A stretch of DNA of 64,000 nucleotides from Candidatus Peregrinibacteria bacterium. Its GTDB lineage: Bacteria > Patescibacteriota > Gracilibacteria > UM-FILTER-43-11. The translations under genes were made by a program, and so were the position numbers. The notes under the pieces are model-generated. The model was not told the origin of the DNA, ran no database searches, and saw only the letters and a list, made by a program, of their open reading frames with translations. This document shows positions 1 to 64,000 of this stretch, piece by piece. The stretch spans positions 4,973-68,972 of the forward strand of contig JAFGCR010000011.1 in assembly GCA_016932495.1 (NCBI GenBank). Direction: 5' to 3'. Numbering within the stretch: position 1 is the first letter of the stretch; each line of letters begins with the position of its first letter.

Positions 1-2
1 AA

Positions 3-284
3 TACTACGTGTATATTTTGACTAATTATACAAAAACAACCTTGTATATAGGGGTTACGAATAATGTCGAATACCGTGTGGCTGAACATAAGACGGGCGA
101 GGGGAGTTGTTTCACTGGGAAATATAATCTTAAATTTCTTGTTTATTACGAAGAATACGATAGTATTTTGGATGCTATTTATCGTGAAAAACAATTAAAG
201 AAATGGAATCGGGAGTGGAAAGAAGAGTTAATTAATGAAATGAATCCCAAATGGGAGGATTTAAGCAAGGAATGGTATGAATAG
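3..284 (+). CDS. GIY-YIG nuclease family protein (small stand-alone UPF0213-like); 5' end runs off the window
   Basis: ORF 9..284. The frame stays open back to base 3 (YYVYILTNYTKTTLYIGVTNN...RVAEHK). GIY/YIG motifs and the conserved R and E are in the usual spacing. Confidence 0.8.
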   Translation, partial: YYVYILTNYTKTTLYIGVTNNVEYRVAEHKTGEGSCFTGKYNLKFLVYYEEYDSILDAIYREKQLKKWNREWKEELINEMNPKWEDLSKEWYE

Positions 285-285
285 A

Positions 286-303
286 TTCCCGCCTGCGCGG
301 GAA
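286..303. repeat. Perfect 7-bp hairpin TTCCCGC-ctgc-GCGGGAA (ATTCCC-N8-GGGAAT form), 2 nt after the GIY-YIG stop
   Basis: Read directly: 286-292 pairs with 297-303. No U-tract follows, so this is not a classical terminator. Confidence 0.8.
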
Positions 304-342
304 TGACGAGGGAGCAATAATTATTCCTTAACTATCATAACT

Positions 343-924
343 ATGAACGCAGGCATCACATACCAACAGGCCACAGAGCTGTTCAACAAACACATCAAAG
401 ATCCGATGATCCGCAACCATTGCAGAGAGTCGGAAGTGGTTTTGCGCGCTTTGGCTAAACGGTTAGGTGATGATGAGGAGCTATGGGGCATTGCGGGGCT
501 ACTCCATGACATTGATTTTGATGAGACCAAAAACGACGTGAGCCAGCATTGCGTTAGGTGTGTGGACATTCTGAAAGAAGCCGGCGTGTCGGATGAATTG
601 ATTAAAGTAATCATATCTCATGCGTATGGAACGGAATGCGGAGATTATAGAGACAAAGAGCGTACCACTAAGTTCCAGCATGCATTGGCAGCCGGAGAGA
701 CGGTAACAGGGCTGATTTACGCCTATGGTCTTATGCGACCGGACAAAAAACTGGCTAATGCGGAGGCCAAATCAATCAGAAAAAAATTCAAAGACAAATC
801 CTTTGCCGCCAAGGTGAGCCGTGACGTTATTCGGGAATGCGAAAAGTTAGGCTTGGAGCTTGAGGAATTCCTTGAAATCGCCCTTGGCGCCATGAAGGGC
901 ATTGCGGATGAAATAAGGCTTTAA
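343..924 (+). CDS. HD-domain (HDIG-like) metal-dependent phosphohydrolase
   Basis: 193 aa. GLLHDIDF (HD dyad) with an upstream H (NHCRESE) and a downstream ISHAYG. Confidence 0.7.
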   Translation: MNAGITYQQATELFNKHIKDPMIRNHCRESEVVLRALAKRLGDDEELWGIAGLLHDIDFDETKNDVSQHCVRCVDILKEAGVSDELIKVIISHAYGTECGDYRDKERTTKFQHALAAGETVTGLIYAYGLMRPDKKLANAEAKSIRKKFKDKSFAAKVSRDVIRECEKLGLELEEFLEIALGAMKGIADEIRL

Positions 925-1271
925 ACGATTTCTCTGAGCAATACTTCTGACTTCCCCTCTGCCTCCTGAGTCACCTTAAGGATGCGTGTGTCTGCCAGTG
1001 TGCCGGGGGCACCCCCTCGAGGTAATATGATTTTTAAAAGCAATCGGATCGACCTCGCTTGTTTTTCTCTTTTATTTTTCACCTCCAAAGCCACTTCATT
1101 CGTTTCAAGAGGCCTGATTTCATAGTCGACATTGTTGTGATTGCCATCGGTCACCGCCCCAACGGCGTCACGAGTCAGTCGGACGATTGTCCGTTTATCA
1201 ACTTGCAACAAAGTGGCCACCTGTTCACAGGCCGCATCAAAAGATGATAGATTTCTGGGTAATTGTTCCAC
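921..1271 (-). CDS. hypothetical protein (GTG start)
   Basis: 116-aa ORF downstream of acs on the same strand. A promoter-like TTGACA-N17-TAAAAA lies on the minus strand around 1290-1320. No recognisable motif. Confidence 0.4.
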   Translation of the reverse strand: MEQLPRNLSSFDAACEQVATLLQVDKRTIVRLTRDAVGAVTDGNHNNVDYEIRPLETNEVALEVKNKREKQARSIRLLLKIILPRGGAPGTLADTRILKVTQEAEGKSEVLLREIV

Positions 1272-1334
1272 TGTTATACGTTTAACAAATCAGGAAATCT
1301 TTTTACCTTTTTGGGAGAGGATTGTCAAATATTA

Positions 1335-3308
1335 CTAGTCCGCCAGCGCGCTCGTGTCTCCTAAGGCCTGACCCAGTTCTTTGGCTTTCAGAATACGGCG
1401 CATGATCTTGCCGGAGCGGGTTTTCGGGAGGGAGTCAACAAATTCGATTTCGTCGGTTACCGCGATGGGGCCCAGTTCGTTGCGGATTTGTTTTTTGAGC
1501 TCAAGAACGAGATTGTCGTTCGGCTCAACGCCTTTTTTAAGGATGACAAACGCCTTGGCGGTCTCCCCCTTGATTTCATGGGGCTTGCCGATGACAGCCG
1601 CTTCCGCGACCAGTTTGTGGGCGACCAGAGCGCTTTCAATTTCCGCGGTCCCAATGCGGTGACCAGCAATTTTTATGACGTCATCAGACCGGCCCTGAAT
1701 CCAGAAATAGCCGTCCTTGTCCCGATGAGCCAAGTCGCCCGTAAGATAGTAGCCTGGAATATCCTTCCAGTATGTTTTAATGTAGCGTTTGGGATTATTG
1801 AAGATGGTGCGAAGCATGGAAGGCCATTGGTTTTTAATGACCAAATAGCCTCCTTCTCCCGCTCTGACCGGCTTGCCGTGTTTGTCGACCACATCAGCGA
1901 TGATGCCCGGAAACGGAAGGGTGGCGGAACCCGCCTTGAGTGGCATGGTGGGGAGTGGCGTGATCATAAACATACCGGTTTCAGTCTGCCACCAGGTATC
2001 CATAATGGGGCACCGTTTTTTGCCCACCACGCGGTGATACCACCGCCATGCTTTTGGGTTGATAGGTTCGCCCACGGAGCCAAGAAGCCGAAGGCTGGAT
2101 AAATTATTTTTCGTAACCCATTCGTCCCCAAAGCGCATCAGCGCGCGGATAAGGGTGGGGGCCGTGTAAAAGACGGTGACTTTGTATTTTTCTACCAATT
2201 TCCACAAACGATCCGGTTTTGGGAAATTGGGCGCCCCTTCAAACATCACCGTAGTCACCCCTGCCATCAGCGGCGCGTAAACGATGTAACTGTGACCGGT
2301 AATCCAGCCCGGATCCGCAGAACACCAGTAAATATCATCGGGCTTTATGTCCATGACCCAGTGGAAGGTGCGGTTGATACCCACTTGATAGCCACCATGA
2401 ACGTGGATAATGCCTTTGGGCTTAGCAGTCGTACCAGAGGTATAAAGGACGAATAAGGGGTCTTCTGCGTCCATAGGGCGCGTTTTGCATTCGGTTGATT
2501 GGTTACGAACGAGTTCTCCGTACCAGATGTCGCGCTTTTTGTTCTTTTTTTCGCTGTTGGGATGGCGTTTTACAATCACCGCTTTTTTGATGCATTTGCA
2601 TCCCTTCAGAGCCTCATGACACAGGGCATACATATCGATGATCTTTCCGCTCCGGAAACCGACGTCGGAGGTGATCAGGACTTTTGCCTTTGCATCCTCA
2701 ATGCGGTCGCGGAGCGCGTGAGCGGAAAAGCCCGCGTACACCACCGAATGCATGGCCCCGATTTTGGCACAAGCCAGCATCGAAATGGCGATTTCGGGGG
2801 TATTCTGCAGATAGATGGCGACCCGATCGCCCTTTCGGACGCCCAGGCCCTTTAAACCATTGGCCATTTTGCAGACAGATGCGTTCAGCTCTTTGTAGGT
2901 GAGTTTTCGGTGGTCGCCACGGTCACTTTCCCAAATGATGGCGGTTTTGTTTTCGGTCGGCGTGCCCATGTGGCGGTCCAGTGCGTTGTGGACGATATTG
3001 CATTTGCCACCGATAAACCATTGGTAAAAATGTTTTTTGGCCTCTTTGAAAGGTGTTTTCCATGGTTCATACCATTCCAGTTCTTTTGCCGCCTGTTCCC
3101 AGAATTTCACGGGATTCCGCCGTGCGTCATCGTGAACCTTTTTCCACTGTTTAATGGTGGCTGTTCTGTGAATTTTCCGTGAGGGTTTATACCATTTTTT
3201 TTCATCCATCAAAACCACAGTGGTTTCGCGCTGTTTGGCTGGTTTTTTGGGCATTTGATTATGATTATTAATTTTTATTTCTTTCCCATTATAAATTATC
3301 TCCCGCAA
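1335..3308 (-). CDS. acs: acetyl-CoA synthetase (AMP-forming)
   Basis: 657 aa. Has the YTSGTTAKPKG AMP-binding motif, GWITGHSY, and a C-terminal LPKTRSGKIMRR. The true start may be an internal Met (3254 or 3209). Confidence 0.9.
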   Translation of the reverse strand: MREIIYNGKEIKINNHNQMPKKPAKQRETTVVLMDEKKWYKPSRKIHRTATIKQWKKVHDDARRNPVKFWEQAAKELEWYEPWKTPFKEAKKHFYQWFIGGKCNIVHNALDRHMGTPTENKTAIIWESDRGDHRKLTYKELNASVCKMANGLKGLGVRKGDRVAIYLQNTPEIAISMLACAKIGAMHSVVYAGFSAHALRDRIEDAKAKVLITSDVGFRSGKIIDMYALCHEALKGCKCIKKAVIVKRHPNSEKKNKKRDIWYGELVRNQSTECKTRPMDAEDPLFVLYTSGTTAKPKGIIHVHGGYQVGINRTFHWVMDIKPDDIYWCSADPGWITGHSYIVYAPLMAGVTTVMFEGAPNFPKPDRLWKLVEKYKVTVFYTAPTLIRALMRFGDEWVTKNNLSSLRLLGSVGEPINPKAWRWYHRVVGKKRCPIMDTWWQTETGMFMITPLPTMPLKAGSATLPFPGIIADVVDKHGKPVRAGEGGYLVIKNQWPSMLRTIFNNPKRYIKTYWKDIPGYYLTGDLAHRDKDGYFWIQGRSDDVIKIAGHRIGTAEIESALVAHKLVAEAAVIGKPHEIKGETAKAFVILKKGVEPNDNLVLELKKQIRNELGPIAVTDEIEFVDSLPKTRSGKIMRRILKAKELGQALGDTSALAD

Positions 3309-3415
3309 AAGACAACCTCTCCAGTCGACTTCTGATTGATGTCTAATCGACAGCTAATAGACCGAGTCAATCAGCCATCAATTAGCAATCCATACGAAAT
3401 CCATTAGTTATGCCC

Positions 3416-3444
3416 TTGCATTTTAGAGTGAAATTTGTTATAAT
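3416..3444 (+). promoter_or_regulatory. sigma-70 type promoter TTGCAT-N17-TATAAT
   Basis: -35 at 3416-3421 and -10 at 3439-3444, 29 nt upstream of the ATG at 3473. Confidence 0.6.
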
Positions 3445-3472
3445 AGTAAGATTTAAAATCTAAATCGAAATC

Positions 3473-5014
3473 ATGAATACGAAAAAAATATTTATTTGTT
3501 TAACCAGCGCGCTGCTTTTCGCCGCCCAATCCGCCCTGGCGGCCGGTACGCCCGGTAATGTTACCGGCGTGGAGGCTACCCCTGTCGATTCCGGCTCAAT
3601 CGGGTTAACGTGGGGCAGCGTGAAAGACGCAGGCGGCGGCCTTGTGGACCATTACCGCATCTATTACGGCACTTTTTCCGTATTTGAGGCGGGCGAAGGA
3701 GATTATGAGAATGAGGTGGATACGAAAGACAATACCGCTTCTTATGTGGTAGATGGCCTGAAGGCTGATACAACGTATTACTTTTCAGTCACCGCGTTCA
3801 GTTCTGACGATCTGGAAAGTGAGGAATACAGTCTGGAGGCAAGCGCCAAAACTATGAATGGTGAAGGGGGCGAGGGAGAAGGCGAATCTGAAACCGATAC
3901 CACCCCGCCTACGGTTAACAACGTTTCTGCCCCGGATAAAATGCACGTTAAAGTCGTGTTCAGCGAAGCGGTCCAGCTGCCTATTGATCCGGAAGCCGCT
4001 TTCGGTATCGTCGAACAGATCAATCCTGCCAACACATTAACGGTTGTCAGCGTAGGGATGGATGAAACGGATCCCTCTAATAAAACGGTCCTCCTGGAGA
4101 CATCTGAGCAAACGCCTAATATTAATTATATCGTTACGGCGGGGGTTACAGTTAAAGATCTGGCTGACAACCCGATTGTCAGCGGAAGTACGGATTCAGG
4201 GCTGTTCTTGGGCTCTTCTGTAGAACCTGCGGCCGAGGGTAGTGGGGAAGAGGCGGCCGAAGAAGAACCAGCTACTGATGAGGGCGCTGCGGCCGAAGAA
4301 GAACCGGTTGTTGCTGAGGCCAAGGACTGTGCTGAAGACATGAGCTGTTTCCTCCCCTATCTTGCCGACTGTTCTGCCGCGAAAGTTTCTGAAAAGGGTG
4401 AAATCCATGAATATACCCTGGAAATCACGGGCCCGGACGCCACTAATTGTTTAGTAAAATACACGGCCGACCGTCATCCCAGCATCCTGTACGCGGGTAC
4501 GGATATGGTATGTAAGGTCGCGGCTGGTGACTATGAGAATGCGGAGGCTTATCGTGCCGCTTTTGACATCTTAAAATGTACCGGCGACCTTGCCGCCGGC
4601 TATAAAGCGGTTGAACTGAAAGATACTACCCCTCCGGAAAACGTGACCAATCTGCTCCTGACCTTCCGTGAAGAACTCGAAAAATATACCGTATTCCTCA
4701 GCTGGACAGCGAGCCTCAACACTGCTAAAGACCTGGTGGATCAGATGCTCTATAAGAGTCTGGACAGGGGAAGCACTTATGACGCGGGGAAATCCCTGGG
4801 CGCCTCCGCAACCAACACAGAAGTAGCCAATCTGGACGGGGGCAAAGAGTACACGTTCAAGGTGACCACTAAAGACGCATCCGGTAATGAGAGCACTGGT
4901 GCGGTCAAGTCCATCCGCCTGCCTCAGACCGGTTTGGGTGTCGGTTTACTGCTTCTTGGCAGCGTTGCCGCTGCAGGTCGCCTGCTCCGCCGGAAAGAGG
5001 ACAATGAATTATAA
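3473..5014 (+). CDS. LPXTG-anchored surface protein with fibronectin type III-like domains and an acidic linker
   Basis: Signal peptide MNTKKIFICLTSALLFAAQSALA. FN3-like segments at both ends (YRIYYG..., YTFKVTTKDASGNES). The C-terminus is LPQTG, a hydrophobic stretch, then RRKEDNEL, which is a sortase sorting signal. Confidence 0.85.
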   Translation: MNTKKIFICLTSALLFAAQSALAAGTPGNVTGVEATPVDSGSIGLTWGSVKDAGGGLVDHYRIYYGTFSVFEAGEGDYENEVDTKDNTASYVVDGLKADTTYYFSVTAFSSDDLESEEYSLEASAKTMNGEGGEGEGESETDTTPPTVNNVSAPDKMHVKVVFSEAVQLPIDPEAAFGIVEQINPANTLTVVSVGMDETDPSNKTVLLETSEQTPNINYIVTAGVTVKDLADNPIVSGSTDSGLFLGSSVEPAAEGSGEEAAEEEPATDEGAAAEEEPVVAEAKDCAEDMSCFLPYLADCSAAKVSEKGEIHEYTLEITGPDATNCLVKYTADRHPSILYAGTDMVCKVAAGDYENAEAYRAAFDILKCTGDLAAGYKAVELKDTTPPENVTNLLLTFREELEKYTVFLSWTASLNTAKDLVDQMLYKSLDRGSTYDAGKSLGASATNTEVANLDGGKEYTFKVTTKDASGNESTGAVKSIRLPQTGLGVGLLLLGSVAAAGRLLRRKEDNEL

Positions 5015-5037
5015 ACAAAAATAAAAATAAACGGAGG

Positions 5038-5066
5038 GCCCCGTCTCCCGGCGGGGCTTTTCTTTT
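5038..5066 (+). terminator. Rho-independent terminator
   Basis: GCCCCG (5038-5043) pairs with CGGGGC (5052-5057) and is followed by TTTTCTTTT. Confidence 0.75.
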
Positions 5067-5076
5067 GGCAAATAGT

Positions 5077-5105
5077 TTGACAAAATTGAATTTTTTGATT
5101 ATAAA
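5077..5105 (+). promoter_or_regulatory. sigma-70 type promoter TTGACA-N17-TATAAA
   Basis: -35 at 5077-5082 and -10 at 5100-5105. This supports plus-strand transcription into 5132..5401 and the ComEC-like gene. Confidence 0.6.
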
Positions 5106-5131
5106 TATCATCCGAGACTAATTGGATCATC

Positions 5132-5401
5132 ATGGACAACGGAGAAATGAGACTACTGGGCCTCCTCGACGATACAGACGCGCCATCCGAAGAAGAGCTG
5201 GATGCTTTGCGTGAGGAGCTCCTGGGCAGTGTCACGACTGACGTCCCCACGTGGGGGATGGCCGTTGGAGGTAAAAGAGTCGTGTACAGCCCCGATATGC
5301 GTGGAGATGTCCATCCAAGCCTCCTGAACCCGATCAGCATTGATTTAAAAATGGGGTTCGCGGAAAGGATCCGCCGATTTTTACGTTCAATATTCAATTA
5401 A
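5132..5401 (+). CDS. hypothetical small acidic protein
   Basis: 89-aa ORF just downstream of a consensus promoter. Preferred over the antisense 157-aa ORF 4924..5397. No motif. Confidence 0.35.
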   Translation: MDNGEMRLLGLLDDTDAPSEEELDALREELLGSVTTDVPTWGMAVGGKRVVYSPDMRGDVHPSLLNPISIDLKMGFAERIRRFLRSIFN

Positions 5402-5425
5402 CCGTATGCTCTCCCGACAACGGGC

Positions 5426-6274
5426 ATGCGCCATTTAGACCGCAAACACTGGATTTGGTTTTATACGATAGGAACGGGGGCATTGTTGCTGTCGGTTTTA
5501 ACCATGTGTGGATTATCCCGGCCACTGACCATGAGTGTTCTGGATGTGGGTCAGGGGGATGCCATATTCATCCAGACGCCTGAGCGCCACAATATCCTCA
5601 TCGATGCGGGGCCGGATGGTTCGGTGGTCGACCAGCTGGGGCAGCAAATGGGATTTTTTGATAAGACCATTGATCTTTTTATCCTCACTCATCCCCATGA
5701 TGACCATTATGGGGGGATCTTAGATGTGATGCAGAAATATGATATTAAAAAAATCCTGCTCACCGGCGCCTATTCCGGGGACCCACGGTACCAGGAGTTT
5801 CTGGCGCGGGCACAACAGGGCGGAATCACATTGCTGTTCAACCAAAGCCACCAAGACCTTCGTATCAGCCCCTATCTTTACCTTGATATCCTGTATCCAT
5901 TTGAGGGGCAAAGCCTGGTCGGACAGGATGTCGCCAATGACAACAACGCCTCTGTTGTCGCCCGCCTGGTGGAACGGACACCGGATAACTGGAGGTCGTT
6001 GGCTTTGCTGACCGGCGACGCGGAACAGGAAGAAGAGCTGGAAATCCTTTTGTCCGGCCAGGAGGTGGCATCGGATGTTCTGAAAATCGGGCATCATGGC
6101 AGCCGTACCGCGACTTCGGATGTTTTTCTGGCCGCTGTACGCCCATCAACCGCCATCATATCCGCCGGGGAGGGGAACCAATTTGACCACCCGCACCCGG
6201 AAACATTAGAGAAATTAAGAGATTTAGATGTTCGGCAGACGATGAAGGGGGGGACAATTATAATGAATTTTTAA
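5426..6274 (+). CDS. ComEC/Rec2-family metallo-beta-lactamase domain protein (MBL domain only, N-terminal TM helix)
   Basis: LDVGQGDAIFIQTP, LIDAGP, THPHDDHYGG, LTGDAE, KIGHHGSRTA. Confidence 0.8.
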   Translation: MRHLDRKHWIWFYTIGTGALLLSVLTMCGLSRPLTMSVLDVGQGDAIFIQTPERHNILIDAGPDGSVVDQLGQQMGFFDKTIDLFILTHPHDDHYGGILDVMQKYDIKKILLTGAYSGDPRYQEFLARAQQGGITLLFNQSHQDLRISPYLYLDILYPFEGQSLVGQDVANDNNASVVARLVERTPDNWRSLALLTGDAEQEEELEILLSGQEVASDVLKIGHHGSRTATSDVFLAAVRPSTAIISAGEGNQFDHPHPETLEKLRDLDVRQTMKGGTIIMNF

Positions 6275-6373
6275 TTTTTGCTAAAATTTATAATTCCTCA
6301 AAATAAAAATTTCAAATTAAAAATTAAAAACTTTGGCATATGGTAAAATAGGTGTGTTCTAACCACCAAAACC

Positions 6374-7684
6374 ATGCAAGTCATTTTACTCGCCGCGGGC
6401 CAATCCACCCGTTTGGATCCGATTGCGGACAAAAATTTACTGGAATTCGCCGGAAAGCCCCTGATCGAACATCGTGTGGCGGCCCTGAAAAAGGCCAATA
6501 TGCGGGACGTAGTCGTGGTGGGGAACAAACACAATGCCGATGCGCTGGAGAAAGCTCTCAAAGGATACAAAAACGTACTCGTTATTGAACAAAAGAAACT
6601 GGAGGATGGTATGGCAGGCGGGGTGTTGGCGGGGGCTGAGGCCGTAAAACACAAAAATATCATGGTGCTGAGCGCGAATGATGTGTTTGGGGACGATCTC
6701 TTTGAAAAAGCCGTGCAGGCGGCCAAGGCATCTGAAGATGGTTTGATCGTGGGCAAACGGGTGAATAGTTACTTCCCCGGAGGATACCTGAAGGTGGATA
6801 AAAAGAATAATGTGACAGATGTCATCGAGAAACCGGGCGAGGGGAAAGAGCCCAGCGATATGGTCAACATTGTCCTTCATATTTACAATGACTTCCCTGC
6901 TTTCGTTAAATATCTCAAAACGACCACGGGCAAGGCGGATGGACGATACGAAAAAGCGCTGGATGCCTATATTAAAAAGGGGAAGGCGAAGCTGAAAGCC
7001 CTTAAATACACCGGTGCCTGGCAGCCGATCAAGTTTCCCTGGGATATTCTGAAAGTCATGAACCTCTTCTTGCAAAATCAGGAACCCAGGATCGACAAAA
7101 AAGCGGATGTCAGCAAGCAGGCCATCATCCGCGGGGATGTGGTCATCGGCCCGAACGCCAAAATATTCGAAAATGCTATTATCCATGGCCCCGTGTACAT
7201 CGGCGACGGAGCAGTGGTAGCCAATAACGCCCTGGTCCGTAACAGCATGGTGGGCAAAAATTGTGTTATTGGGTTTTCGACGGAGGTTGCCCGAAGCTAT
7301 TTAAATCATGATGTCTGGACGCACAGTAATTATGTTGGGGACAGTGTCGTGGACAGCAATGTTTCGTTCGGTTCCGGCGCGGTTATCGGCAATCTGCGGT
7401 TCGATGAAGCGAATGTGCAGGTGAACATCAAAGGGAAAAAAGAAGATAGCGGCACCAATAAGCTCGGCGCTTTTATCGGGAGCGGGGCGCGTCTGGGCAT
7501 CAATGCCAGCACTAACCCCGGAGTGAAAATCGGACAAAATTGTTTTATTGGCGGCAGTATGTATGTGGACAAAGACGTGCCGGATGACAAAATGGTTTTA
7601 CTGGAGCAGAAAGTGAAAATCACCAGTAACAAAAAAACTGTCTCGATGAATGACAGGGGGGAGATGAAGCAAAAGCTTGGGTAG
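6374..7684 (+). CDS. sugar-phosphate nucleotidyltransferase fused to a left-handed beta-helix (hexapeptide) domain, GlmU-like architecture
   Basis: N-terminal MQVILLAAGQSTRL. The C-terminal half is rich in hexapeptide-type repeats ([IVL]G..xx). Confidence 0.75.
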   Translation: MQVILLAAGQSTRLDPIADKNLLEFAGKPLIEHRVAALKKANMRDVVVVGNKHNADALEKALKGYKNVLVIEQKKLEDGMAGGVLAGAEAVKHKNIMVLSANDVFGDDLFEKAVQAAKASEDGLIVGKRVNSYFPGGYLKVDKKNNVTDVIEKPGEGKEPSDMVNIVLHIYNDFPAFVKYLKTTTGKADGRYEKALDAYIKKGKAKLKALKYTGAWQPIKFPWDILKVMNLFLQNQEPRIDKKADVSKQAIIRGDVVIGPNAKIFENAIIHGPVYIGDGAVVANNALVRNSMVGKNCVIGFSTEVARSYLNHDVWTHSNYVGDSVVDSNVSFGSGAVIGNLRFDEANVQVNIKGKKEDSGTNKLGAFIGSGARLGINASTNPGVKIGQNCFIGGSMYVDKDVPDDKMVLLEQKVKITSNKKTVSMNDRGEMKQKLG

Positions 7685-7686
7685 GC

Positions 7687-8007
7687 TCATCTGCCAGCCT
7701 TTTCCCTCTCTTCCTCTTGTTTCGCCAATTCCTCGGCATATCCACCGCTCTCAGGATTGCCCAAGAGGTGTTTTAACCGCTGACGGGCTCCTTTATATTC
7801 ATTGTTTATTTCCTCAAATACTTCGGCTTTTTCGGCGGGCGTTAGATCATCATAGCCGCCATCAAAAAATCTAAGTGCTTCCCGGAAAGTAACACAGATG
7901 TTCCGTAGCTCAGCGATACGAGGCAGGTTTTCTTTTTCGGCGGCCTTTCTTTCTTCCTCAAGGCAGATTGTGTGATCAAATTGTGCCTCTTCTGCGGTGA
8001 TAGCCAT
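7687..8007 (-). CDS. hypothetical protein
   Basis: 106-aa ORF served by a perfect consensus promoter (8035-8063). No motif. Confidence 0.5.
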   Translation of the reverse strand: MAITAEEAQFDHTICLEEERKAAEKENLPRIAELRNICVTFREALRFFDGGYDDLTPAEKAEVFEEINNEYKGARQRLKHLLGNPESGGYAEELAKQEEEREKAGR

Positions 8008-8034
8008 AAGGATGAATTAAAAATTTCATTTGAA

Positions 8035-8063
8035 ATTATAATATATTATTTTGTTCTTGTCAA
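8035..8063 (-). promoter_or_regulatory. perfect consensus sigma-70 promoter TTGACA-N17-TATAAT (minus strand)
   Basis: -35 is the reverse complement of 8058-8063; -10 is the reverse complement of 8035-8040. Confidence 0.7.
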
Positions 8064-8072
8064 TATTTTTCA

Positions 8073-8100
8073 TTGACAAACTGTCTAAAATCTGTAAAAT
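8073..8100 (+). promoter_or_regulatory. sigma-70 type promoter TTGACA-N16-TAAAAT
   Basis: -35 at 8073-8078 and -10 at 8095-8100. The two divergent -35 boxes form the palindrome TTGTCAAT-N7-ATTGACAA (8057-8079). Confidence 0.55.
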
Positions 8101-8121
8101 ATAAATCTGATTTATACTATC

Positions 8122-9222
8122 ATGTCCTTTATCCGAGCGCTCAAAAACTTGGGGATGTTGGGTCTGGGGTTGCTGATCCCTCTTTCTGTGGCGGCCAAAA
8201 CGTTTTCAGATGTCCCCACCTACCACAAATACTGGCTGGCTATTTCTCAGCTGTCTGATCTCGGGGTGGTTGATGGCTATCCTGACGGCAGTTTTCATCC
8301 TGAGCAGACGATTTCCCGGGCTGAGGCGGCCAAACTTTTGGTATCGAGTATTAAATCGGATGAATTTATCCGGAAGGCGGCCAGCAGTTTCGTGAAAAGC
8401 GGCTTCAGCAGCCCCTTTTCTGATGTTTCTTTTAACGAGTGGTTTGGCCCCTATGTTGTCATGGCCAAGCAATACGGTATGGCCGATGGCTACCCGGACG
8501 GTTCTTTTAAACCTGGCAACACCATTAATTTCGCAGAAGGCCTAAAAATGATCCTCCAGTCTTATGGGGCGGACGTGCAATCAGAACGTTTTGTGGAGCG
8601 ATCCCTTCTGTATGTTAAGGGGCATGAATGGTTTGCGCCCTATTTTAACTATGCCTACAACCATAATTTGATTAATACTGATAAGTTTTATCACCCGGCC
8701 CAACTGATGACGCGCGGGGAGTTTGCAGAGATTCTTTACCGCCTTAAAACCATTAAAGAGAAGGGGCTCAGGCAATTTCCTGTAAACCAGACTTCATTTT
8801 CTAATGAATACACCATCACCATTCCCCGCCTGGGCATTGTCAATGTGGATGTTTCTTTCGCCAATCCTTATGATTCCGCCGGGGCGCTGGGGACGCTGAA
8901 GGGAGGAATGGGCCACTATTTGTCGCCCCCTGGCGGTGGAGGCAAAATGGTGCTTTTCGGGCATTCGTCCGGTTACAGCTGGGACAACTCTTCCTATAAA
9001 CACCTTCTGCGGCAGATCGACCGGCTGGAGATCGGTGACTTTATTTACATTAATTACCAGGAAAGAGGTTATATTTATCAGGTCCGCAATAAAGACATTC
9101 TTCCCGCCGGCCAACTAAATACCGTGATGACAGACTATGGCTACGAAGAAATGGCCATGTATACCTGCTGGCCGCCAGACAGCATCAGCCAGCGGTACGT
9201 GGTGTACGCGGCGCGTTTATAA
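8122..9222 (+). CDS. SLH-domain (x3) protein fused to a C-terminal sortase catalytic domain
   Basis: Signal peptide. SLH repeats (FSDVPTYHKYW...GYPDGSFHPEQTISRAEAAKLL; FSDV...GYPDGSFKPGNTINFAEG). Sortase-like VLFGHS (His), MAMYTCWPP (TLxTC-type Cys) and RYVVYA (Arg). Confidence 0.75.
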   Translation: MSFIRALKNLGMLGLGLLIPLSVAAKTFSDVPTYHKYWLAISQLSDLGVVDGYPDGSFHPEQTISRAEAAKLLVSSIKSDEFIRKAASSFVKSGFSSPFSDVSFNEWFGPYVVMAKQYGMADGYPDGSFKPGNTINFAEGLKMILQSYGADVQSERFVERSLLYVKGHEWFAPYFNYAYNHNLINTDKFYHPAQLMTRGEFAEILYRLKTIKEKGLRQFPVNQTSFSNEYTITIPRLGIVNVDVSFANPYDSAGALGTLKGGMGHYLSPPGGGGKMVLFGHSSGYSWDNSSYKHLLRQIDRLEIGDFIYINYQERGYIYQVRNKDILPAGQLNTVMTDYGYEEMAMYTCWPPDSISQRYVVYAARL

Positions 9223-9874
9223 AAATGGGCCTATTCTGCATAATGTTAGTGTGTCTATTGTCGGGAGATCATTTAATTGTGCAAAAGTCTGTTAAAAGTT
9301 TCTTATAGTTTCCTGTTTTGTGCACAACTATTAACTCTTTTGGCTTATTTGGGTGGTTTCCAGGTGTTGTTTTATTTAAGGGGTTTCCTGATTTTTCTCG
9401 ACATTTTTTCCACAAGTTATGCACATTTTATTAACATTTTTGTCGATTTTTATTGTCGATTTTTTGTGTTCGGGATTTTTGGCTTGTTGGACAATAAAAA
9501 ACAGTTTGGCTAAAAAATCTGACGTTGTTTTTTTGGCTTGTTGACAGGCTGTCGATTTGAGAAATAGTTGTTTTGGTGTAATTTGTTTAATTTAAGCCAA
9601 AGATCATCTTTTTTGTATGAACAAAAAAATCATTCAATTGTTCGTTATTTGTTTTGGGCTTAACCAAAAAACACCCACCCCCCAATTCACCACATCTTTT
9701 ATTCCTGGTCAACACCCCAATATGACGACGAAAATTAATATTTAAAATATAAAAAATAAACGTATGTGTAAAAATCATTTGCTTTAAGCCAATAAAATAA
9801 ATAAAATAAATATGGCGTGGTTAAGAGGTATTACCTCAACATCGCTTAATATTTTGTCTAACTTTTTATAGGCA
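9223..9874. other. candidate chromosomal origin (oriC) upstream of dnaN
   Basis: 650-bp non-coding, AT-rich region. Four exact matches to TTWTNCACA / TGTGNAWAA at 9278-9286, 9406-9414, 9417-9425 and 9765-9773. A/T-only runs at about 9730-9760 and 9790-9812. Short direct repeats TGTCGATTTTT x2 and TTTTTGGCTTGTTG x2. Confidence 0.5.
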
Positions 9875-10978
9875 ATGCGTTTAACCTGTTTACAAAAAGA
9901 TTTTGCCACCGCCTTAAGTATCACCAACAAAGCCGTTGGGGTTAATAACACCCTCCCCGTGCTTAATAATGTATTGGTGAAGGCAGAAGGTAAAAAACTG
10001 TATTTTACCACCACTGATCTTGAAATAGCTATTAGTTATTGGATCGAAGCAGACATCCAAAATGAAGGAGAGATCACAATTCCCTCAAAGCTTTTGACCA
10101 ACTACGTCAACTATTTAAAAGATGACAAAGTGGACGTGTCTGTTGAAGAGGGGGATGCTGTTATGATTAAAACAGCCGATTCCAAGACCAAGATCAAGGG
10201 GATATCAGCCAACGAATTTCCCGCCATCCCAGCCGTTGAGAAAGAGGGGGCTTTCACCATCACCACAAAAGACCTTAATTCGGCGATCAACCAAGTGGCT
10301 TTTGCCGCCGCTCTTAACACAACGCGGCCCATTCTCACCGGTGTTTATTTTAATATCATTAAAAATGAATTAAAAATGGTGGCCACCGACAGCTATCGCC
10401 TGGCTGAAAAAACCATCAAGGTGGCTGATGTCGCTGGGGATATTTCCTGTATTGTTCCCGTTAAAACCATGCTGGAGATCGGCACCATCCTGTCTTCTTT
10501 TAAAAGTGACCATAAAATAGAAGTTATTGTGTCGAAAAATCAAATTTTCTTCAGCGCCGACAAAACCAAGATCACTTCACGGCTGATTGAAGGGCAATTC
10601 CCCAACTACCAACAAGTCATCCCCAAAGACAGCAAAACCAAAATTACCCTCAATGTGCCCGAATTAAGCCTGGTCTTAAAGCGTATTAATCTTTTTGCCA
10701 GAGAAAACAACAACAAGATTTTACTGAAAGTCAGCTCCTCTGGCATGATGGTGACCACTGATACCACCCAGTATGGCGTTGGTGAGGTCGACATAAAAAC
10801 CAAAACAGAGGGGGAAAAGAACGAAATCGCCCTTAATTCACAATTTTTATTGGAAGTTTTGGGTAGTGTGGGGGCCAGTGAAGTTATTATTGAACTTGGG
10901 GAAAAAACATCCCCAGCTATTGTGCGCATTGGCGGCAAAGATGATTATATCCACATCATTATGCCGCTTAAAATTTAA
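9875..10978 (+). CDS. dnaN: DNA polymerase III beta sliding clamp
   Basis: 367 aa. N-terminus of the ...L..AL......V....TLP.L..VL..A type, and typical three-domain length. Confidence 0.95.
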   Translation: MRLTCLQKDFATALSITNKAVGVNNTLPVLNNVLVKAEGKKLYFTTTDLEIAISYWIEADIQNEGEITIPSKLLTNYVNYLKDDKVDVSVEEGDAVMIKTADSKTKIKGISANEFPAIPAVEKEGAFTITTKDLNSAINQVAFAAALNTTRPILTGVYFNIIKNELKMVATDSYRLAEKTIKVADVAGDISCIVPVKTMLEIGTILSSFKSDHKIEVIVSKNQIFFSADKTKITSRLIEGQFPNYQQVIPKDSKTKITLNVPELSLVLKRINLFARENNNKILLKVSSSGMMVTTDTTQYGVGEVDIKTKTEGEKNEIALNSQFLLEVLGSVGASEVIIELGEKTSPAIVRIGGKDDYIHIIMPLKI

Positions 10979-11035
10979 TCCTTATAATGCCGCAACTACA
11001 TCATAGTAAATAATTATTAACATGTAACACCCGGC

Positions 11036-14000
11036 ATGGAACTTTTCCTGCCAGGGGATTGTCTATTGCGTGTTGCCCAAATGAACATTTATTCCCATTT
11101 CCCGAAAGGGGCCCATCGTGAGATCTTCCAGACCATCCAGCCCAACCAGCCACTGGTTGTTTCTGGTGTGGGGAATATCAGCGCGAAGGGATATTTGGTG
11201 AGTGATTATATAAATACCCAAAAGCCCAGGAATATTTTTTGGCTCACCAACGACAACAAAGACATCTATGACCTCAAAAACAACCTTCCTTTCTGGTCTG
11301 ATTATTTGACAGTGGCGCTTGATCAGCTTCAGCAGGAACATCAGGATGATTACCGGATCACCGAGACCATCATCAACCTACACCAACGACGTTCCAGAAT
11401 ATATTTACTGAATTATAAAGATATCAATACCCACCTCCCCACCCACCAGGAGCTGGTCGAACAGGGGGTTGTGGTGACAAGCGGGCAGGAAATGCGGACA
11501 GTGGAATTTTTTAACCACCTTATCCAGATGGGCTACCAGCCCAGCGCCGATGTCACCCTCAAAAAAGGTGAATACCGCCGGTCCGGCGGAGTGGTCAATG
11601 TGTTCCCCCCCAATGCAGAGAATCTCATCAAAATCGAAGTCGATTATGAAAAGGTAGCTGGGATCTGGTTTTATAACCAGGAGACAAAGCAGTTGGGTGA
11701 AAAATTGGCGAAGGCGGACTTTCTCCCTATCAATGTCGCCGGCACCAGCGAAACGACGATTTTGGACCACTTAGGGAGTGATGATCTGCTGGTCATTGAT
11801 GATATTGATGAACAGACAGATGAATTTATGGGAGCAATGGACAAAACACCCGCCCAAAAACTTTTTTTCACCTCCTTCCCCCAAAATGATCAGCCCTATT
11901 TCCACCTTCGTTATTTGTCTGTTTTAAAATACTACAGTGTTTTTGATCTGCTTAATGATCTGCGGGACAAAATCCAGCGGGACTGGAAAATCAACATCCT
12001 TACCAAGCGTGCCAAAGAGCTGGCTACCATTTTTGATGAAGAAAATATTCAGTTTGTCACCCAGAATAAATTGAATGCCAAAGTGGTGATCGTGGATGCG
12101 GGTGACCTGGAACACGTCCCCACCTCTTTCCAGAACCCTGAGCTGAAAATCCAGCTGCTGACCGACAAGGAGATTTTTAACCTCAAAAGATCCGCCCGCA
12201 CCAAGACGGGCCAAAAGATCAACCTCGATTTTCTGACCGGTCTGCGCGTTGGGGATCTGGTGGTGCATTTAGACCACGGCATTGGCCGGTTTTTGGGGGT
12301 GGACACCAAAACCATTGATGATATCAACCGTGAATATCTGGAAATCGGTTACGCGGAAAATGACCGCCTGTTCGTTCCCATCGATCAGGCCGACAAGATT
12401 AGTAAATATGTCGGGGGGGAGGAGCATGAACCTCAGCTGACCCGCCTTGGCTCCGTTGAATGGAAAAATGTCAGCCAGAAAGTGAAGGTGGAAACCCAGA
12501 AGGTCGCCAAAGAATTATTGGAACTATTTGCTAAGCGCGCCAGGGTTAAGGGCCACAATTATGGTCCGGATTCCGAAGAACAGCGACGGTTTGAAGCCCA
12601 ATTCCCCTATGAGGAGACCCCTGGCCAGATGAAGGCCATCCAGGACGTTAAGGCGGATATGGAAACCGACCAGCCGATGGACCGGTTGGTCTGCGGGGAT
12701 GTCGGTTTCGGGAAAACTGAGGTGGCAATGCGGGGGGCCTTTAAGGCCGTCCAGGCCGGCAAACAAGTGGCTTTTGTGTCACCCATCACTATCCTGGCGG
12801 ACCAGCATTACAAAACCTTTTTAAAGCGCGCAGAGGGGTTTGGGACCCGCATTGAAATGCTGAGCAGGTTCCGCTCCACTAAGGAACAGCGCGAGATTGT
12901 TGAGCGCCTCAGGAAGGGGGATATTGATATTATCATCGGCACCCATCGGCTGTTCCAGCCGGATGTTAAATTTCTGGATCTGGGCCTGGTGATCATCGAC
13001 GAAGAACAGCGGTTTGGGGTGAAGCAGAAAGAAAAGTTCAAAGCCCTGCGCAGCCATGTTGATATCCTGACTCTGACAGCCACCCCCATCCCCCGGACAC
13101 TGAACTTGGCGCTTAATAAGCTGCGTGATATTTCGACTATCACTACTCCACCCCCCGGTCGCCTGCCGATCATTACAGAAGTGCGGCGATACAGCGACCA
13201 TCTGATCGTTGACGCCATCCAAAAAGAAATCAGCCGTGCAGGGCAGGTTTATTTTTTACACAACCGCGTGGAGACCATTGAAAGTATTGCCGAGAAGTTG
13301 CGCAAAATGATGCCGGAAATTAAATTTATAGTGGCTCACGGCAAATTAAATCCTGCTGACCTGGAGGCCCGCATCCTTAAATTTAAGAATAAGGAAGTGG
13401 ACGTGCTGGTTTCCTCCACGATTATTGAAAATGGCATCGATCTGCCGAACGCCAATACACTGATTGTGGACGACGCGGAGAACTTCGGGCTGGCCCAGCT
13501 GTATCAGCTGCGGGGGCGGATCGGCCGCAGTAAGACACAGGCCTATGCCTATTTTCTGTATCAGGCGCGCCAACTCCGGCTGGATGCCAAAAAACGATTG
13601 CGGGCCATTGTGGACGCGAGTGAGCTGGGATCCGGTTTCCAAATCGCCCTGCGCGACCTGGAAATACGGGGGGCTGGAGATATTTTGGGGATCAACCAGC
13701 ATGGCACCATCCGTGTGGTGGGGGTGAACCACTTTCTGCGCATGCTCAACAAAACCATTGAAGACATCCAGGGCGGCCGCGGCATCGAAGAAAAGGAAGA
13801 AAAACAGGATGTTACCATTGAATTGCCGCTGGAAGCTTACATTCCCGACAAATACATTCCTGACACCAAAGACAAGATCAATGTATACCAAAAACTTTCG
13901 TCGGTTACCACACTCGAGCTTTTGGAGGAATTTAAGGAAGACCTTGTCGCTGAATACGGCCAGTTCCATAAGCAGGTCAGCAATCTGTTCCAAGTTCTGA

Positions 14001-14257
14001 AGATCAAGATTTTTGCCAAGATGGCCGGCATCGTCCATGTAAAAGCCCTTACTATGGGCAACGGCGGCAAACAGATTGTTCTCCATCTGGGCCCCTCTGT
14101 CACCGCTGAGCCCATCGTCAATCTGCTCAAATACAATCCCAAATGGCTGGTGAGCGGGGATAAGCTGAAAATCGATATGAAGGAGCTGGGTTTCAATTGG
14201 GTAGAAGTGCTTAAAAAAGATATAAAAAGATTGATTTTAAAGGAAAAGACCGTTTAA
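11036..14257 (+). CDS. mfd: transcription-repair coupling factor
   Basis: 1073 aa. GDVGFGKTEVAMR (Walker A), DEEQRFGV (DEEQ box) and QLRGRIGRS helicase motifs. Confidence 0.95.
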   Translation: MELFLPGDCLLRVAQMNIYSHFPKGAHREIFQTIQPNQPLVVSGVGNISAKGYLVSDYINTQKPRNIFWLTNDNKDIYDLKNNLPFWSDYLTVALDQLQQEHQDDYRITETIINLHQRRSRIYLLNYKDINTHLPTHQELVEQGVVVTSGQEMRTVEFFNHLIQMGYQPSADVTLKKGEYRRSGGVVNVFPPNAENLIKIEVDYEKVAGIWFYNQETKQLGEKLAKADFLPINVAGTSETTILDHLGSDDLLVIDDIDEQTDEFMGAMDKTPAQKLFFTSFPQNDQPYFHLRYLSVLKYYSVFDLLNDLRDKIQRDWKINILTKRAKELATIFDEENIQFVTQNKLNAKVVIVDAGDLEHVPTSFQNPELKIQLLTDKEIFNLKRSARTKTGQKINLDFLTGLRVGDLVVHLDHGIGRFLGVDTKTIDDINREYLEIGYAENDRLFVPIDQADKISKYVGGEEHEPQLTRLGSVEWKNVSQKVKVETQKVAKELLELFAKRARVKGHNYGPDSEEQRRFEAQFPYEETPGQMKAIQDVKADMETDQPMDRLVCGDVGFGKTEVAMRGAFKAVQAGKQVAFVSPITILADQHYKTFLKRAEGFGTRIEMLSRFRSTKEQREIVERLRKGDIDIIIGTHRLFQPDVKFLDLGLVIIDEEQRFGVKQKEKFKALRSHVDILTLTATPIPRTLNLALNKLRDISTITTPPPGRLPIITEVRRYSDHLIVDAIQKEISRAGQVYFLHNRVETIESIAEKLRKMMPEIKFIVAHGKLNPADLEARILKFKNKEVDVLVSSTIIENGIDLPNANTLIVDDAENFGLAQLYQLRGRIGRSKTQAYAYFLYQARQLRLDAKKRLRAIVDASELGSGFQIALRDLEIRGAGDILGINQHGTIRVVGVNHFLRMLNKTIEDIQGGRGIEEKEEKQDVTIELPLEAYIPDKYIPDTKDKINVYQKLSSVTTLELLEEFKEDLVAEYGQFHKQVSNLFQVLKIKIFAKMAGIVHVKALTMGNGGKQIVLHLGPSVTAEPIVNLLKYNPKWLVSGDKLKIDMKELGFNWVEVLKKDIKRLILKEKTV

Positions 14258-14267
14258 CTTGAATGGC

Positions 14268-17200
14268 ATGAAAAAGAAAGATTTTTTAAACCTTTGGCTG
14301 CGGCTGAAACACGAGGCCGCGGGCGCCAAAGAAAAGCCCCGCAGGATTTTGAAATGGATCAAGTGGCTCTTTGTTGCGTTTGTCGTGGGGTGCACGGCCA
14401 TAGGGGTCATCGTGCTGCTAATGGTCCTGCCCAATTTGCCGGACATCGACAATATCCACAATCTCGTGGCCGCCCAGTCCAGCGCGATTTATGACCGCGA
14501 AGGGAACCTGCTTTATACGATTCACGGTGAAGAGAACCGGGAAAGCATTGCGCTTGCCGATGTGCCCCAGTACGCTATCGACGCGGTTCTGGCGATTGAA
14601 GATGATCGGTTTTATGAGCATGGCGGGGTCGACTTTTTAGCGGTCATGAAAGCGGTATGCCACGAGGTCCACATCTGTTCCACCCCCCGTGGCGGCTCTA
14701 CCATCACCCAGCAGTTTATTAAAAACGCTTTTTTGAGTTCCGAACGGACTTATACGCGCAAACTGAAGGAAATCATCATGGCGCTCCAGCTGGAAAGTCG
14801 GTTTACCAAAGATGAGATTTTAGAGATGTACCTGAACCGGATTCCCTATGGTTCGAGCGTTTATGGTATTGAGCGGGCTGCCAAGGCTTTTTACGGCGAG
14901 CCAGCCAAAGAACTGACCTTGGCTGAAGGCGCTGTTCTGGCCGCTATCCCCAAGGCGCCCACTTATTTCAGTCCTTACGGTGATTACAAATACGCTGCCA
15001 TCAATGTCGGCGCGGAAGAAATCGTCAAAATGAATATCCGTTCCGAACAAGATCTGGTCGATATCAATCCTGATTTCATCAGCAAGGGCCTGCTTGGTAA
15101 AACTTATTACTTTGGGGCTTGTGAGGAGGAAGGGGGAGACGGAGCGGGGGGAGAGGTCATTGAAGAAGGGGGGCCGTCCGGAGAGTGCTATAGCATTTAT
15201 GTAAAAGGCCGTGTGGATTATGTTTTAGGCCGGATGCTTGAACTGGGCTACATTACTCAGGACCAATATGACCAGGGAGCAGAGGAGGCCAAAACCCTTG
15301 AATTTATTCCTTTTGTCGAAGAAATCGAGGCCCCTCATTTTGTTATGTATGTACGCCAGATCCTGGAAGAAAAATATGGCAAGGAACAAATCGAAAAAGG
15401 AGGGCTTAAAATCACAACCACCATCGACCCAAGGCTGCAGGAAGCCGCCGAGGAGTCTGTTGCCGCCTACGCTGAAAAAAACCTGACGAATTACAAGGCT
15501 ACCAATGCTAGCCTGGTAGCTATCGACCCCAACAACGGCCAGATTTTAGCCATGGTCGGTTCAGTCGACTATTGGAACGATGAAATCGACGGAAAGGTCA
15601 ATGTCGCCTTGCGCCCCCGCCTGCCAGGGTCTTCCTTCAAGCCTATTTCCTACGCGGCGGCTTTTTTGCAGGGTTACGCGCCAAGCACTGTTTTATATGA
15701 CGTGAGGACGAAGTTCGGTGGCTGGTATGAGCCTGAGAATTACGACGGTGAATACCGGGGCCCTGTCACCATGCGTCAGGCTCTGGCACATTCACTTAAT
15801 ATTCCTGCCGTTAAAGCAGGTTCTCTGGCGGGCATCCCCAACGTACTGGACCTGGCACGCAAAATGGGTATACAGCTGAACCAGCCTGATGACTGGTACG
15901 GCCTTTCTCTTTCCCTGGGGGCGGGTGAGGCGCGCCTGCTCGATATGGTGTCTGCCTACAGTATTTTTGCGAACGGGGGCTATAAAATGGATTCGGTTGC
16001 CGTCCTAAAAGTCGAAGATCATAATGGGAACATTTTGGAGGAGTACCAATCCCCTCAAAATCGCACCCTGATTCTAGATCCCCAGGTGGCTTATCTGATC
16101 AACAATGTACTGAGCGATGTGGAGGCCCGGCCTGAGGGCTGGTGGCGCCAGCGGCTCAGCATCCCCGGCCAGGTGAATGGTGCTAAAACCGGCACTTCTA
16201 ATAAAGAACGGGGCGAGATCAACATTCCCCTTGATACCTGGACACTCGGTTATACTAAACGGATTGCGGCCGGCGTGTGGGCTGGGAACAATGATGGGAC
16301 CCCCCTGAGCTTTAAAGCAAGCGGTCTGGACGCGGCCGGGGGCATCTGGCATGATTTTATGGCTGAGGCCACTAAAGACTTCCCGCGCGAAGAATTTGAG
16401 CGTCCAGAGGGCATCAAATGGGTCCGCATTTCTGAAAAGACCGGTAAACTTCCTTCGGAGCATACCCCTGAAAACGCTATCAAGACCGGTGTTTTCGCCA
16501 GCTTTTCTGTTCCCCGCGATTACGATACCTCTTACCGTCTTGTTAAAATCGATAAAGTTTCCGGTAAGCTGGCGACCGAATACACCCCCGAGGCCGCCAT
16601 TGAAGAGCGTCCCTATTTTGAACACCATTCTATTCTGCCGGATAACGACAATTGGGAATCCGCTGTCCGCCAGTGGGCTAAAGAAAATGATCAGGACGAA
16701 CCTATCCCGACTGAATACGATGATGTTCACACACCTGAAACCATGAACATGAAGCCCGAAATCGTTATTACCTCCCCCAAAAACCTGTCTACCGTCAGCG
16801 CGCCGTTTATCGGGGTGTGGCCAAAGATCGACTCCCCGGCCGGCGTGGTTAAGGTTGAATATTATTGGGATGGGGAATTGTACGATACGGCCGGTCAGGC
16901 GCCGTTTAAAGGCAGTCTGCAGATCTCCGCGCGTGACAACAAAAAGGGGTCTGAACACACCATTAAAGCCATTGTATACGACACATGGTATCGTTCCAGC
17001 CAGTCTTCTATTAATGTCAAAATAGGAGATGATGAAGTCTCCCCTATTATCGATTTTTCTTATCCGGGAGATGGGGCGCGGCTGGATGCCGGTGCTTCGA
17101 TGGCCACGCAGGTGCAAGCTTCCGATCCGAATGGGGATATTCTTAAAATCGAATTTTATATGGACGGCGATCTCAAAGAGATCGTCCGCCAGCCCCCTTA

Positions 17201-17642
17201 TTTGTGGCAGTTTACTGTGCCGGACGAATTGGGTCCTCATACGATTCGCGCGGTGGCTTATGACCATGCTAAAAATTCTGCCAGCGCCTCCATTACCATC
17301 ACCTCCAAAACGTCCGAGGCCGCTTTGCAGGGGGGTGCTTCGCGGATCCTTGAGCCTTATCGCAATGAATCTTTTTCTGAGGGCAGACGTGTACTGGTCA
17401 AAGCGTACCTTAGCAACGATGATCGTAAGCAGTTGAAGGAGTTGGTTATTTCTGCCAAGAAGAAAGGTGAGAAATCAATTGAGATTGCTAAGGCGATTGG
17501 TGATACAGGTGTGGGTGGTGCTTATATTTACACTTTTATCTGGGATTCTGCTCCCGCCGGTACTTATGAGCTTCAGATGAAAGTGGTCCTGCAGGACGAA
17601 AAAATCCGCTTCAGCCAGCGGGTGCCGATTGTGGTGCGGTAA
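14268..17642 (+). CDS. class A penicillin-binding protein (glycosyltransferase + transpeptidase) with a long C-terminal Ig-like extension
   Basis: EDDRFYEHGGVD, GGSTITQQ, SSFKP, KTGTS. The ORF opens with TTG at 14259, but ATG at 14268 is the more likely start. The C-terminal region of about 330 aa is beta-rich and repeated. Confidence 0.9.
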   Translation: MKKKDFLNLWLRLKHEAAGAKEKPRRILKWIKWLFVAFVVGCTAIGVIVLLMVLPNLPDIDNIHNLVAAQSSAIYDREGNLLYTIHGEENRESIALADVPQYAIDAVLAIEDDRFYEHGGVDFLAVMKAVCHEVHICSTPRGGSTITQQFIKNAFLSSERTYTRKLKEIIMALQLESRFTKDEILEMYLNRIPYGSSVYGIERAAKAFYGEPAKELTLAEGAVLAAIPKAPTYFSPYGDYKYAAINVGAEEIVKMNIRSEQDLVDINPDFISKGLLGKTYYFGACEEEGGDGAGGEVIEEGGPSGECYSIYVKGRVDYVLGRMLELGYITQDQYDQGAEEAKTLEFIPFVEEIEAPHFVMYVRQILEEKYGKEQIEKGGLKITTTIDPRLQEAAEESVAAYAEKNLTNYKATNASLVAIDPNNGQILAMVGSVDYWNDEIDGKVNVALRPRLPGSSFKPISYAAAFLQGYAPSTVLYDVRTKFGGWYEPENYDGEYRGPVTMRQALAHSLNIPAVKAGSLAGIPNVLDLARKMGIQLNQPDDWYGLSLSLGAGEARLLDMVSAYSIFANGGYKMDSVAVLKVEDHNGNILEEYQSPQNRTLILDPQVAYLINNVLSDVEARPEGWWRQRLSIPGQVNGAKTGTSNKERGEINIPLDTWTLGYTKRIAAGVWAGNNDGTPLSFKASGLDAAGGIWHDFMAEATKDFPREEFERPEGIKWVRISEKTGKLPSEHTPENAIKTGVFASFSVPRDYDTSYRLVKIDKVSGKLATEYTPEAAIEERPYFEHHSILPDNDNWESAVRQWAKENDQDEPIPTEYDDVHTPETMNMKPEIVITSPKNLSTVSAPFIGVWPKIDSPAGVVKVEYYWDGELYDTAGQAPFKGSLQISARDNKKGSEHTIKAIVYDTWYRSSQSSINVKIGDDEVSPIIDFSYPGDGARLDAGASMATQVQASDPNGDILKIEFYMDGDLKEIVRQPPYLWQFTVPDELGPHTIRAVAYDHAKNSASASITITSKTSEAALQGGASRILEPYRNESFSEGRRVLVKAYLSNDDRKQLKELVISAKKKGEKSIEIAKAIGDTGVGGAYIYTFIWDSAPAGTYELQMKVVLQDEKIRFSQRVPIVVR

Positions 17643-17834
17643 ATCTTTTTATCAGCTAGCCGAAGTAGCCCTGCGAAGTTTTATCGCAGGAGGGGTATTT
17701 TGGTATAGCGGAGTGATTTTTGGACAACGTTTGCAGTATATGAGAAGTGGGGCAAGCACATTCAATTTATCATAAATAGGGTGCTTGCGGCATTTGGACG
17801 AAGTCCAAAGTTACAATAATTGCGTGAGCAAACG

Positions 17835-17930
17835 TTGGCGGAGTTTTATATACCGCTGTTGTAGGGCGTATTTCGAAGCACTTAAAATTCACCCGTTCTC
17901 ATTAATATTCATAAATCCACCACCATCTTA
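17835..17930. repeat. mosaic intergenic repeat, copy R1
   Basis: Shares AGCACTTAAAATTCAC (16/16), ATAAATCCAC (10/10) and AAACGTTG with the reverse complement of 18750-18815. Confidence 0.6.
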
Positions 17931-17961
17931 TACGTCCCAGTCGCTAAAACCTCTTAAATAC

Positions 17962-17990
17962 TTGACAGATTAGTACTATTTATTTAAAAT
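17962..17990 (+). promoter_or_regulatory. sigma-70 type promoter TTGACA-N17-TAAAAT
   Basis: -35 at 17962-17967 and -10 at 17985-17990, upstream of the ATG at 18023. Confidence 0.65.
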
Positions 17991-18022
17991 AAAACACCAA
18001 GTAATTTATAATTTATAAAACC

Positions 18023-18700
18023 ATGGCTAAAGATTCAATTGAATTAGCACTTTCAGTCTTAGAAGCTGAAAAAGCCAACCTTACACCTGAACAGCGTGAA
18101 CGTCTTGCTGAATTAACAGAAGCAGGCGAAGATGTCCGTGAAAGTGTAGCAGATACACTTGAAACCAAAGAAAAACGCGAACTTTCCCCTGAACAGGCGG
18201 ATCAGCTTCTCGACACGCTCAAAACCCGCCTTGAGCTTCCTGAAAACGAGAAACTCCGTGAAGCGGTTGATTTTGCTGTTGTTGAAAAATCCCTGCGTGC
18301 CGCCCCGGAAAAAATGTTCGGTCTTTTTAGAATGGAAGAAACCGGCGGTGAGCCTCAGATCATCGGGCTTGACGGCGATGAATTTATATTTGAAGATCGC
18401 TCCAAGGAATCACCTTCAGGCCGCAGAAACCTGGATTTCGACCAAAGCTTGAAACAAGCCGAGGAGTTTGGCGTTGATATGCAGACCCCTGAAGCTTATA
18501 AAGCTATGCAGAAAACCGGTAAATTTGATATGGAAACATGGAGCTGGCTTAAAACGGATCCGGAATACAAAGAAAGAACTGGCCGCGCCTTGCGCGGCCG
18601 CCGTGTCTACGGCGGCGTGCGCGTCAGCGAGGGCTTTGCCGAGGTTCACGCTCCGCGCTTTGGGTGGCGTGCCTCGCTAAGGGTCAAAATGGTTTATTAA
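18023..18700 (+). CDS. DUF4256-like protein
   Basis: 225 aa. My recollection of the family pattern: ...METGGEP.IIG.D...F.F.D.S.ESP.GRR.L..., KTGKFD..TWSWLKT, and C-terminal FGWRASLRV. Confidence 0.65.
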   Translation: MAKDSIELALSVLEAEKANLTPEQRERLAELTEAGEDVRESVADTLETKEKRELSPEQADQLLDTLKTRLELPENEKLREAVDFAVVEKSLRAAPEKMFGLFRMEETGGEPQIIGLDGDEFIFEDRSKESPSGRRNLDFDQSLKQAEEFGVDMQTPEAYKAMQKTGKFDMETWSWLKTDPEYKERTGRALRGRRVYGGVRVSEGFAEVHAPRFGWRASLRVKMVY

Positions 18701-18720
18701 TTTTCGAATTGAATTCTAAG

Positions 18721-18744
18721 AGGTCGCTATGAGGCGACCTTTTT
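18721..18744 (+). terminator. Rho-independent terminator
   Basis: AGGTCGC (18721-18727) pairs with GCGACCT (18734-18740) and is followed by TTTT. Confidence 0.75.
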
Positions 18745-18749
18745 AGTAG

Positions 18750-18960
18750 TGTGGATTTATAAGTTACTAGAGAGTGAATTTTAAGTGCTGAGGAATATGT
18801 ACTACAACGTTTCGGCGTATGCGAAGTTTTGCCGTAGCGTAGCGGAGGCAAAATTTGGGTGAGCATTTGGCGTTAGCCAAGCGCGAACCGCATACGCCGT
18901 GTTATGTGATGTAGTAAAAAGCAAAGCCGACCAACGGGAGGCTTTATGTTTGGGGGAAAA
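18750..18960. repeat. mosaic intergenic repeat, copy R2
   Basis: The outer part is inverted relative to R1. The 18901-18960 part is inverted relative to 19756-19812. It contains a minus-strand terminator-like hairpin: AAAGCC at 18923-18928 pairs with GGCTTT at 18940-18945, with an A-run before it. Confidence 0.6.
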
Positions 18961-18964
18961 TTTA

Positions 18965-19708
18965 TTACAATTTTTCAATAATTTCATTCTTAATACTTCC
19001 ATAGGAATAATCTTCGGTTTCTTCCAGCCATTTGACTAGTGCCTCTTTGCTATCAAAAGCGCGAACATTTTTTACATAACTCTCAAGCCATTCTTTTGGA
19101 TTAGCGTCTTCTAGATCATCGCAACCAGAACAAGAGCCAAAATAGCCATTCATAATGTGCCACTTGCCATCTTTAATAAATACTGCATAATATTCACCTT
19201 GATAATCATCTTCCTTTTCAGCGATAACCCATTCTGCGTCAAATGCATCTTTTAATATTTCAAGTTGACCACCAGCATAATAACTGCTTTGAAGATTTTC
19301 ATGTCGAATATGCGGTGTCATGTCTACAAATTCATAGGGAGTGCCTTCAGTTTTTGGCTTTTGTTCTGGTCTAGTTACAACTTCTACATCTTCACCGCTG
19401 TCTTTTTTGATGTGTTGAGCAAGCTCATTGGATAAGCGAGCTGCTTCTTCATAATTTTTTTCTGATATTGCTTTTTGAAGCGCTTCAAAAAGCTGCTTTT
19501 CATGGTTCACTAATCTTTCCCGAAGCTCGCTTTCCATTTCCTTTTGTGCTTGTTCAACTTGTTCCCCAGTGAATTCTAAACGAGGCTCGCTACCTTGTTT
19601 GTCGACAACATGCTTCGCCCCGCCTTTGATTTTTTCAGCGTCACTTAATGTGCGCTCAGTTTGAATTTTTGCGATGTCTTCTGGAGACATCTTTGGTTCT
19701 TTTTCCAT
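18965..19708 (-). CDS. hypothetical protein, AT-rich relative to its neighbours
   Basis: 247-aa ORF with a coiled N-terminal half and a C-terminal segment containing GYFGSCSGCDD. No family recognised. Confidence 0.6.
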   Translation of the reverse strand: MEKEPKMSPEDIAKIQTERTLSDAEKIKGGAKHVVDKQGSEPRLEFTGEQVEQAQKEMESELRERLVNHEKQLFEALQKAISEKNYEEAARLSNELAQHIKKDSGEDVEVVTRPEQKPKTEGTPYEFVDMTPHIRHENLQSSYYAGGQLEILKDAFDAEWVIAEKEDDYQGEYYAVFIKDGKWHIMNGYFGSCSGCDDLEDANPKEWLESYVKNVRAFDSKEALVKWLEETEDYSYGSIKNEIIEKL

Positions 19709-19755
19709 AATGTTTTTAGGTTAATTAATAAATTCCTATTTAAAATTGTAATAAA

Positions 19756-19990
19756 TTTTCCCCCAAATATCAAAATCCGATAGGATTTTGGCTTTTTACT
19801 ATTTCACATAACTCGTTTCTGTCGGAAGTGTTGTGTATCTAATATACAGTTTTATGGGGGTTATAGGAACTGTTTGGTATACAACATTTATCGACAGAAA
19901 GGGAGGTGGGCGGGAAACGTTGTTGTGCCAGTCTAAAATGCCAATTTAAAATACCCACTCCTCAGAACAAAGTTGTGCAGGTGGTTGATT
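19756..19990. repeat. mosaic intergenic repeat, copy R3
   Basis: 19756-19812 matches the reverse complement of 18901-18960: TTTTCCCCCAAA 12/12, CTTTTTACTA 10/10 and TCACATAAC 9/9, with a hairpin plus T-run in between. GAAACGTTGT recurs at 19914-19923. Confidence 0.6.
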
Positions 19991-20003
19991 GTGGTGCGAT
20001 AGT

Positions 20004-20327
20004 TTATTTTAATTTTTTCTGCGCCTCGTATTCAATCGCCTCCCACTCGACGACGGTATTTTCGAGCTGATAGTAGTAGATGAAGTAACAGCAGGTCACA
20101 ATCAGCAGTACTACGAAAATGATTAAGAGCGCCGGGATCCCAAATGCCAAAGACAGTCCAAAAATGATCAAGGTGAATAATGTTACAAACATGGTTACCA
20201 GAAGATGAATAAGCCTTTCGTGGCGCAGGGTGGCCAGTGCTTTTGAATGCGTTTTTACAAAGGCGCTGTTATGGCGTGACTGTTGGATGTATTTTGTGTG
20301 TTCTTTTATTAATTGTTGTGTGCTCAT
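20004..20327 (-). CDS. hypothetical membrane protein (two TM helices)
   Basis: The ORF opens at 20363. The internal Met at 20327 (MSTQQL...) avoids overlapping pilD. Confidence 0.5.
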   Translation of the reverse strand: MSTQQLIKEHTKYIQQSRHNSAFVKTHSKALATLRHERLIHLLVTMFVTLFTLIIFGLSLAFGIPALLIIFVVLLIVTCCYFIYYYQLENTVVEWEAIEYEAQKKLK

Positions 20328-20341
20328 GGGTTTTTGAGGGG

Positions 20342-21103
20342 TTATAACATCCCAAAATACCAACCCAGAATATCCTGGCCCCAGAAGAGGGTGATGTAGG
20401 CGCCGATGAACAAGAAGGGGCCGAAGGGAATGGGGCTTTTGCGTGTCAGTTTTTTAGTCAGCAGTCCGGCAACACTAAAAACAGAACCGAGCAGATAGGC
20501 CAAAAAGAGGGCAACGATCACCTGTGGCCATCCGAGCAATAAACCCATGATGGCACCGATTCTTACGTCACCCCCTCCTAACCACCGGCCACCGGAGCCT
20601 AAGAATAGGATACTGAAAAATACAACCGGAACTGCCAGTCCGGTTAAGAGGCTTTCCCATGTGTGCAGGGGTGTTAATAAGCCGACTGACGCAAGCAGAG
20701 CAATGGTGGGGAGCGATATTTCATCCGGTATCTCCTGGAACAGGATGTCGTAAAATGACACCGTTATGAATACGAATGTAATAATCAGATAGTAAGTGAG
20801 CAAAAGCGGGTTTTTGAATCCTGTTAGCCAGGCGGTTAACAAAAAACCACTTCCCATCGATAGTTCCAATAATGGGTAGATGCGTGATATCTTTTTGCCG
20901 CAGTAATGGCATCTGAACCGGCTTATGATATAGCTGATAAGCGGAACCAGATCCCTGGCATTCAGGAAGTGGTCACACTTGGGGCATTTGGAACGGCCCA
21001 TAACCCAACCCCCCTCCTTAGTGTGCAGACGGTGAATGACGACACTGGCGAAACTGCCGAAGGCGAGGCCGATGATAAAAATTGTGAGGTGTATTAATGC
21101 CAT
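20342..21103 (-). CDS. pilD: type IV prepilin leader peptidase (A24 family)
   Basis: CPKCDHFL...CHYCGKKIS zinc-ribbon pair. Polytopic membrane protein with the catalytic Asp contexts SFYDILFQEIPDE and GGGDVRIGA. Confidence 0.85.
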   Translation of the reverse strand: MALIHLTIFIIGLAFGSFASVVIHRLHTKEGGWVMGRSKCPKCDHFLNARDLVPLISYIISRFRCHYCGKKISRIYPLLELSMGSGFLLTAWLTGFKNPLLLTYYLIITFVFITVSFYDILFQEIPDEISLPTIALLASVGLLTPLHTWESLLTGLAVPVVFFSILFLGSGGRWLGGGDVRIGAIMGLLLGWPQVIVALFLAYLLGSVFSVAGLLTKKLTRKSPIPFGPFLFIGAYITLFWGQDILGWYFGML

Positions 21104-21130
21104 TTGTTTGGATATACGATGAGTATCGTT

Positions 21131-21610
21131 GTGGTTGTGGCGGCTGGTGTTGTTTTAGTTGTAGTTGTCGCTGATTTTACGTCGATTTTTAAATTGTTCC
21201 CACGCAGAGGCTAAGTTAAATGTTTGCCTTACGGATTTATCATATATGACTATTAATTCATCGCATAATTGAATTTCTATTTTATAAATATCCTTCACCT
21301 GTTCTAGGCTGACAATTGTTTCATTGCACTCAGCCATGGTATCGTCGAGGTATTTTTGGAATCCGGCTTTTTGATGCTTTTTGGCATAACCTTCAGCGAT
21401 TAATCTTGGTATTGCCTTACAGGAACGACTGAACTGATCTCTTAGGTCATATCTTTCAGATGCTGGCAGTTTAGGTAGTATTTCTCGCATCACCCGCAAC
21501 ATTGCCCTGTAGGTATTTTGATAAATTTCCAAATCCCTAAAACTTTTTATACTCATAATCATTCAATTTAAATACTAATGTTTCGATACGATACCAGCCG
21601 CCACAACCAC
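21131..21610. repeat. perfect 18-bp inverted repeat pair bracketing the four-helix-bundle gene
   Basis: GTGGTTGTGGCGGCTGGT at 21131-21148 and ACCAGCCGCCACAACCAC at 21593-21610. Confidence 0.85.
21155..21562 (-). CDS. four-helix-bundle protein (23S rRNA intervening-sequence protein / Avd-like family)
   Basis: 135 aa. SFRDLEIYQ...LPKLPASERYDLRDQFSRSCKAIPRLIAEGYAKK matches the family signature as I recall it. Confidence 0.8.
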   Translation of the reverse strand: MIMSIKSFRDLEIYQNTYRAMLRVMREILPKLPASERYDLRDQFSRSCKAIPRLIAEGYAKKHQKAGFQKYLDDTMAECNETIVSLEQVKDIYKIEIQLCDELIVIYDKSVRQTFNLASAWEQFKNRRKISDNYN

Positions 21611-21632
21611 ACCCCCTTACTACACCAAAAAA

Positions 21633-23408
21633 TTAAATGTACATCATAATCGGAATAATCATAGGCTCGCGGCCCAGCCGCTTGCGGATGAACCGGCTGA
21701 TAGGAAGCGCTAGCTCTTTTTTGAGCGTTTTCAGGTCGATATTCCGGTTGTCCTGCACCACTTGTTCAAAAGCTTTTTTGGCTACCTGTTTTGTTTCAGA
21801 GGCAATCTCCTGCGACTCCTTTACATACACAAATCCCCTTGAAATGATATCCGGTTCACACACGAGCCGTTTGGTTTCCTCGTAGGCATGGAACAAGAGG
21901 ATCAGAATACCGTCGGTCGACATGACTTTCCGCTCCTGGATCACTTTTGAACCAATGTCCCCAAATCCAAGCCCGTCTACCAGAATGTCGTTCGCTGGGA
22001 TTTTTTGTTTGGATTTGCGGGTTCCCTGTTTGCTTACTTCCAGTACGTCGCCATTACTTTCCAGCATGGTAATGGTCATGGTGGGGTCGGCGACGGACTT
22101 GATCATTTCCGCATGGCCCATGCGCATGAACAATTCTCCGTGAATCGGCACATAGCACTTAGGTTTAATGAGTGAATACATCAGTTTGATTTCTTCCTGG
22201 TGCGCGTGCCCGGAGGTATGGATATCCATATCCCCGTTCGTAATCACTTTCGCCCCCTGCCGGTACAGGTTATTGATGACGTTCACAATGGCCAGTTCGT
22301 TTCCGGGGATCGGACTGGCGGAAATGACGACAGTGTCTCCTTCGTGGATTTTAACGTGGGGATGTTCGCCGATGGCCATGCGCGTGAGCGCGCTTAATGT
22401 TTCCCCTTGGGCGCCCGTGGTCAGAATAATCGTCTGGCTGGGCGGCAATGAAGTGGCATGGGGGCCGATTTTGCGCACCGTTCCTTTAGGATAGGTGGTG
22501 TACCCCAGGTCTTCAGCCAGTTTCATGTTCTCTATCATTGACCGGCCCGACAAAAACACTTTACGATTGTGCCTTGAAGCAATATTAACGATTTGGTTAA
22601 TACGTCCGATCAAAGAGGAAAAGGATGCGATAATGAGCCGGCCTTTGGTTTTAGAAATAACATCCTCCAGATTCTCCGCAATATTTTTTTCTGACCGACA
22701 GAAACCAGGCTTACTTGCGTTTGTGCTGTCGATCATCAGCACGTCTACGCCTCTCTGGCCAAGCTGAGAAATCCGTTGCATGTCCGCTGGCTTGTCGATG
22801 GCGGGAGAGTGGTCGAATTTAAAATCTCCTGTGTGCACCAGGGTGCCGGCAGGCGATTTTACAAACACGCCCATTCCGTCTGGAATGCTGTGATTGACGC
22901 GGAAAAATTCTACCTCGAAAGCCCCTAATTTAAGTGTGGTCGTTTCATTGTATTCGTGAATCCTGGCGCTTTTATCCAGTGCGAATTCCCGCAAACGATT
23001 CTTCAGCAGGCCCGCTGTCAGTTTTGTGGCGTAAAGAGGAGGGTTCCCTAGTTTGGGAATGACATATTGGGCCGCGCCGATGTGATCCAGATGGCCATGG
23101 GTAAAGATGATACCCCGCACGTTATGTCTCCGTTTTTGCAGGTACGAAACATCCGGCACAATATAATCAACGCCGAGCATTTCCGGCCCGGCGAACGACA
23201 TCCCGCAGTCAATCAGAATAATGTCATTGCCGTATTCAATGGCCATGATATTTTTGCCGACTTCTTCCAGACCGCCCAGCGGGATGATGCGCATCTTCGC
23301 GCCCTCATGCCCGGCGGATTGGTGATTTTTGTGGCGGCGGAAATGCCTGTGTTTTGAATGTTTTTGGTTACTGTTTTTATTCACCCATTCAGATATATTT
23401 TTGTCCAT
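21633..23408 (-). CDS. rnj: ribonuclease J (MBL / beta-CASP)
   Basis: RIIPLGGLEEVGKNIMAIEYGNDIILIDCG, FTHGHLDHIGA, HTSGHA. A basic His-rich N-terminal tail. Confidence 0.9.
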   Translation of the reverse strand: MDKNISEWVNKNSNQKHSKHRHFRRHKNHQSAGHEGAKMRIIPLGGLEEVGKNIMAIEYGNDIILIDCGMSFAGPEMLGVDYIVPDVSYLQKRRHNVRGIIFTHGHLDHIGAAQYVIPKLGNPPLYATKLTAGLLKNRLREFALDKSARIHEYNETTTLKLGAFEVEFFRVNHSIPDGMGVFVKSPAGTLVHTGDFKFDHSPAIDKPADMQRISQLGQRGVDVLMIDSTNASKPGFCRSEKNIAENLEDVISKTKGRLIIASFSSLIGRINQIVNIASRHNRKVFLSGRSMIENMKLAEDLGYTTYPKGTVRKIGPHATSLPPSQTIILTTGAQGETLSALTRMAIGEHPHVKIHEGDTVVISASPIPGNELAIVNVINNLYRQGAKVITNGDMDIHTSGHAHQEEIKLMYSLIKPKCYVPIHGELFMRMGHAEMIKSVADPTMTITMLESNGDVLEVSKQGTRKSKQKIPANDILVDGLGFGDIGSKVIQERKVMSTDGILILLFHAYEETKRLVCEPDIISRGFVYVKESQEIASETKQVAKKAFEQVVQDNRNIDLKTLKKELALPISRFIRKRLGREPMIIPIMMYI

Positions 23409-23540
23409 AATTGGTTTATTACAATAAATTAATTAGTTTTTTAGCGTGTTTATATCATTGTAGCATTTATAATAAAAAATAGCAATCTAAAAATACTACT
23501 TAAGTTGAATAAATGGCTTAAAAAAGCCAAAATATTAACT

Positions 23541-25058
23541 TTATAAAATTTTATTTCTGTATTGCAATGCTTCGGCGATGTGCGCCTCCCGGATCTTTTC
23601 TGTTTTCTCCAGATCAGCAATTGTCCGGGCCAGCTTTAAAACCCGGAAATAACTCCGCGCTGACAATTCCCATTGTTCAATGGCCTGTGTGATCAGCTGT
23701 TTGGTACCCGGTCCCAGCGGACAGTGTTCCCCTACATCATCATTGCTCATTTCCGCATTGCATTCAGCTTTGGTTTTTTGCAGCCGTCGGATCTGCGCCT
23801 GGCGAGCCTCATTTACCCGTTTGCGGATCGTTTCTGACGATTCCGATTCCGATACGGCGGTCAGTTTGATGTGATCAACAGGATTTACCCGGATAAACAT
23901 GTCTATTCGGTCTAACAGAGGCCCGGAGAGCCGTTTCTCGTAGCGCTGTATGTCTATGGCGGAACAATTGCAGATGTGTTTCGTATTTTCTATATTCCGG
24001 TACCCGCACGGGCATGGGTTCATGGCGGCCACGAGGGTGAATTGGCACGGATAGGTGCAGGTGCCCCTTACTCTCGACACGGTGATGAGCCGGTCTTCCA
24101 TCGGTTGCCGCAGAACCTCCAATACTCCCCGTGGGAATTCCGCGATCTCATCCATAAACAGCACCCCCCGATGCGTCAACGATATTTCCCCCGGCCCCGG
24201 CATATTCCCCCCGCCCACAATGCTCATGGCTGACGCGGTGTGGTGGATGGTGCGGAAAGGGCGCCGGGTGATGAGGGGTTGGTTTTTGGGCAGTAAGCCG
24301 GCCACCGAATAGATCTTTGAAACTTCTAACATCTCCCCCAACGTCATCGCGGGCAGGATTCCGCTTAAAGCCCGCGCCATCATGGTTTTTCCCGCCCCTG
24401 GCGCTCCGTACAGCAGAATATTGTGCCCGCCTGCGGCCGCGATCTCCAGCGCCCGTTTAGCCTGAGCCTGCCCTTTGATGCTGGCCATGTCCGTCCGGAT
24501 ATCGAATTCGTCTTTGATCACAGGCCTCTGAATGTCGAGAGCGCTCAGGCGATTGTCCAGATGCATCACCGCTTCCCGCAGGGTTTGCACCGGAATGATT
24601 TTCACGCCTGGGATCAGCGCGGCCTCCATGGCGTTTTCTTTGGGCAGGACTATTTTTTTAAAACCTTGTTCGCGCGCAAATTCTACACTGGAAAGGACGC
24701 CGTTGACCGGACGGACCTGTCCGTTTAAAGCGAGCTCCCCGATAACGATTGTCTCTTTAAAGCATTCAGCAGAGACATATTTCATCATAGCCAAAATACC
24801 CAGCGCCATGGGCAGGTCGTAGCGAGGCCCTGCTTTTCTAAGATCGGCCGGCGCCAGATTAACGACTACTTTTCCGCGGGGAAAATCAAAATCCGAATTT
24901 TTGATGGCGCTGGTAACACGTTCTTTAGCCTCCTGCACCGCGGCGTCCGGCAGGCCCACGATGATGAATTTGGGGTTACTGCGCCGCCGGTCCACTTCGA
25001 TATCCACTAAAAATCCCTCCAGCCCGTGGAGTTCAACGCTTGATAGTTTTGATGGCAT
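23541..25058 (-). CDS. comM: YifB/ComM family Mg-chelatase-like ATPase
   Basis: 505 aa. N-terminal Lon-protease-like fold, then an AAA+ core with GAPGAGKTM and VLFMDEIAEF. Confidence 0.9.
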   Translation of the reverse strand: MPSKLSSVELHGLEGFLVDIEVDRRRSNPKFIIVGLPDAAVQEAKERVTSAIKNSDFDFPRGKVVVNLAPADLRKAGPRYDLPMALGILAMMKYVSAECFKETIVIGELALNGQVRPVNGVLSSVEFAREQGFKKIVLPKENAMEAALIPGVKIIPVQTLREAVMHLDNRLSALDIQRPVIKDEFDIRTDMASIKGQAQAKRALEIAAAGGHNILLYGAPGAGKTMMARALSGILPAMTLGEMLEVSKIYSVAGLLPKNQPLITRRPFRTIHHTASAMSIVGGGNMPGPGEISLTHRGVLFMDEIAEFPRGVLEVLRQPMEDRLITVSRVRGTCTYPCQFTLVAAMNPCPCGYRNIENTKHICNCSAIDIQRYEKRLSGPLLDRIDMFIRVNPVDHIKLTAVSESESSETIRKRVNEARQAQIRRLQKTKAECNAEMSNDDVGEHCPLGPGTKQLITQAIEQWELSARSYFRVLKLARTIADLEKTEKIREAHIAEALQYRNKIL

Positions 25059-25266
25059 GCCGATTATTCATTTAAATACTAAAATTCGATTAAGTACAAA
25101 ATATCAATATGAGGAAGGCTTTATATCATGGTATTTTTAGTGGTGTCAAATTTTTAGCGGAGGATATTGCTGATTCGCGCGTACGCCCCCCTTCATTCAC
25201 TCTTACTGGGGTAAGAGGGGAGAGCTACAGAAGGGAAAGAAGAAAAAGTATATAAAAAAAGAAGAA

Positions 25267-26166
25267 ATGACGACCGATGTAAAATTCATGTCACAGGCTT
25301 TAAAACTAGCGCGACTTGGTGGTCGTGCCGTTGCCCCAAACCCAATGGTCGGCGCTGTTGTTGTGAAAGACGGGAAAGTGATCGGCACAGGGTATCATCA
25401 AATATTCGGCGGTCCGCATGCTGAGGTGAATGCCATTCAGTCCGTTAAACGGAAAGCGGATTTAGAAGGAGCCACGATGTATGTCACCCTAGAACCCTGC
25501 CGCCATTTTGGCAAAACGCCCCCTTGTTTTGATTTTATAAAGGTGATGGGAATCGGTCGGGTGGTTTGTGGGTCGGAAGATCCGTTTCAATCAAAATTAC
25601 GAAAGACGAAAGACGAATTACAAATTGAATTTTTAAATGGGCCAATTGCCACACAATGCCAGGAATTGAATAAATTTTACTTCACACGCATCACCAAAAA
25701 GCGGCCTTACATCACAGTCAAAATCGCCATGTCAGCGGATGGATTTGCGGCGGGGCCGGATGGCCGGCCGGTTCACTTTACGACCGCTAAACAGGACAGA
25801 GAAGTCCACAAGCTGCGCGCCGAGCACCAGGCCATTATGGTTGGGAGCAATACGGTTTTAAACGATAACCCCCACCTTGGCGTACGCCTGGTTAAAGGCG
25901 AAGATCCATTGCGCATTATTCTTGATTCCAAAAACCGAATACCCAAAAAAGCAAAGGTGTTTAGAAACAACAATGTGCTGCATATTACTCAAAAAATGAC
26001 CCTTAAACAACTGATGACTTATCTGGCGTTCATTGGTATTGGTTCAGTTTTGGTGGAGCCTGGCCCTACTTTATATCATTCCCTCAAGAAGGCGGGGCTG
26101 ATTGATGAATTGGTGGTTTATCGGAGCAAGAAAAAAATAAAACAGGGATTAAAACTTGTTCTATAA
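25267..26166 (+). CDS. ribD: bifunctional riboflavin deaminase/reductase (RibD-like, short)
   Basis: The HAEVNAI ... TLEPCRHFGKTPPC deaminase zinc motif, followed by a reductase-type C-terminal half (RPYITVKIAMSADG). Confidence 0.75.
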   Translation: MTTDVKFMSQALKLARLGGRAVAPNPMVGAVVVKDGKVIGTGYHQIFGGPHAEVNAIQSVKRKADLEGATMYVTLEPCRHFGKTPPCFDFIKVMGIGRVVCGSEDPFQSKLRKTKDELQIEFLNGPIATQCQELNKFYFTRITKKRPYITVKIAMSADGFAAGPDGRPVHFTTAKQDREVHKLRAEHQAIMVGSNTVLNDNPHLGVRLVKGEDPLRIILDSKNRIPKKAKVFRNNNVLHITQKMTLKQLMTYLAFIGIGSVLVEPGPTLYHSLKKAGLIDELVVYRSKKKIKQGLKLVL

Positions 26167-26168
26167 AA

Positions 26169-26186
26169 TGGCGGAGAGAGAGGGAT
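26169..26186. repeat. 18-bp direct duplicate of the tRNA-Ser 3' end
   Basis: TGGCGGAGAGAGAGGGAT at 26169-26186 is identical to 26439-26456. Confidence 0.85.
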
Positions 26187-26438
26187 ATTCTTACGTGCTC
26201 CCCCTCGACTTCGCTCGGGGTCCGCGGTCGAGCTTCGCAATATTCGCTCACAGCCTGACGGCTTGCGCTCATTTGCTCAGGCGAAACCCTCGCGCTCGGG
26301 TTCGAATCTTTTTAGAACTCTTCAAAAAATGCGAGGCATGGCCAGGGGTATTTTTTGAAGCGGGGCCCCAAATTGTGGCGCAATCTGAAAAAGAGACTTT
26401 TTAAAAGGCTCACTTGTAAGATGAAGCCCAATTTGGGG

Positions 26439-26531
26439 TGGCGGAGAGAGAGGGATTCGAACCCTCGCGGGAGCATAAGCCCCCCTACAGCTTTAGCAAA
26501 GCCGCCCCTTCAGCCACTTGGGTATCTCTCC
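26439..26531 (-). tRNA. tRNA-Ser (anticodon GCT), CCA encoded
   Basis: The reverse complement folds by hand: acceptor GGAGAGA/TCTCTCC; D-arm CCC..GGG; anticodon stem CGGCT/AGCTG with loop TTGCTAA; a long variable arm; T-arm AGGGTTCGAATCCCT; 3' GCCA. Confidence 0.9.
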
Positions 26532-26568
26532 GTGACTTAAAGCGTAAGTTAATGTAGCCGATTACTAT

Positions 26569-27963
26569 TTAAAGGTCAACCGTCACCTGGGGCTTCATCA
26601 CAATGGTCTCGGCTTTTGTGAAGGCTCTTATGCGCTCCGCGAAAGGGCCGGACTGATCTGCTTCCCCATGTACCAGCATCACTTTTTTGAGGCCCCTGAT
26701 GGGTTTGACGTATCCATCCAGATCATTCATGTCCGCGTGGGCGCTGAACGCTTCCATAATCACTACTTCCGCGTTCATTTTATACATATGGTCAAAAATT
26801 TTGATCTGTTTATTGCCTTCTACAATTTTGCGCCCCAATGTGTTTTCTGCCATATAGCCGACAATGACAATGGTATTTTTCGGGTCTTCAATGTTGTTTT
26901 TCAGATGGTGGCGAATGCGCCCCGCTTCACACATACCGCTGGCTGAAATAATGATGCAGGGGCCGATGAAATGGTTGAGTTTTTTCGAGTCCTCCACCGC
27001 TGTGATCTGGCGGAGCTGGCGCATAGTGAAAGGGTTGTGGCTTTTAAAGGCCCGTCTTAATTCTTCGTCGTACAATTCCACATGTTTTTTAAAGATACTT
27101 GTAATGGCATTTGCCAGGGGGCTATCCAGATAAATTGGCAGGTTATCCGGGATTTTTTTCTCATGGATCAGCATATGCAGACTGTAGATCAGTTCCTGAC
27201 TACGTTCCAGGGCGAAGGCGGGGATAATAACCTTTCCCCCCCGCCTGATGGTGCGGTTGATGACGCGCGCCATTGCCGGGATACCTTCTTCGATCGGATC
27301 ATGGGTACGATTGCCATACGTGCTTTCGCATAACAAATAGTCTGCCTGTTTAATAGGGTAGGGGTCGCGGATAATGGGCAAACGGTACCTGCCCAGATCT
27401 CCGGTGAATACCAGCTTTTTTTTCTTGCCGTCTTTTTGGTCATCAATATCCAGGACGACAATCGCCGCCCCTAATACGTGGCCTGCCTCGCGGAATGTCA
27501 CCTTAACACCCGGCGCCACCTCGAAGGGTTTATCATAGGGTTTGCCCTTGAAAGATTTAAGCGCCAGTTCAGCGTCTTCGTGAGTATAGAGCGGTTCGAT
27601 CGGGTATAAAGCCGTGTCCGAGTGCTTGCGGGCCATGTATTCCGCGTCACTTTCCTGGATGTAGGCGCTATCCAAAAGCATCACTTCACATAAGTTCTGT
27701 GTTGCTTCGGTACAATAAATAACACCCTTGAATCCATCTTTTACTAATGTCGGCAGGTTCCCGGAATGATCGATATGTGCGTGCGAAAGCACCACGGTAT
27801 CAATCTCTTCCGGCTCAAAACCGAAAAGACTGTTTTTATCAAAAGCTTCCTGCCGACGGCCCTGAAATAAACCACAATCCAGCAGTATTTTTTTCCCGTT
27901 TACTTCCAGTAAATGTTGGGAACCGGTCACTTCAAGCGCCGCTCCGTAGCTTGTTAGTTGCAT
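26569..27963 (-). CDS. MBL-fold beta-CASP RNA-metabolising hydrolase (CPSF-like)
   Basis: LLDCGLFQG, LSHAHIDHSGNLP, and a beta-CASP region ending in HGE. Confidence 0.85.
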   Translation of the reverse strand: MQLTSYGAALEVTGSQHLLEVNGKKILLDCGLFQGRRQEAFDKNSLFGFEPEEIDTVVLSHAHIDHSGNLPTLVKDGFKGVIYCTEATQNLCEVMLLDSAYIQESDAEYMARKHSDTALYPIEPLYTHEDAELALKSFKGKPYDKPFEVAPGVKVTFREAGHVLGAAIVVLDIDDQKDGKKKKLVFTGDLGRYRLPIIRDPYPIKQADYLLCESTYGNRTHDPIEEGIPAMARVINRTIRRGGKVIIPAFALERSQELIYSLHMLIHEKKIPDNLPIYLDSPLANAITSIFKKHVELYDEELRRAFKSHNPFTMRQLRQITAVEDSKKLNHFIGPCIIISASGMCEAGRIRHHLKNNIEDPKNTIVIVGYMAENTLGRKIVEGNKQIKIFDHMYKMNAEVVIMEAFSAHADMNDLDGYVKPIRGLKKVMLVHGEADQSGPFAERIRAFTKAETIVMKPQVTVDL

Positions 27964-27971
27964 TTATTTGA

Positions 27972-28973
27972 TTATTTTTTAGCAATATATTCCGCCAGAT
28001 TCACCATGCGGCAGGAGTAGCCCCATTCATTATCGTACCAGGCAAACACTTTTATCAGATTGTCATCCAGTACCATGGTGTTTAGGGCATCCACAATGCC
28101 GGAATGCTCATTCATCTGGAAATCTTTCGAGACCAAAGGTTTTGTTTCGACCTTAAGAATAGTGGGATGTTTTTTGGCATATGCCTCAAAGGCCGCATTC
28201 ACTGCTTCTGCTGATGTGTTCTTCTCCACTTCTACTGTCAGATCGACCAATGAAACAGTCGGCAGAGGCACGCGTACTGAAGTGCCGGTCAGTTTTCCTT
28301 TCAATTCCGGGATAACCAAACCGACAGCCTTGGCCGCCCCCGTGCTTGTGGGGATCATCGACTGCAGGGTACTGCGGGCTCGGCGCAGGTCTTTATGCGG
28401 TAAGTCCAAAATCCGCTGATCGTTGGTGGCGGCATGGATGGTCGTCATAATCCCGCGTTTGATTTTAAAGGTCTCATGCAGTGCTTTGGCTACTGGCGCC
28501 AGACAATTGGTGGTGCAGGAGGCATTGGAAAGGATTTGTTCTTTGCCGGTGAGCGTCTCTTCGTTCACACCCATCACAATCGTGGCGTCTACGGGCTCAT
28601 CGCCTTTGGCGGGAGCGGAAATAATGACTTTTTTCGCGCCGGCCTGTAAATGAAGCGCGGCTTTTTCTCTGGTCCGGAAAACGCCGGTACATTCAAATAC
28701 CACATCTACTCCAAGTTTACCCCATGGCAGCTGGGTTGGATCTTTTTCCGCGAATATTTGAACGGATTTGCCGTCCACGACCATTGCATTCTCCTTAACC
28801 TCCACTTTCCCTGGGTACCGGCCGTAGGTGGAATCAAATTCAAATAAATGAGCAAGTGTGGGAATATCGGTTAAGTCATTGATTGCAACGACTTCCAGCT
28901 TACTTTTGTGCTGCATGATGATGTGCAGGATTTGCCGGCCAATGCGGCCGAAACCATTGATGGCGACTTTCAT
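27972..28973 (-). CDS. gap: glyceraldehyde-3-phosphate dehydrogenase, type I
   Basis: MKVAINGFGRIGR, SNASCTTNCLAP, WYDNEWGYS. Confidence 0.95.
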   Translation of the reverse strand: MKVAINGFGRIGRQILHIIMQHKSKLEVVAINDLTDIPTLAHLFEFDSTYGRYPGKVEVKENAMVVDGKSVQIFAEKDPTQLPWGKLGVDVVFECTGVFRTREKAALHLQAGAKKVIISAPAKGDEPVDATIVMGVNEETLTGKEQILSNASCTTNCLAPVAKALHETFKIKRGIMTTIHAATNDQRILDLPHKDLRRARSTLQSMIPTSTGAAKAVGLVIPELKGKLTGTSVRVPLPTVSLVDLTVEVEKNTSAEAVNAAFEAYAKKHPTILKVETKPLVSKDFQMNEHSGIVDALNTMVLDDNLIKVFAWYDNEWGYSCRMVNLAEYIAKK

Positions 28974-29008
28974 AATATTTTATTAAAAAATTAAAAAAAT
29001 TTGAAAAA

Positions 29009-29320
29009 TTAACGGATACCAGCCTCATGAAGGATACGATAATCAATCTTCGTCACTTCCCCTGACGCCTGATCGATTGGCTGGTCTTCATAGGACTTCA
29101 GAGCGCTGTCAATTCGCTTCATCCAATCTGGCGTCAGGGCTGATGGCTCATCCATAAAAGCAAAAATAATTTTAAAAGCCCCGCGGATTTCTTTAAGGAT
29201 GTCTGTCCGTTCTCTTTCAAGGACATGCAGTCTTTGAGCGGCCTGCTCCAGAAAATTAAGTTTATCGACGAATTCCATAGCGCCGTCATGTTCAGATGGT
29301 GTGGAGGGATTTTCCTTCAT
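29009..29320 (-). CDS. hypothetical protein
   Basis: 103-aa ORF between prs and gap on the same strand. No motif. Confidence 0.45.
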   Translation of the reverse strand: MKENPSTPSEHDGAMEFVDKLNFLEQAAQRLHVLERERTDILKEIRGAFKIIFAFMDEPSALTPDWMKRIDSALKSYEDQPIDQASGEVTKIDYRILHEAGIR

Positions 29321-29332
29321 CGTTTTTATTGA

Positions 29333-30277
29333 TTAATAAAACCATTTACTGGCGGATTTGTGCTGCGTCACACTACTGATGATATTGGCCAGCAGGGGCG
29401 CGATAGAGATTTGTTTCAGGCCTTTGAATTTTTTTTCTTTTGGCAGGGGCATGGTGTTAGTGACCACCACTTCCTTATAGCCCGCTTTTGATAAACGCTT
29501 AACAGCCGGACCAGAAAAAATAGGGTGGGTGGCGGCCAAATACAGGTCTTTTGCCCCCTGGCCTTTTAGCGCCTCGGCGGCGTTTGCCACACTGCCGGCG
29601 GTGTCGATCATATCGTCGTACACAATACAGGTCCGCCCTTTTACATCACCGACCACATGGGTGACCGCGGACTGGTTGTGTTCGGGCCGTTTTTTGTGGA
29701 GGATGGCGATGGGCGCGCCCAGATCATCCGCAAACCGTTTGGCGTTTTTAGCGCCGCCCGCGTCTGGAGAGACCACGGTGACATTTTTTAGGTTTTTCTT
29801 TTTGAAATAGTCCGAAAACAGCCGATGGACGATGACGTTGTCTACCGGAACGTCAAAAAATGCCTGATTCTGGTCCGAATGGAGTTCGAACGTGATCACA
29901 TGGTCCGCGCCAGCAGTAACCAGCAGATCGGCCATCACCTTGGCGGAAATCGGTTCGCGCGGCACATGCACTTTGTCCTGACGGGCGTAACCGAAATGCG
30001 GGAGAATGACATGCACTTTTTCCGCGAAGGATAATTTAGCGGCGTTGATCATCAAAAAAAGTTCTATGTAATCCTCGTTCACAAATTGGTCCCGGCACGT
30101 CTGTAAAATAAATACCTCCTGGCCGCGGATAGTCTGCTGAAGGGCTACATACTTTTCTCCGCACGAAAAAGTGGAGAGTTTTATTTCCCCCGGTTTCTTT
30201 TTCAGGGCGCGGGCTAGTTCTGTAGCGAGTTCCGGATGCGAGGAGCCGGAGAAAATGGTGTATTTATTTTCAGGCAT
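29333..30277 (-). CDS. prs: ribose-phosphate pyrophosphokinase
   Basis: IFSGSSHPELA, the LHSDQ region, and the DDMIDTAGS PRPP-binding loop. Confidence 0.95.
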   Translation of the reverse strand: MPENKYTIFSGSSHPELATELARALKKKPGEIKLSTFSCGEKYVALQQTIRGQEVFILQTCRDQFVNEDYIELFLMINAAKLSFAEKVHVILPHFGYARQDKVHVPREPISAKVMADLLVTAGADHVITFELHSDQNQAFFDVPVDNVIVHRLFSDYFKKKNLKNVTVVSPDAGGAKNAKRFADDLGAPIAILHKKRPEHNQSAVTHVVGDVKGRTCIVYDDMIDTAGSVANAAEALKGQGAKDLYLAATHPIFSGPAVKRLSKAGYKEVVVTNTMPLPKEKKFKGLKQISIAPLLANIISSVTQHKSASKWFY

Positions 30278-30439
30278 ATGGTGGTTGATTAGCGTTCGGA
30301 GATTATCTTATCATATCTCTAAGAAGCCCGACAAATCATTGTCAGGTTTTTTGGACAGAGTGTCTTTTTTGAATTATTTGGGTTGGGGGCTCAGCTTCCG
30401 TTGTCGTTTAAAACATTGGAAGCCGAGCCCACGTTGGGG

Positions 30440-30922
30440 TCACTCGAAGAGCACCTTGGCCGCTTCGGCGTGAAGGGCGAACAGCTCCTTGATGAGGGTC
30501 TTGTCCTTCTCGATGCAGTCCCGGACCTTGTCCATCACCTGGTTGTGCCAGGCGAAGATGCCCTGCTTTGCGTGGTTCGTTTGGCCGTTCGTACTTAGTG
30601 CCATGGCGGACAGGTTCAGGCTCTTGACGACGCTGATGTGGATCTCGAAGACCTGGATGATATCCTCCTTGCTGGCCTGCTTGCCGTAGAGCTCCACCGC
30701 CTTCTCGATGAGGCGGATGGTCATCTTGGTGTGCGACTCCATGCTGGAGCACACCTTCTGGAGCGCGGGTTCCGTGTAGTTGCCCACACAGGCCTGCATG
30801 ATCTTCGAGGGTTTTTCCGTCGCCACCTTGTTCGAGAAGAACTCCGCCTCCTTTGCGGATGCCTGGCTTGCGAAGATCGTTGCCATCGCCACGAACGTGA
30901 GAACGAAAAGATTCTTCGTCAT
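30440..30922 (-). CDS. secreted 160-aa helical protein encoded by a compositionally foreign GC-rich gene
   Basis: AGGAG 6 nt before the ATG. Signal peptide MTKNLFVLTFVAMATIFASQASA|KE. G/C-ending codons. 17 Lys versus 2 Arg. A downstream hairpin at 30387-30430. Confidence 0.7.
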   Translation of the reverse strand: MTKNLFVLTFVAMATIFASQASAKEAEFFSNKVATEKPSKIMQACVGNYTEPALQKVCSSMESHTKMTIRLIEKAVELYGKQASKEDIIQVFEIHISVVKSLNLSAMALSTNGQTNHAKQGIFAWHNQVMDKVRDCIEKDKTLIKELFALHAEAAKVLFE

Positions 30923-31063
30923 CTCTGACTCCTGTTACCTTGTTCAGACACATTTTCCCCCGAACCACTCGGAGAAAGAATGATTTGTCTGAGCAATTAC
31001 CCAACCCGGATAATTCAAACTTTATTTAAAAAGATCAACAACACAATTTATGTGATGATGAAC

Positions 31064-31092
31064 ATAATACAATAAAAGTGTATTTATGTCAA
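31064..31092 (-). promoter_or_regulatory. sigma-70 type promoter TTGACA-N17-TATTAT (minus strand) driving the GC-rich gene
   Basis: -35 is the reverse complement of 31087-31092; -10 is the reverse complement of 31064-31069. The leader is about 140 nt. Confidence 0.65.
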
Positions 31093-31109
31093 TAGTAAAA
31101 AGGGCTCTA

Positions 31110-32498
31110 TTATTTCGGCATTACTTCTGTTCCGCTTTGCCCGTCTTTAACAATCCATTTTCCGGATGCCTGAATTTTATCGCGGATTTCGTCGGCCTTT
31201 CCCCAGTCTTTGTTATCCCGTGCCTCATTTCTCTCCACAATCCATTGCTCAATTTGGGGGGGCAGTTCGAATGCGATTGGTTCGTCTAATTTCAATCCAA
31301 GCACCGTGTCGAATTTCTTGATGGTAGCGAGTTTGTCCGCGTCGCTTATATCCGAATCATCCAATAATTCCCATGCTTCCGCCAAAGCTTCTGGCATGTT
31401 GAGGTCGTCGTTGATTGCTTTTTCAAATTGTTCCATGCGAGATTGGTGAATCTCGCCTTCAGTATCTCCTAAATTACACACCTTTTCGCGCAGGCGGCGG
31501 AGGCCGGTTTTGGCGGCATCAAGAGCATACCAACTAAATACCAATTCTTTGCGATAATGTGCCTGCAAGCAGAAGTACCGATAATCCAACGGGCCGTAAC
31601 CTTTTCCAATCAGTACATCGAGTTTTAAAAAGTTATCGGCGGATTTGGCCATTTTTTCATCCTTTCCCAGCACCAGAAAGTTCCCATGCATCCAGTAAAG
31701 CACCCATGGCTTTAGGTTAGTGGCGCCTTCGGCCTGGGCGATTTCGTTGGTGTGGTGAACGGGGATGTGGTCGATGCCGCCGCAGTGGATATCCATTTGC
31801 TTGCCCAAATACTTCATCGACATAGCACTGCATTCAATATGCCAGCCGGGGTATCCCTTCCCCCACGGGCTATTCCATTGCATTTCCTGGTCCTCAAACT
31901 TCGATTTTGTGAACCAGAGAACAAAGTCGTGAGGGTTTTTTTTGTTGGGGTCCACTTCAATACGGGCGCCGGCCTGCAGTTCCTGCTTGTCCAGTTGCGC
32001 CAGCTTCCCATAGTCCGCGAACTTAGAGGTGTCAAAATACACATTACCTCCTGCCGTGTACGTCAGCCCATTGGCTTCGAGCTGTTTGATCTGGTCGATC
32101 ATGGTGTCGATATGGTCGGTGGCTTTGGGTTTGATGTGCGGCATCAATAAGTTGAGGCGATCCATATCTTCTAAAAATGCCTGCGTGTATTTTTCGGCAA
32201 TATCCCAAACAGTCTTTTTCTCTCGCTTTGCCCCTTTCAACATCTTATCCTCTCCCTCATCCGCGTCCGAGGTCAGATGCCCCACGTCCGTGATATTCAT
32301 CACGTGTTTTACCGGGTAACCATTCCACTCCAGAACCCGCCTTAAAATATCCTCAAAAACATACGTCCTTAAATTGCCGATATGGGCGTAGTTGTACACA
32401 GTGGGTCCGCACGTGTATAATTTCACCTCCGTCGGGTCGAGCGGTTCGAAAAGCATTTTCTGGCGGGACATGGTGTTGTAGAGGTAGAGGTCGGCCAT
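31110..32498 (-). CDS. cysS: cysteine--tRNA ligase
   Basis: CGPTVYNYAHIGNLR (HIGH) and KMAKS (KMSKS). Confidence 0.95.
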   Translation of the reverse strand: MADLYLYNTMSRQKMLFEPLDPTEVKLYTCGPTVYNYAHIGNLRTYVFEDILRRVLEWNGYPVKHVMNITDVGHLTSDADEGEDKMLKGAKREKKTVWDIAEKYTQAFLEDMDRLNLLMPHIKPKATDHIDTMIDQIKQLEANGLTYTAGGNVYFDTSKFADYGKLAQLDKQELQAGARIEVDPNKKNPHDFVLWFTKSKFEDQEMQWNSPWGKGYPGWHIECSAMSMKYLGKQMDIHCGGIDHIPVHHTNEIAQAEGATNLKPWVLYWMHGNFLVLGKDEKMAKSADNFLKLDVLIGKGYGPLDYRYFCLQAHYRKELVFSWYALDAAKTGLRRLREKVCNLGDTEGEIHQSRMEQFEKAINDDLNMPEALAEAWELLDDSDISDADKLATIKKFDTVLGLKLDEPIAFELPPQIEQWIVERNEARDNKDWGKADEIRDKIQASGKWIVKDGQSGTEVMPK

Positions 32499-32633
32499 GA
32501 TAATTAGAAAATTATAATCGGGGCCCCTTCATAAGGGGGGAATAAAGAAAGAAGGGGAAAAAGAAACAAACAAAGAAAAAGCGAAGAAAGAAAAGTCATA
32601 TAGTATAATAGCCTAGCATCTACTATTTGAGAA

Positions 32634-33521
32634 ATGAAACTTTCCGTCATTATTCCCACACATAATCGGGCCGATACACTGAAAACCTGCCTCGAAAAAC
32701 TGATGGCGCAAAAAGGTGTGAACTTTGAAGTGATTGTGGTGGATGACGGTTCGACTGACCATACTAGAGCCGCAATGTCCGATGTCCGATGTCCGATGTC
32801 CGATTGCACAGATATTCGATATATCAAACAATCAGCCTCTCATCAGGGGGTGGCGCGGAATAAGGGGGTACAGGCGGCCACAGGTGATGTGGTTGTGTTT
32901 ATTGGAGACGATATTTTTGTGGGACCTGATTTCCTCCAAAAACATTATGACCGGCATGCGGAATATCCAGATGAGAATGTGGCAGTTTTAGGCTATACCA
33001 CGTGGGATCCAGGCCTGAATGTGAATGGTTATATGAAGTTTCTGGAGTCTTCTGGCTGGCAGTTTGGTTATCAGTTTTTGAACCCTGGCATGATCGGCAA
33101 AGCGGAACCGTATAAATTCTTTTACACCTCGAACATTTCACTTAAAAAGTCGTTTTTGGAGAAAGAAAAGTTTAATGAAGATTTTAAGTGTTACGGATGG
33201 GAGGATATTGAACTGGGCTATCGGCTCTGGAAGAGGCACGGAATGGAAATTTACTATGAACCAGAGGCCAAAGCCTATCATCATCACGAGATCCAGCCAT
33301 CTGATCTGCCGAAAAAGATGCGGGCGGTGGGGCGGTCAGCCGTCCATTTTCAGCGTCTCCAGCCCGAAGTGCGGGTAATTCCACAGGGTTTGAGGCGACG
33401 GGCTTTAAAGTTGGCCACCAATAACGCCACACTGCCACTCATCCGCATACTGGGAGATCAAATGTACTATAAATTCCGGTCCTGGAATGAGTTTTTGAAG
33501 GGGGTGGAAAATAAGGGTTAA
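32634..33521 (+). CDS. family 2 glycosyltransferase
   Basis: MKLSVIIPTHNRADTL ... FEVIVVDDGSTD ... GVARNKG ... FIGDDI. Confidence 0.85.
   Translation: MKLSVIIPTHNRADTLKTCLEKLMAQKGVNFEVIVVDDGSTDHTRAAMSDVRCPMSDCTDIRYIKQSASHQGVARNKGVQAATGDVVVFIGDDIFVGPDFLQKHYDRHAEYPDENVAVLGYTTWDPGLNVNGYMKFLESSGWQFGYQFLNPGMIGKAEPYKFFYTSNISLKKSFLEKEKFNEDFKCYGWEDIELGYRLWKRHGMEIYYEPEAKAYHHHEIQPSDLPKKMRAVGRSAVHFQRLQPEVRVIPQGLRRRALKLATNNATLPLIRILGDQMYYKFRSWNEFLKGVENKG
32775..32802 (+). repeat. perfect heptanucleotide tandem repeat (ATGTCCG)x4 inside the GT2 coding sequence
   Basis: Read directly. It encodes ..MSDVRCPMSD... Confidence 0.9.
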
Positions 33522-33632
33522 TCCCCTTCTCCGTCTTTGGCAGAGCATCCCTCTCAAGTAAGGGGAGATTTAGACTTGACATAATATTTAAAATGTATTA
33601 GTATATTCAACCTAACCTTAATCCTCCTCCTT

Positions 33633-35540
33633 GTGTCAGAAAAATTTGATGATTTTGACGGGCTTATCGAATCTCTGGAGCCAGAGGTGTCTGATGCTGA
33701 TTTGCCGAAAGCGAAGGGTAAATTAGCGATTTCAGTGCGCATGCTGATGATTCTGGCGTTGATGATGATCGCTCCTCAAGCAATCGCCAAAGGTAAAAAG
33801 GCTAAAGCGTCCCCGGCAACCGCTTCTATTGAACATACGCTTACCCTTACTTCTGAGGAAGCTCAAAAGACCGATCCCTGGGAAATGGATTTAAAAAAGA
33901 TGATGGAGGCAATTCCGGCGAATTTTGGCTCAGGTATAGATCCTTTTAAGGAAATGGGAAGGGAACAGCCCGCGTTGTTTTTATGTGATGACATTCCCCA
34001 AAAGCATGTTGATGATGTCGGATTAAACAAAGATTTTTCATCCGTTATATTCCAGGTCGGGCAATTGGTAGAAATGGGGATAAAGGACCGCATTAATGCG
34101 GAGAAAGGCCGTCTTAAAAAACTTCCCAACGTTGTCCGTTTATTAAATATTGCAGGTTATAAAAGCCTTGATGACAAGGTTAAGGAAATTGAACGTAAGG
34201 TAAAAGCGGGCCCTGAAAACACCCGTGAATGGCATGCGATTGCTATGGATCTGTTAGATATGGCTGATATTTTTGTCAGAGAGGCCGGAGAACTAATCGC
34301 ATCACTTGATTCTAAGGCGAAAAATTATAAATCGGTGCAAAAATTGTTTGATATGGGGAAGAAAATGTTAGACAAAGTCCGTGCCAAATTAGGGTATCAT
34401 GGCAATTTTGATGAAAAACAATGGAAGGCGCTTGTCGGGACTATGCTGAAAGAGACTGAAAGTTTACTTAAACAGCTGAAGGGAATAGGTATTAGCGATG
34501 CTTACGTTACCCCCCGTTCAATCGATTACAGCCTGATCCCCCAAAGTTATCACACCCAAATTAAAAAGGCGATTGAGATTTTAGAGGCTTTAGAAAAAGA
34601 CTCCAAGCCCAACCTTAAGCGGTGGCAGGAATTGCAAAAACGTATGGCAGAAATCAATGAACAGATTAAAAAAACCGTTAACAGGGAGTCGGCCATGGGC
34701 AAGAAACGCCATCGTTGCGCCCAATCTCCTGAGCCCATCGGTGTATTTAGTTTGGGCGGCCTCCAGAAAACCCGCGGCACAGTGGATTCTGATAAGCCTG
34801 ATTATTATGAAGAAGTGCCCCAGGTGGCCCGCCCTTTGCCTTACCAATGCAGCTGGGTAGACCCGGAACGGGGTCGTGGCCCTGGAGTGGTGATGGCCCT
34901 AAAGGATCTGGAAGAACGAGTTAAGTCTTATATCGAAGCTGGCATGCAGCGGTTACAAGCTTATGCACAGGCTGAAAGGTCGGCAGGAATCGTTGACGAC
35001 CCTATCCAGAAAAAACGTTTTGCCATGATTGCTGATGGCGAAAAGGAAATGGACGCGATTTTAGCGGAGTGGAATGACATTCTTGAAAAAATCGTTTTTT
35101 TACGGCGTGATTTAGAAAAAACAGCCGGTATGGAATTGCGCGTGGCGTTGGATTTACGACGCTGTAATGTGCCGGTAACCGCACTTGAGCAAGCGGCGAA
35201 AAGGAACGATGAACGGGGAGTATATACAGGCATACTGGAAAGACTTGGTTATACTGGCGAAGGTTTTGCTGACGGCAACTACATAACAGTTACCTCAGGG
35301 CAGTCTAAAGATGAGGTGGAAAAAAGAGCTTATTCTTCCGCTATCAGTGCTTTCGCTGGACGCGAAATCGGACACCCAAGGGTCTGGAAGCCATCAGGCG
35401 GTTATCATTTTATTATTTCTTCCGGCGAAATAAATGTATTTGTCGAAAAGCTAGAGGCAGTTGCCATGGGGAACGGTCATAGCATGTGCGGCATTGTGGC
35501 ACGACTGGCGACAGGGGATGATTTACAGCCTAAAAAGTAA
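33633..35540 (+). CDS. hypothetical secreted or membrane-anchored helical protein
   Basis: 635-aa ORF with a GTG start. A hydrophobic segment MLMILALMMIAPQAIA sits at residues 37-52 (alternative start 33741). A promoter-like TTGACA is at 33576-33581. No motif. Confidence 0.6.
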   Translation: MSEKFDDFDGLIESLEPEVSDADLPKAKGKLAISVRMLMILALMMIAPQAIAKGKKAKASPATASIEHTLTLTSEEAQKTDPWEMDLKKMMEAIPANFGSGIDPFKEMGREQPALFLCDDIPQKHVDDVGLNKDFSSVIFQVGQLVEMGIKDRINAEKGRLKKLPNVVRLLNIAGYKSLDDKVKEIERKVKAGPENTREWHAIAMDLLDMADIFVREAGELIASLDSKAKNYKSVQKLFDMGKKMLDKVRAKLGYHGNFDEKQWKALVGTMLKETESLLKQLKGIGISDAYVTPRSIDYSLIPQSYHTQIKKAIEILEALEKDSKPNLKRWQELQKRMAEINEQIKKTVNRESAMGKKRHRCAQSPEPIGVFSLGGLQKTRGTVDSDKPDYYEEVPQVARPLPYQCSWVDPERGRGPGVVMALKDLEERVKSYIEAGMQRLQAYAQAERSAGIVDDPIQKKRFAMIADGEKEMDAILAEWNDILEKIVFLRRDLEKTAGMELRVALDLRRCNVPVTALEQAAKRNDERGVYTGILERLGYTGEGFADGNYITVTSGQSKDEVEKRAYSSAISAFAGREIGHPRVWKPSGGYHFIISSGEINVFVEKLEAVAMGNGHSMCGIVARLATGDDLQPKK

Positions 35541-35558
35541 CTCACCAAGAAGTAATCA

Positions 35559-37109
35559 TTGCCTTATAAAGCTTTTTTCCTTAATATAATATCCAGTAAA
35601 AAAGCTTTTTTAGGTAAATTGCTGCAAACAAAAACTTCTAAAATCATCAGTGTCTTTTTACTGGTCATCGCTCCGCTTACATTGGGGGGCTGTTTTAAGA
35701 CAAAGTGTCCGAAGCCAGCCGACAACATTCCCGGCACCAGCGAATTCAGGGATGACTGCCCCTACGAAGACCCGAACGCCGCTCCTACGGGTACACGCGA
35801 GCTGGATTTTTATTTTGTGTACGACAATACCGACGCGTTCCGTGAACAGATCCAGGCGTACCAAAGCCAGAACCCCGGGCTGATTATACGGATGAAAAAG
35901 TTTGTGGACTTGGCGGAGTATGAAGACTTGGTCATCAACGAAATCGCCGAAGGGGATGGGCCGGATGTGTTTATGGTACATAATTCCTGGATGCTGAAAC
36001 ACTGGAAAAAGCTTTTGCCCCAGCCACTCGATTTACCCATCGTCATCACACCCGACGTATTCCGTCAAACGTTCTTCCAGGCCGCGGCCGACGATCTTAT
36101 CATCAACGAAGAGGTGTATGGTATGCCGCTTTCTGTCGACAATCTTGCCATTTACTATAACAAGGCTTACTTCCGCGATTTACTCGCCACCACCGACCAG
36201 CCGGGCGCTTTGTGGGAAGATATACGGGACCAGGTCTTCCAGCTGACCAAACAAAACAACAGCCCTGAACGGTTCGCGCTGGCGGGCTTTGGTATTGGCC
36301 GCGGCGACAATGTGGCCCGCGCGGTCGATATGCTGTATACGTTGTTCCTCCAGTATGGGGTAGATTTTTATAATGACACGGGCGAAGCCGCCACGTTTGC
36401 GAATCAGCAGGGGGCGCGTTCCGGCGCGGTGGATTTTCCGGGAGTAGAGGCGCTTGAGTTTTACACCAGCTTTGGTCTGCCTACTTACAAAAATTACAGC
36501 TGGAACGAAAATATAACCGGATTCGCGCCGGATGAAAAAGAAATCAATCCTTTTGTACGCGGTAAAGTGGCTATGATCGTCGGCTACCCCTATTTATACG
36601 ATACGCTGGTGCAGGCCATCCAGAACCAGCAAAAGGCGGGCGGAGATCATATTGATGCGGACGATATCGGCGTTGCTCCTATGCCCCAGCTGGTTACGCC
36701 GACCGAAACGACCCGCCGCGACACGTTGGCCAGCTACTTCCCGCTAGCCGTCGCCCGTACGACCGATAACCCTAAGGACGCGTGGGGATTGGTCCAATAC
36801 CTTACGACCGCTGACAGTCTCCAGACCTATCACAAGAAAACCAATCATCCGACCAGCCGGAAAGATATGGTGCAGGAACAGCAAACCGAACCTATTTTCG
36901 GTGTTTTCGCCTATCAGGCTCCGTTTGCCAAAAGCTTTAAAATTTATGACGCGGACGCGTATTACAAGGCCTTCACTGACGCAATCCAGAAAGTCGTCAC
37001 TAACGTTATGACTCCCAAAGAGGCGCTTACCGAGGCTCAAACTAAAATCACCTGCGTTATTAAAAAACAGAAAAAATTAGTCGGTGGTGAGGTGGATTGC
37101 GGGATCTAA
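35559..37109 (+). CDS. ABC-transporter extracellular solute-binding lipoprotein (family 1)
   Basis: Lipobox LTLGGC. An alternative TTG start at 35619 gives a canonical lipoprotein signal peptide. PDVFMVHNSWM is an SBP-type motif. Confidence 0.75.
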   Translation: MPYKAFFLNIISSKKAFLGKLLQTKTSKIISVFLLVIAPLTLGGCFKTKCPKPADNIPGTSEFRDDCPYEDPNAAPTGTRELDFYFVYDNTDAFREQIQAYQSQNPGLIIRMKKFVDLAEYEDLVINEIAEGDGPDVFMVHNSWMLKHWKKLLPQPLDLPIVITPDVFRQTFFQAAADDLIINEEVYGMPLSVDNLAIYYNKAYFRDLLATTDQPGALWEDIRDQVFQLTKQNNSPERFALAGFGIGRGDNVARAVDMLYTLFLQYGVDFYNDTGEAATFANQQGARSGAVDFPGVEALEFYTSFGLPTYKNYSWNENITGFAPDEKEINPFVRGKVAMIVGYPYLYDTLVQAIQNQQKAGGDHIDADDIGVAPMPQLVTPTETTRRDTLASYFPLAVARTTDNPKDAWGLVQYLTTADSLQTYHKKTNHPTSRKDMVQEQQTEPIFGVFAYQAPFAKSFKIYDADAYYKAFTDAIQKVVTNVMTPKEALTEAQTKITCVIKKQKKLVGGEVDCGI

Positions 37110-37111
37110 AT

Positions 37112-37228
37112 AAATCCGAAATCCGAATATCGAAATTCGAAACAATATCGAATGTTCAAAATTCAAATGCATAAAACGTTTTGAACATTGGCTATTTGAG
37201 TTTAGAATTTGTTTCGGATTTCGGATTT
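37112..37228. repeat. long imperfect palindrome with short-tandem-repeat arms (AAATCCGAAATCCGAA ... TTCGGATTTCGGATTT)
   Basis: 37112-37127 pairs with 37213-37228. The centre AATGTTCAAAA at 37151-37161 pairs with TTTTGAACATT at 37179-37189. Confidence 0.85.
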
Positions 37229-37244
37229 AAGATTTCGAGTTTTT

Positions 37245-38492
37245 ATGGTTAGTGTTATTAAATATCTCTGGGGTTTATTTCTCTTCACATTCCCTCTCTC
37301 TATCCGCTGGGTATTTTACGAACCGGCGAGTTATCGGTTTGGAAATTTTAACCCATGGGTGACGGGGTTTGTGTATTTGCCTGAGATCTTACTTGGGGTG
37401 GTTTTTGTGTTGTGGATTATTTATAAGTTGAAAGTTGAAAGTTTAAAGTTGAAAGTCGGAAGTTGGCTATGGGGGGTGTTTTTCTTGTTTGCCATCAATG
37501 CTTTTGTCGTTACTTTGTTGTTTGGGGATGGCTTTTTGGGAGCGATGTTTGTACTCCGTCTGTTCGAAGCGCTTGTTGTTTTCTGGCTGCTGACTGATGA
37601 AGTCCTGCCTATTAAAAATATGGTCACTATCTTACTTTTTGGTGCAGTCCTCCAGATCTTGTGGGGTTACGCGCAGTGGCGGATGAACGGGTCTCTTGGC
37701 CTTACGTGGCTCGGTGAATCGGTTTTTGGTCCTGATATTTTTGGTGTGGCTAAAATCGATTTAGCGGATGGGGCAAAACAGGTAAGGGCTTATGGCTCCT
37801 TCCTTCATTCCAATATTCTGGCCGCTTATCTTCTCATTATCCTGTTCCTCAGCCTCCGTTATTTAAAATATGGGTATAAATTATTCTGGATCGCCCTGTT
37901 CACATGGGGTATTTATTTAACGAATAGCCAGGCGGCCATGATCGTGGATGCCCTGACGTTGGGTCTTTATATTTTATTCGCATTTTTCAAATCCCCTCTT
38001 TTCCGGAAGGCAATCGGATTAGCGATTATTGTGGTGCTCGCCCTGGGGAATTTTTGGTTTTTTAAAAACAGCCACGCCATCCAAACGCGCGATCTTTCTA
38101 TTCAGGAGCGCCTGGAACAGAACGTGATCAGCCGGAATATGTGGTCAGCGCATCCATTTGGTGTCGGCGTATCGGATTTTACTCTGGAGATGGAACACTT
38201 TAATGCCGATAAGCTCCTTCCCTGGGAATTCCAGCCTGTCCACAACACCTATTTCCTTATTCTCAATGAAGTCGGCGTGCAGGGATTGTTATTACTCCTT
38301 TTGTTCATTTTGGCCCTGTTCGACCGTTACTGGGAAGGCGGTAAGGCAATCGGCATTTTTATCCTCTTGTTCTTAATGCCTTTTGACCATTTTTTGTGGG
38401 ACAGCTGGGTCGGCCTGATACTGATTGCCATTGTGGCGGGATTTTTTGTGCTGGAAAATCATCCGCATAAATTGTTTACTAAAGAAGATTAA
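37245..38492 (+). CDS. O-antigen ligase / Wzy_C family membrane protein
   Basis: Polytopic membrane protein with a periplasmic loop containing AYGSFLHSNILAAYL. The ORF opens at 37209 inside the palindrome, so ATG at 37245 is preferred. Confidence 0.7.
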   Translation: MVSVIKYLWGLFLFTFPLSIRWVFYEPASYRFGNFNPWVTGFVYLPEILLGVVFVLWIIYKLKVESLKLKVGSWLWGVFFLFAINAFVVTLLFGDGFLGAMFVLRLFEALVVFWLLTDEVLPIKNMVTILLFGAVLQILWGYAQWRMNGSLGLTWLGESVFGPDIFGVAKIDLADGAKQVRAYGSFLHSNILAAYLLIILFLSLRYLKYGYKLFWIALFTWGIYLTNSQAAMIVDALTLGLYILFAFFKSPLFRKAIGLAIIVVLALGNFWFFKNSHAIQTRDLSIQERLEQNVISRNMWSAHPFGVGVSDFTLEMEHFNADKLLPWEFQPVHNTYFLILNEVGVQGLLLLLLFILALFDRYWEGGKAIGIFILLFLMPFDHFLWDSWVGLILIAIVAGFFVLENHPHKLFTKED

Positions 38493-38567
38493 TTTATTGA
38501 AGATTAAAGATTGAAACGCTTCGCTATTGAAAATTAATCTTCAATCTTCAATCTTCAATCTTTAATA
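38493..38567. repeat. palindrome with tandem-repeat arms (ATTGAAGATTAAAGATTGAA / TTCAATCTTCAATCTTCAAT)
   Basis: Read directly between the O-antigen-ligase-like gene and tsaE. Confidence 0.75.
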
Positions 38568-38571
38568 AGAC

Positions 38572-39636
38572 ATGGAAGCCGTTTACTTATCTGAATCACC
38601 AAAGGAGACCATCCGATTAGGAGAAAAGCTCGGCGCCCGTCTCAAGGGCGGCGATGTCGTGTTGCTCTTCGGCGAGCTGGGTGCCGGCAAGACCCATTTT
38701 ATTAAAGGGATTGCGGAAGGGCTGGATGTATCGGCAACAGTCAAAAGCCCCACTTACGCTTATGTGAACCGGTATGATCTGAATGAAGCGGCCTTTTATC
38801 ATTACGACCTGTATCGCCTGGGAGATAACGTTACACCTACGCCGATAACCGCCAGCCTATCTTCTATTGGCTATGATGAAAGCCTGGATGATTCCAAAGC
38901 GATCAATGTGGTGGAATGGGCTGACCGGCTGGGCGGCAATCTTCCCCGTTCTTATATTAAAGTTGAGATAGAAGGGGGGGGCGACGTCCGCAAAATCCGT
39001 ATTGAATTTATCGGCTCCCGTATCCCCAGCCAATCCGTCATCCATCAGCTTTATGAAGAATGGGTGACACCTCAGCATGTACGGGCCCACATTAAACAAG
39101 TCTCTCATGTCGCTATGCAGTTAGCCCAGGCTTTTATAGAAAAAGGGGAGATCATCAATATGAACTTATTACATGCCGCCTCCATGCTGCATGATATCAG
39201 TCGCGTGTGTGATTTCAGAACCCTGGAGCGCGATAAATTCCAGGAAGATGTGACGGATGAAAAATGGAAAAAATGGGAATCCTGCCGTTTGGAATATCAT
39301 GGAGTGCACCATGCGGATATTGCCTGCGACCAGCTTAGAAAACTCGGTTTTCCCGAGGTGGCTGAAGTCGTCCGCCTGCATCGTTCGGTTAATATTGTGG
39401 ACGAGCCGGATTCATACAACACGCCTGAGAAAAAGATCCTCTATTATTCTGACAAGCGGGTGAAGCACGATGAGATCGTGGATTTAGATGAACGTTTCCG
39501 TGACGGGTGGGAACGGTATGGGCAGTATGATGATGACCAAACGCGTGAGCGATTTGAGCAGGTCGAGAAAAAAACATATCAGCTCGAAAAGGAGCTGTTT
39601 AAAGGACTGAGCATTAAACCCAGCGATATCCAATAA
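38572..39636 (+). CDS. tsaE: TsaE (t6A ATPase) fused to a C-terminal HD-domain
   Basis: The N-terminal 150 aa carry LFGELGAGKTHFIKG and YHYDLYRL. The C-terminal half carries SMLHDISR, HGVHHADIA and YSDKRV. Confidence 0.8.
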   Translation: MEAVYLSESPKETIRLGEKLGARLKGGDVVLLFGELGAGKTHFIKGIAEGLDVSATVKSPTYAYVNRYDLNEAAFYHYDLYRLGDNVTPTPITASLSSIGYDESLDDSKAINVVEWADRLGGNLPRSYIKVEIEGGGDVRKIRIEFIGSRIPSQSVIHQLYEEWVTPQHVRAHIKQVSHVAMQLAQAFIEKGEIINMNLLHAASMLHDISRVCDFRTLERDKFQEDVTDEKWKKWESCRLEYHGVHHADIACDQLRKLGFPEVAEVVRLHRSVNIVDEPDSYNTPEKKILYYSDKRVKHDEIVDLDERFRDGWERYGQYDDDQTRERFEQVEKKTYQLEKELFKGLSIKPSDIQ

Positions 39637-39645
39637 GCTGAGGAT

Positions 39646-40383
39646 CTAATCATTTTTTTCATCCTCCTCCTTTTCCTCGCTTTCCCCTTCTTCGTCTTCC
39701 TCTTTTTCCTCCGGTTCCACTTCTTTGTCACCGCCCAGGTCCGTTTCCACATTCAGCACATCGATGCCGTAGAGTTTTAGGAAATTATCATAAATCAACT
39801 CGCTTAAGCCTCCTATCAGCTCCAGCACCAACCAAACGCCCGGCATCGCGATGAACATAATGGTGATGTCTTTAACGCCGGTAGTCACAAACAGCAGGGC
39901 CAGGCCGATGCTCACGAATACACCAAGCGCATTGCTATAGATCCCCAGCAAAGAATATTCCCGGCCCGCCAACACCTCCATAATCAGGGCAGAGATGAAC
40001 GCACTGAGCAGGAAGTGTACGGCCGCGATACCGATGACAATATCCAGCGCCACCCCCATTAGATAAAGAGGGATGGTCAGGAAAAAAAGAATCAGGTTAA
40101 ACAGAAAGATGTGCATCACCATGGTCTTGCGCCGGCTGTATTTTTCGTTATCCATAAACGTTACCATCACACCGGTGACCGTGTTGGCCACCAGCGTGCC
40201 CACGAACGTCATAATGATGATAACGAAAACCGATAATGAGGTCGCTTCATCGCTTGCGGGCAGTGCGTTTTGCAGTATGAAATACGCAATAAAAAGAGCC
40301 AATGTGCCGGCGGCTCCACCCACAATTCCGCTTAAAAGCCTCAGCATAAATAGAGTGAAGGTAAGTGGTCTTTTTTGATCCAT
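39646..40383 (-). CDS. hypothetical polytopic membrane protein with an acidic C-terminal tail
   Basis: 245 aa, about 6 hydrophobic helices, ending in an EEKEEDEEGESEEKEEDEKND tail. Confidence 0.6.
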   Translation of the reverse strand: MDQKRPLTFTLFMLRLLSGIVGGAAGTLALFIAYFILQNALPASDEATSLSVFVIIIMTFVGTLVANTVTGVMVTFMDNEKYSRRKTMVMHIFLFNLILFFLTIPLYLMGVALDIVIGIAAVHFLLSAFISALIMEVLAGREYSLLGIYSNALGVFVSIGLALLFVTTGVKDITIMFIAMPGVWLVLELIGGLSELIYDNFLKLYGIDVLNVETDLGGDKEVEPEEKEEDEEGESEEKEEDEKND

Positions 40384-40442
40384 TTTTGTTTGGGTAAATG
40401 AAGTAGTTCCTTTTCTATTTTAAATGAGTTTTAATTATATTT

Positions 40443-40569
40443 AAATCCGAAATTCTAAATCCGAAATACGAAACAAATCCCAAATTCGAATAACAAATGT
40501 TCAAAACGTTTTGTAAATTTGGGTTTCGGACATTCGATATTGTTTCGAGTTTCGGTATTCGGATTTCGG
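40443..40569. repeat. second copy of the AAATCCGAAAT-armed palindrome family
   Basis: Shares AAATCCGAAAT, CGAAACAA and AATGTTCAAAACGTTTTG with 37112-37228. The arms pair imperfectly. Confidence 0.8.
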
Positions 40570-40573
40570 GCTT

Positions 40574-41041
40574 TTAGGTAATATCAGCCTTATATGTCAA
40601 AAAGAACAGCGCGATCAGCCCGAGGGTTATACCCACATCCGCGAGGTTAAAAACCGGAAATGGTTTTAAAACAATAAAGTCAATCACAGCGCCCAGATGG
40701 ATACGATTCACCAGGTTCCCGATTGCTCCGCCCACAATTATGCCCAATAAAAATTGATTTAGAAATGAGTTTCTTTTGAGGGGTAGTAAATATTTCCATC
40801 CATAATAGATCAGCATCCCCAAAATCATCATCGATGCCACCATCTGGAATCCGTATCCCATGCGGATGCCCAGGGCAACGCCATTGTTTTTCTGGAGGGT
40901 GATGTAAAAAAACCGTTTTATGAATATAACAGGTCCGGCATAAAAATGCAGAAGGTAATATTTAGTCGCTAAGTCAATTGCCAGCCATCCGACAGCTGAT
41001 ACAATAAACACTCCGTATTGTCGCCATTTTAGTTTTTTCAT
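40574..41041 (-). CDS. lspA: lipoprotein signal peptidase II
   Basis: 155 aa. GGAIGNLVNRI..GAVIDFI and FNLADVGITLG. Confidence 0.9.
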   Translation of the reverse strand: MKKLKWRQYGVFIVSAVGWLAIDLATKYYLLHFYAGPVIFIKRFFYITLQKNNGVALGIRMGYGFQMVASMMILGMLIYYGWKYLLPLKRNSFLNQFLLGIIVGGAIGNLVNRIHLGAVIDFIVLKPFPVFNLADVGITLGLIALFFLTYKADIT

Positions 41042-41091
41042 ACTGCGTGAGTATTATATACTTAACTTACCCAATAACCAATTTCCAGTCG

Positions 41092-41191
41092 CCCAATAGC
41101 AGACCCGCAGTAGACCCAATTGTGGTTCCGATTGTGGTGTACAATGGGGTCAACGATTGGGTCTACGCGCGAAGCGCGGGTCTACTATTGG
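41092..41191. repeat. compound palindrome (CCAATAGCAGACCCGC ... GCGGGTCTACTATTGG)
   Basis: 41093-41108 pairs with 41176-41191 (one mismatch). GTAGACCCAATTG pairs with CAACGATTGGGTCTAC. The ORF-track start of ftsW (41157) lies inside the element. Confidence 0.75.
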
Positions 41192-41204
41192 AAATCCAGA
41201 ATTT

Positions 41205-42404
41205 ATGAAAAAGAGACCGTTCGACACCATATTGGCTCTTGTATTCTTTGGTCTGGTGCTTTTCGGTATTGTGATGATCTCCAGCGTGAGCGTCTATGAA
41301 TCTTACCAGCTTACCGAAAATATGGCGCGCCGGGAACTTTTGGAGGAACCCATTAACAGTTTTTATCTGTGGCGCCATGTGTGGCGCGTGGCCCTTTCTA
41401 TTCCCCTGGCCATCCTCATGATTTATCTGCCGCTTAAAGTATGGAAAAAAAGCGCTTTATTTCTTTTTGTTGTCTCACTTCTTTTGCTTGTCGCCTTGTT
41501 TCTGCCTGGTGTCGGGGCGAATTACGGAACGTCTACCAGCTGGATCAATGTGTCATTTTTGCCGTCAGTCCAGCCGGCGGAATTCGTTAAACTCGCCCTG
41601 ATTTTTTATCTCGCTGTCTGGATGGAAAAACGACAGGAACTGGTCCGGTCTTTTCAATACGGCTTTATTCCTTTTACCATCCTGCTCAGCGCGGTAGTGG
41701 TGCTTTTGGCGCTCCAGCCCGATTTCGGGTCGGTTTTGGTGATCTCTATCATCGCGGTCAGCATGTTTTTCGCGGCAGGGGGGAATCTTTTTCATATCGT
41801 TGCCGGCGCGCTCATGGCTGCGCTCATGGCTTACCCCATTATCATGAGCAAGGAATACATCCGGAACCGTTTTATGGTATTTTTGGACCCCACCCTTGAC
41901 CCTCTTAATATCAGTTTCCAGATCAAGCAGGCGCTGATCGCCGTCGGAAGCGGGGGATTGTTTGGGGTAGGCTTTGGCAAGTCCATCCAAAAATTCGGCT
42001 ATCTTCCCGAAGTTCAGGGCGATACGATTTTTGCCGCGGCCGCCGAGGAGCTCGGTTTTATCCGTATCAGTTTTTTGGTCATTGCCTATCTCATTATCGC
42101 CTATCGCGGTTTCCGGATCGCCAATCATGCGCCCAATCGTTTCGCGATGCTGGTGGCTGTCGGAATCACGAGCTGGTTTGTTTTCCAGACGGTCATCAAT
42201 ATCGGCGTTAATTTAGCCCTTCTTCCTTTGACCGGTCTTACGTTGCCCTTTGTCAGTTATGGCGGTTCGTCACTGATCGCTAATATGATGGGGGCTGGTA
42301 TTTTACTTAATATATCTCGCTATGCAGAAGAAGCGAATCCTGTTAACCGGCGGGGGGTCCGGCGGGCACGTTATGCCCAACCTCGCTATCGCTACCGCAC
42401 TTAG
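41205..42404 (+). CDS. ftsW: SEDS-family peptidoglycan glycosyltransferase FtsW/RodA
   Basis: QPAEFVKLALIFYLA, PEVQGDTIFAAAAEELGF, LPFVSYGGSS. The ATG at 41205 (MKKRPFD...) is preferred. Confidence 0.9.
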   Translation: MKKRPFDTILALVFFGLVLFGIVMISSVSVYESYQLTENMARRELLEEPINSFYLWRHVWRVALSIPLAILMIYLPLKVWKKSALFLFVVSLLLLVALFLPGVGANYGTSTSWINVSFLPSVQPAEFVKLALIFYLAVWMEKRQELVRSFQYGFIPFTILLSAVVVLLALQPDFGSVLVISIIAVSMFFAAGGNLFHIVAGALMAALMAYPIIMSKEYIRNRFMVFLDPTLDPLNISFQIKQALIAVGSGGLFGVGFGKSIQKFGYLPEVQGDTIFAAAAEELGFIRISFLVIAYLIIAYRGFRIANHAPNRFAMLVAVGITSWFVFQTVINIGVNLALLPLTGLTLPFVSYGGSSLIANMMGAGILLNISRYAEEANPVNRRGVRRARYAQPRYRYRT

Positions 42405-43404
42405 ATCCAATTGCGGGGCCAATAGCAGGTCCAATCGTGGAGCCCATTGTGGAGTGAAGCTGCTCTACGTTGGGTCGCGGGTCCCGCTGGATCGTCAGCT
42501 GGTCGAAGCGGCGGACATCCCATTTAAATCGATTTTTGCCGGGAAACTGCGGCGTTATTTTTCATGGCGGCACTTTGTAGACCCTTTTCTCGTTTTAATC
42601 GGCTTTTTCCAATCATTTATCATCCTTATCCGGTTTTGGCCCCACGTGGTTTTTGCCAAAGGAGGGTTTGTCAGCCTGCCTGTGGCACTGGCCGCTTTTG
42701 TATTGCATCGTCCTATTATTCTGCATGAATCCGATAGCATGATGGGGCTTTCGAACCGGATTGTTGCCCGTTTGGCCAAAAAAGTCTGTGTGGCTTTTCC
42801 AGATGTTATTTCTCAGGCCGAGAAAGTCGTATTTACGGGCAATCCCATTCGCCTTTCTATTCGAAAGGGGGAAGCGCGGAAAGGCTATCAGCTTACCGGT
42901 TTCCATCCGCACAAACCCGTTCTTTTGGTCTGGGGCGGGAGTCAGGGGGCGCAGGAAATCAATGAAATGGTGGAGCGGGATTTCCCCCGCCTCAAATCCA
43001 CTTTTCAGGTCGTCCATGTTACTGGCAGCGGAAAGCCGACCGCTATTCAGGATGAATCTTATATATCATTCGAGTACCTAGGGCCGGAGCTGAAACACAT
43101 TTACGCCATTACCGATGTGGTGGTGGGGAGATCGGGTGCCAACTCACTGTATGAACTGGCCCTGATGCAGAAACCCAACATTCTTATCCCCCTTAAAAGC
43201 GCGGCTCACAATCATCAGCAACTGAACGCTGAGTATTTTGAACGAATGGGGGCCAGCATTGTTCTGCGGGATCAGCCCCTGTCTGACATCCTCCTCGCCT
43301 TATGGCATAGCCCCGACAAACAGGCGCGGATGAAGGAGGCATTGGCCAGTGTCGCGAAACCGGATGCCGCTATACATATTGCTGAATTGATTTTAAACAT
43401 TTGA
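42322..43404 (+). CDS. murG: UDP-N-acetylglucosamine--N-acetylmuramyl-(pentapeptide) pyrophosphoryl-undecaprenol N-acetylglucosamine transferase
   Basis: LTGGGSGGHVMP and VWGGSQGA. Overlaps the ftsW 3' end by 83 nt. Confidence 0.9.
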   Translation: MQKKRILLTGGGSGGHVMPNLAIATALRSNCGANSRSNRGAHCGVKLLYVGSRVPLDRQLVEAADIPFKSIFAGKLRRYFSWRHFVDPFLVLIGFFQSFIILIRFWPHVVFAKGGFVSLPVALAAFVLHRPIILHESDSMMGLSNRIVARLAKKVCVAFPDVISQAEKVVFTGNPIRLSIRKGEARKGYQLTGFHPHKPVLLVWGGSQGAQEINEMVERDFPRLKSTFQVVHVTGSGKPTAIQDESYISFEYLGPELKHIYAITDVVVGRSGANSLYELALMQKPNILIPLKSAAHNHQQLNAEYFERMGASIVLRDQPLSDILLALWHSPDKQARMKEALASVAKPDAAIHIAELILNI

Positions 43405-43458
43405 CATGTGACATTTGACATGTGATAACTGTCAAATGTTAAATGTTAATTGTCAATT
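43396..43458. repeat. palindrome with tandem-repeat arms (AACATTTGACA ... TGTCAAATGTT)
   Basis: 43396-43406 pairs with 43430-43440. TGACATGTGACATTTGACATGTGA and AAATGTTAAATGTTAA are internally repetitive. The element overlaps the murG stop codon. Confidence 0.75.
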
Positions 43459-43469
43459 GTAATTTAATT

Positions 43470-44591
43470 ATGAAAATAGGAATCAATGCCCGTTTTCTGT
43501 CGGCGCCCTTCACCGGTATCGGCCAATATACCCGCAGTTTAGTGGCGGCTATGGCGGCTATTGAAGCTAATAATCAATACATCCTATTTACACCGGAGCT
43601 AGTGGATGTGGATCTGCCAGCCAACTGCAAACAAATCCGCGTTGCTGAAAAACCCTATCGTTCCGACAGCGTCCGCAAAGCTCATTGGGAGCATATTCTG
43701 GTGCCCAGAGAGATGGAACGTTTTGAAGTCGATGTGGCTCATTACCCTTATCCTTCCAATCCCCGCCGCCGCCTGTCCATGCCCACCATTGTGACCGTCC
43801 ATGACGTCATTCCTTGGAGGCTCAAGGCTTATCGGCAAAAAATGCGTTCCAAGGTGTATCATCTCAACGCGCGTCTGGCCCTGCGGAAGGCCAACCACAT
43901 CCTTACGGTGTCTGATTTTTCCAAAAGCGAGATCGTTAAATATTTAAAAGTGAAAGCCGAAAACATCACAGTCACCCCGCTGGCCCCGCCGTTCTCACCC
44001 GACAAGGTCAGCTGTCCCCGTTTTGGGCTGCGCAGGGATTACTTTCTGTATGTTGGCGGCTATGATGACCGCAAAAATGTCCCCCGGCTGATGAAAGCTT
44101 ATCAAAAGCACATTGCGCCTTTCTACCCCATTGACCTTATCTTGGTCGGCGGCAAAAACCAAGATCTGGAAGTTTTTCTGACCGATGAATATTGCGAACG
44201 GGTGGCGGGAACCTACCTTATGAAACCAAAGGGGAAGGTCATTTTTACCGAACATCTGGATCAAAGCGAGCTGGTCTGCCTTTATCAAAAAGCATTGGCC
44301 CTGACCCACATGTCCCTTTATGAAGGGTTTAACCTGGCGTTGGTCGAGGCTATGCAGGCCGGGATTCCCATCATCGCTTCTGATATTCCGGTCCACCATG
44401 AAGTCACCCAGGACGGCGCTTTATTTGTGGACCCCCATAATATTGATTCCATTGGTAACGCTATGCACCAACTGGTCCACGACAAAGCCCTGCAACGCGA
44501 ACTCGTCCAGAAAACCCAAAAACGGGCTCAGGATTTTGACTGGAAGAAAACAGCGGAAGAAACATTATATGTCTATAGCCTATTCACTTAA
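43470..44591 (+). CDS. family 4 (GT-B) glycosyltransferase
   Basis: MKIGINARFL start preferred. EGFNLALVEAMQAGIPIIASD (E-x7-E). Confidence 0.85.
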   Translation: MKIGINARFLSAPFTGIGQYTRSLVAAMAAIEANNQYILFTPELVDVDLPANCKQIRVAEKPYRSDSVRKAHWEHILVPREMERFEVDVAHYPYPSNPRRRLSMPTIVTVHDVIPWRLKAYRQKMRSKVYHLNARLALRKANHILTVSDFSKSEIVKYLKVKAENITVTPLAPPFSPDKVSCPRFGLRRDYFLYVGGYDDRKNVPRLMKAYQKHIAPFYPIDLILVGGKNQDLEVFLTDEYCERVAGTYLMKPKGKVIFTEHLDQSELVCLYQKALALTHMSLYEGFNLALVEAMQAGIPIIASDIPVHHEVTQDGALFVDPHNIDSIGNAMHQLVHDKALQRELVQKTQKRAQDFDWKKTAEETLYVYSLFT

Positions 44592-44677
44592 ATCCGTTAT
44601 GCGGTTACGAATCAACCCGGATCGATGCGCATTGATCCGTTACTACTCATCTCCTTGGAAAATAGTGTATAATTAAG

Positions 44678-44998
44678 GTGTCATTTTTTCTGAACCCTAT
44701 GTCCGCTCCTCTTATTATTTTCATTTTCATCCACCTGGTCATTTTTGCGTTTTTTGTGGAAACTCTGCGCCGGGTACACAAGCGGGCCAGTGAATATGGG
44801 CTGGAGGATACCCGCGAAACACTGCCTTTCGGTTTTGTGCGTCTGCGTTATGTGGTGATTCTTTATGTTATGGCTTATGTCCTTTGGATCGTTGTCTCAA
44901 TTTCTCTTTATTTGGTTTTTGTGGATAAAAATTCTTCTTTCTCCGTTCGTAATGGCACGCCTGCCGGTACCAGCAGAAATGTTGAGCTGAATCTTTAA
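44678..44998 (+). CDS. hypothetical small membrane protein
   Basis: Two hydrophobic helices. GTG start at 44678 or ATG at 44699. Confidence 0.4.
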   Translation: MSFFLNPMSAPLIIFIFIHLVIFAFFVETLRRVHKRASEYGLEDTRETLPFGFVRLRYVVILYVMAYVLWIVVSISLYLVFVDKNSSFSVRNGTPAGTSRNVELNL

Positions 44999-45024
44999 TT
45001 AAAAGAGTCTCAAGTTATATTGCT

Positions 45025-46794
45025 ATGCATGAAAAAGTTGTCGTTTTGGATTTTGGCGGGCAATATGCCCATCTGATTGCCAACCGTATCCGCCGTTTAG
45101 GGGTTTATAGCGAAATCCAGGACGCGGAAATGCCTGCTGATCAGTTAAAAAGTTATAAAGGGATCATTCTGTCAGGCGGTCCCCAAAGCGTTTACGATAA
45201 GGATTCGCCTAAATGTGACCCTGCCATTTTTAATTTAGGCGTGCCCGTTCTTGGTATCTGTTATGGCCATCAGCTGATGCAGCAACTGCTTGGCGGGAAA
45301 GTCGTGCCCGGAAAGACAAAAGAATACGGCCTCTCTGCTTTGCGGATCAAACAGCCTGTCGGTATTTTCAGAAAAACCCCTTCCTCCATCAAGGCCTGGA
45401 TGTCCCATGGGGACACAGTTGAAGCGCCCGCTGGCGGTTTCGAAGAAATAGCTGCCACTGATGATTGTAAAAATTCGGCCCTGATGGATCCGAAGCGCCG
45501 TTTTTTCGGCCTGCAATTTCATCCTGAGGTCACCCATACCGAGCACGGCATGGATATTTTTGACCAATTCCTGGCAATATGCAAAGTTACCCGCGACTGG
45601 AGTATCGAACAATTTATTGAAGAGGAGATCAAATCGATTAAAAAGAAAATCGGGGATAAAAAAGTTTTTTTACTCGTTTCCGGAGGGGTCGATTCTTCTG
45701 TTTGTTTCGCTCTCCTTGAAAAAGCGCTGGGCAAAAAACGGGTTTACGGGCTTTGTGTGGATCATGGGCTGATGCGGAAAGATGAAGCGGGGCAAGTCAA
45801 AAAGTATCTCGCACAAGCTGGCTTTGAAAACCTCCATGTCGTTGATAAAAGTGAGGAATTTTTATCCGCCCTAACCGGCAAAATCGATCCGGAAGAAAAG
45901 CGGACGATCATCGGGGACCTTTTCTGGAAGGTGAAGGAAGACGAAGCGGAACGCCTTGAGCTTAATCCCGACGAATGGATCATGGGGCAGGGCACCATTT
46001 ACCCTGACACCATCGAAACCGGGGGGACTAAACATGCGAGCAAAATCAAAACCCATCACAACCGGGTCGACTTGATGCAGGAAATGATCAATGCCGGTAA
46101 AGTGATCGAGCCCATTGCCCAGCTTTATAAAGATGAAGTCCGTGAACTCGGAGAAAAATTAGGCCTTCCCCATGCTATGGTCTGGCGGCATCCTTTCCCC
46201 GGCCCTGGTCTGGGAGTGAGGATTTTGTGCTCTGGCGAAGAAAAAACGGTTGAATTTAAATCAGGTTCCGATTATCACATTCTCCCTATAAAATCGGTTG
46301 GCGTTCAGGGGGATTTCAGAACCTACCGCCACCCAGCCCTGCTTATGGCCAGCGCCAAAGAAGACAACGAAAGAACTGCCACCGATCTTGTGAACAGCAA
46401 CCCGGATATTAACCGCGCGGTTACGCTGGTGGGCGGGAATTTTGAAGGAAAGGCCGCAAAAGCATCTGTAAAAAAATGTTTTGTTACTTCAGAACGCGTC
46501 CGCATTCTTCAGACTGCCGATGACATTGTTACCCGTGTTCTCCATGAAATGGATTTATATGGTGCGGTGTGGCAGTTTCCGGTGGTGCTTGCCCCTTTGT
46601 CGTTTAACGGCGCTGGCGGGGAATCCATCATCCTCCGCCCCGTTGAATCCATCGATGCCATGAGCGCTTCGGCCGCTAAATTGCCCTGGGAATTTTATGA
46701 AAAGGTGTCAGCTGAAATTTTGAAGGATGACAGGGTGTCAGCTGTCCTTTTGGATGTAACAAACAAACCACCGGGAACGATCGAATGGGAATAA
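45025..46794 (+). CDS. guaA: GMP synthase (glutamine-hydrolysing), long form
   Basis: GATase ICYGHQL. ATP-PPase SGGVDSS. C-terminal KPPGTIEWE. The 589-aa length is about 65 aa longer than the common bacterial form. Confidence 0.95.
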   Translation: MHEKVVVLDFGGQYAHLIANRIRRLGVYSEIQDAEMPADQLKSYKGIILSGGPQSVYDKDSPKCDPAIFNLGVPVLGICYGHQLMQQLLGGKVVPGKTKEYGLSALRIKQPVGIFRKTPSSIKAWMSHGDTVEAPAGGFEEIAATDDCKNSALMDPKRRFFGLQFHPEVTHTEHGMDIFDQFLAICKVTRDWSIEQFIEEEIKSIKKKIGDKKVFLLVSGGVDSSVCFALLEKALGKKRVYGLCVDHGLMRKDEAGQVKKYLAQAGFENLHVVDKSEEFLSALTGKIDPEEKRTIIGDLFWKVKEDEAERLELNPDEWIMGQGTIYPDTIETGGTKHASKIKTHHNRVDLMQEMINAGKVIEPIAQLYKDEVRELGEKLGLPHAMVWRHPFPGPGLGVRILCSGEEKTVEFKSGSDYHILPIKSVGVQGDFRTYRHPALLMASAKEDNERTATDLVNSNPDINRAVTLVGGNFEGKAAKASVKKCFVTSERVRILQTADDIVTRVLHEMDLYGAVWQFPVVLAPLSFNGAGGESIILRPVESIDAMSASAAKLPWEFYEKVSAEILKDDRVSAVLLDVTNKPPGTIEWE

Positions 46795-46796
46795 TA

Positions 46797-47181
46797 AGTG
46801 CAAGTGGCAAGTGCAAGTTGCAAGCTAGGTTTTGCAATGCGCTATTTTTGTGATAAGGTCTTAATCCTAATTTATGTTTAGAGATTTATTTTTTGCAAGA
46901 TCAGTTAAAACGTGCGTCGATTTCGGTCGTTCTTAATATTGCCGAGGGTGTTGGTCGATTTACAAAAGCAGACAAAAGCCATTTTTATATTATCAGTCGT
47001 GGGTCTGCCTTTGAGGTGATTGCAGTATTGCAAATTATTGCAAACCAATATTCAGTTGATCCAAATGTTTTATGTCATTTGCGGGCAGATTTTAAAGAAG
47101 TAGTAAAAATGCTTTTTGGTTTAATAAAAAACGTTAGTCCAAAGCCAATTTTATAGGTCACTTGCACTTGCCACTTGCACT
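46797..47181. repeat. perfect 22-bp inverted repeat pair bracketing the second four-helix-bundle gene
   Basis: AGTGCAAGTGGCAAGTGCAAGT at 46797-46818 and ACTTGCACTTGCCACTTGCACT at 47160-47181. Confidence 0.85.
46874..47156 (+). pseudogene. four-helix-bundle (Avd / 23S-IVS-like) gene, apparently 5'-deleted or frameshifted
   Basis: ORF 46893..47156 (TTG start) encodes only ..QLKRASISVVLNIAEGVGRF..SRGSAFE... A family-typical start MFRDL sits at 46874 in another frame, next to a T6 run. Confidence 0.55.
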
Positions 47182-47216
47182 CGTGACTAGTAATATTAGA
47201 AGCCCTAATTGCTTTT

Positions 47217-47771
47217 GTGGTGCCGAAAATTTCAGACTTAGACAAATTGGTAGAACGGGCGAAAAGAGGTGACGCGGAGGCGTTCGCTCAGATTTATGAT
47301 GAACTGGTCAAGCCGGTTTATCGCTATATTTATTATCGGGTGGAAGACGTTATCGCGGAGGATCTGACTGAGGAGACCTTTCTGAAAGTGTGGCAGAACC
47401 TCAAAAAGTATAAAAAGGGCAAAAATCCTTTTTCGTCATGGGTTTTCAGGATCGCCCATAATCTGGTCGTGGACCATTACCGTCAGAACAAGACCACAGA
47501 AATGATCGAGGAGACCATGGCGGACACGAAACGCGAAAACAACCCCCATCAACAAGCCGACTTGAAGCTTACCCAGATCCGCTTACGGAAGGTCATCCGG
47601 CATCTTCCCGATAATTATCAGGAGGTGATCATCCTTAAATATATTAACGAACTGGACAACAAAGAGATTGCCGATACCATCGGCAAATCCGAAGGAGCGG
47701 TACGCACTATTCAGTTCCGCGCGCTGGAACGTTTGCGCTCTCTGCTTTCTGATGAGCGTAAAGATTTTTGA
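47217..47771 (+). CDS. ECF-type sigma-70 family RNA polymerase sigma factor
   Basis: Region 2 (EDLTEETFLKVWQNL...FSSWVFRIAHNLVVDHYR) and region 4 (YQEVIILKYINELDNKEIADTIGKSEGAVRTIQFRALERLR). Confidence 0.85.
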   Translation: MVPKISDLDKLVERAKRGDAEAFAQIYDELVKPVYRYIYYRVEDVIAEDLTEETFLKVWQNLKKYKKGKNPFSSWVFRIAHNLVVDHYRQNKTTEMIEETMADTKRENNPHQQADLKLTQIRLRKVIRHLPDNYQEVIILKYINELDNKEIADTIGKSEGAVRTIQFRALERLRSLLSDERKDF

Positions 47772-47859
47772 AACAAAAGCCACCTTCTTACGTTATAACT
47801 GTCGACAATGTGTCGATGACACCGTTTATGCGCCCCCTCTAAGCGCTTGTAGTCTAATT

Positions 47860-49887
47860 ATGGACAATCTTGAAAAAGAACTTTACCGGCTGTCGAAAGT
47901 GGAACCCAGTTCCAAGTTTTGCCGTCAGGCGAAAGACCGCTTGATACACAAAATCACCTTAAGCGCGAATGAAGCCTGGTTTTTAAGGTTGTTTAAAAAG
48001 GTGTTTTCGGTCAGTCCTTCTCCTTATTTTATTGAGCGTGCCCGTGTGCGTCTATTAGAACAGATCGAAGCCATGAAACGGCCGGTTTTCAGCTGGCTGC
48101 TTTTTACCAAGCGTGTGGTGGCCACTACGCTGGTCATGCTGATCGCCGTTACTACCACTTTGTTCTTTGTTGACGGCAAACAGCAGGTCAACGCGTCTGA
48201 GCCCACCTATTTAGAAGTCACGGGTGGAGAGGTCGCCGTTAAGCACGCTGATCGTCTGATTTGGGATGTGATCAATCAGCAGACCGAACTCATGGCGGGC
48301 GACTTAATACGTGTGGGTGATTCCGCGTCTGCAGTCATCCACTTTTTTGACGATTCCGAAATTCGTTTATCCGAAGACGCCTCCCTTTTATTGAGCCGGT
48401 TAGACGTCAGCCCCGGTTACGCCCGCCAGGGGATTATTGAGGTTTCTTTGCATCAGGGACGGGCATGGGTGCAGACTTTGAATGCCGATGACGGTTACGC
48501 GCGTTTTGCTCTGGTTACTCCCGACGCCATTGTTTCCACTCAGTATGCTTCGTTCGACGTTGAAACCAACCTTTTTGCCCCCACGGTCATCCGCGTATTT
48601 AAGCGCGGCGTGGAGGTAAAAGCCCTGCGTCAGGAATCCCGCGATGTGCTGGCGAGCGGTATGCTTAACACTTATCAAAAAGTCACCCTGGAGGCGGCCA
48701 CTCCCTATCAGCCCTCTGCTGATCTGTCGGTTTTTGCTCCCATTTATGAACTTACCGACGAAGACCGCGGAGAGGCATGGGCTTCCCAGAATCTGGAAGC
48801 TGACCGCGCTCATTTGGCTCAATTACGCGACCGCGAACTCATTACCCTCCGCGCGACGACGGGCTTTTTGCCGGGTCAGGTCTTGTATCCCGTAAAACGG
48901 GCCAAGGAACGCCTGCAGCTGGCTTTTGCCTTTAATGAAGAAAATCAGCAAAACACGCAGGTCGCCATGGCGAATGAACGTTTATCTGAGGCATTGGTTC
49001 TGATCGAACAAGGCCAGACCGACCCAGCCAAGCTGGCTTTAATGGAATATCAGCACCTTGTCCGCCAAATAACGGAGGCAAAGACCACCGAAGAAGTCAA
49101 AGACCAGTTATCTAACCAGGTAGTCGCCACCCATCAAAAAACCCTTGTCGCGGCCCTGCCGGGTGACGCGCGGGTGGGAATCATAAAACAAGCGCTCGAT
49201 CAAACCAAAGAACTGTTAGCGGAAAATCCTGTGGAACGTGCCCAGATCCGTTTAAAAAACAGCCTGGAAGACATGATCCATGTTCAGGAGCTGGTGGAGG
49301 CCGGCGACATAGAAAGCGCTGAAGAAACCCTTGTGGACCGCGAAATCATGGCCGTTTTATTATTAGAAGAAGCATCGGCCCTGGAGGATGAGGAGCAAAA
49401 GAAGGTTTTATTCACCCAAATCCTGGATACTCAATACGAAGAACAGCGCATTCTGAACGAATTAAACCGCCAGCTGGCCGATACAGAAGGCCCATTGGCG
49501 GCTTTGATTGAGAACGCCCACTTATCCATCAAGGAAGACATCAAACATACCGCCGCGGTGGTCCAGCCCCTCCTTCCGGACGTGGTTTTGAGCGAAGCGG
49601 TGATCCTGCCGGAAGACGAAAAGGTTATTGAGTTTGTAAACAAGGTCAATATTTACAGCACGGCCCAGGGGCAGGCTAACCAGATCAAACGCCTGCTTAC
49701 CAAGCACCCGCAATACGCCCAGAATCAGGAATTCCTGACCAAAGTCCGCGACCGTCTGGACGCGCGCTCTCAGGACCAGATCAACGTGTATCTGCTTGAA
49801 CTGAAGCGCGAAGCGACCGAGGCGAAAAGCAAAGTGGTGAAGCGGAAGATCGATCAGGCGAAGCGGGCGATGGAAGATAGGCGATAA
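47860..49887 (+). CDS. putative anti-sigma factor-like membrane protein (single TM, FecR-like beta domain, long helical C-terminal region)
   Basis: ATG at 47860 is preferred over 47668, which overlaps the sigma gene. TM segment VVATTLVMLIAVTTTLFFV. GDLIRVGDSASAVIHFFDDSEIRLSEDASLLL. Sits directly downstream of the ECF sigma. Confidence 0.6.
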   Translation: MDNLEKELYRLSKVEPSSKFCRQAKDRLIHKITLSANEAWFLRLFKKVFSVSPSPYFIERARVRLLEQIEAMKRPVFSWLLFTKRVVATTLVMLIAVTTTLFFVDGKQQVNASEPTYLEVTGGEVAVKHADRLIWDVINQQTELMAGDLIRVGDSASAVIHFFDDSEIRLSEDASLLLSRLDVSPGYARQGIIEVSLHQGRAWVQTLNADDGYARFALVTPDAIVSTQYASFDVETNLFAPTVIRVFKRGVEVKALRQESRDVLASGMLNTYQKVTLEAATPYQPSADLSVFAPIYELTDEDRGEAWASQNLEADRAHLAQLRDRELITLRATTGFLPGQVLYPVKRAKERLQLAFAFNEENQQNTQVAMANERLSEALVLIEQGQTDPAKLALMEYQHLVRQITEAKTTEEVKDQLSNQVVATHQKTLVAALPGDARVGIIKQALDQTKELLAENPVERAQIRLKNSLEDMIHVQELVEAGDIESAEETLVDREIMAVLLLEEASALEDEEQKKVLFTQILDTQYEEQRILNELNRQLADTEGPLAALIENAHLSIKEDIKHTAAVVQPLLPDVVLSEAVILPEDEKVIEFVNKVNIYSTAQGQANQIKRLLTKHPQYAQNQEFLTKVRDRLDARSQDQINVYLLELKREATEAKSKVVKRKIDQAKRAMEDRR

Positions 49888-50011
49888 TGAATGGCAAATA
49901 GTTTTTTGTCATCGCAGGTTAGAAAACCTGCTCTGCCAAATGGACTATTAATTTTATTATTTTCAAAGGCAGAGCGGACTTTCTAGTCCGCGAATGCCGT
50001 TTTTTGGCATA

Positions 50012-50051
50012 GGAAAAGAGCGCCGACCGACGGGGAAGTCGGTGACGCTCT
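50012..50051 (-). terminator. GC-rich hairpin plus U-tract downstream of the GC-rich 342-aa gene
   Basis: GAGCG..ACCGAC (50018-50031) pairs with GTCGGT..CGCTC (50038-50050). An A-run at 50014-50017 on the plus strand gives the U-tract on the minus strand. Confidence 0.65.
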
Positions 50052-50076
50052 TTGGAGGGGAGTTCTGGTCCAGCGA

Positions 50077-51105
50077 TCAGCTGAGCTGGCGCTGGGTGTT
50101 CGTGTTCGGTTTGACGAAGGTGCCGGTGAGCACCATCGCCAGGCAGCCTGCGCCGACCATGGCCAGGGCGGCCACAGGGCTGAAGCTGTAAGCGATGATG
50201 ATGGCACACACCAGGGAGCCTGCGCCGATGAGGCTCTTGCCGAGCCGGCCAGGCGTTGCCACGGTGATGTGGGCGCCCGTGCGGCGCATGTTGATGGCCG
50301 TGATGAGCTGGATGAGGGCAAAGTAGAGTCCTGCCAGCAGGGCCAGGATGAGCAGGAACGAGGTGGTGCCTGAGACACCGTGTTCCACGGTAGCTGCGGC
50401 CTGACCGGCCGATGACAGCTTGGGCTCAGTGGGGCTGAAGTAGTCCACCGAGTCATCCCGATAGGACACGATTTTGACCTCCTCGTCCTGGACGATTTGG
50501 TCTTCAGGGGCGTCGATTGCCCCGCGCGTGAGATACCGGTCCCGCGGGACGAGGGGGGATTCTTCCAGCGGGATGCCGAGGCTGCTGATCAGCCAGTTGT
50601 TGACGTCGCCGTCCGGCAGGAAGCGTCCGACCATGTTGAGGGTCACTGGCAGGATGCTGACCTTGCGCTTGCCCTTCTCAACGGTGAGATGGGCGTAGAG
50701 CAAGCACTCGAGTTTGAGCTCGTACGTGCGGATCTGCAGGCCCTTCTCCTCGAGCTCGCTGACCCGGAACACCCGCTTGACCGGGTTGTTCGCGTTGGGG
50801 TTGGCTTGCTCACAGGTCGTGAAGTTCCCCCACTGGTAGTTCTCACGGTCGAAGTCGGCAGTACCGGGTGGGAACTTCTCGGACCAGAACAGGATGCGGT
50901 GGTTTTGGCGGTCCTTGTCCGCCTCGTCTTCGTAGAACACCACCGTGCCGTTGTTGGCGTTGATCACGTTGTAGAGCGCACGGGCGTCGTACTCGGTGAT
51001 CGCGACGCCGGGGCCACTAGCCTTTTGTTCGAACGTGACCTCCTTGGCGGAGGCCGGAGAGACGATGATCAGGGTCACCGCAACGATCAGTGCGAAGCGT
51101 TTCAT
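50077..51105 (-). CDS. secreted protein with a C-terminal multi-TM anchor, encoded by a compositionally foreign GC-rich gene
   Basis: GGGAGGA SD before the ATG. Signal peptide MKRFALIVAVTLIIVSPASA|KE. About 3 C-terminal TM helices. 43/60 G+C in 50221-50280. Confidence 0.7.
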   Translation of the reverse strand: MKRFALIVAVTLIIVSPASAKEVTFEQKASGPGVAITEYDARALYNVINANNGTVVFYEDEADKDRQNHRILFWSEKFPPGTADFDRENYQWGNFTTCEQANPNANNPVKRVFRVSELEEKGLQIRTYELKLECLLYAHLTVEKGKRKVSILPVTLNMVGRFLPDGDVNNWLISSLGIPLEESPLVPRDRYLTRGAIDAPEDQIVQDEEVKIVSYRDDSVDYFSPTEPKLSSAGQAAATVEHGVSGTTSFLLILALLAGLYFALIQLITAINMRRTGAHITVATPGRLGKSLIGAGSLVCAIIIAYSFSPVAALAMVGAGCLAMVLTGTFVKPNTNTQRQLS

Positions 51106-51348
51106 GGTTTTCCTCCCTATTTCTAGTTCGTTTGAACCTTGGTTACCAAAAGTACAACTCGCCTGCGGGCGAGAAAAAGAGACGTTAAATTTATCTATTT
51201 AGCTCGCGTTGGCGAGAGTGTTTATTGCGACCAGAACTCCTTGCCTGCCAGGAGCTTTACGTCCCCTAGGGGCGCTGGGCTACACTAACAGACAGAAGGA
51301 TGGCCGCAATGAAGCTAATTGTAAAAGAACATGATTGAAAGTGAAAAT

Positions 51349-51377
51349 ATTATACAATATTTACTATAAAATGTCAA
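51349..51377 (-). promoter_or_regulatory. perfect consensus sigma-70 promoter TTGACA-N17-TATAAT (minus strand)
   Basis: -35 is the reverse complement of 51372-51377; -10 is the reverse complement of 51349-51354. The leader is about 240 nt and carries several GC hairpins. Confidence 0.7.
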
Positions 51378-51416
51378 TACATTTCTGCCCTTCTTTTTTC
51401 CATTAATTTTTTTGAT

Positions 51417-52370
51417 TTATGTTGCGAAATTATAGGCAAGCGGCTGTGGGCGTTTGATAATAGCGCGCGCCCTTTCGCGGATGCTTTGCACACCGCCTAA
51501 TTTAAAGATTTCACCTACACCTGAGAGTATTTTTAAGCCTTTATGCTGGCGCCGAAAGCCGTTTGTAACCGATTCTACAGGGGTCAGGGCAGTTCTTGTA
51601 ATATTAGCGCCATAAGAAAAGCCAGCTAACCCGATTTCTCCTATAGTGGCCCCCACACCCCTTCCAAAGGCCTCAAAAGGCTGTGTAAAGGCCTTTCCTG
51701 GCAAGGTGGCAGGCGATATAACGTGATGCAGAGCCTGGCGGCTATCTCTGGCCATCAGAGCCTTTGGGGCATCCCATAGTGCTCTTTTGAGCCCCTTAAG
51801 GCCCTGCCAGGGCACATTTACGGGGAATTTTATACATTCCCAGCCAAAACGCGCGGCTTTGCTGATGCCAGTGGCCGGAATATTCCACATAGTCCGGAAA
51901 CCTGTCATGATATTGTCATGAAGCGCGTACATAGGCAGGCGCACAAACATGCTTTTGCCAGATTCTATAACCGGTCCGCCGGTAAGATGATAGGCGCCCA
52001 CAGGTAATCGGGCAGTTTGTTTTAACATTGTTTTTCCCGGTTCGTAATAGCTACTGGTTTTAACATAGTTTTTTACCCCTCTGGTACCCGCCTTGAGGCC
52101 CTCCCAGGGCAAAACTAACCCCGCGTAAAAGGGGGCGACTAATAATCTTGGGATCACTCCTTTTACGCTTTTGGGGCTGATCAGCCAGCGGCCTACACGC
52201 CAGTTTTTGGGAGCTTCCGCAGCCTCTGCGGCTACTGCTTCTGTTTTTTTACCCAAGCCGATTTTGCCTGCCAGGCCGCCCAGTTTTTCACTGAGTTTAT
52301 AAGTCAGGCGTTTTTCCGTTAAGAGCGGGTTGGTTTGGTAGTGCCGGTAATGTGAGGTGGTGGTATACAT
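51417..52370 (-). CDS. hypothetical basic protein
   Basis: 317-aa ORF in the minus-strand array. No motif recognised. Confidence 0.6.
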   Translation of the reverse strand: MYTTTSHYRHYQTNPLLTEKRLTYKLSEKLGGLAGKIGLGKKTEAVAAEAAEAPKNWRVGRWLISPKSVKGVIPRLLVAPFYAGLVLPWEGLKAGTRGVKNYVKTSSYYEPGKTMLKQTARLPVGAYHLTGGPVIESGKSMFVRLPMYALHDNIMTGFRTMWNIPATGISKAARFGWECIKFPVNVPWQGLKGLKRALWDAPKALMARDSRQALHHVISPATLPGKAFTQPFEAFGRGVGATIGEIGLAGFSYGANITRTALTPVESVTNGFRRQHKGLKILSGVGEIFKLGGVQSIRERARAIIKRPQPLAYNFAT

Positions 52371-52399
52371 GTGGGGTGGTTAGTGGGTGGGAACCCTCC

Positions 52400-52555
52400 A
52401 ACCTCCCTTCTCAGGGAGGCATAATCGGTGGGTTTTTTACACTCCCTTCTCAGGGAGGCATAATCGGTGGGTTTCTTACACTCCCTTCTCAGGGAGGCAT
52501 AATCGGTGGGTTTCTTACACTCCCTTCTCAGGGGGGCATAAGTGATGGGCATTAT
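52400..52555. repeat. 39-bp tandem repeat array, about 4 copies, each with a 6-bp hairpin CTCCCT-tctc-AGGGAG
   Basis: Units at about 52400-52438, 52439-52477 and 52478-52516 (the last two identical), and 52517-52555 (degenerate, overlapping the stop of the 764-aa gene). Confidence 0.9.
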
Positions 52556-54846
52556 TTTTTCGCCTTACGTTCCTCTTCTTTTTCCTGCCTTTTGCGTTCC
52601 CTTTCCGCCTCTTGTTTCAGCAACGCTCCGGTGCGGCTCCGAATGTTTTTGACGAATTTTTCTCCGTCTTCATTCAGTAAGGCATTTTTTGTTTTTTCTT
52701 CCTCTTTTTTTTCTTCCTCTTTGGGTTTACGGACCTCGGTTGTGAATTCAAAGAGTGTGAGCAGGCTTTTTTTCATTTGCTGAGCCATTTCAAAATCTTC
52801 CTGCGAGACGTAATACTGGCCGGTTGTTTTATCGACGGGTTCATACGGGGCGTTTTCATCCAGCAGGATGCCCAGTTCCACCATGATCGGCTGGAGGATC
52901 TGGGTTTCAATTTCCCTTTTTATATCCGCCAATCGGCTGTCCGAAACGCCTTTAACATATAATTCGATTAATTTTTCAAAGTCAAAAGGGGTGTCGAATT
53001 TGGAAAAATCACAGTCTTTAGGAGCCACTCCGGGGATATTTTGTGAATAATCCCGGTTAAACCCCTCTTCGCGGTCGCCGTAGGCCTTACGGCATTGTTC
53101 CAGCGCTTCCCGGAAAGGTTTTGGCATCGCTTTGCCCTGGTAGTTCAGACGGCCCTGCATGGCGGCGACAAGGAAGTCAAACCATTGAATGGCCTCCCGG
53201 TAATCCGGATTATTTTTCAATCCGTCTAATGCCTTTTTGGCCTGCTCGAGAGCATCCTCTTTAGGGGCTGAAAAGCATTTCTCCAACGCTTCCCAAATCG
53301 CCTGATTACGTTCCCGGGTCTGTTCATAAATACGATTTCCCAGCACAATGATCCTTTCATAATCACCGGCAAGGGTTATTTTTTCGTCCCTCAGCATCAT
53401 TTCGATTAATTCTTTTAAAGAAGTGGCCTTTTTGCCTTCCGGAAACTCATGCAGGAGCACTTCCAGGATGGAATTAATTTTTTCTTCCACCTCTGTTTTA
53501 AGTGAGTCAAAATTTACTTTAGCATCCCGCGCCTTTTTGCGTCCCAGGGGCGTGTTAAACAGAAAATCAGCTATTTTAGACGGCACTTCCGGCATTATGT
53601 TCAGCACCAGTTCTACCGCGTCGTCTGCCTCGTCTAGCGGCCGTCCCTCATTGATCGCGTCCGTGATTTCTTCCAAAGCCCATTCCAGCATTTCGGCTTC
53701 GTCAGCGCCTTCTCCTTTTAAACCTACTAATGCCTCCTGGATTTTTGGCAGGGCAGCCTGAATTATCTGAATGTCTTCTCTTACTGTTGGCGCAAACGCA
53801 TTCCCTTGAGACGCTGTCCGCAGATGCCCGAGGGCCTCCCCGATGTTACTGCCTAAATACTGGAGGGCAATTTTTTGGGTTAAAACATCCGCATTGACTC
53901 CGAACGGGCGCAAAAAGGCTTTACCTCCTTCGGTTTGAGCCCAGGCAAAAAGCCGTTTTCCGCTCAGGCCTTTTAAGGCAAACAGCCGTTCTAACGCGGT
54001 TTTAAATTCGGGAGTGCGCAAACGAAACAGCTGTTCAACGCCTTTCGCGTGTTTTTCGTATAATTTTCGTTCTTTTTCTTCACCTTTCTGCTTTTTCTGG
54101 ATTTCCTGCGTCATAGGGACAAGCACCGCATCCAGAAATTCTTTGAGGTGCGGATTTTGTTCACGCATACTGTGGAAAACCGACAGCATTTCTTTGAAAA
54201 TGGCTTTTAAATTTTGGCGGTTTTTAGGGTTTTTCATACCCTTAAACCATTTGAACATCTCTGTAGCGAGGGCTGGGAAATGCATTTTCCCCCGTTTTTT
54301 GTCGAGTAACTGGTGACATTCTTTCATGTGCTTCCCGTTTAACTCCAGTACTTTCATAACCGCCTTGGACAGAGGGCCATCCGGCTCCTTCATCTCATTG
54401 TAATGAGGCAGGGTTTCACAATCTTCAATCCCATGGTCCTGAAAATATTTTTTTGTATGGGCGGTGTTCCCCAGGCTAAAATGGCTCATTAAAGCCAGTG
54501 CCAGGCTGAAATCGGCCAGCGCTTTTTGGAGCTGTTCTGATTGCCGTGGGCTGTCGACTTCCCCCGCGAAAACTTCATTCCAAAACGACGTCATAAACTG
54601 ATCAAAGCCTTCTACTTTCTGCTCCTGTTTTTTGCTTAACTGATCGCCTTTGCCACCCCCCAGAACAAATATTGCCCCCTGTAGCGGTTTGCCATAGGTT
54701 TCTTTTAATTCACTCCAAAAACGCCCTAAAATGGCTTTAATTTTTCCGCGCCGTGCTTCCTGGGCTTCTTTTTGGGTGCGGGCCAATTCCCGATTAGCCG
54801 GGTTTAAATTGATTCGCGGAGTGTTGGGTTGATTGGGTGCGTTCAT
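52552..54846 (-). CDS. hypothetical large alpha-helical protein with a Lys/Glu-rich C-terminus
   Basis: 764-aa uninterrupted ORF. No catalytic or nucleotide-binding motif found by eye. Confidence 0.7.
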   Translation of the reverse strand: MNAPNQPNTPRINLNPANRELARTQKEAQEARRGKIKAILGRFWSELKETYGKPLQGAIFVLGGGKGDQLSKKQEQKVEGFDQFMTSFWNEVFAGEVDSPRQSEQLQKALADFSLALALMSHFSLGNTAHTKKYFQDHGIEDCETLPHYNEMKEPDGPLSKAVMKVLELNGKHMKECHQLLDKKRGKMHFPALATEMFKWFKGMKNPKNRQNLKAIFKEMLSVFHSMREQNPHLKEFLDAVLVPMTQEIQKKQKGEEKERKLYEKHAKGVEQLFRLRTPEFKTALERLFALKGLSGKRLFAWAQTEGGKAFLRPFGVNADVLTQKIALQYLGSNIGEALGHLRTASQGNAFAPTVREDIQIIQAALPKIQEALVGLKGEGADEAEMLEWALEEITDAINEGRPLDEADDAVELVLNIMPEVPSKIADFLFNTPLGRKKARDAKVNFDSLKTEVEEKINSILEVLLHEFPEGKKATSLKELIEMMLRDEKITLAGDYERIIVLGNRIYEQTRERNQAIWEALEKCFSAPKEDALEQAKKALDGLKNNPDYREAIQWFDFLVAAMQGRLNYQGKAMPKPFREALEQCRKAYGDREEGFNRDYSQNIPGVAPKDCDFSKFDTPFDFEKLIELYVKGVSDSRLADIKREIETQILQPIMVELGILLDENAPYEPVDKTTGQYYVSQEDFEMAQQMKKSLLTLFEFTTEVRKPKEEEKKEEEKTKNALLNEDGEKFVKNIRSRTGALLKQEAERERKRQEKEEERKAKK

Positions 54847-54936
54847 GGTGGTTTTAAATTAGATAAATGTGATAGTTAATAGGTGTATGGCGGGGGGACT
54901 TGCGTCCCCCGCGCCGTTCATGTTGTGAACTCTGGG

Positions 54937-55716
54937 TCAGGCCATGCGGATCATGGTGTCGCGGGCCACTTCGGCGAGCGGCTCCAGGGAGCTCTCGCGC
55001 AGGTCCATGGCCCTCTGGATCTCGTTGTACATCGTGTCGATGAGGGCGTGGTCGTCCGGATGGTCCTCGGTGAGGCCATCGCGGAGGTGCTCCATGGCGA
55101 CCATGAAGGCCGGAGCGTCGAACATCCCGTGCTTTTGGAGGCTGGGATCGTTCTGGAAGCCTTCGTACAGGTCGCCGAAGCAATTGGCAATGATCTTGGC
55201 CTTGGGGTTGCCCCGGAAGGCTTTGATCGTGCCCATGGACCGGATGGCCCCGCCACTGAGACGGGCGGCTCCGGTGATGATGCCGGCACTGCCGCGGCCG
55301 AGCGCCTTGGTCCCCTTGCCGATCGAAGAGAACCAGCTGCGGTTGAAGAAAAACATGGTGATGAGCAGGAGCGCCATAGCCGACCAGATGCCAGAGCTGA
55401 CCAGGGTGATCAGTGCGACGATGAGCGAGTAGCCCACTACGACACGGATGATCCATCCGAGAATGGGGACCATGCTGGTGATCGAGATAATGCCCCAGAT
55501 CTTGCGCCCCCACATAAAGAGGGCGTAGGCGAAGATGATCCACTTGATGAAGGCGAGGTCCCCGTCGAGCTTGATGTTCCACGGGAGGTGGTTCGTCACG
55601 AGCAGGACCTTGGCGGCCAGCACTTCGGGGAGGTTGATGAGAAACATGATGATGTTCACCAGGGTCTCACCAACTCCGTAGATCGCGTTGACCTTCTCTT
55701 TGAATTCTTCCCACAT
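54937..55716 (-). CDS. polytopic membrane protein with a soluble C-terminal domain, encoded by a compositionally foreign GC-rich gene
   Basis: AAGGAAG SD before the ATG. About 4 TM helices. 24 of the first 32 codons end in G/C, with all Ile as ATC and all Asn as AAC. 37/60 G+C in 55021-55080, against 24/60 in 56101-56160. Confidence 0.7.
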   Translation of the reverse strand: MWEEFKEKVNAIYGVGETLVNIIMFLINLPEVLAAKVLLVTNHLPWNIKLDGDLAFIKWIIFAYALFMWGRKIWGIISITSMVPILGWIIRVVVGYSLIVALITLVSSGIWSAMALLLITMFFFNRSWFSSIGKGTKALGRGSAGIITGAARLSGGAIRSMGTIKAFRGNPKAKIIANCFGDLYEGFQNDPSLQKHGMFDAPAFMVAMEHLRDGLTEDHPDDHALIDTMYNEIQRAMDLRESSLEPLAEVARDTMIRMA

Positions 55717-55874
55717 GTTTCACTTCCTTTCGTATTCCTAAGCCCGCAGGCTTGTTTTCAGGTTCACAACAATGAGTTCGACCGCCGCTCAAGAGAGCAA
55801 AATTACTCCTTGGGCGACAGACCGCTCATTGCTGTTTTAGCGATTTTTAAAAGAGCATTGTTACAGAGATAGTT

Positions 55875-55903
55875 ATTTTATAATATTATTTATAATTTGT
55901 CAA
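55875..55903 (-). promoter_or_regulatory. sigma-70 type promoter TTGACA-N17-TAAAAT (minus strand)
   Basis: -35 is the reverse complement of 55898-55903; -10 is the reverse complement of 55875-55880. The leader is about 155 nt. Confidence 0.65.
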
Positions 55904-55935
55904 TAGCTAATTACCTCAATTTATTGTTTCAAAAA

Positions 55936-55974
55936 ACAGCCATTACCGTATGGTTTTCTGGCTGTTTTGTTTTA
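55936..55974. terminator. bidirectional terminator-like hairpin after the 1747-aa gene
   Basis: ACAGCC (55936-55941) pairs with GGCTGT (55960-55965). It is flanked by an A-run upstream and TTTTGTTTT downstream. Confidence 0.55.
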
Positions 55975-56033
55975 ATATAATAAGCTTAATTTTTAAGGGT
56001 GTCAATACCCTTAAGGCAACCTTTTTGTACCGT

Positions 56034-59000
56034 TTATTTTGTTGGTTTGGCCAGTTTTTCTAATCGGTCGTTCAGGGCTTTATTCAGCTCTTTAAACACA
56101 ATATCCAATCCTGTTTTAGCTCCGCTTAAGATAGACATTACTACTGACTCCGGAAGATTCATCACATCGTCTCTAATGAATTTTTCTGATAAATATGGGA
56201 TCCATTTATTTTGTGGTAATTTTACTCCTTTTATTTTAGGGACATTTTCCCCCCGGAAATAAGCCGTCATGTTTTCTGCTAAATACCGCCGATAAGCCAG
56301 TTCGACCGCGTCCGCATTAAAATATTCTTTTATCCCTGCTATTACACTTACGTCTTTGGCAGCCTGCGCGATTACATTATGGTACTCGTCAAACTGTTTA
56401 GGAATATTACTGTTTTTGCCGAATTTACGCACCAGCTCCGCGCGCATGCGGGTGCCGCTTCGAGACCAGTGCTGTTCTTCCATGAATTTCTCCTGATAAT
56501 TTTTTTGGATCGCTTCAAAGAATTTAATCCTCAGATTGTCATTTTTGCCATAATCCATTAAAGGCTCTCCTTCGGCCGCAGCCTGGGCATGGTCCAGCAG
56601 TTTTTTCAGGTCCCAGCCGCCGGTATCTTTAGCCTGCCATAAATCAAAGGCTTTCATGAATTTTTTGGCCTCGTGGCTATCGAGCGAAGAAACATATTTA
56701 GGAGGAATGACCTCATCAATGCCAAATACAATGGTGTGCTTATAGTCTTCCAGGTCCCCATACCGCCAGTTACGGTTTTTGCGCATGTAGTACTCATAGT
56801 TTAAACGCACTTTCTTTTTTATTTCTTTCCCTGTGGCCTGATCGACATAGGTATATTCTCTTGTAGCCCGATGCTGTTCATGAATGGGAGTAGGAACCCT
56901 TAAAAACAGCAGGTAACCATTTTGCGTGTTGCGGAAAGAGCCATATCGTTGGATCATCGGTTCTACGTGGGCGCGGATTCTGTCTTTATCCCGGCTTTGG
57001 ATGGCCTGAGTGAATTCATCATTGGGATCCAGATAATCCACATAGGCTGTATGATTCGCGTCTTGTGTGTGGAAGAATTCCACTAAATTTTTCACCGCAT
57101 CGCGGTAGGCTTCATCCCTTTGGTCCGTCAATGGCCTAATTGAATCTTTGCACACCCCCATAAAGTTCACATAGCCTTCCGGTACCCTAAAATCAAAACG
57201 CTGCATCGGTTCTGTCATTAAATTTTTACGAGCCAGCAAACCTCCTTTGTTCTGCCAGTCGTACCAATCTTCTTCGTATTTTCCAAAAATTTCATATCCA
57301 TTGGTAATAAAATTTAGCTTCCAGGATTCTTCTTTGTCTTTTAGCGCTTCAGCAAGCGCTTTCTGGTCAATGTTATAAGGGCCGGTTTCATCGGGGAACA
57401 TATTGTGCACAACCCGTATTTCATTTCGGCTCCAGCGCTGAAAATTTGATTCTACCTTAGTTAAAGCGGTCGCCAGTGTATCAGTGGCGCGGTCGCCTAA
57501 TTCTAAAGTGGCGACAAAAGGCAGTTTTACGCCTGTAGTGATGATCTGCCAGGTATTATTGGCCATGCGTTTAAGCCGCAAGGCGGTTTCACCTTCTTTC
57601 CACCATACCGAGATCTCCCGGCCGGTTTCAGCAGTAAATTCCCAGCCTTTCTGGCCCCATTCTTTCATGGTGCGCCAGGCTTCCGGGCCGTAATCTTCCG
57701 AGAATTTCCGTATAGTTTCGTCGGTAAAATATTTGACTTTGCCTTTCAGGTGGAGCCAGCTTGGCAGAGCTTTGTTTTTGTATTCCACCATTTCGTTGTA
57801 CAGCCAGCTGGGTACTCCCAGTAAGCCTTCATGTTCGCGGTTGGCCTGTTCCCATTCAGCGGCAGTGCTCAATACTTCGCTGGCTTCTTTATAATTCCAT
57901 TTGTAGCCGCCGTCCTGCAGATCTTTGGCCTCATCAGGCGCCAGGTAAAGCACTTTTCCTTTTTCGGCCGCTTTTTTAAATCCTTCCGCGGTGAAGTGGT
58001 AGTACAATTCGTCACGGCCGGCTTTAAGCAGCTGTTCACGATCGGTTATTGTCCCACGAGTGGCACGTTTGCCGATCATTAACAGTTGCTTTTCAATCAC
58101 ATCCACAAACTTGGCGCCAACGGCTTCTTTGTTGGTCTCGTCGGGCATGATCTCATCCAGCTCCCGCGGTTTCAAAAGCCCGGAACGGGTAAGGGAAGCA
58201 TAATGGCTGTAACCACGATTTTTGGCTTTGTCCTGAGCGCTCCAGCCGTATTCACCCCGGCCGTCGTACCACTTTATAATATCTTCGATTTTTTTGTCTT
58301 TCAAAGTGTCCAAAGCCCGGTGGCCAGCCTGGTCATCATATTCAATTCCGCTGTTTTTAGCCTCTTTGTGCAGCCAGGAGCCCCGCGCGGTTTCCGCAGG
58401 ACTGTCGATTCCCAGGAAGCTGAGGGCGGGCTTGCCAGTTACGTTTTCATAAATCATCCCAATACCCAAAGCCGCCGCCGTTCCGCGGATTAACTTTCCC
58501 GGCCACCCTTGGCCGGAGACTCCGCGGGAGATGACGAGATAGGCCATAAACCCGTAAATAAAACGCACTTCCGGCCGTACGCCGGAGCCAAAAATGTTCT
58601 CAAACACATGACCGCCCACCTTATGCACCCGTTCCATTAATGTATTTCCTTTGTCGTACATGCCCTCTTCGTAGTCGATTTTGTTTTTCAGGTCTTTTTG
58701 GGCTTGCTCAGTACGGCGCTGGAATTCGCGGATAAATTCCCTTAACACCTCCCGCGCGTTCTCGTGTTCAGGGTGTTTTGGGTCTTGTAAGGCCTCCACA
58801 AAAGCCTGATTACCGGGCGTGGCGCTTAAAATACGGGTCAGCACTGTGACCGCTGCGCTTTCACCTCCCTTCTTATTAGCCAGTTTTTCATCTAAATCTT
58901 TTTCCCATATGCCTACCTGAGTTTCGGGGTTGGACCAGTAATTGCCTTTAAAATAGCGGTAAAACGCGCCTTGCCATACCACTTGGTTGGCCGCGCACAC

Positions 59001-61277
59001 GCGTTCAAATTCCGACATTCCTTCTAAGGCCTGGGCTTCCACGTTTTTAAAGTAGTCTTTTAATTTATCATTCGGGACGCCTACTATTTCCGCCAGCTTA
59101 TTTATTCGTATTTCATTCCGGCGGTTTACAAAATTGTTACTGATGTCATTCAGGATTTCTGCGGCTAACACACTATCTCCTGCTTCTATTTTTTTGACTA
59201 TTGTTTCCCATTTGGCTTTATCTTCCGGCGACATTCCGGTTGTGTCCCGGCCGGTGATCATTTCGTACAGTACGTTCCCTTTAAGAGGCCGTTTAAGTTT
59301 TTCAAGATATCCTGTTTTGGCGGTGGATCTGCTGGCATACGTTAACATTTCTGTCAGGCGTCCGATGCGCGTCTGCATAACGGCTTTTTTGTCAGCGTCT
59401 TTTTCTGTTGTAAGATTTGTTCGTAATTCGCCGATATATTTTTGTGTCAGCTCTCTGCCACTCAGCGTGTCCATGTCCATATACAGCTGGTTCAGTTTTT
59501 CCAGATCCTTTTTAATGCCTGTTTTTTCTTCGTCGTTATAATAATAAGAAACCTTCGGCAGCATATTGATCTCCGCGATCCGGCTGGAGACAAGGGCCGC
59601 TTTGTCGATATCCACCTCTTTTAAACTGGCGCCATCCATTCCCACATATTGCTTCAGGGTTTTGTTCAGCAAAACAGCTTTTTCATGCATGCCTTTCAAA
59701 CGCCCTGATTGCTCTTCGTAGAATTCATCATCCGGCGTAAAGCCTTCATCGAGAGCCTGGCGATAAACCACACGCAAAACAATTAAGTCCACCTCGATTT
59801 GACTGTGAAGGCTCCGGATCTGCTGTTCATAAGAAGCTAATTCAAATTCTTTCAGTACCTCGTGTTCAGGCAGGCCGTTTGCATCTAAAAATTCCTTTTT
59901 TCCGCTGTCCGGATTGAATTCTTTGCCCTGAAAAAGTTTGTCGTGCTTATAGGCTCCTTTCTTTTCCTGAATTTTGTAGTTGGGGCCGATTTTAATGCCC
60001 TCTAGTTTTGCGAATTCATCTACTTTGTCCACTCCTGCCAGCATCGCAGTAGTCAGCAGGTAAGCGCGGGTACGAGGGTCGCGGGGGAGCTGTTTGCCAT
60101 ATTTTTGTTTGATTTGGTCCATGACCATCAGGTACATGTCCATGGCCATTTTTACGTTTTCCGGCGCGCGTGACTGGCCGTCCTCGATCAGTTCTTCGTA
60201 ATATACCAATCCGCTTTCGGCAGTCACACCAAGTCGTCCTTCCAGGATTTTTTTGGTCTGATTCAAAGCTTCCAGTTCAGCCTCTGCATTTTTAAGGGCA
60301 ACCGGATTGTCTGTTCGCGTGGCTGCTTCCTTAGCGATTTCCTGTTTTTTGATTTCAGCATCATTCAGTTCGATTGATTTGCGGACGCCCATGTCATCAA
60401 TAATCTTCATTTTGGGGCTCGCCTCCATCGCCTTCAGGTAGATGTAGGCTTCCCGCACAAAGGCCAGATGTTTATCGATAAATTCGATTTGGTCTTTTTC
60501 AACCAGATGTATGTAGGCCTTGGCATTAGCAATTTCTGGTGCTGTTCCGCTGATATTTTCTACAACACTTTTACCTTTTTCGGCGTTGTTTTTGGCAATA
60601 GCGCCGGCATTTGTCAGTTGTTCCAGATAACTCTTGGAATCAGCCAAATATCCTTCCAATTGTGTTTTATTTTTTATTTTGCCGGTAGGAACGGTATTGA
60701 CGAGATTCCGATATTTAGCGGAATCAAGGGTATCCCCTTCAGCGGTGCCCATTTCGATCAAGGGAACATTTTCCAATTCCGTTTTTTCATTAGCTCTCAA
60801 AACTTCATTAATCTTATCCTGCGCGCTGCCCACCTGTCTTCGGTTCAAACCTGCGTAGCTGAATTTTTCGGCCTTAATTCCTCTGGCTGTATTGGCCAAC
60901 TCTTTTCGCATACTCTCCAGGCGGGCGTTCATACTGTCCAGCGCAGTGGTCTTTTCTTTAGTCCCCGCATATTCGGTTGCCAGTTTTTTCAGGTTGGGAT
61001 GGTTTTTATCAATGCCGGTCGGGCTGGTGGGATTGTTCAGTTTCTGCAGGCGGATGTATTCCAGCAGGATCCGGAAATCATCGCTTTTACCCTCAAAAGC
61101 CTTATATTCAGGTTTATTGGGGTAATGGCTGATAACATCCTGAATAAGCTCCCCCGTATCTTTGCTTGTTTCGATGGTTTCTTTTGCCTTTTTTAATTCA
61201 GGGTTTTTGTACACATACAATAACCGGTTTTCTTTAGCGCTCCCTGCGTCTGAGTTCTCAAGGCGGGAAAGGGTCAT
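56034..61277 (-). CDS. giant hypothetical protein (1747 aa)
   Basis: Single uninterrupted ORF, mostly helical. One internal hydrophobic hairpin (FIYGFMAYLVISRG...AAALGIGMIY). No Walker A or HExxH motif found by eye. Confidence 0.8.
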   Translation of the reverse strand: MTLSRLENSDAGSAKENRLLYVYKNPELKKAKETIETSKDTGELIQDVISHYPNKPEYKAFEGKSDDFRILLEYIRLQKLNNPTSPTGIDKNHPNLKKLATEYAGTKEKTTALDSMNARLESMRKELANTARGIKAEKFSYAGLNRRQVGSAQDKINEVLRANEKTELENVPLIEMGTAEGDTLDSAKYRNLVNTVPTGKIKNKTQLEGYLADSKSYLEQLTNAGAIAKNNAEKGKSVVENISGTAPEIANAKAYIHLVEKDQIEFIDKHLAFVREAYIYLKAMEASPKMKIIDDMGVRKSIELNDAEIKKQEIAKEAATRTDNPVALKNAEAELEALNQTKKILEGRLGVTAESGLVYYEELIEDGQSRAPENVKMAMDMYLMVMDQIKQKYGKQLPRDPRTRAYLLTTAMLAGVDKVDEFAKLEGIKIGPNYKIQEKKGAYKHDKLFQGKEFNPDSGKKEFLDANGLPEHEVLKEFELASYEQQIRSLHSQIEVDLIVLRVVYRQALDEGFTPDDEFYEEQSGRLKGMHEKAVLLNKTLKQYVGMDGASLKEVDIDKAALVSSRIAEINMLPKVSYYYNDEEKTGIKKDLEKLNQLYMDMDTLSGRELTQKYIGELRTNLTTEKDADKKAVMQTRIGRLTEMLTYASRSTAKTGYLEKLKRPLKGNVLYEMITGRDTTGMSPEDKAKWETIVKKIEAGDSVLAAEILNDISNNFVNRRNEIRINKLAEIVGVPNDKLKDYFKNVEAQALEGMSEFERVCAANQVVWQGAFYRYFKGNYWSNPETQVGIWEKDLDEKLANKKGGESAAVTVLTRILSATPGNQAFVEALQDPKHPEHENAREVLREFIREFQRRTEQAQKDLKNKIDYEEGMYDKGNTLMERVHKVGGHVFENIFGSGVRPEVRFIYGFMAYLVISRGVSGQGWPGKLIRGTAAALGIGMIYENVTGKPALSFLGIDSPAETARGSWLHKEAKNSGIEYDDQAGHRALDTLKDKKIEDIIKWYDGRGEYGWSAQDKAKNRGYSHYASLTRSGLLKPRELDEIMPDETNKEAVGAKFVDVIEKQLLMIGKRATRGTITDREQLLKAGRDELYYHFTAEGFKKAAEKGKVLYLAPDEAKDLQDGGYKWNYKEASEVLSTAAEWEQANREHEGLLGVPSWLYNEMVEYKNKALPSWLHLKGKVKYFTDETIRKFSEDYGPEAWRTMKEWGQKGWEFTAETGREISVWWKEGETALRLKRMANNTWQIITTGVKLPFVATLELGDRATDTLATALTKVESNFQRWSRNEIRVVHNMFPDETGPYNIDQKALAEALKDKEESWKLNFITNGYEIFGKYEEDWYDWQNKGGLLARKNLMTEPMQRFDFRVPEGYVNFMGVCKDSIRPLTDQRDEAYRDAVKNLVEFFHTQDANHTAYVDYLDPNDEFTQAIQSRDKDRIRAHVEPMIQRYGSFRNTQNGYLLFLRVPTPIHEQHRATREYTYVDQATGKEIKKKVRLNYEYYMRKNRNWRYGDLEDYKHTIVFGIDEVIPPKYVSSLDSHEAKKFMKAFDLWQAKDTGGWDLKKLLDHAQAAAEGEPLMDYGKNDNLRIKFFEAIQKNYQEKFMEEQHWSRSGTRMRAELVRKFGKNSNIPKQFDEYHNVIAQAAKDVSVIAGIKEYFNADAVELAYRRYLAENMTAYFRGENVPKIKGVKLPQNKWIPYLSEKFIRDDVMNLPESVVMSILSGAKTGLDIVFKELNKALNDRLEKLAKPTK

Positions 61278-61407
61278 TTGGGTTTGTTTTTGTTTTAATA
61301 AATTTATCTATATATTATACCAAAAAAAGCATATTTTAGCTAGTAAATATGTTTGACCGATTTAAGAGAATATGGCGTTTGCTTTTTAGTCTATTTTTAT
61401 CTCCTAT

Positions 61408-62379
61408 TTACCTGTTGTTCCATTTTTTCTTTAACCACTTACTGCCTTTATCGAGCCATTTTTTGCCCTTTTTCTTGAGCCGGTGTACTTGGTATAAGCC
61501 TTCCATCGCCAGACTTTCTTCCACAGTCACGCCCCATTGGAAATGGTGTTTTTCACTCCATCTCCAGCCCCCGAGCCAGAAGAACCCTTCAGCAATCAGA
61601 TAGGGCTTTGCTTCCGGCCAGTTTGCCACATCCACGGCTAAGCCGACCTCATGCAAAGAGTGCCCAGGAGGGGCTGTTGGCGGGAGTTTTGGGTTTTCCT
61701 GCTTGGCGATAAATAAGTCATTTTGCTGCATGTTCACGCTAAAAGCGCGGCTGATTTTAATATGGCCTTTCCCGTCAGCTACCATTTTTTTATCGGCCTG
61801 AATAAATGCTTTGGCGGCCGGCTCTTTTAGCTTATAGAGCTCATCGATATTCATTTCATATTTATCATATTTATATCGCCCGCATTCCTCAGGTAATTCT
61901 TCCAAATCCTCATCCACTAATTTGTCGCCGGCGGTTTTAACCAATTCAGGACTTAGATAATTGCCGGTGGCTGAATCTTTTTTATACCCCTTTTTGTCCA
62001 GAGCCTCCGCTAATTGTTTGACTGCCTCCGATTCCTTCGCATTATGTATTGTCATCAATTCATCTAAATCGATCTGCTCGATCAGCTTATCTACCTCTTC
62101 CTTAATTTCTGATTGCCGCTGTTTGTCGATTTCATATGAGGCAACAGCGGCCAGACCTAATATCAAACTGCCGATAAGAAACCGGCGGCGGCTGATCAGG
62201 ATTTTTTTAGCCTCCCTCTCAGCCTTTTCCGGGTCTTGTCGGCCTGCCTGCACGGGTGCCTCCCCCTGGGCACGTGCTTCTTCGCCTACCTCTTCCATGG
62301 TCGGAAAGCGGTCTGGCGCCTGAAAGCCCGGTGCGTTGGGGTCGTTGTTGTTTCGCGGGGGGTTAGCCATTAGCGGCAA
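61408..62379 (-). CDS. membrane-anchored peptidase M15 (VanY / D-Ala-D-Ala carboxypeptidase-like) cell-wall hydrolase
   Basis: Disordered N-terminus. TM segment FLIGSLILGLAAVASY. PGHSLHEVGLAVDV (SxHxxGxAxD type) and WSEKHHFQWG (ExxH type). Confidence 0.7.
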   Translation of the reverse strand: MPLMANPPRNNNDPNAPGFQAPDRFPTMEEVGEEARAQGEAPVQAGRQDPEKAEREAKKILISRRRFLIGSLILGLAAVASYEIDKQRQSEIKEEVDKLIEQIDLDELMTIHNAKESEAVKQLAEALDKKGYKKDSATGNYLSPELVKTAGDKLVDEDLEELPEECGRYKYDKYEMNIDELYKLKEPAAKAFIQADKKMVADGKGHIKISRAFSVNMQQNDLFIAKQENPKLPPTAPPGHSLHEVGLAVDVANWPEAKPYLIAEGFFWLGGWRWSEKHHFQWGVTVEESLAMEGLYQVHRLKKKGKKWLDKGSKWLKKKWNNR

Positions 62380-62686
62380 AATTAAGGGTGAATTGGGCGA
62401 ATTGATTCAGTGAGTCGGTGATATTCTCCAATAATTGGGGATTCTCTGTTAAATAAGTCTCGAGCACATTGTCCATCGGAATCCCCATTTCCTGACTCAT
62501 TTTTAGTGTGTCTTCCAGGTCTTCCGCGCTCATGTATTCGCTGATCTCCTCCATCATGATGTCATTGGCCTGCAGGGTCAGGTTTGCCTTCACTGAGTTG
62601 GTTTGCAGTTCTTTAGGAAGTTCGTTGTACAGGCTCTCAATAAAGTCTTCCAGGCTCAATTGTGTGATGTCATTATTTTGAGGCAT
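62363..62686 (-). CDS. hypothetical small acidic protein
   Basis: 107 aa, Glu/Asp-rich. Its 3' end overlaps the start of the M15 peptidase gene by 17 nt, which suggests translational coupling. Confidence 0.5.
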   Translation of the reverse strand: MPQNNDITQLSLEDFIESLYNELPKELQTNSVKANLTLQANDIMMEEISEYMSAEDLEDTLKMSQEMGIPMDNVLETYLTENPQLLENITDSLNQFAQFTLNFAANG

Positions 62687-62724
62687 GTATTATTTTATAT
62701 ATAAATTTATATTTTGTCAATATT

Positions 62725-64000
62725 TTAGGCTGTTGCCGGCATCAATCCTTTTTTACGCTGGCGGCGATGCCATAAGCCTTTAGTCAATTTCCATCCGCTC
62801 CAGCCCATAATGGTCAATGAAGTGGCGGGCCAGCCCCCCAAAAAGATGCAGGCGGTTACAAAGGCGCTGGCTTTGGCAGTTCCTTTCGGGTGTTTTTTTA
62901 CAAAATTATACAATTTTCCCAATCCAAATCTCCCCCCTTTTCCAAATATCTTAGTTAAACCCCAGGCGCCCGCGGCCAAACCACGCCCTGCCCGCCGGGT
63001 GAGATAGTTTTTACGATGTTCTTTTAGAAACGCTTTCATGTCGTCCGGTAAATCCACAGCCACATGTTCCCGGGCTTCAGCTAAGCTCAGGTTAAAATCA
63101 TCGATTTGTTTAAATACTTCATGCATCCGTTCTTCTTTTGACAGCTCTTCCGTCTCTGCCCGTATGCCCTTTTTTACATTATCCACCAAATACATCCGGT
63201 AGGCATGGATTAAATTCTTTTTAACAGCAAACAGCTGTTTGGCGGCCCGATAATTAACCCCCATTTTAAGAAAACGCCTTTCATCCATCAGGCCTTGCAT
63301 GTGGCTTAACAGGGCGATTATAGCCCTTTTCAGTTCAGCGGGCCGTTCCTTTTCGCTGAACTGGTCGGCCAGCGTATTGATCCATTTTTTGGTAACTGCA
63401 GTGTCTTTTGTTTTTAATCTGATCACCTGTGCCATTACCTTCCGCGCCTTTTCCGGCAGATGGGTGAGCGGGCCTTTTTCGCTGGTCAGAAACGTCAGCA
63501 CTTCTTTTTTGTCCGCCCCTCTTAATTTATGCCGTTTTTCTTCCGGCGGATGATGTGCTTTCAGGGTTTTTTCGGTTTTTTGCAGGATGATTTCAGTTCT
63601 TTGCACGGGATCCATATCCTCGTTTTCCATGAAAAATCCATGAATATGCATCACCATGGTCTCGGCAGAGATTTTCCGGCTTCTTTTCAGCCGGTTCCGC
63701 GTGCCGTGGGTGATCATGTTCAGTTCTTTGTTGAGCGTGCCTGTTTTTTGTTCGATGGCGTTTAATTTTCCACGCAATTCCTGCTGGCCGCCTTCGCCGG
63801 TGCGCAATTCCATCAGGCGGTCGATTTGTTCTTTGGCCGGGCTGGCACCCTTTGGCAATCCTTTAATATCCTCCTGCAGACTGCGGATGTCTTCGTTTAC
63901 ATATTGGAGCTGTTGGGTGATTTTCTTTTTTTCTGCCTCGCTTTCTTCGAGCTGGACTTTGCGTTTATGCACCTCTTCACGGGTCTTTTTTTCTGTCCAT
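62725..64000 (-). CDS. hypothetical coiled-coil protein with a C-terminal TM segment; 5' end runs off the window
   Basis: The frame remains open from the GTG at 63972 to base 63997. C-terminal hydrophobic stretch AFVTACIFLGGWPATSLTIMGW. Confidence 0.65.
   Translation of the reverse strand, partial: WTEKKTREEVHKRKVQLEESEAEKKKITQQLQYVNEDIRSLQEDIKGLPKGASPAKEQIDRLMELRTGEGGQQELRGKLNAIEQKTGTLNKELNMITHGTRNRLKRSRKISAETMVMHIHGFFMENEDMDPVQRTEIILQKTEKTLKAHHPPEEKRHKLRGADKKEVLTFLTSEKGPLTHLPEKARKVMAQVIRLKTKDTAVTKKWINTLADQFSEKERPAELKRAIIALLSHMQGLMDERRFLKMGVNYRAAKQLFAVKKNLIHAYRMYLVDNVKKGIRAETEELSKEERMHEVFKQIDDFNLSLAEAREHVAVDLPDDMKAFLKEHRKNYLTRRAGRGLAAGAWGLTKIFGKGGRFGLGKLYNFVKKHPKGTAKASAFVTACIFLGGWPATSLTIMGWSGWKLTKGLWHRRQRKKGLMPATA

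Follow-up and report, generated by a model that had tools for sequence, protein, structure and literature searches.

A lineage-restricted gene module between cysS and prs of a Peregrinibacteria genome, framed by conserved inverted repeats that may act on the ends of its mRNA

The spacer between cysS and prs of this Peregrinibacteria genome carries an accessory module with a single gene, which is bracketed by two inverted-repeat arms. According to our best reading, the module is lineage-restricted, being present in a few members of one Peregrinibacteria family, and the arms represent a conserved cis-element of the module and not its termini. We further propose, tentatively, that this is an autonomous gene module whose conserved 5'/3' bracket may act on the ends of the mRNA, a reading that we regard as plausible but still short of probable. 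The window, i.e., the whole stretch of 64,000 nucleotides that was analyzed, contains the following features, listed in the direction of transcription:

30365..31109, minus strand: the whole accessory module (745 bp), in place of which the sister species G002 has 'AC'
31110..31112, minus strand: stop codon of cysS, the right edge of the indel in the comparison with G002
31064..31092, minus strand: sigma-70-type promoter TTGACA-N17-TATTAT (11/12), starting 17 nt after the cysS stop
31039..31057, minus strand: predicted transcript start (~31057) and putative small 5'-terminal hairpin CACA-UAAAU-UGUG
31000..31019, minus strand: right arm (the 5' one on the transcript) TTTGAATTATCCGGGTTGGG, which begins 44 nt past the -10 box and is near-invariant in four modules
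30940..30996, minus strand: leader stem-loop with outer stem CAGACA/UGUCUG and inner stem CCGA/UCGG
30929..30933, minus strand: Shine-Dalgarno sequence AGGAG, 6 nt before the ATG
30440..30922, minus strand: ORF for a 160-aa exported (predicted) helical orphan protein, GC3 0.88, signal peptide codons at 30854-30922
30433..30437, minus strand: Box 1, CCAAC, immediately behind the ORF (3-5 nt past the stop in 4/4 modules)
30387..30430, minus strand: strong stem-loop abutting the left arm (-28.8 kcal/mol), with no U-tract
30368..30387, minus strand: left arm (the 3' one on the transcript) CCCAACCCAAATAATTCAAA
30327..30346, minus strand: hairpin CCUGACAAUGAUUUGUCGGG followed by CUUCUU, also present at the empty site of G002 and overlapping the prs promoter region

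The accessory nature of the module is evident from the comparison with close relatives. Between cysS and prs the window has 745 bp (30365-31109) in excess of G002, which belongs to the same genus and has a 95% identical Prs. In that genome the TAA of cysS is followed by AC and then by the prs leader GACACTCTGTCC..., with nothing between them. The module is also absent from the cysS-prs spacer of G001 (Prs 92% identical), and in other genera of the family the spacer holds a pdxT-like gene and/or other ORFs. The sequence CCAACATCCCGGATCATTAC after the cysS of G001 was considered as a relic arm, and its signal was too weak to call. The initial annotation had described the segment as delimited by the repeats like a cassette dropped between prs and cysS. 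An accessory unit, inserted or deleted at this position, is indeed borne out by the empty site of G002 and the absence from G001. However, the repeats do not delimit it, and it need not be foreign. The indel ends 3 nt outside the left arm on one side and 90 bp past the right arm, at the cysS stop, on the other, and the promoter falls inside it, i.e., within the module. We agree with the earlier statement that there is no target-site duplication: AAAG on both sides is found in the window only, its relatives lack it, and the flanks of the L005, L163 and L262 modules described below do not match, so that no consistent duplication was found. In addition, an arm-motif search of the genome (≤2 mismatches) did not detect a second copy or a related insertion sequence or element. 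Since the indel overshoots the right arm and takes in the promoter, and since neither a target-site duplication nor a second copy was found, the repeats are not the termini of an element.

Modules of the same design were found on three metagenomic contigs of relatives. L005 carries one at the same locus, directly upstream of prs-gap-beta-CASP, and in L163 the module is situated directly after the 3' end of cysS, next to a different downstream gene. The third, L262, represents a type located in the miaB-GT4 spacer of five assemblies (L262/L344-L348), a spacer that is empty in G017 and G016 and occupied by other genes elsewhere. The MiaB of the L262 organism is 71-73% identical to that of four family members and ≤51% identical to those outside the family, which places the organism in a different genus of this family. 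Its cargo is an unrelated Lys-rich protein of 93-97 aa without a signal peptide, framed by the same arms and CCAAC box, a hairpin of new sequence and a promoter spacing of 43 nt.

The order of elements is common to all modules: the TTGACA-N17 promoter, 43-44 nt, the arm TTTGAATTATYYGGGTTGG, a leader and the ORF, followed at the 3' side by the CCAAC box, a stable hairpin of lineage-specific sequence and the arm CAACCCAAAYARTTCAAA. The distances from the -10 box to the arm (43-44 nt) and from the stop codon to CCAAC (3-5 nt) are fixed in 4/4 modules, and the hairpin is separated from the 3' arm by 1-3 nt. In the window, L005 and L163 the 5' arm takes the form TTTGAATTATYCGGGTTGG and the 3' arm the form CAACCCAAAYAATTCAAA, the latter lying 1-3 nt after a hairpin of 13 bp or more. 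Four-way alignments revealed that the invariant non-coding blocks are ATTGACA, which contains the -35 element and is unchanged in all four modules, and the two arms. The non-coding identity between the window and L005 amounts to 82% in the 5' part and 91% in the 3' part. The 3' hairpin retains its place and stability (z from -5.9 to -7.7) although its stem is built from three unrelated sequences, and one compensatory change, C-G to U-A, distinguishes its versions in the window and L005. No compensatory (double) change was found in the long-range helix that the arms could form; all five arm differences are single-sided transitions, which in the window, L005 and L163 give C-A on the sense mRNA and G-U on the antisense strand, the reverse being true for L262. 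Given this lack of covariation and the retention of the arm sequence around unrelated cargo, recognition of a specific sequence by some factor, in DNA or RNA, is suggested, and not pairing alone. The non-coding frame with its fixed spacings is under strong purifying selection, at a divergence that has saturated the synonymous sites.

All of the features previously described were found where they had been placed, and GAATTATTTGGGTTGGG (30371-30387) and CCCAACCCGGATAATTC (31000-31016) are inverted copies that agree in 15/17 positions. The arms extend to 30368-30387 and 31000-31019, with 18/20 positions complementary. In the 64-kb window the arm motif (≤2 mismatches) occurs only at these two places (0.06 expected). 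Across the genome (1.18 Mb in 50 contigs), too, the 17-mer (≤2 mismatches) was found at the arms and nowhere else, and is thus not the common simple sequence that it might have proved to be. Nevertheless, 20 clusters of similar pairs (17-mers with ≤2 mismatches, separated by 100-1500 nt) were counted in the window vs. 6.0 ± 2.7 in Markov simulations, and 17/956 genes are flanked by a 5'/3' repeat of 15/17 or better, so the repeat alone is unexceptional. The RNAduplex energies of the 5'/3' flanks of all genes were not discriminating either. The significance of the arms therefore derives from their conservation in relatives and not from the quality of the repeat.

Wider searches for the arms returned mostly chance matches. 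Scanning genome contigs with the 17-mer gave at least 119 single matches in unrelated phyla, all attributable to chance (~280 expected) and hence uninformative. The exact right-arm 20-mer had no match in metagenome contigs, while a degenerate 19-mer had 108 matches there, comprising one real module (L262) and chance singles. Viral contigs yielded chance matches only. No further paired copy was present in 401 class genomes or 32 order genomes, and two identical matches to the arm motif in G047 fall within repeated coding sequence.

Concerning the signals of expression, the promoter TTGACA-N17-TATTAT was confirmed (11/12) outside the repeat and just after the cysS stop, as the initial annotation had it. 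A hairpin is predicted at the 5'-terminal position in 4/4 modules, with different sequences. The leader is structured and ~135 nt in total, of which ~80 nt separate the 5' arm from the ORF, and its stem-loop is partly conserved among the three ORF160-type modules. The previously noted hairpin at 30387-30430 also proved to be real, with a z-score of -6.8 vs. shuffles. This 3' hairpin lacks a U-tract in every module, and the nearest terminator-like hairpin of both the window and L005 is that of 30327-30346, ~20 nt downstream of the left arm. This second hairpin is likely the terminator of the module transcript and ancestrally that of cysS. Since the 3' hairpin has no U-tract and the next terminator-like hairpin lies beyond the left arm, both arms are probably included in one transcript. 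A comparison of 30200-31250, on both strands, with the covariance models of Rfam 15 gave no match with E ≤5.

The cargo in the window fits its earlier description as a secreted, Lys-rich helical protein of 160 aa: the N-terminus is signal-like, with export predicted, lysine makes up 11% and the model is helical. The signal-peptide-like segment ends in an A-S-A motif that is invariant in the homologues, and three cysteines are conserved. The AlphaFold model (pLDDT 73.5) shows a disordered N-terminus followed by a bundle of helices, and our best reading is that of a putatively exported four-helix orphan protein. A Foldseek search against the PDB returned nothing at E ≤0.001, and Pfam, NCBIfam and PHROG gave no significant family. 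Kinship with the IVS-type four-helix proteins of the same genome was rejected (hhalign probability 0.05). Only two homologues were found in 5.8 billion clustered proteins and by a full HMMER search over 1.84 billion representatives, namely P0002 on contig L005 (171 aa, 54-58% identical) and P0003 on L163 (144-149 aa, 44% identical). The protein evolves fast, with a dN of 0.30 between the window and L005 vs. 0.044 for prs.

The GC-rich composition that set the segment apart is a property of the codons. GC1/2/3 of the ORF is 0.50/0.34/0.88, while the GC3 of the genome is 0.55 ± 0.09, and the ORF ranks third highest in GC3 among ~1008 genes. The non-coding parts of the module are AT-rich (35-44% GC), and the excess is limited to third codon positions. 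The homologues also exceed their own backgrounds, with a GC3 of 0.71 vs. 0.38 in L163 and 0.48 vs. 0.33-0.40 in L005. A relative with a gene of native composition at this locus had been considered an argument against a cassette, and L005 provides one in part, as its gene occupies the same locus and is of near-native composition, departing from its background to the extent just given. Third-position identity between the window and L005 is 0.48 for prs and 0.45 for the ORF, with synonymous sites saturated. The replacement of the ORF by a foreign allele between conserved flanks was rejected, since the third positions are equally diverged in both genes. Because the homologues, too, stand above their backgrounds and saturation extends even to prs, neither foreign origin nor ORF replacement is necessary. 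Furthermore, eight ORFs in the filtered gene set have a GC3 of at least 0.80, and 8/8 encode an N-terminal hydrophobic segment. Codon bias of highly expressed genes was rejected as a cause, EF-Tu, GroEL, DnaK, EF-G and S12 reaching only 0.53-0.65. Given the hydrophobic N-termini and the lower GC3 of these housekeeping genes, the GC-rich ORFs appear to be a class of genes for exported proteins, with export predicted. By themselves, they are no evidence of a foreign cassette.

How the bracket may work can be pictured as follows. The module would be a self-contained transcription unit with its own promoter, a structured leader, one ORF and a 3' stem-loop, and both arms would be transcribed in one mRNA. 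They would pair over ~610 nt into a 20-bp helix, which abuts the 3' hairpin and could stack on it into a rod of ~35-40 bp. Together with the 5'-terminal hairpin, the arm helix would close the ends of the mRNA. Such a closed mRNA may be protected and long-lived, or the helix may offer RNase III a defined double-stranded site. When the predicted whole transcripts (665-736 nt) were folded, the pairing probability of the arms was ~1.0 in the window, L005 and L163, and removal of the 3' arm cost the predicted fold 10-17.5 kcal/mol in 4/4 modules. The genome encodes RNase III (C34:6605-6985). It is this predicted pairing, the abutting hairpin and the encoded RNase III that suggest a clamp, acting either in protection or as an RNase III site. 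The predicted unpaired probability of the Shine-Dalgarno/AUG region with and without the 3' arm was 0.45/0.46, 0.71/0.72, 0.53/0.52 and 0.14/0.14 in the four modules; since this accessibility is independent of the 3' arm, a hok-like translational lock is unlikely. Because the bracket also encloses an unrelated gene in another genus, we consider that the arms more likely clamp mRNA ends than mark the ends of a transposon. On the other hand, not all of the other GC3-rich genes have such clamps, which counts against this proposal. Moreover, explanations at the DNA level (recombination sites, operators, an invertible segment) retain a lesser probability in view of the lack of covariation, the retained arm sequence and the strand asymmetry.

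Long-distance pairing between the 5' and 3' parts of one mRNA is known from fbi/tac of hok, from other type I toxin mRNAs and from the 5'UTR-3'UTR interaction of icaR, which involves RNase III. The mRNA of the module resembles those of hok and icaR in that pairing is predicted between its 5' leader and 3' end, by which the molecule would be closed. Unlike in type I toxin mRNAs, its Shine-Dalgarno sequence lies outside the helix, its cargo is a 160-aa protein predicted to be exported and not a small toxin, and no antisense RNA is known for it. As a self-contained one-gene unit with its own consensus promoter, a 3' hairpin and deviant GC, situated between two conserved genes and absent from the sister genome, the module is also reminiscent of phage 'morons', which Juhala and Hendrix reportedly described in 2000 as autonomous promoter-ORF-terminator units between conserved genes, often of deviant composition. 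In contrast to morons, it resides in a cellular CPR chromosome with no phage context (no PHROG match), and to our knowledge morons do not carry a conserved 5'/3' repeat bracket as the module does. ORF-bearing intervening sequences (IVS) of 23S rRNA, such as the Coxiella burnetii IVS with S23p (PMC4990558), provide another parallel. As in IVS and rRNA processing stems, the ORF would sit in the loop of a predicted long-range stem made by flanking inverted repeats, a putative RNase III substrate, and IVS-type four-helix genes bracketed by perfect repeats occur outside rRNA in the same genome. The module differs from an IVS in its location outside rRNA, its own promoter and a cargo that has no kinship with the family of IVS proteins (hhalign probability 0.05).

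A broader view of the same elements is possible, albeit doubtful. Promoter, 5' arm, CCAAC box, hairpin and 3' arm may constitute a portable 'expression bracket' of one Peregrinibacteria family that frames unrelated cargo; equally doubtful is that cargo would be placed in this frame or carried between intergenic hot spots, and that a sequence-specific factor would recognize it.

The arms could instead be DNA recombination or mobilization sites of a gene-cassette system, in which a family-specific enzyme recognizes the inverted TTTGAATTATYYGGGTTGG. We deem this unlikely, and the same applies to its possible details, namely that the sites may be hairpins in single-stranded DNA and that cargo would be exchanged or moved between intergenic hot spots. 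Several observations speak for such a system. The sequence of the arms, and not just their pairing, is kept around two unrelated cargo genes at two loci, both of which are variable spacers that are empty in relatives (cysS-prs in G002 and G001, miaB-GT4 in G017 and G016). A GC3-rich ORF is set within an AT-rich conserved frame, the similarity of the window to G002, L163 and L262 stops ≤3 nt from the outer end of the left arm, and the genome has an excess of small genes bracketed by repeats. However, the indel reaches 90 bp past the right arm, the promoter-arm distance is fixed in 4/4 modules and a target-site duplication is absent. Each genome has one copy, with no paired copy in the class genomes, order genomes and viral contigs searched, and no recombinase or transposase gene adjoins either module; the genome encodes two Xer-like tyrosine recombinases and no serine recombinase. 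The divergence of the ORF also tracks that of the hosts, which suggests vertical descent.

Known cassette systems were compared as well. Mobile insertion cassettes (MICs), reported from Xanthomonas and the Bacillus cereus group, carry passenger genes between terminal inverted repeats and have no transposase (PMC4337579, PMC6542083). The module shares with them a single passenger gene, imperfect inverted repeats of ~20 bp, the lack of an internal transposase and presence or absence between close relatives. Unlike in MICs, its indel overshoots the right repeat and includes the promoter, and there is no target-site duplication, a single copy and no cognate insertion sequence. An integron attC site has a hairpin flanked by R''(RYYYAAC) and R'(GTTRRRY) boxes that complement each other, and goes with an integron integrase. 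Here the boxes flanking the hairpin (CCAAC ... CAACCC) are direct repeats, not complementary or inverted as in attC, and GTTGGGY occurs only in the 5' arm. With regard to an integrase, the genome has only the two Xer-like tyrosine recombinases, neither of them adjacent to the module. The architectures of attC, IS200/IS605 and dif-like sites were compared by eye and did not match. In the pdif modules of Acinetobacter plasmids, cargo lies between inverted XerC/D sites. Similar to these are the diverse cargo between conserved inverted sites, the missing target-site duplication and the Xer-like nature of the only recombinases in the genome. In contrast to pdif modules, no 11-6-11 XerC/XerD architecture was recognized in the arms (by eye), the unit is chromosomal and in single copy, and a promoter is part of the conserved unit.

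Protein binding to DNA without recombination has also been considered. The arms may serve as paired operators, at ~+37 to +56 and behind the gene, for a sequence-specific DNA-binding regulator that acts by looping or as a road-block on a small regulon, although this seems improbable to us. Sequence conservation without covariation, the fixed distance of the 5' arm from the promoter and the occurrence of the same motif at unrelated genes in two genera are what operators would show. Yet a regulon implies several sites per genome and a single pair was found; moreover, the conserved hairpin abutting the 3' arm and the CCAAC box would be left unexplained, and no regulator gene is linked to either module.

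Another alternative places the helix on the plus strand, in an antisense transcript over the ORF. There, a perfect 20-bp helix with G-U wobbles followed by UUUAUUU would function as an antisense regulator or be terminator-like. The pattern of arm differences in the window, L005 and L163, every one of which is G-U on the plus strand and C-A on the mRNA strand, agrees with this, as do the more stable arm duplex of the plus strand (-24 to -29 vs. -21 to -24 kcal/mol for the mRNA strand) and a weak promoter-like site at 30285-30314(+). Against it, the asymmetry of L262 is the opposite (U-G sense, C-A antisense), the plus-strand promoter, a weak one at 9/12, overlaps with the leader of prs, and it is the sense strand that carries the conserved consensus promoter, the fixed spacing and the 5' hairpin. 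We regard this alternative as highly improbable. Finally, an on/off switch in which a site-specific invertase flips the segment, leading to phase variation of the exported protein, deserves hardly any credence: the promoter outside and the ORF inside the arms, a cargo predicted to be exported and arm sequences conserved like a recombinase site would suit it, but the ON orientation is shared by 8/8 independent assemblies (window, L005, L163 and L262/L344-L348). At their central positions 11-12 the two arms are not alike, and the window and L005 keep the same CC/TT difference there, which is unexpected with half exchange. The genome has no serine invertase and only two Xer-like tyrosine recombinases, and the L262 cargo lacks a signal peptide.

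Returning to the module as a unit with a conserved bracket, its setting in the genome should be taken into account. Eight genes of the genome are bracketed by perfect 5'/3' flank repeats of 16 nt or longer vs. 0.6 in permuted pairings, and these genes include those for IVS-type four-helix, GxxExxY-like and GIY-YIG proteins. The GC3-rich gene for an exported (predicted) protein at 50077..51105 has a perfect 12-nt bracket, and the miaB-GT4 spacer of this same genome holds an IVS-type gene between heptamer-repeat arms. In view of this excess and of the bracketed gene between miaB and GT4, single genes bracketed by repeats at variable spacers appear to be a theme of the lineage. The module is thereby tied to two wider features of the genome, its excess of single genes bracketed by repeats and its discrete class of GC3-rich genes for exported proteins, and it touches on known kinds of elements, i.e., moron-like units, IVS-like stems and 5'-3' UTR pairing.

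In CPR bacteria, which are uncultured, almost nothing is known about gene regulation or gene flux. If the arms clamp mRNA ends, the module would be a compact case in which the accessory genes of reduced genomes have 5'-3' end pairing as a designed feature, while if they act on DNA, they would belong to a new cassette system. Either way, a GC-rich island between inverted repeats need not be a foreign transposed cassette. Should the bracket be portable, it would represent, for CPR bacteria, a type of gene cassette or of device for clamping mRNA ends that had not been described before.

Genome-wide comparison of the 5' and 3' flanks of single genes revealed an excess of genes bracketed by perfect inverted repeats of at least 16 nt: eight were found, compared with 0.6 when the flanks were paired by permutation. 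Their products include a GIY-YIG protein, a GxxExxY-like protein and an IVS-type four-helix protein. The eight genes are located as follows (C-numbers denote contigs of the window's own genome, C25 being the contig that holds the window):

Repeat-bracketed genes
window 21155-21562 (C25:26127-26534)
C41:2902-3294
C21:3464-3757
C11:14356-15240
C50:3762-4718
C8:17395-18921
C20:7835-9013
C25:22995-23672

A nest of long inverted-repeat pairs was also observed at window 17874-20183, 21127-21614 and 46794-47184:

Examples of these inverted-repeat pairs
18943-18977/19739-19773, 35 nt
18901-18922/19791-19812
21127-21153/21588-21614
46794-46821/47157-47184, arms formed by GCAAGTG-type repeats

ORFs with a GC content at third codon positions (GC3) of at least 0.80 were found to form a discrete class in the genome, where the median is 0.56 and the 99th percentile 0.74, while high-expression housekeeping genes reach merely 0.53-0.65. 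A hydrophobic, signal-like N-terminal segment was present in all eight such ORFs of the filtered gene set.

GC3-rich ORFs
window 50077-51105 (C25:55049-56077)
C45:6849-8816
C45:10317-11825
C27:4036-4431
C12:1827-2294
C18:41288-41644
C16:14659-15480

The first of these, an exported-type gene, carries a perfect 12-nt inverted repeat between its long leader and its 3' flank (window 50059-50070/51229-51240), the 3' arm of which begins 6 nt past the stop codon.

Regarding the cysS-prs spacer, comparison with other genera of the family (loci L137, L148, L149, L151, L152, L156 and L161) revealed a pdxT-like glutamine amidotransferase gene at this position in most of them, often together with an ORF of 100-130 aa; both have been lost from the spacer in the window's genus. 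The adjacent prs-gap neighbourhood contains the following features:

gap, window 27972-28973
103-aa ORF between prs and gap, window 29009-29320
region compared in the metagenomic contig L005, L005:1907-2911

Prs of L005 shares 92% amino-acid identity with that of the window, whereas Gap shares just 66% (dN 0.25); Gap of the sister species G002 is 93-96% identical. The 103-aa ORF is present in the window and the related genome G001 (53%), but missing from G002 and L005. The contrasting identities and this patchy distribution thus indicate a mosaic history of the prs-gap neighbourhood. In addition to the window copy, a second GAPDH-like gene encoding 335 aa with an SCTTNC motif occurs at C16:418-1425.

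Finally, a second variable hot spot of the family is the spacer between miaB and GT4, which was compared at loci L352-L357 and, in the window's own genome, at C32:7973-8362, a position outside the window. The window's genome has an IVS-type four-helix gene here, lying between arms that consist of ATGTCCG-like heptamer repeats, while genomes G024 and G010 carry an ORF of 303-312 aa and the spacer of G017 and G016 is gene-free (107-160 nt).

Follow-up and report, generated by a model that had tools for sequence, protein, structure and literature searches.

Pairing between the 5' and 3' untranslated regions (UTRs) of one bacterial mRNA has so far been described for a handful of single genes, among them hbs and icaR, and for type I toxins. 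The hbs mRNA of Bacillus subtilis forms a 14-bp interaction between its 5'UTR and 3'UTR, and this helix controls the access of RNase Y and RNase J (Braun, Durand & Condon, 2017, PMC5737220). In Staphylococcus aureus icaR, a UCCCCUG element of the 3'UTR pairs with the Shine-Dalgarno (SD) sequence, which yields a substrate for RNase III (Ruiz de los Mozos et al., 2013, PMC3868564). In the type I toxin mRNAs hok and aapA1/aapA3, metastable local hairpins give way to long-distance pairing of the 5' and 3' ends once transcription is over (Masachis et al., 2019, PMC6733600). The gene described here belongs to a Peregrinibacteria bacterium and lies in the 64-kb stretch of DNA that was analyzed (the window). 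It also invites comparison with Escherichia coli ompA and Lactobacillus slpA, in which long stabilizing 5'UTRs are carried on the mRNAs of abundant envelope proteins; such leaders work through a 5' hairpin alone, and none is known to have a conserved 3'UTR partner.

The minus-strand interval 51377..50011 is, at a probability that we put at about 70%, a self-contained expression cassette whose leader belongs to a new cis-regulatory family and pairs with the 3'UTR in a long-range helix. In order, the cassette contains a promoter, a structured 5'UTR, an SD sequence, an open reading frame (ORF), its stop codon, a 3' element, and a terminator. The promoter, a sigma-70 consensus TTGACA-N17-TATAAT (51349..51377, minus strand), scores 12/12, and both of its hexamers are unchanged in the five syntenic loci on which the comparison of this gene (the B gene) is based, namely the window, L001, L002, L019, and L047. 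A similar promoter lies upstream of a leader fragment at L048, and the genome holds 92 promoters of the TTGACA-N17-TATAAT type in total. With transcription assumed to start ~7 nt past the -10 hexamer, the predicted 5'UTR is ~237 nt long; the perfect promoter and the unusually long leader that an original prediction for this DNA had named are thus both present.

A 5'-proximal motif, AUGUUCUUUUACAAUUAG (51315..51332, minus strand), is conserved in all B loci and has the family consensus UGNUCUUUWAAAA. It begins 16-17 nt past the -10 hexamer, and it is found at equal spacing in segment A and the neighboring segment C, in the C9 and C12 cassettes, and in remote family members. The AUG within this motif opens a mini-ORF (MFFYN) and is replaced by ACG in L047, so that the motif encodes no leader peptide. 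Nor is any reading frame conserved in the leaders on either strand, where indels of 1, 2, and 45 nt also dispose of an overlapping small ORF. The strong SD sequence GGGAGG (51112..51117, minus strand) was recognized from the sequence 6 nt upstream of the ATG. SD-like 4-mers precede ~5% of the genes of this genome, compared with 42-53% of those with third-position GC content (GC3) of at least 0.70, and the 3' end of the 16S rRNA retains ACCUCCUUU.

Whole-leader folding gives a z-score of -4.1, and folding and covariation together define an 87-nt imperfect hairpin (51224..51310, minus strand) with the pyrimidine run CCAUCCUUCUGU on its 5' arm and CAAGGAGUUCUGGUCGCAA on its 3' arm. Across the five syntenic loci, 98.4% of the cells of this hairpin are paired (RNAalifold and pair counts), against about 40% in slid controls, and eight pairs have changed on both sides, a number matched by none of 500 shuffles. 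A small conserved hairpin, CUCGC-NAAC-GCGAG (51203..51216, minus strand; helix 4 of the alignment), has undergone double compensatory changes in three of its five pairs (UCAGC/GCUGA in L047). The original prediction had placed four hairpins in the leader. Two of them, 51173..51158 and 51216..51203, were recovered as such, while CTCCT..AGGAG (51237-51254) and CCCCTAGGGG (51263-51272) proved to lie within the 87-nt hairpin, 51310..51224, the former in its 3' arm and the latter at its apex. Its expectation of a structured leader, to be checked by folding and by comparison of homologous leaders, is borne out by hairpins that are conserved and covary across the five loci; no other non-coding part of the locus is as well conserved as the leader.

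The same prediction had taken the length and structure of the leader to suggest attenuation or riboswitch-like control, in which the leader would respond to a ligand or to ribosome stalling, with transcription stopping prematurely at 51173..51158. This hairpin (51158..51173, minus strand), followed by UUGUACUUUU, is the sole terminator-like hairpin of the leader and hence a candidate attenuator, but it is lost in L001 through the 45-nt deletion, absent in L047, and without its U-run in L019. A search of 49500-52000 against Rfam 15 (cmscan, E<=10) returned no match to the leader, the five weak matches elsewhere being far below gathering scores. Since the terminator-like hairpin is not conserved and the leader matches no Rfam family, attenuation or riboswitch control is unlikely. 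The conserved core is, moreover, a single long imperfect hairpin without a junction and not a multi-helix ligand pocket; the MFFYN mini-ORF has gone from L047; and the genes behind the family's leaders, which encode surface proteins, lipoproteins, and a short-chain dehydrogenase/reductase (SDR) enzyme, are unrelated, so that there is no obvious common ligand. We give a ligand- or ribosome-sensing leader a very slight chance of being correct.

The feature that sets the cassette apart is the complementarity of its ends. The leader half, GGAGUUCUGGUC (51229..51240, minus strand), sits in the 3' arm of the hairpin base and is the exact complement of the 3'UTR half, GACCAGAACUCC (50059..50070, minus strand), 6 nt past the stop codon; against 3000 random 90-nt windows, the 12-mer pair has an empirical P = 0.001. 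The core of the leader half, GGAGUUCUGG, is identical in all five loci, and that of the 3' element, ACCAGAACUCC, is unchanged in the window, L001, L002, and L019 and is found in L047 too, with variable flanks, leaving 10-11 nt of the pair invariant. A third copy of the 10-mer, within the coding sequence (50881-50890), encodes LFWSE where homologues have LFFAE and IFFAE; as this peptide is not conserved, the copy is taken as chance. The invariant 18-mer CAAGGAGTTCTGGTCGCA was also looked for in metagenomes, where its 27 matches were all chance occurrences within coding DNA, none of them a leader.

The hairpin and the end-paired form compete for the same leader strand. In chimeras that join leader, linker, and 3'UTR, the end-paired form is the minimum free energy structure in three of the five loci and lies within 1.4-2.7 kcal/mol of it in the others; in these folding models, then, little energy separates the two conformations, and a switch between them is energetically feasible. 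The only 12-mer change within the B clade is a U-to-C substitution in L047, which favors the local hairpin at the expense of one long-range pair and is not compensated. It is the kind of change expected if the hairpin alone mattered, as a 5' stabilizer or an RNase III site like the ompA, slpA, and cspA leaders, and the 3' complementarity were incidental. Stabilizing long 5'UTR hairpins are well known in abundant envelope-protein mRNAs, RNase III is encoded in the genome, and the B gene shares with ompA and slpA a consensus promoter, a long hairpin-bearing 5'UTR, a strong SD, and a surface protein. Such a role for the hairpin alone nevertheless has a slim chance of being the full account, as it explains neither why 13 of 14 further members carry lineage-specific complements at the corresponding position nor why three pairs of orthologues, described below, show compensatory changes.

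End pairing recurs well beyond this gene. Two covariance models, R1 and R2, found 17 leaders in 12 of the 31 genomes of the Peregrinibacteria family, and one more in another family. The second member within the window is the leader of segment C (55749..55873, minus strand; ORF 54937..55716; R2 E = 4.9e-9), whose L001 orthologue is also matched by R1. BLAST-type searches with the leader over 32 genomes of the order returned promoter-like matches only, and remote members were recovered only by the covariance model. A perfect complement of 8-14 nt between leader and 3'UTR is present in 13 of the 14 new members and differs in sequence between lineages. It occupies leader positions 101-130, on the 3' arm of the hairpin base, and its partner mostly lies 0-13 nt past the stop codon, ahead of a terminator; in a few members the partner is found 31-79 nt past the stop and behind a hairpin, and adjacency to the stop codon is therefore not universal. 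Perfect matching was used as the family statistic and RNAduplex energies, which are noisy because of the unbounded loops, were set aside. The complement reaches P <= 0.01 in nine of the 14 new members, while the weak matches of 8-9 nt in G017, G002, G069, and G020_3 are individually not significant.

Compensatory change is seen in three comparisons of orthologues. The long-range pair of segment C, UGUUGUGAAC(C)CUG / CAGAGUUCACAACA, shows a C-G to U-A replacement between the window and L002; in the C20 family, GGUUCAC/GUGAACC of G000 corresponds to GGUCCAC/GUGGACC of G011; and the C9 pair GAUUCCCCC/GGGGGAAUC of G000 has become GAUUCUCCC/GGGAGAAUC in G022b. G.U pairs are present on the sense strand, and the sense fold outperforms the antisense fold in 16 of 20 members (p = 5e-4). 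In addition, a 5'/3' complement of at least 10 nt occurs in five of 18 genes with GC3 of at least 0.70, compared with 41 of 1016 others (Fisher p = 8e-4). Because the complements are lineage-specific and orthologues differ by compensatory changes, these comparisons indicate that 5'/3' pairing is under selection and acts as sense-strand RNA. The claim that the 12-nt complementarity is exact and that the ends of the mRNA could pair is thereby upheld, the latter by covariation over the whole leader family. With sequences that differ from case to case, this layout is found again in ~20 genes of related uncultured bacteria, which identifies a family of end-pairing mRNAs rather than a riboswitch; this leader family is previously undescribed.

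The cargo of the B cassette is a 342-aa ORF (50077..51105, minus strand). Among the 1-kb bins of the window, GC content is highest at 50001-51000 (0.621), and the GC3 of the ORF, 0.85, ranks fourth among 1089 ORFs of the genome (mean 0.55), in agreement with its earlier description as the GC peak (~62%). Codon bias of highly expressed genes is ruled out as the source of this value by EF-Tu (0.53), S12 (0.60), and GroEL (0.64). The protein, described at the outset as secreted with a triple C-terminal anchor, does have a signal-like N-terminal segment, MKRFALIVAVTLIIVSPASA (judged by eye), and its AlphaFold2 (AF2) model, of only moderate confidence (pLDDT 61.6), places C-terminal helices at residues 246-275, 287-307, and 310-329. 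It is thus predicted to have an orphan alpha/beta ectodomain between a signal peptide and a C-terminal three-helix membrane anchor. No match was found to Pfam or to PDB sequences, and the best Foldseek match of the model in the PDB had E = 0.12 and TM < 0.3. Searches of 5.8 billion and 1.8 billion proteins gave only four relatives, with identities of 65, 63, 31, and 22%, and no homologue beyond the clade. The cargo is a hypervariable, membrane-anchored orphan surface protein, and probably an abundant one.

This variability contrasts with the conservation of the flanks. Nucleotide identity across the five syntenic loci is 73-89% in the leader and 80-92% in the 3'UTR, and amino acid identity is 20-65% for the cargo and 54-78% for the upstream neighbor; the remaining intergenic DNA of the locus cannot be aligned between relatives. 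The predicted intrinsic terminator, AAAGAGCG..CGCUCUUUU (50011..50053, minus strand), is conserved and has two compensated alleles across the loci. As far as the alignments show, the UTRs are kept while the ectodomain changes. The earlier alternative, that the 12-mers mark the edges of a transferred segment, holds insofar as the hypervariable ORF lies between conserved UTRs and variability stops, on the 3' side, exactly at the 3' element. It fails in that five genomes have the cargo gene in synteny and with high GC3, no homologue is found outside the clade, and the GC step on the 5' side falls at the start codon (leader 0.42, coding sequence 0.62) and not at the 12-mer; the same observations speak against a recently transferred genomic islet. 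The translation signals and composition of this gene class are explained neither by codon bias linked to expression level nor by simple horizontal transfer.

The same pattern could arise if the inverted repeats acted as DNA, as sites of inversion (phase variation) or of cargo exchange, with the UTRs kept as recombination substrates. The cargo is indeed replaced or divergent between conserved UTRs and out of step with its neighbor (33% versus 78% identity in L019), the 3'UTR alleles disagree with the neighbor-gene tree, variability ends exactly at the 3' element, and the C20 gene of G010 has had its middle replaced; high GC3 could then come from a recombination hot spot at which gene conversion is GC-biased. 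On the 5' side, however, the limit of variability lies ~30 nt past the 12-mer, and homologous recombination needs more than 8-14 bp. The repeats differ among the A, B, C, and C9 cassettes of one genome, so that there is no single recombinase site, and no recombinase adjoins the gene in the window. The five B loci do not differ in orientation, and both the G.U wobble pairs and the better folding of the sense strand are signs of RNA, which makes a role as DNA quite improbable. Nor does the layout fit an integron gene cassette, a promoterless ORF followed by an attC hairpin with R''/R' core sites next to intI/attI. Here a consensus promoter precedes the hairpin of every cassette, inspection of the leader hairpin by eye revealed no GTTRRRY core, and no integrase is adjacent.

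Pairing as RNA could also take place in trans, if the 3' element and terminator were released as a small RNA (sRNA) that pairs with its own or sister leaders in autoregulation of the OppZ/CarZ type. A single-stranded seed just upstream of a terminator hairpin is the usual anatomy of 3'UTR-derived sRNAs, and here a conserved single-stranded seed directly precedes a conserved terminator hairpin; one 3' element of G020 matches the leaders of two adjoining cassettes. The sequence data fit cis and trans pairing alike, but neither a processing site nor an independent promoter is visible, and each cassette has a private seed, as suits one-to-one pairing (in cis or with itself). We regard the sRNA as unlikely and retain the long-range helix in cis as the preferred reading.

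In this cis model, the 5'UTR would fold into the long hairpin co-transcriptionally and, once the mRNA is complete, the 3' element would displace the 5' arm of the hairpin, so that both ends are joined in the long-range helix. This three-strand logic, in which a 5' hairpin forms first and a 3'-terminal element later takes one of its strands, is that of the type I toxins, as is a fold conserved by compensatory mutations at many loci. The products here are, in contrast, secreted or membrane proteins of 146-1187 aa and an enzyme and not peptides of at most 60 aa, no antisense antitoxin gene was found, and SD sequestration is not evident. By analogy with hbs, icaR, and the toxin mRNAs, the helix would act post-transcriptionally and may set the access of RNase Y, J, or III, and perhaps of ribosomes, to the leader; all three nucleases are encoded in the genome. 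The likeness to hbs extends to a highly structured 5'UTR ahead of a strong SD and a short (11-14 bp) 5'UTR-3'UTR helix within one mRNA. Yet hbs is one housekeeping gene, whereas the present leader is modular and found on ~20 unrelated accessory genes, and its 5' partner is a hairpin arm, so that the helix competes with local structure.

Pairing may either stabilize or silence the mRNA. As in icaR, a C-rich 3'UTR element complements a GGAG-containing segment of the 5'UTR, and in the C45 cassette of this genome (502 aa) a 3'UTR 10-mer is complementary to the gene's own real SD. Unlike in icaR, the target in the B gene is an SD-like decoy, which lies in the leader hairpin and precedes the real SD by 125 nt, and the predicted accessibility of the real SD does not shift when the 3'UTR is added (mean 0.37 versus 0.38 over 19 members). 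These values leave a translational mechanism without computational support, and they do not support a model in which the pyrimidine-rich 5' arm, once released by the 3' element, would block the real SD. The position of the 3' element, within or beside the footprint of a terminating ribosome, suggests that the closed form would persist only on untranslated mRNA, and the fate of the mRNA would thus be coupled to its translation.

A broader and tentative reading is that, in this SD-poor bacterium, GC3-rich, SD-led genes, mostly for surface proteins, share a common cassette (5' motif, decoy-SD hairpin, and a private end-pairing 'zip code') as a genome-wide system of post-transcriptional licensing, in which mRNAs close and their lifetime is tied to translation, the UTRs perhaps serving as a fixed frame for swapped hypervariable or foreign ORFs. 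The cassettes expose a distinct class of genes, marked by GC3 of 0.6-0.9 and by strong SDs where the genome as a whole has few, and the leader model offers a sequence handle for fast-evolving Peregrinibacteria surface proteins that homology searches miss. End pairing, known hitherto from isolated genes and toxins, is here the defining, covarying trait of a modular leader family on many unrelated genes of uncultured CPR bacteria, and its ~20 natural compensatory variants make end-to-end mRNA closure directly testable as a general control device.

The segment B cargo ORF (50077..51105, minus strand; 342 aa) lies in the kilobase with the highest GC of the window (0.621, against ~0.47 elsewhere), as the original prediction had stated. 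By GC3 (0.85) it is the fourth-highest of 1089 crude ORFs in the 1.18-Mb genome (G000; mean 0.55), and in all five genomes with a B locus the cargo is GC3-rich, exceeding the neighbouring gene by 0.27-0.36. Ordinary expression-linked codon bias was ruled out as the source of this composition, because housekeeping genes have a GC3 of 0.53-0.65. The perfect TTGACA-N17-TATAAT promoter (51377..51349, minus strand) is exact in the sequence and precedes the predicted long leader, a 5'UTR of ~237 nt if transcription is assumed to start ~7 nt past the -10 hexamer. The claimed 12-nt complementarity between leader and 3'UTR is likewise exact: GGAGTTCTGGTC (50059-50070) and GACCAGAACTCC (51229-51240) form the sole perfect inverted repeat of such length in the 2-kb region. 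In the mRNA sense, the leader copy reads GGAGUUCUGGUC and the 3' copy GACCAGAACUCC, the latter located 6 nt past the stop codon and ahead of an intrinsic terminator called from sequence on the minus strand.

The product is still an orphan: a membrane-anchored surface protein that evolves fast. A search of 5.8 billion proteins gave two close relatives (BLASTP identity 61 and 58%; 65 and 63% in a MAFFT alignment), and one of 1.8 billion representatives gave a single distant relative (P0004, ~31%); neither collection held a homologue from outside the B clade. The fifth B locus was reached through the conserved 317-aa gene upstream of the cargo; its 228-aa cargo has a different, Cys-rich ectodomain and ends in a three-helix anchor of the same kind. 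An AF2 model of the 342-aa protein built on the five-sequence alignment is of moderate confidence (pLDDT 61.6) and has an alpha/beta ectodomain followed by three C-terminal helices, consistent with the C-terminal anchor proposed from the sequence. A fold search on the extracellular domain, which had been suggested, gave no usable match in the PDB by Foldseek (best E = 0.12), nor did PDB sequence search or Pfam.

All five loci (window, L001, L002, L019 and L047) are syntenic, with a 317-aa gene, a 260-310-nt spacer and the cargo, followed, wherever the contig extends far enough, by a convergent anti-sigma/ECF sigma pair; in the window the neighbour is a DUF5667/FecR anti-sigma gene, which helps to assign it to a Peregrinibacteria (CPR) genome. 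Pairwise identity is 73-89% (nt) in the leader, 80-92% (nt) in the 3'UTR, 54-78% (aa) in the upstream gene and 20-65% (aa) in the cargo, and the UTRs are the conserved part of the locus. In a three-way alignment, 72-77% of leader columns are invariant, equal to the sigma-factor gene and above nearly all coding DNA, against 0-30% in the other spacers. L019 has the closest neighbouring gene of all (78%), yet its cargo is 33% identical, with the leader at 82% and the 3'UTR at 85%. The cargo, the 3'UTR alleles and the genes next to them are discordant with one another, which suggests exchange of alleles inside a conserved frame. That the 12-mers mark the edges of a transferred segment, the second reading first offered for them, is only partly borne out: the UTRs do bracket a hypervariable ORF, but a recent islet was ruled out because the cargo is GC3-rich in every genome and lacks homologues outside the clade.

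Further variation was observed at these and other loci. A 392-aa gene (G000 C20:8048-9025) and its same-genus counterpart (G010:C9:8056-9321) have no DNA similarity in the middle and 3' part, the G010 version retaining the leader (79%) and the downstream flank (85%), and this is another instance of cargo replaced between conserved flanks. Directly behind the cassette terminator, L001 (7170-7290) and L047 (2560-2660) have a near-identical AT-rich palindrome of ~100 nt (GATTAAATGATTAA..TTAATCATTTAATC) between proteins only ~58% identical, and this intergenic element may be mobile or exchanged. The L001 version of an orphan gene array contains an inserted IS30-like transposase gene (HTH_38/rve; L001:721-1698), which neither the window nor L002 has.

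All five leaders fold into a single imperfect hairpin of 87 nt (51310..51224, minus strand), with a 5-bp hairpin (51216..51203, minus strand) on its 3' side. In the five-sequence alignment, 98.4% of cells in the long hairpin are paired and 8 pairs have changes on both sides, values matched by 0/500 shuffles (slid registers, the control, give ~40% paired), so the hairpin is conserved and covarying in the homologous leaders. Of the leader hairpins originally predicted, those at 51173..51158 and 51216..51203 are present, while CTCCT..AGGAG belongs to the long hairpin as its 3' arm and the CCCCTAGGGG palindrome as its apex; the leader 12-mer makes up the basal part of that arm. Riboswitch-like or attenuator control, suggested by the length of the leader, was not borne out: a covariance-model scan found no Rfam match even at E<=10, and three candidate elements fail a conservation test. 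Attenuation was ruled out since the terminator-like hairpin (51173..51158) is gone in L001 through a 45-nt deletion, missing in L047 and without following U's in L019; a leader peptide, since L047 lacks the AUG of the mini-ORF MFFYN; and a hidden gene, since no reading frame is conserved in the leaders. The L001 deletion (L001:5940-5950 against window 51158-51216) has both ends within GCGAG arms repeated in two leader hairpins, which it fuses into one; it has the look of slippage, or of recombination across short direct repeats. The sequence UG(N)UCUUU(U)AAAA recurs at a constant 15-17 nt past the -10 hexamer of many cassette promoters (window 51315-51332, 55840-55857 and ~31020-31040; G000 C9:31580, C12:1610 and C39:8725); seven exact copies occur within 45 nt of 92 consensus promoters, with a rough expectation far below 1, and its possible roles are those of operator, RNA element or sigma-dependent pause site.

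Inside the B clade both halves of the pair are invariant (GGAGUUCUGG and CCAGAACUCC in 5/5 loci), the lone change being a U to C in L047 in favour of the local hairpin. The decisive evidence for selected pairing comes from outside this clade. A first covariance model of the leader found remote homologues in the related genomes G022, G020 and G069 plus the orthologue of segment C, another GC-rich segment of the window; a second found 17 leaders in 12 of 31 family genomes, including window B and C and three tandem G020 cassettes, the E-values of both custom models being rough. Every new member has a promoter or 5' motif (UGNUCUUUWAAAA), a long hairpin, a GC3-rich ORF and a terminator, usually with a strong SD. 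In 13 of 14, the best perfect complement between leader and 3'UTR spans 8-14 nt; its leader half falls at positions 101-130, in the basal 3' arm of the hairpin, and its 3'UTR half mostly 0-13 nt past the stop codon. The pairing sequence is unlike in each lineage (leader CAGAGUUUUUGG with 3'UTR CCAAAAACUCUG in G022, GGUUCUCUCAGC with GCUGAGAGAACC in G011, CUCUCUGUUGUGC with its complement in G016a, and AGGUUUCGGGU with ACCCGAAACCU in G013), and the complement reaches P<=0.01 against random windows in 9/14; the pairs found earlier have chance P values of 0.001 (window), 0.002 (G022) and 0.005 (G020a).

Between a G000 lipoprotein gene on contig C9 and its orthologue G022b, the pair carries a compensated C-G to U-A change, and in G024 a sense-strand G.U preserves the G022-type duplex. 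The sense fold is better than the antisense in 16/20 leaders (means -50.2 vs -41.9 kcal/mol; p = 5e-4). Lineage-specific complements, compensated changes and the sense-strand bias together show that the 5'/3' complementarity is under selection and acts in the coding-strand RNA. The early suggestion that the mRNA ends could pair is thus strongly supported, and generalises to the new leader family. Two further loci of this family were noted. In G020 (C163:3300-9216, L095), three cassettes spaced ~1.3-1.4 kb in tandem, each under a promoter of its own, encode paralogous membrane proteins of 266-298 aa, and the first and second have one 14-nt end-pairing sequence in common. In G021 (C11:1-3050, L099), a family leader precedes a short-chain dehydrogenase (SDR)-like ORF (GKFAIVTGAGGGIG...), so cargo is not limited to surface proteins; with a GC3 of 0.89 on a 43% GC contig, this ORF looks foreign.

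Complementary ends also occur elsewhere in the genome. Segment C pairs UGUUGUGAAC(C)CUG with CAGAGUUCACAACA, with a C-G to U-A change in L002, and segment A, a further GC-rich segment, has a 20-nt pair (31000-31019 and 30368-30387) that is 90% complementary. When the last 250 nt upstream of each gene were compared with the first 50 nt downstream (permutation null 2.4%), complements of at least 10 nt were found in 5/18 genes at GC3>=0.70 vs 41/1016 others (Fisher p = 8e-4). The GC3-rich gene C20:7835-9013, unrelated to B, has a 16-nt leader/terminator complement that is clearly compensated: GGUUCAC/GUGAACC becomes GGUCCAC/GUGGACC in same-genus G011; the G022 version is 13 nt long and shifted. 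A second gene class is flanked by perfect inverted repeats of 16-22 nt (in G000, C25:51865-52128, which is window 46893-47156, C25:26127-26534, C11:14356-15240, C50:3762-4718, C41:2902-3294 and others). Most of these genes are small and rich in AT (GC3 0.26-0.46), though larger ORFs (GC3 0.54-0.62) lie between two of the longest repeats; flanking repeats of at least 15 nt number 12, vs ~0.7 expected.

The basal 3' strand of the leader hairpin has two possible partners, the imperfect local 5' arm or the perfect 3'UTR element. In folds of leader-linker-3'UTR chimeras, pairing of the ends gives the lowest energy in 3/5 loci and comes within 1.4-2.7 kcal/mol of the minimum in the others. The local hairpin would form while transcription runs and the ends could close once the 3'UTR is made, much as metastable 5' hairpins of type I toxin mRNAs are replaced by a 5'-3' interaction (PMC6733600). 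The physiological effect of end pairing is drawn from analogy. The helix may keep RNase Y off the leader, which is what a 14-bp 5'/3' helix does in hbs (PMC5737220); alternatively, like the 5'/3' pairing of icaR (PMC3868564), it may block initiation and generate a site for RNase III. The genome encodes RNase J (TIGR00649, 543 bits; window 21642-23291, minus strand), RNase Y (C4:5823-7364) and RNase III (C34:6605-6985), which form a Bacillus-type mRNA decay set. Because the 3' element usually lies in or beside the footprint of the terminating ribosome, active translation should hold the ends apart, and the closed form would mark idle mRNA. That a released pyrimidine-rich 5' arm covers the real SD is unsupported (predicted accessibility 0.37 vs 0.38). 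As an alternative to cis pairing, a 3'UTR-derived fragment could act on the leader in trans. Action of the repeats themselves at the DNA level is unlikely, given that their sequences differ among cassettes of one genome, use G.U pairs and keep one orientation in all orthologues.

An SD-like 4-mer at -18..-4 precedes only ~5% of ORFs in the whole genome, whose 16S rRNA 3' end retains ACCUCCUUU; genes with GC3>=0.70 are the exception, 42-53% of them having a strong SD (for example, window 51112-51117). This difference suggests that a single small genome has two translation-initiation classes, and the cassette genes are a class apart by their composition, translation signal, UTR architecture and product, the products being mostly signal-peptide proteins or lipoproteins, with the SDR enzyme in G021. 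Lasting selection on the mRNA and GC-biased conversion at exchange-prone loci are both possible causes of their GC3 richness. Mechanisms of this kind have been described for single genes; the novelty lies in a modular form that spans a whole leader family in CPR bacteria and whose end-pairing sequences are private and covary.

Follow-up and report, generated by a model that had tools for sequence, protein, structure and literature searches.

The minus-strand gene array that runs from the edge of the window (the whole stretch of 64,000 nucleotides analyzed here, part of a Candidatus Peregrinibacteria MAG) down to position 50077 is best explained overall, with a probability that we place at roughly 0.4, as a lineage-specific, separately promoted locus serving two envelope proteins, of 259 and 342 aa, together with a cytoplasmic scaffold. 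The array is more than a chance assembly of neighbors, since its order persists in relatives at 21–35% protein identity. Judged from its sequence, it is a vertically inherited locus confined to a single Candidatus Peregrinibacteria lineage (Patescibacteria/CPR), and it reads as several separately promoted transcription units rather than a single operon.

Gene content and layout

The ORF list and its translations place every gene from the window edge to position 50077 on the minus strand, as a preliminary description of this DNA had stated. The first gene (62725 to beyond 64000) is partial: the window holds its 3′ two-thirds, and its start lies beyond the window. An extension past position 64000, proposed earlier as a check, was obtained from an identical 13.3-kb Logan contig (L001), which gave this gene in full and a further co-directional gene, of at least 353 aa, upstream of it. 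The coiled-coil TM protein of more than 415 aa with which the array had been said to begin has a full length of 669 aa. The 669-aa protein is acidic and coiled-coil, with a C-terminal hydrophobic hairpin (hydrophobic segment at residues 619–646); the upstream protein of at least 353 aa is also acidic and coiled-coil, and has an acidic, proline-rich linker. Downstream of this pair follow, all on the minus strand, a 107-aa acidic protein (62363–62686; pI 4.05, no signal peptide), a 323-aa VanY-like M15 peptidase (61408–62379), a giant orphan protein of 1747 aa (56034–61277), a 259-aa polytopic membrane protein (54937–55716), a 764-aa all-alpha protein (52552–54846), a 317-aa basic protein (51417–52370; pI 10.4) and a 342-aa secreted, anchored protein (50077–51105).

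The preliminary description saw only short gaps or overlaps between these genes. Measured intergenic gaps are 38, 130, 317, 90, 181 and 311 nt, and the two largest hold promoters and leaders. The 764–317 spacer contains a 39-bp repeat array (52403–52541, minus strand; 3.6 copies, 98% matches), each unit of which holds a CUCCCU-GAGA-AGGGAG hairpin (z −5.0); the repeats are absent from this spacer in a close relative, contig L002. No paralogy was found among the array proteins. An opposite-strand ORF of 329 aa (54883–55872, plus strand), which the Logan gene caller chose over the 259-aa gene, was rejected. The minus-strand ORF is the real gene, because L002 keeps its product at 79% identity but has the antisense ORF only in fragments. 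Convergent with the array, on the plus strand, lie genes for an ECF sigma factor and a FecR/DUF5667 anti-sigma protein (47217–49887), which are conserved chromosomal neighbors, and the flanking genes are likewise chromosomal (dnaN, mfd, PBP1, ftsW, murG and guaA).

Conservation and synteny

Five genes, those for the giant, 259-aa, 764-aa, 317-aa and approximately 340-aa proteins, form a core whose order is retained in contigs L003, L004, L006, L008–L010, L047, L048, L053 and L054, with the conserved order giant–259–764–317–(~340) counted in more than eight independent contigs. The order outlasts divergence at which random gene order decays, the mark of a conserved neighborhood or functional module. 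The preliminary description had staked its proposal on some pair of these genes being syntenic in relatives, and the core order is indeed conserved. Members of the 259-aa family occupy the same position in L003, L004, L006, L010, L047, L053 and L054, giant homologues are present in L003, L006, L047, L048 and L053, and signal-peptide genes with high GC3 stand at the 342-aa position in L003, L006, L008, L049, L053 and L054. L002 keeps every array gene at 46–79% identity, from 46% for its 731-aa orthologue of the 669-aa protein through 61% for the 342-aa protein to 78% for the 107-aa protein.

The families are rare in sequence collections. Searched alone and by a C-terminal profile, the giant protein returned one full homologue and one fragment, with only one full homologue among 5.8 billion clusters. 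The 764-aa protein has 16 relatives among 1.84 billion representatives, and a GTDB genome scan returned nothing for the 317 family. The 317-aa protein is identical to the NCBI entry 'hypothetical protein JW752_01870 [Candidatus Peregrinibacteria bacterium]'. A scan of JGI metagenomes yielded no contig beyond those already known. The nearest relatives of GuaA are from MAGs of Patescibacteria, Gracilibacteria and Peregrinibacteria.

In L002, L049, L053 and L054 the array and the sigma and DUF5667 genes are convergent; guaA adjoins these two genes in L053 and L054, and GT4, murG and ftsW adjoin them in L049. A guaA/ECF-sigma/DUF5667 anti-sigma neighborhood stands beside the core in at least four relatives. 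The core order and the same guaA, sigma and anti-sigma neighbors therefore point to vertical inheritance, not to an island or prophage. At the array position in L011, the closest relative by GuaA (87% identity), there are different orphan genes. Homology of the L011 and L014 genes to the array families was not established, with hhalign probabilities of 0.1–25%; all that speaks for it is the same position and an N-terminal motif, '[FL]-x-[GT]-E-x-R', common to both.

Not all of the array belongs to this core. Only the window and L002 showed the M15 and 107-aa genes, which have no match in L048, the sole distant relative whose upstream region is known. Their membership of the conserved core is thus unsupported, and they appear to be an add-on of the window and L002, along with the genes for the acidic coiled-coil proteins of at least 353 and of 669 aa.

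Promoters, leaders and codon usage

The array carries at least five predicted promoter-like sites, at least four of them near consensus, and two predicted intrinsic terminators, so that the co-directional genes do not read as one transcription unit. The four best promoter matches (11–12 of 12 positions) are all intergenic and on the minus strand, and two further promoters are conserved in L002. Ahead of the 107-aa gene, a TTGACA-17-TAAAAT site (62692–62720, minus strand; 11 of 12 matches, conserved in L002) stops 6 nt short of the ATG, so that the mRNA would be leaderless. The spacer between the M15 and giant genes, nearly identical in L002, contains an extended −10 element, TGGTATAAT (61314–61322, minus strand), which probably drives the giant gene. 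That gene is followed by a predicted terminator, a hairpin and then U6 (55931–55967, minus strand; dG −15.8 kcal/mol, z −5.4), and the 342-aa gene by another (50023–50042, minus strand; dG −26.1 kcal/mol, z −4.6). The scan detected no promoter or terminator between the 259, 764 and 317 genes.

The 259- and 342-aa genes share an upstream design, on the minus strand in both cases. For the 259-aa gene, a TTGACA-17-TAAAAT promoter (55903–55875) and a conserved leader span positions 55717–55903, with a box, ATGCTCTTTTAAAAAT, at 55858–55843 and a 30-bp hairpin at 55835–55766. The 342-aa gene has a perfect consensus promoter, TTGACA-17-TATAAT (51377–51349), and promoter and leader together span 51106–51377; its conserved leader of about 240 nt includes a box, ATGTTCTTTTACAATT, at 51332–51317 and a long hairpin at 51311–51223. 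The box is common to both leaders and lies exactly 17 nt past the −10 element, and the hairpins show compensatory changes. Between genomes the 259 leader is 82–90% identical, compared with 72–79% for the 259 coding sequence. Neither leader had an Rfam match at the gathering threshold. A box common to paralogous leaders suggests a trans-acting factor.

Both genes are also set apart by codon usage. Third-position C reaches 0.55–0.57, against 0.30 in 20 other genes, and the choice of ATC (94%), AAC (96%) and GAC (89%) is extreme. Two GC-rich genes embedded in the array had earlier been called foreign. We find instead that the excess is confined to codon position 3 (GC3 0.87 for the 259-aa gene and 0.85 for the 342-aa gene), with normal GC1 and GC2, and that equivalent genes at both positions have the same position-3 spike in every relative examined, whatever the background GC. 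Regional GC-biased gene conversion or horizontal transfer was rejected as the source of the excess: neither the flanks nor the leaders (0.44–0.46 GC) are GC-rich. Both genes are thus native, not horizontally acquired. Because the leaders are conserved beyond any coding sequence and the codon bias is strong, the two products may be abundant, co-regulated envelope proteins; high expression is read here from promoters and codon bias alone, the latter uncalibrated by ribosomal-protein genes.

Protein families and topology

The peptidase is a divergent member of the M15 (VanY/LAS metallopeptidase) family. Its zinc-ligand motif is intact (S241-L-H243-E-V-G-L-A-V-D250, or SxHxxGxAxD), is kept in L002 and aligns to Ply500; the second motif, E276-K-H-H279 (ExxH), would supply the catalytic Glu and third zinc ligand, and the substrate motif S210-R211-...-Q-Q-N aligns with YRSTAEQN of 2vo9. 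Similarity scores range from E=5.3e-9 for the PHROG 2649 endolysin through E=1.4e-4 for Pfam VanY (22.1 bits, under the 25-bit cut-off) to E=0.039 for NCBIfam vanXY and E=0.049 for Ply500 (PDB 2vo9), the last with motifs in register. A hydropathy scan predicts an N-terminal cytoplasmic tail, a TM segment at about residues 59–86 and an external catalytic domain, with roughly 90 inserted residues separating the TM segment from the catalytic domain. The intact motifs and VanY-like build bear out the earlier reading of a membrane-anchored VanY/M15-type enzyme. The overlap between its gene and the 107-aa gene also stands. The reported 17 nt presumes the TTG start, and the likelier start, an ATG at 62370, gives 8 nt (ATGGCTAA), the same overlap as in L002. 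Translation of the 107-aa gene is probably coupled to that of the peptidase gene; the 107-aa product has no WXG motif and no match in Pfam, NCBIfam, PHROGs or PADLOC.

Nine or ten array proteins were scanned, and those other than M15 had no match in Pfam, NCBIfam or PADLOC, non-significant ones in PHROGs, and none in the PDB. The preliminary description had found the large proteins unlike any family it recognized, and no confident homology to ordinary families emerged here to displace that view; as far as these searches reach, the non-M15 proteins are unlike anything known, and their function is inferred. The library scans agree, too, that no ATPase, secretin, pilin or T4SS/T7SS part is present. 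No P-loop or ATPase family was found in the array proteins, a scan that also took in both upstream genes of L001 and L002. No library gave a match to VirB4/VirD4, EssC, a WXG motif or VirB6/VirB8-like components, and the 259-aa protein had no match. Neither integrase, capsid, portal nor terminase genes are present, and IMG/VR and GenBank phages held no significant relatives of the array.

By a simple hydropathy scan, from which all topologies here derive, the 259-aa protein has three to four N-terminal TM segments and a soluble C-terminal domain. The 342-aa protein carries a signal peptide and two to three C-terminal TM segments, and its external domain measures about 215 aa. With three to five products predicted to be membrane or secreted, the array does contain membrane components, as had been proposed. 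The giant protein has no signal peptide and no PDB or profile match for either half; its central hydrophobic stretch is weak (maximum Kyte–Doolittle 19-mer score 1.07), so that a membrane anchor is doubtful. The 764-aa protein is all-alpha, with a K/E-rich tail and no TM segment. The structure predictions that had been suggested as a check were informative in part: the AlphaFold2 model of the 764-aa protein (pLDDT 78.1) had no Foldseek match at E<=0.001 in the PDB or BFVD, and that of the 317-aa protein was of low confidence (pLDDT 46.8) and unusable. The best Foldseek matches of the 764-aa model were talin-/vinculin-type helical bundles, none of them significant (E>=0.3, TM-score about 0.1). 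The 764 and 317 families had no significant match when the PDB was searched by sequence and by profile. Lacking a signal peptide and a convincing TM segment, the large proteins are most simply cytoplasmic, which argues against the part in a wall-crossing or wall-decorating machine that they had been assigned.

Discussion

In the explanation that we favor, the 259- and 342-aa products would be abundant envelope proteins, translated from extremely C-ending codons and co-regulated through the leader design, with promoter, box and hairpin, that their genes have in common. With no export signals, the giant, 764-aa and 317-aa proteins would act from the cytoplasmic side, either as a membrane-proximal scaffold or by helping to assemble what the membrane proteins build. 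In the lineage of the window, the externally facing M15 domain would trim nearby peptidoglycan stem peptides. The assembled structure may serve envelope architecture, cell–cell contact or a division-related role. The separate promoters weaken the case for joint action of all array genes, and the other orphans at the array site of L011 speak against this explanation.

It is quite possible that there is no system here at all, and that the genes are unrelated neighbors, the M15 protein being a VanY/LdcB-like carboxypeptidase with a housekeeping role in wall maturation, and the others independent lineage-specific proteins kept together by genome inertia. Hypothetical genes generally abound in patescibacterial genomes, at least five separate predicted promoters and two predicted terminators divide the array, its M15 and 107-aa genes are outside the conserved core, and a VanY-like architecture is typical for housekeeping enzymes. 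However, the five core genes keep their order at 21–35% identity, the 259- and 342-aa genes share leader design and codon bias, and the 259, 764 and 317 genes have no detected promoter or terminator between them. The helical, K/E-rich large proteins without export signals could also form a cytoplasmic, membrane-tethered scaffold for division or cell shape, analogous to EzrA-type helical bundles and tied to ftsW–murG, with the M15 enzyme remodeling the wall. We consider this unlikely: ftsW and murG are nearby in both the window and L049, but guaA, GT4, sigma and anti-sigma genes intervene, no motif for binding FtsZ, FtsA or a PBP turned up, and the talin-/vinculin-type bundles that would fit were not significant matches.

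An envelope-spanning secretion or host-contact machine, in which the peptidase opens the wall, the acidic protein acts as chaperone and the giant proteins are surface or effector proteins, is improbable and remains a guess, because no ATPase, secretin, pilin or T4SS/T7SS part accompanies it. A membrane-anchored peptidoglycan peptidase coupled to a small acidic protein, and the presence of membrane components, would suit such a machine, and Peribacteria were reported to encode large extracellular proteins, possibly for attachment (PMC4736985). However, no library gave a match to VirB4/VirD4, EssC or a WXG motif either, the giant proteins have no signal peptides, and the peptidase is outside the conserved core. 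A prophage remnant, mobile element or horizontal island, with M15 as endolysin, the giant as a tape-measure-like protein and the GC-rich genes as foreign, is very improbable and largely refuted. The PHROG endolysin match, the two GC-rich segments and the lack of the array at the same site in L011 would fit it. Against these stand the absence of integrase, capsid, portal and terminase genes, of relatives in IMG/VR and GenBank phages and of PADLOC matches, a chromosomal position that is the same in distant relatives, and a GC excess at codon position 3 alone that the relatives' equivalents share.

Known systems offer partial parallels. Like VanY/M15B D,D-carboxypeptidases and phage L-alanyl-D-glutamate peptidases (Ply500, 2vo9), the array M15 has R...Q, SxHxxGxAxD and ExxH, and it shares the cytoplasmic N-tail, single TM segment and external domain of VanY; unlike VanY, it falls below the Pfam cut-off, carries the insert of about 90 aa, overlaps a 107-aa acidic orphan and lies in neither a van nor a lysis-cassette context. 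Gram-positive T4SS/T7SS clusters are also co-directional, with an anchored wall hydrolase, a polytopic membrane protein and an acidic helical protein of about 100 aa, whereas the array has multiple promoters and lacks a VirB4/VirD4 or EssC ATPase, VirB6/VirB8 or EsaA/EssB homology and WXG. The Mycoplasma terminal organelle, in a host-dependent bacterium of reduced genome, has cytoskeletal proteins (HMW1/2/3, P65) that are helical, cytoplasmic and very large. By analogy, the array has large helical proteins and the acidic proline-rich linker of the 353-aa protein; however, the sequences show no detected similarity, Peregrinibacteria possess peptidoglycan, and the array has no adhesin homologue. 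Abundant envelope mRNAs such as ompA have stabilizer hairpins or leaders in the 5′ UTR, and the array genes for envelope proteins are similar in their strong codon bias, their strong consensus promoters and their long leaders, which are structured and conserved. The hairpin, however, begins at about +45 and not right at the 5′ end.

Returning to the locus that we favor, a bolder version of it is tentative and somewhat doubtful. The core genes would encode an undescribed, Peregrinibacteria-specific envelope apparatus, with two abundant membrane proteins on giant cytoplasmic scaffolds, and the 259- and 342-aa genes would form a regulon with at least one more secreted-protein gene, at 30440–30922, marked by a new conserved leader RNA and extreme use of C-ending codons. 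The proposed leader RNA would combine an AU-rich box at +10 with a long hairpin, and the C-ending codon usage would be maintained clade-wide.

Peregrinibacteria and other CPR bacteria are uncultured, probably depend on hosts and lack annotation for over half of their genes. Horizontal transfer is the routine reading of a local GC excess. A conserved, gene-specific spike at codon position 3 cautions against that reading, which is wrong here. For this lineage, a list of orphans becomes a defined module that is conserved and chromosomally fixed, with predicted transcription units and one enzyme of predictable activity. Further handles on it are two probably highly expressed envelope proteins and a candidate cis-regulatory RNA that links their genes.

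Gene Content and Predicted Transcription Units

All nine minus-strand ORFs of the preliminary description were recovered at their coordinates. An identical Logan contig of 13.3 kb (L001) adds 1.8 kb beyond the window edge, gives the full length of the first gene of the array (669 aa), and carries upstream of it at least one further co-directional gene, which encodes an acidic protein of at least 353 aa with a proline-rich linker. The genes had been described as separated by short gaps or overlaps; the overlap is confirmed, but two spacers exceed 300 nt. The overlap itself, between the 107-aa gene (62363-62686, minus strand) and the M15 peptidase gene, is likelier to be 8 nt (ATG at 62370) than the 17 nt first proposed, and it is also 8 nt in L002, an ENA scaffold of a near relative with ~37% GC. 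For the 259-aa gene (54937-55716, minus strand), the automatic caller had chosen an antisense ORF (54883-55872), which we rejected. The minus-strand ORF is the true gene because it is 79% identical in a relative whose antisense ORF is broken.

The array had been described as co-directional throughout; sequence predictions do not favor a single transcription unit. Across the 14-kb region, the four best-scoring sigma-70-type sites (11-12 of 12 positions matched) are all on the minus strand and all in spacers. Two of them precede the 259-aa gene, and a perfect TTGACA-17-TATAAT precedes the 342-aa gene (50077-51105, minus strand). The fourth, the promoter of the 107-aa gene (62692-62720, minus strand; TTGACA-17-TAAAAT), ends 6 nt from the ATG and recurs in L002 (5302-5343) at 6-7 nt, so a leaderless mRNA is predicted for the 107-aa and M15 pair. 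An extended -10 element (TGGTATAAT) lies ahead of the giant gene (56034-61277, minus strand) and, like the 107-aa promoter, is kept in L002. Downstream of the giant gene and of the 342-aa gene lie intrinsic terminators, with dG values of -15.8 and -26.1 kcal/mol (z -5.4 and -4.6), respectively. Given these spacer promoters and two terminators, the array is predicted to comprise several units: one ending with the 669-aa gene, the 107-aa and M15 pair, the giant gene alone, the 259-aa, 764-aa, and 317-aa genes together, and the 342-aa gene alone. The reported 39-bp repeat is indeed present in the spacer between the 764-aa and 317-aa genes (52403-52541; 3.6 copies, 98% matches). It forms tandem CUCCCU-GAGA-AGGGAG hairpins with a GNRA-type loop and an SD-like arm, and is absent from L002. 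It may serve in mRNA processing or stability, or it may be a mobile repeat of small size.

Conservation of the Locus

The 317-aa protein is identical to NCBI [quoted passage not shown], encoded on a contig of 71 kb. Among GTDB representatives, GuaA best matches that of a Patescibacteria MAG (87%), followed by MAGs of Gracilibacteria (62%) and Peregrinibacteria (59%). Elsewhere the window carries ordinary chromosomal genes (acetyl-CoA synthetase, dnaN, mfd, PBP1, prepilin peptidase, RNase J, GAPDH, cysS, ftsW, murG, and guaA). An unusual fusion protein in this envelope-rich genome (8122-9222, plus strand) joins S-layer-homology domains to a sortase domain.

An exhaustive HMMER search of 1.84 billion representatives found only 16 relatives of the 764-aa protein. 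On their contigs the array order is kept despite 21-35% identity: the giant protein (or its C-terminus), a ~260-aa membrane protein, a ~700-aa helical protein, a YbjQ gene (on some of the contigs), a ~320-aa basic protein, and a ~340-490-aa signal-peptide protein. In L002 all array genes are present in unchanged order, with protein identities of 46-79%. There and in three contigs of other relatives (L049, L053, and L054), the array is convergent with the ECF-sigma and FecR/DUF5667 genes that also face it in the window; guaA adjoins these genes in L053 and L054, and GT4, murG, and ftsW adjoin them in L049. The preliminary description had made its proposal depend on synteny in relatives, and synteny was found. 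Order kept at such low identity, together with the common sigma/DUF5667 neighbors, shows that the array is a conserved unit and that the locus is ancestral and vertically inherited.

The 107-aa, M15, 669-aa, and 353-aa genes were seen only in the window and L002; in L048, the sole distant relative with upstream sequence, unrelated small genes take their place. The giant gene of L048 (3876-8709) appears as two ORFs of 855 and 749 aa whose tail at the junction looks out of frame, more likely the result of a frameshift (assembly error or pseudogene) than a true split. In L002, an IS30-family transposase (HTH_38 and rve; 12249-13226, minus strand) within the 3' end of the giant gene leaves a 1669-aa ORF and a 61-aa C-terminal remnant. 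Independent metagenome assemblies repeatedly end in this region, either within the giant gene or at the 259-family gene or immediately ahead of it (L049-L052, at their starts; L008, L005, L003, L006, and L007), which may reflect strain-level variability or a coverage/GC effect.

Judged by flanking genes, the nearest relative is L011 (84-94% identity across 35.5 to 49.9 kb). Past its DUF5667 gene lie other orphan genes (15949-21764), yet in the same order of types as the array: a high-GC3 secreted and anchored protein, a ~290-aa basic protein (starting MFH..TTL), a helical protein, and then membrane proteins. L014 (14890-18264) looks alike, and orphan sets differing from the array, with this succession of types as far as the helical protein, also occupy the site in L012 (8058-9547) and L013 (15146-15650); both closer and more distant Patescibacteria are represented. 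Homology of the L011 and L014 orphans to the array families was not established by profile comparison (probabilities 0.1-25%). Either divergence past recognition or locus replacement would account for the differing sets.

Third-Position GC and Conserved Leaders

The 259-aa and 342-aa genes have GC3 values of 0.87 and 0.85, against ~0.50 in their neighbors, with normal GC1 and GC2. The excess is chiefly C (C3 0.55-0.57; ATC 94%, AAC 96%, GAC 89%, TTC 86%), and the leaders of both genes have a GC of 0.44-0.46. This spike (0.8-0.9, mostly C-ending) occurs at both array positions in every relative, irrespective of background GC and at protein identities as low as 21-25%. Equivalents of the window genes lie on L002, L003, L006, L008, L010, L049, L053, and L054, and further high-GC3 genes on L011 (16122-16772) and L014 (15004-15606). 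In two distant relatives, L006 (6651-7022 and 8889-9176) and L053 (12608-12973), the high-GC3 secreted-protein gene has as neighbors genes for PF05635 (23S rRNA intervening-sequence protein, Avd-like); no reverse transcriptase was seen on these contigs. The GC-rich genes had been taken as foreign. We rejected horizontal transfer as the source because the excess is limited to codon position 3, flanks and leaders are not GC-rich, and the spike is common to relatives. The simplest explanation is codon-level selection in putatively highly expressed genes; no ribosomal-protein genes lie within the window to calibrate codon bias.

The leaders of these two genes (55717-55903 and 51106-51377, minus strand) outdo all nearby coding sequence in conservation. 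Among the window, L002, and L054, identity is 82-90% for the 259 leader, compared with 72-79% for the 259-aa coding sequence, and nhmmer still detects this leader in L003 (E=3.6e-11); its hits to the 342 leader are weak but fall at the expected position in L053, L004, and L006. Counterparts lie at L002 13326-13519 and 17300-17528, L054 654-845 and 5048-5318, L003 1162-1321, and L053 11077-11224. Both leaders carry a box (ATGYTCTTTTAMAAWT) exactly 17 nt past the -10 element, followed by a long imperfect hairpin. In the 259 leader the hairpin has 30 pairs, which over four sequences are 97.5% paired and include 4 compensatory pairs (slid controls reach at most 48%), and that of the 342 leader has 6 compensatory pairs in five sequences. 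With so few sequences, the covariation is suggestive but not conclusive. Rfam gave no match at the gathering threshold, and the box and hairpin together are a candidate new cis-regulatory leader RNA. The common design of the two leaders is the strongest argument that the 259-aa and 342-aa genes, at the least, are co-regulated. A third high-GC3 gene in the window (30440-30922, minus strand) encodes a 160-aa secreted helical protein; its leader region (31024-31092, minus strand) has an 11/12 promoter and a box resembling theirs (TTGATCTTTTTAAAT), a hint of a regulon that extends past the array. The 198-aa ORF listed here with a TTG start (30408-31004) overlies this gene in the wrong frame (GC1 0.80).

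The Encoded Proteins

The M15 peptidase is the only array protein with a family placement. It falls slightly below threshold for Pfam VanY (E=1.4e-4), matches a PHROG endolysin family (E=5.3e-9), and aligns weakly to the Ply500 L-Ala-D-Glu peptidase. The proposed membrane-anchored VanY/M15-type assignment is borne out by a complete set of catalytic motifs (R211, SxH243xxGxAxD250, and E276xxH279) and a VanY-like build of cytoplasmic tail, single transmembrane segment, and external domain. The large proteins had been called unrecognizable, and our searches agree: array proteins other than M15 had no significant match in Pfam, NCBIfam, PHROGs, or PADLOC, the orphans had none in the PDB (family profiles included), viral and phage collections contained no relatives of the orphans, and no paralogy was found among them. 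The AlphaFold2 model of the 764-aa protein is all-alpha and fairly confident (pLDDT 78.1), with no match in the PDB (best E 0.32) or in BFVD (best E 0.019), at a TM-score of ~0.1; that of the 317-aa protein is unreliable (pLDDT 46.8). By hydropathy, on which the topology assignments rest, the clear membrane or secreted products are M15, the 259-aa protein with its 3-4 transmembrane segments, and the 342-aa protein with a signal peptide and C-terminal transmembrane segments. The 669-aa and 317-aa proteins have one borderline segment apiece, and the giant, 764-aa, 353-aa, and 107-aa proteins have no export signal; the best 19-residue Kyte-Doolittle value of the giant is a weak 1.07.

Discussion

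We favor, at a probability of about 0.4, a lineage-specific envelope-associated module. The 259-aa and 342-aa proteins would be its envelope part, as abundant, co-regulated membrane proteins; the large helical proteins, without export signals, would work at the cytoplasmic face; and a VanY-like peptidase, an addition in the window lineage, would trim the wall locally. CPR genomes commonly contain conserved orphan clusters. That the genes are unrelated neighbors is somewhat less likely and is the nearest competitor; their division into several predicted units speaks for it, and their shared order among distant relatives against it. A division or shape scaffold, which large helical proteins might form, is less probable still.

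The wall-crossing secretion or contact machine of the preliminary description is improbable, since the array holds no ATPase and no known secretion-system part. A mobile element is essentially refuted. Peribacteria reportedly encode large proteins that are extracellular and possibly adhesive (PMC4736985), but the large proteins of the array lack signal peptides, and the precedent is therefore not directly transferable. Because nothing but M15 can be assigned to a known family or system, the array is new by its distance from known systems. Its unusual and directly testable parts are the conserved position-3 spike and the conserved leaders.
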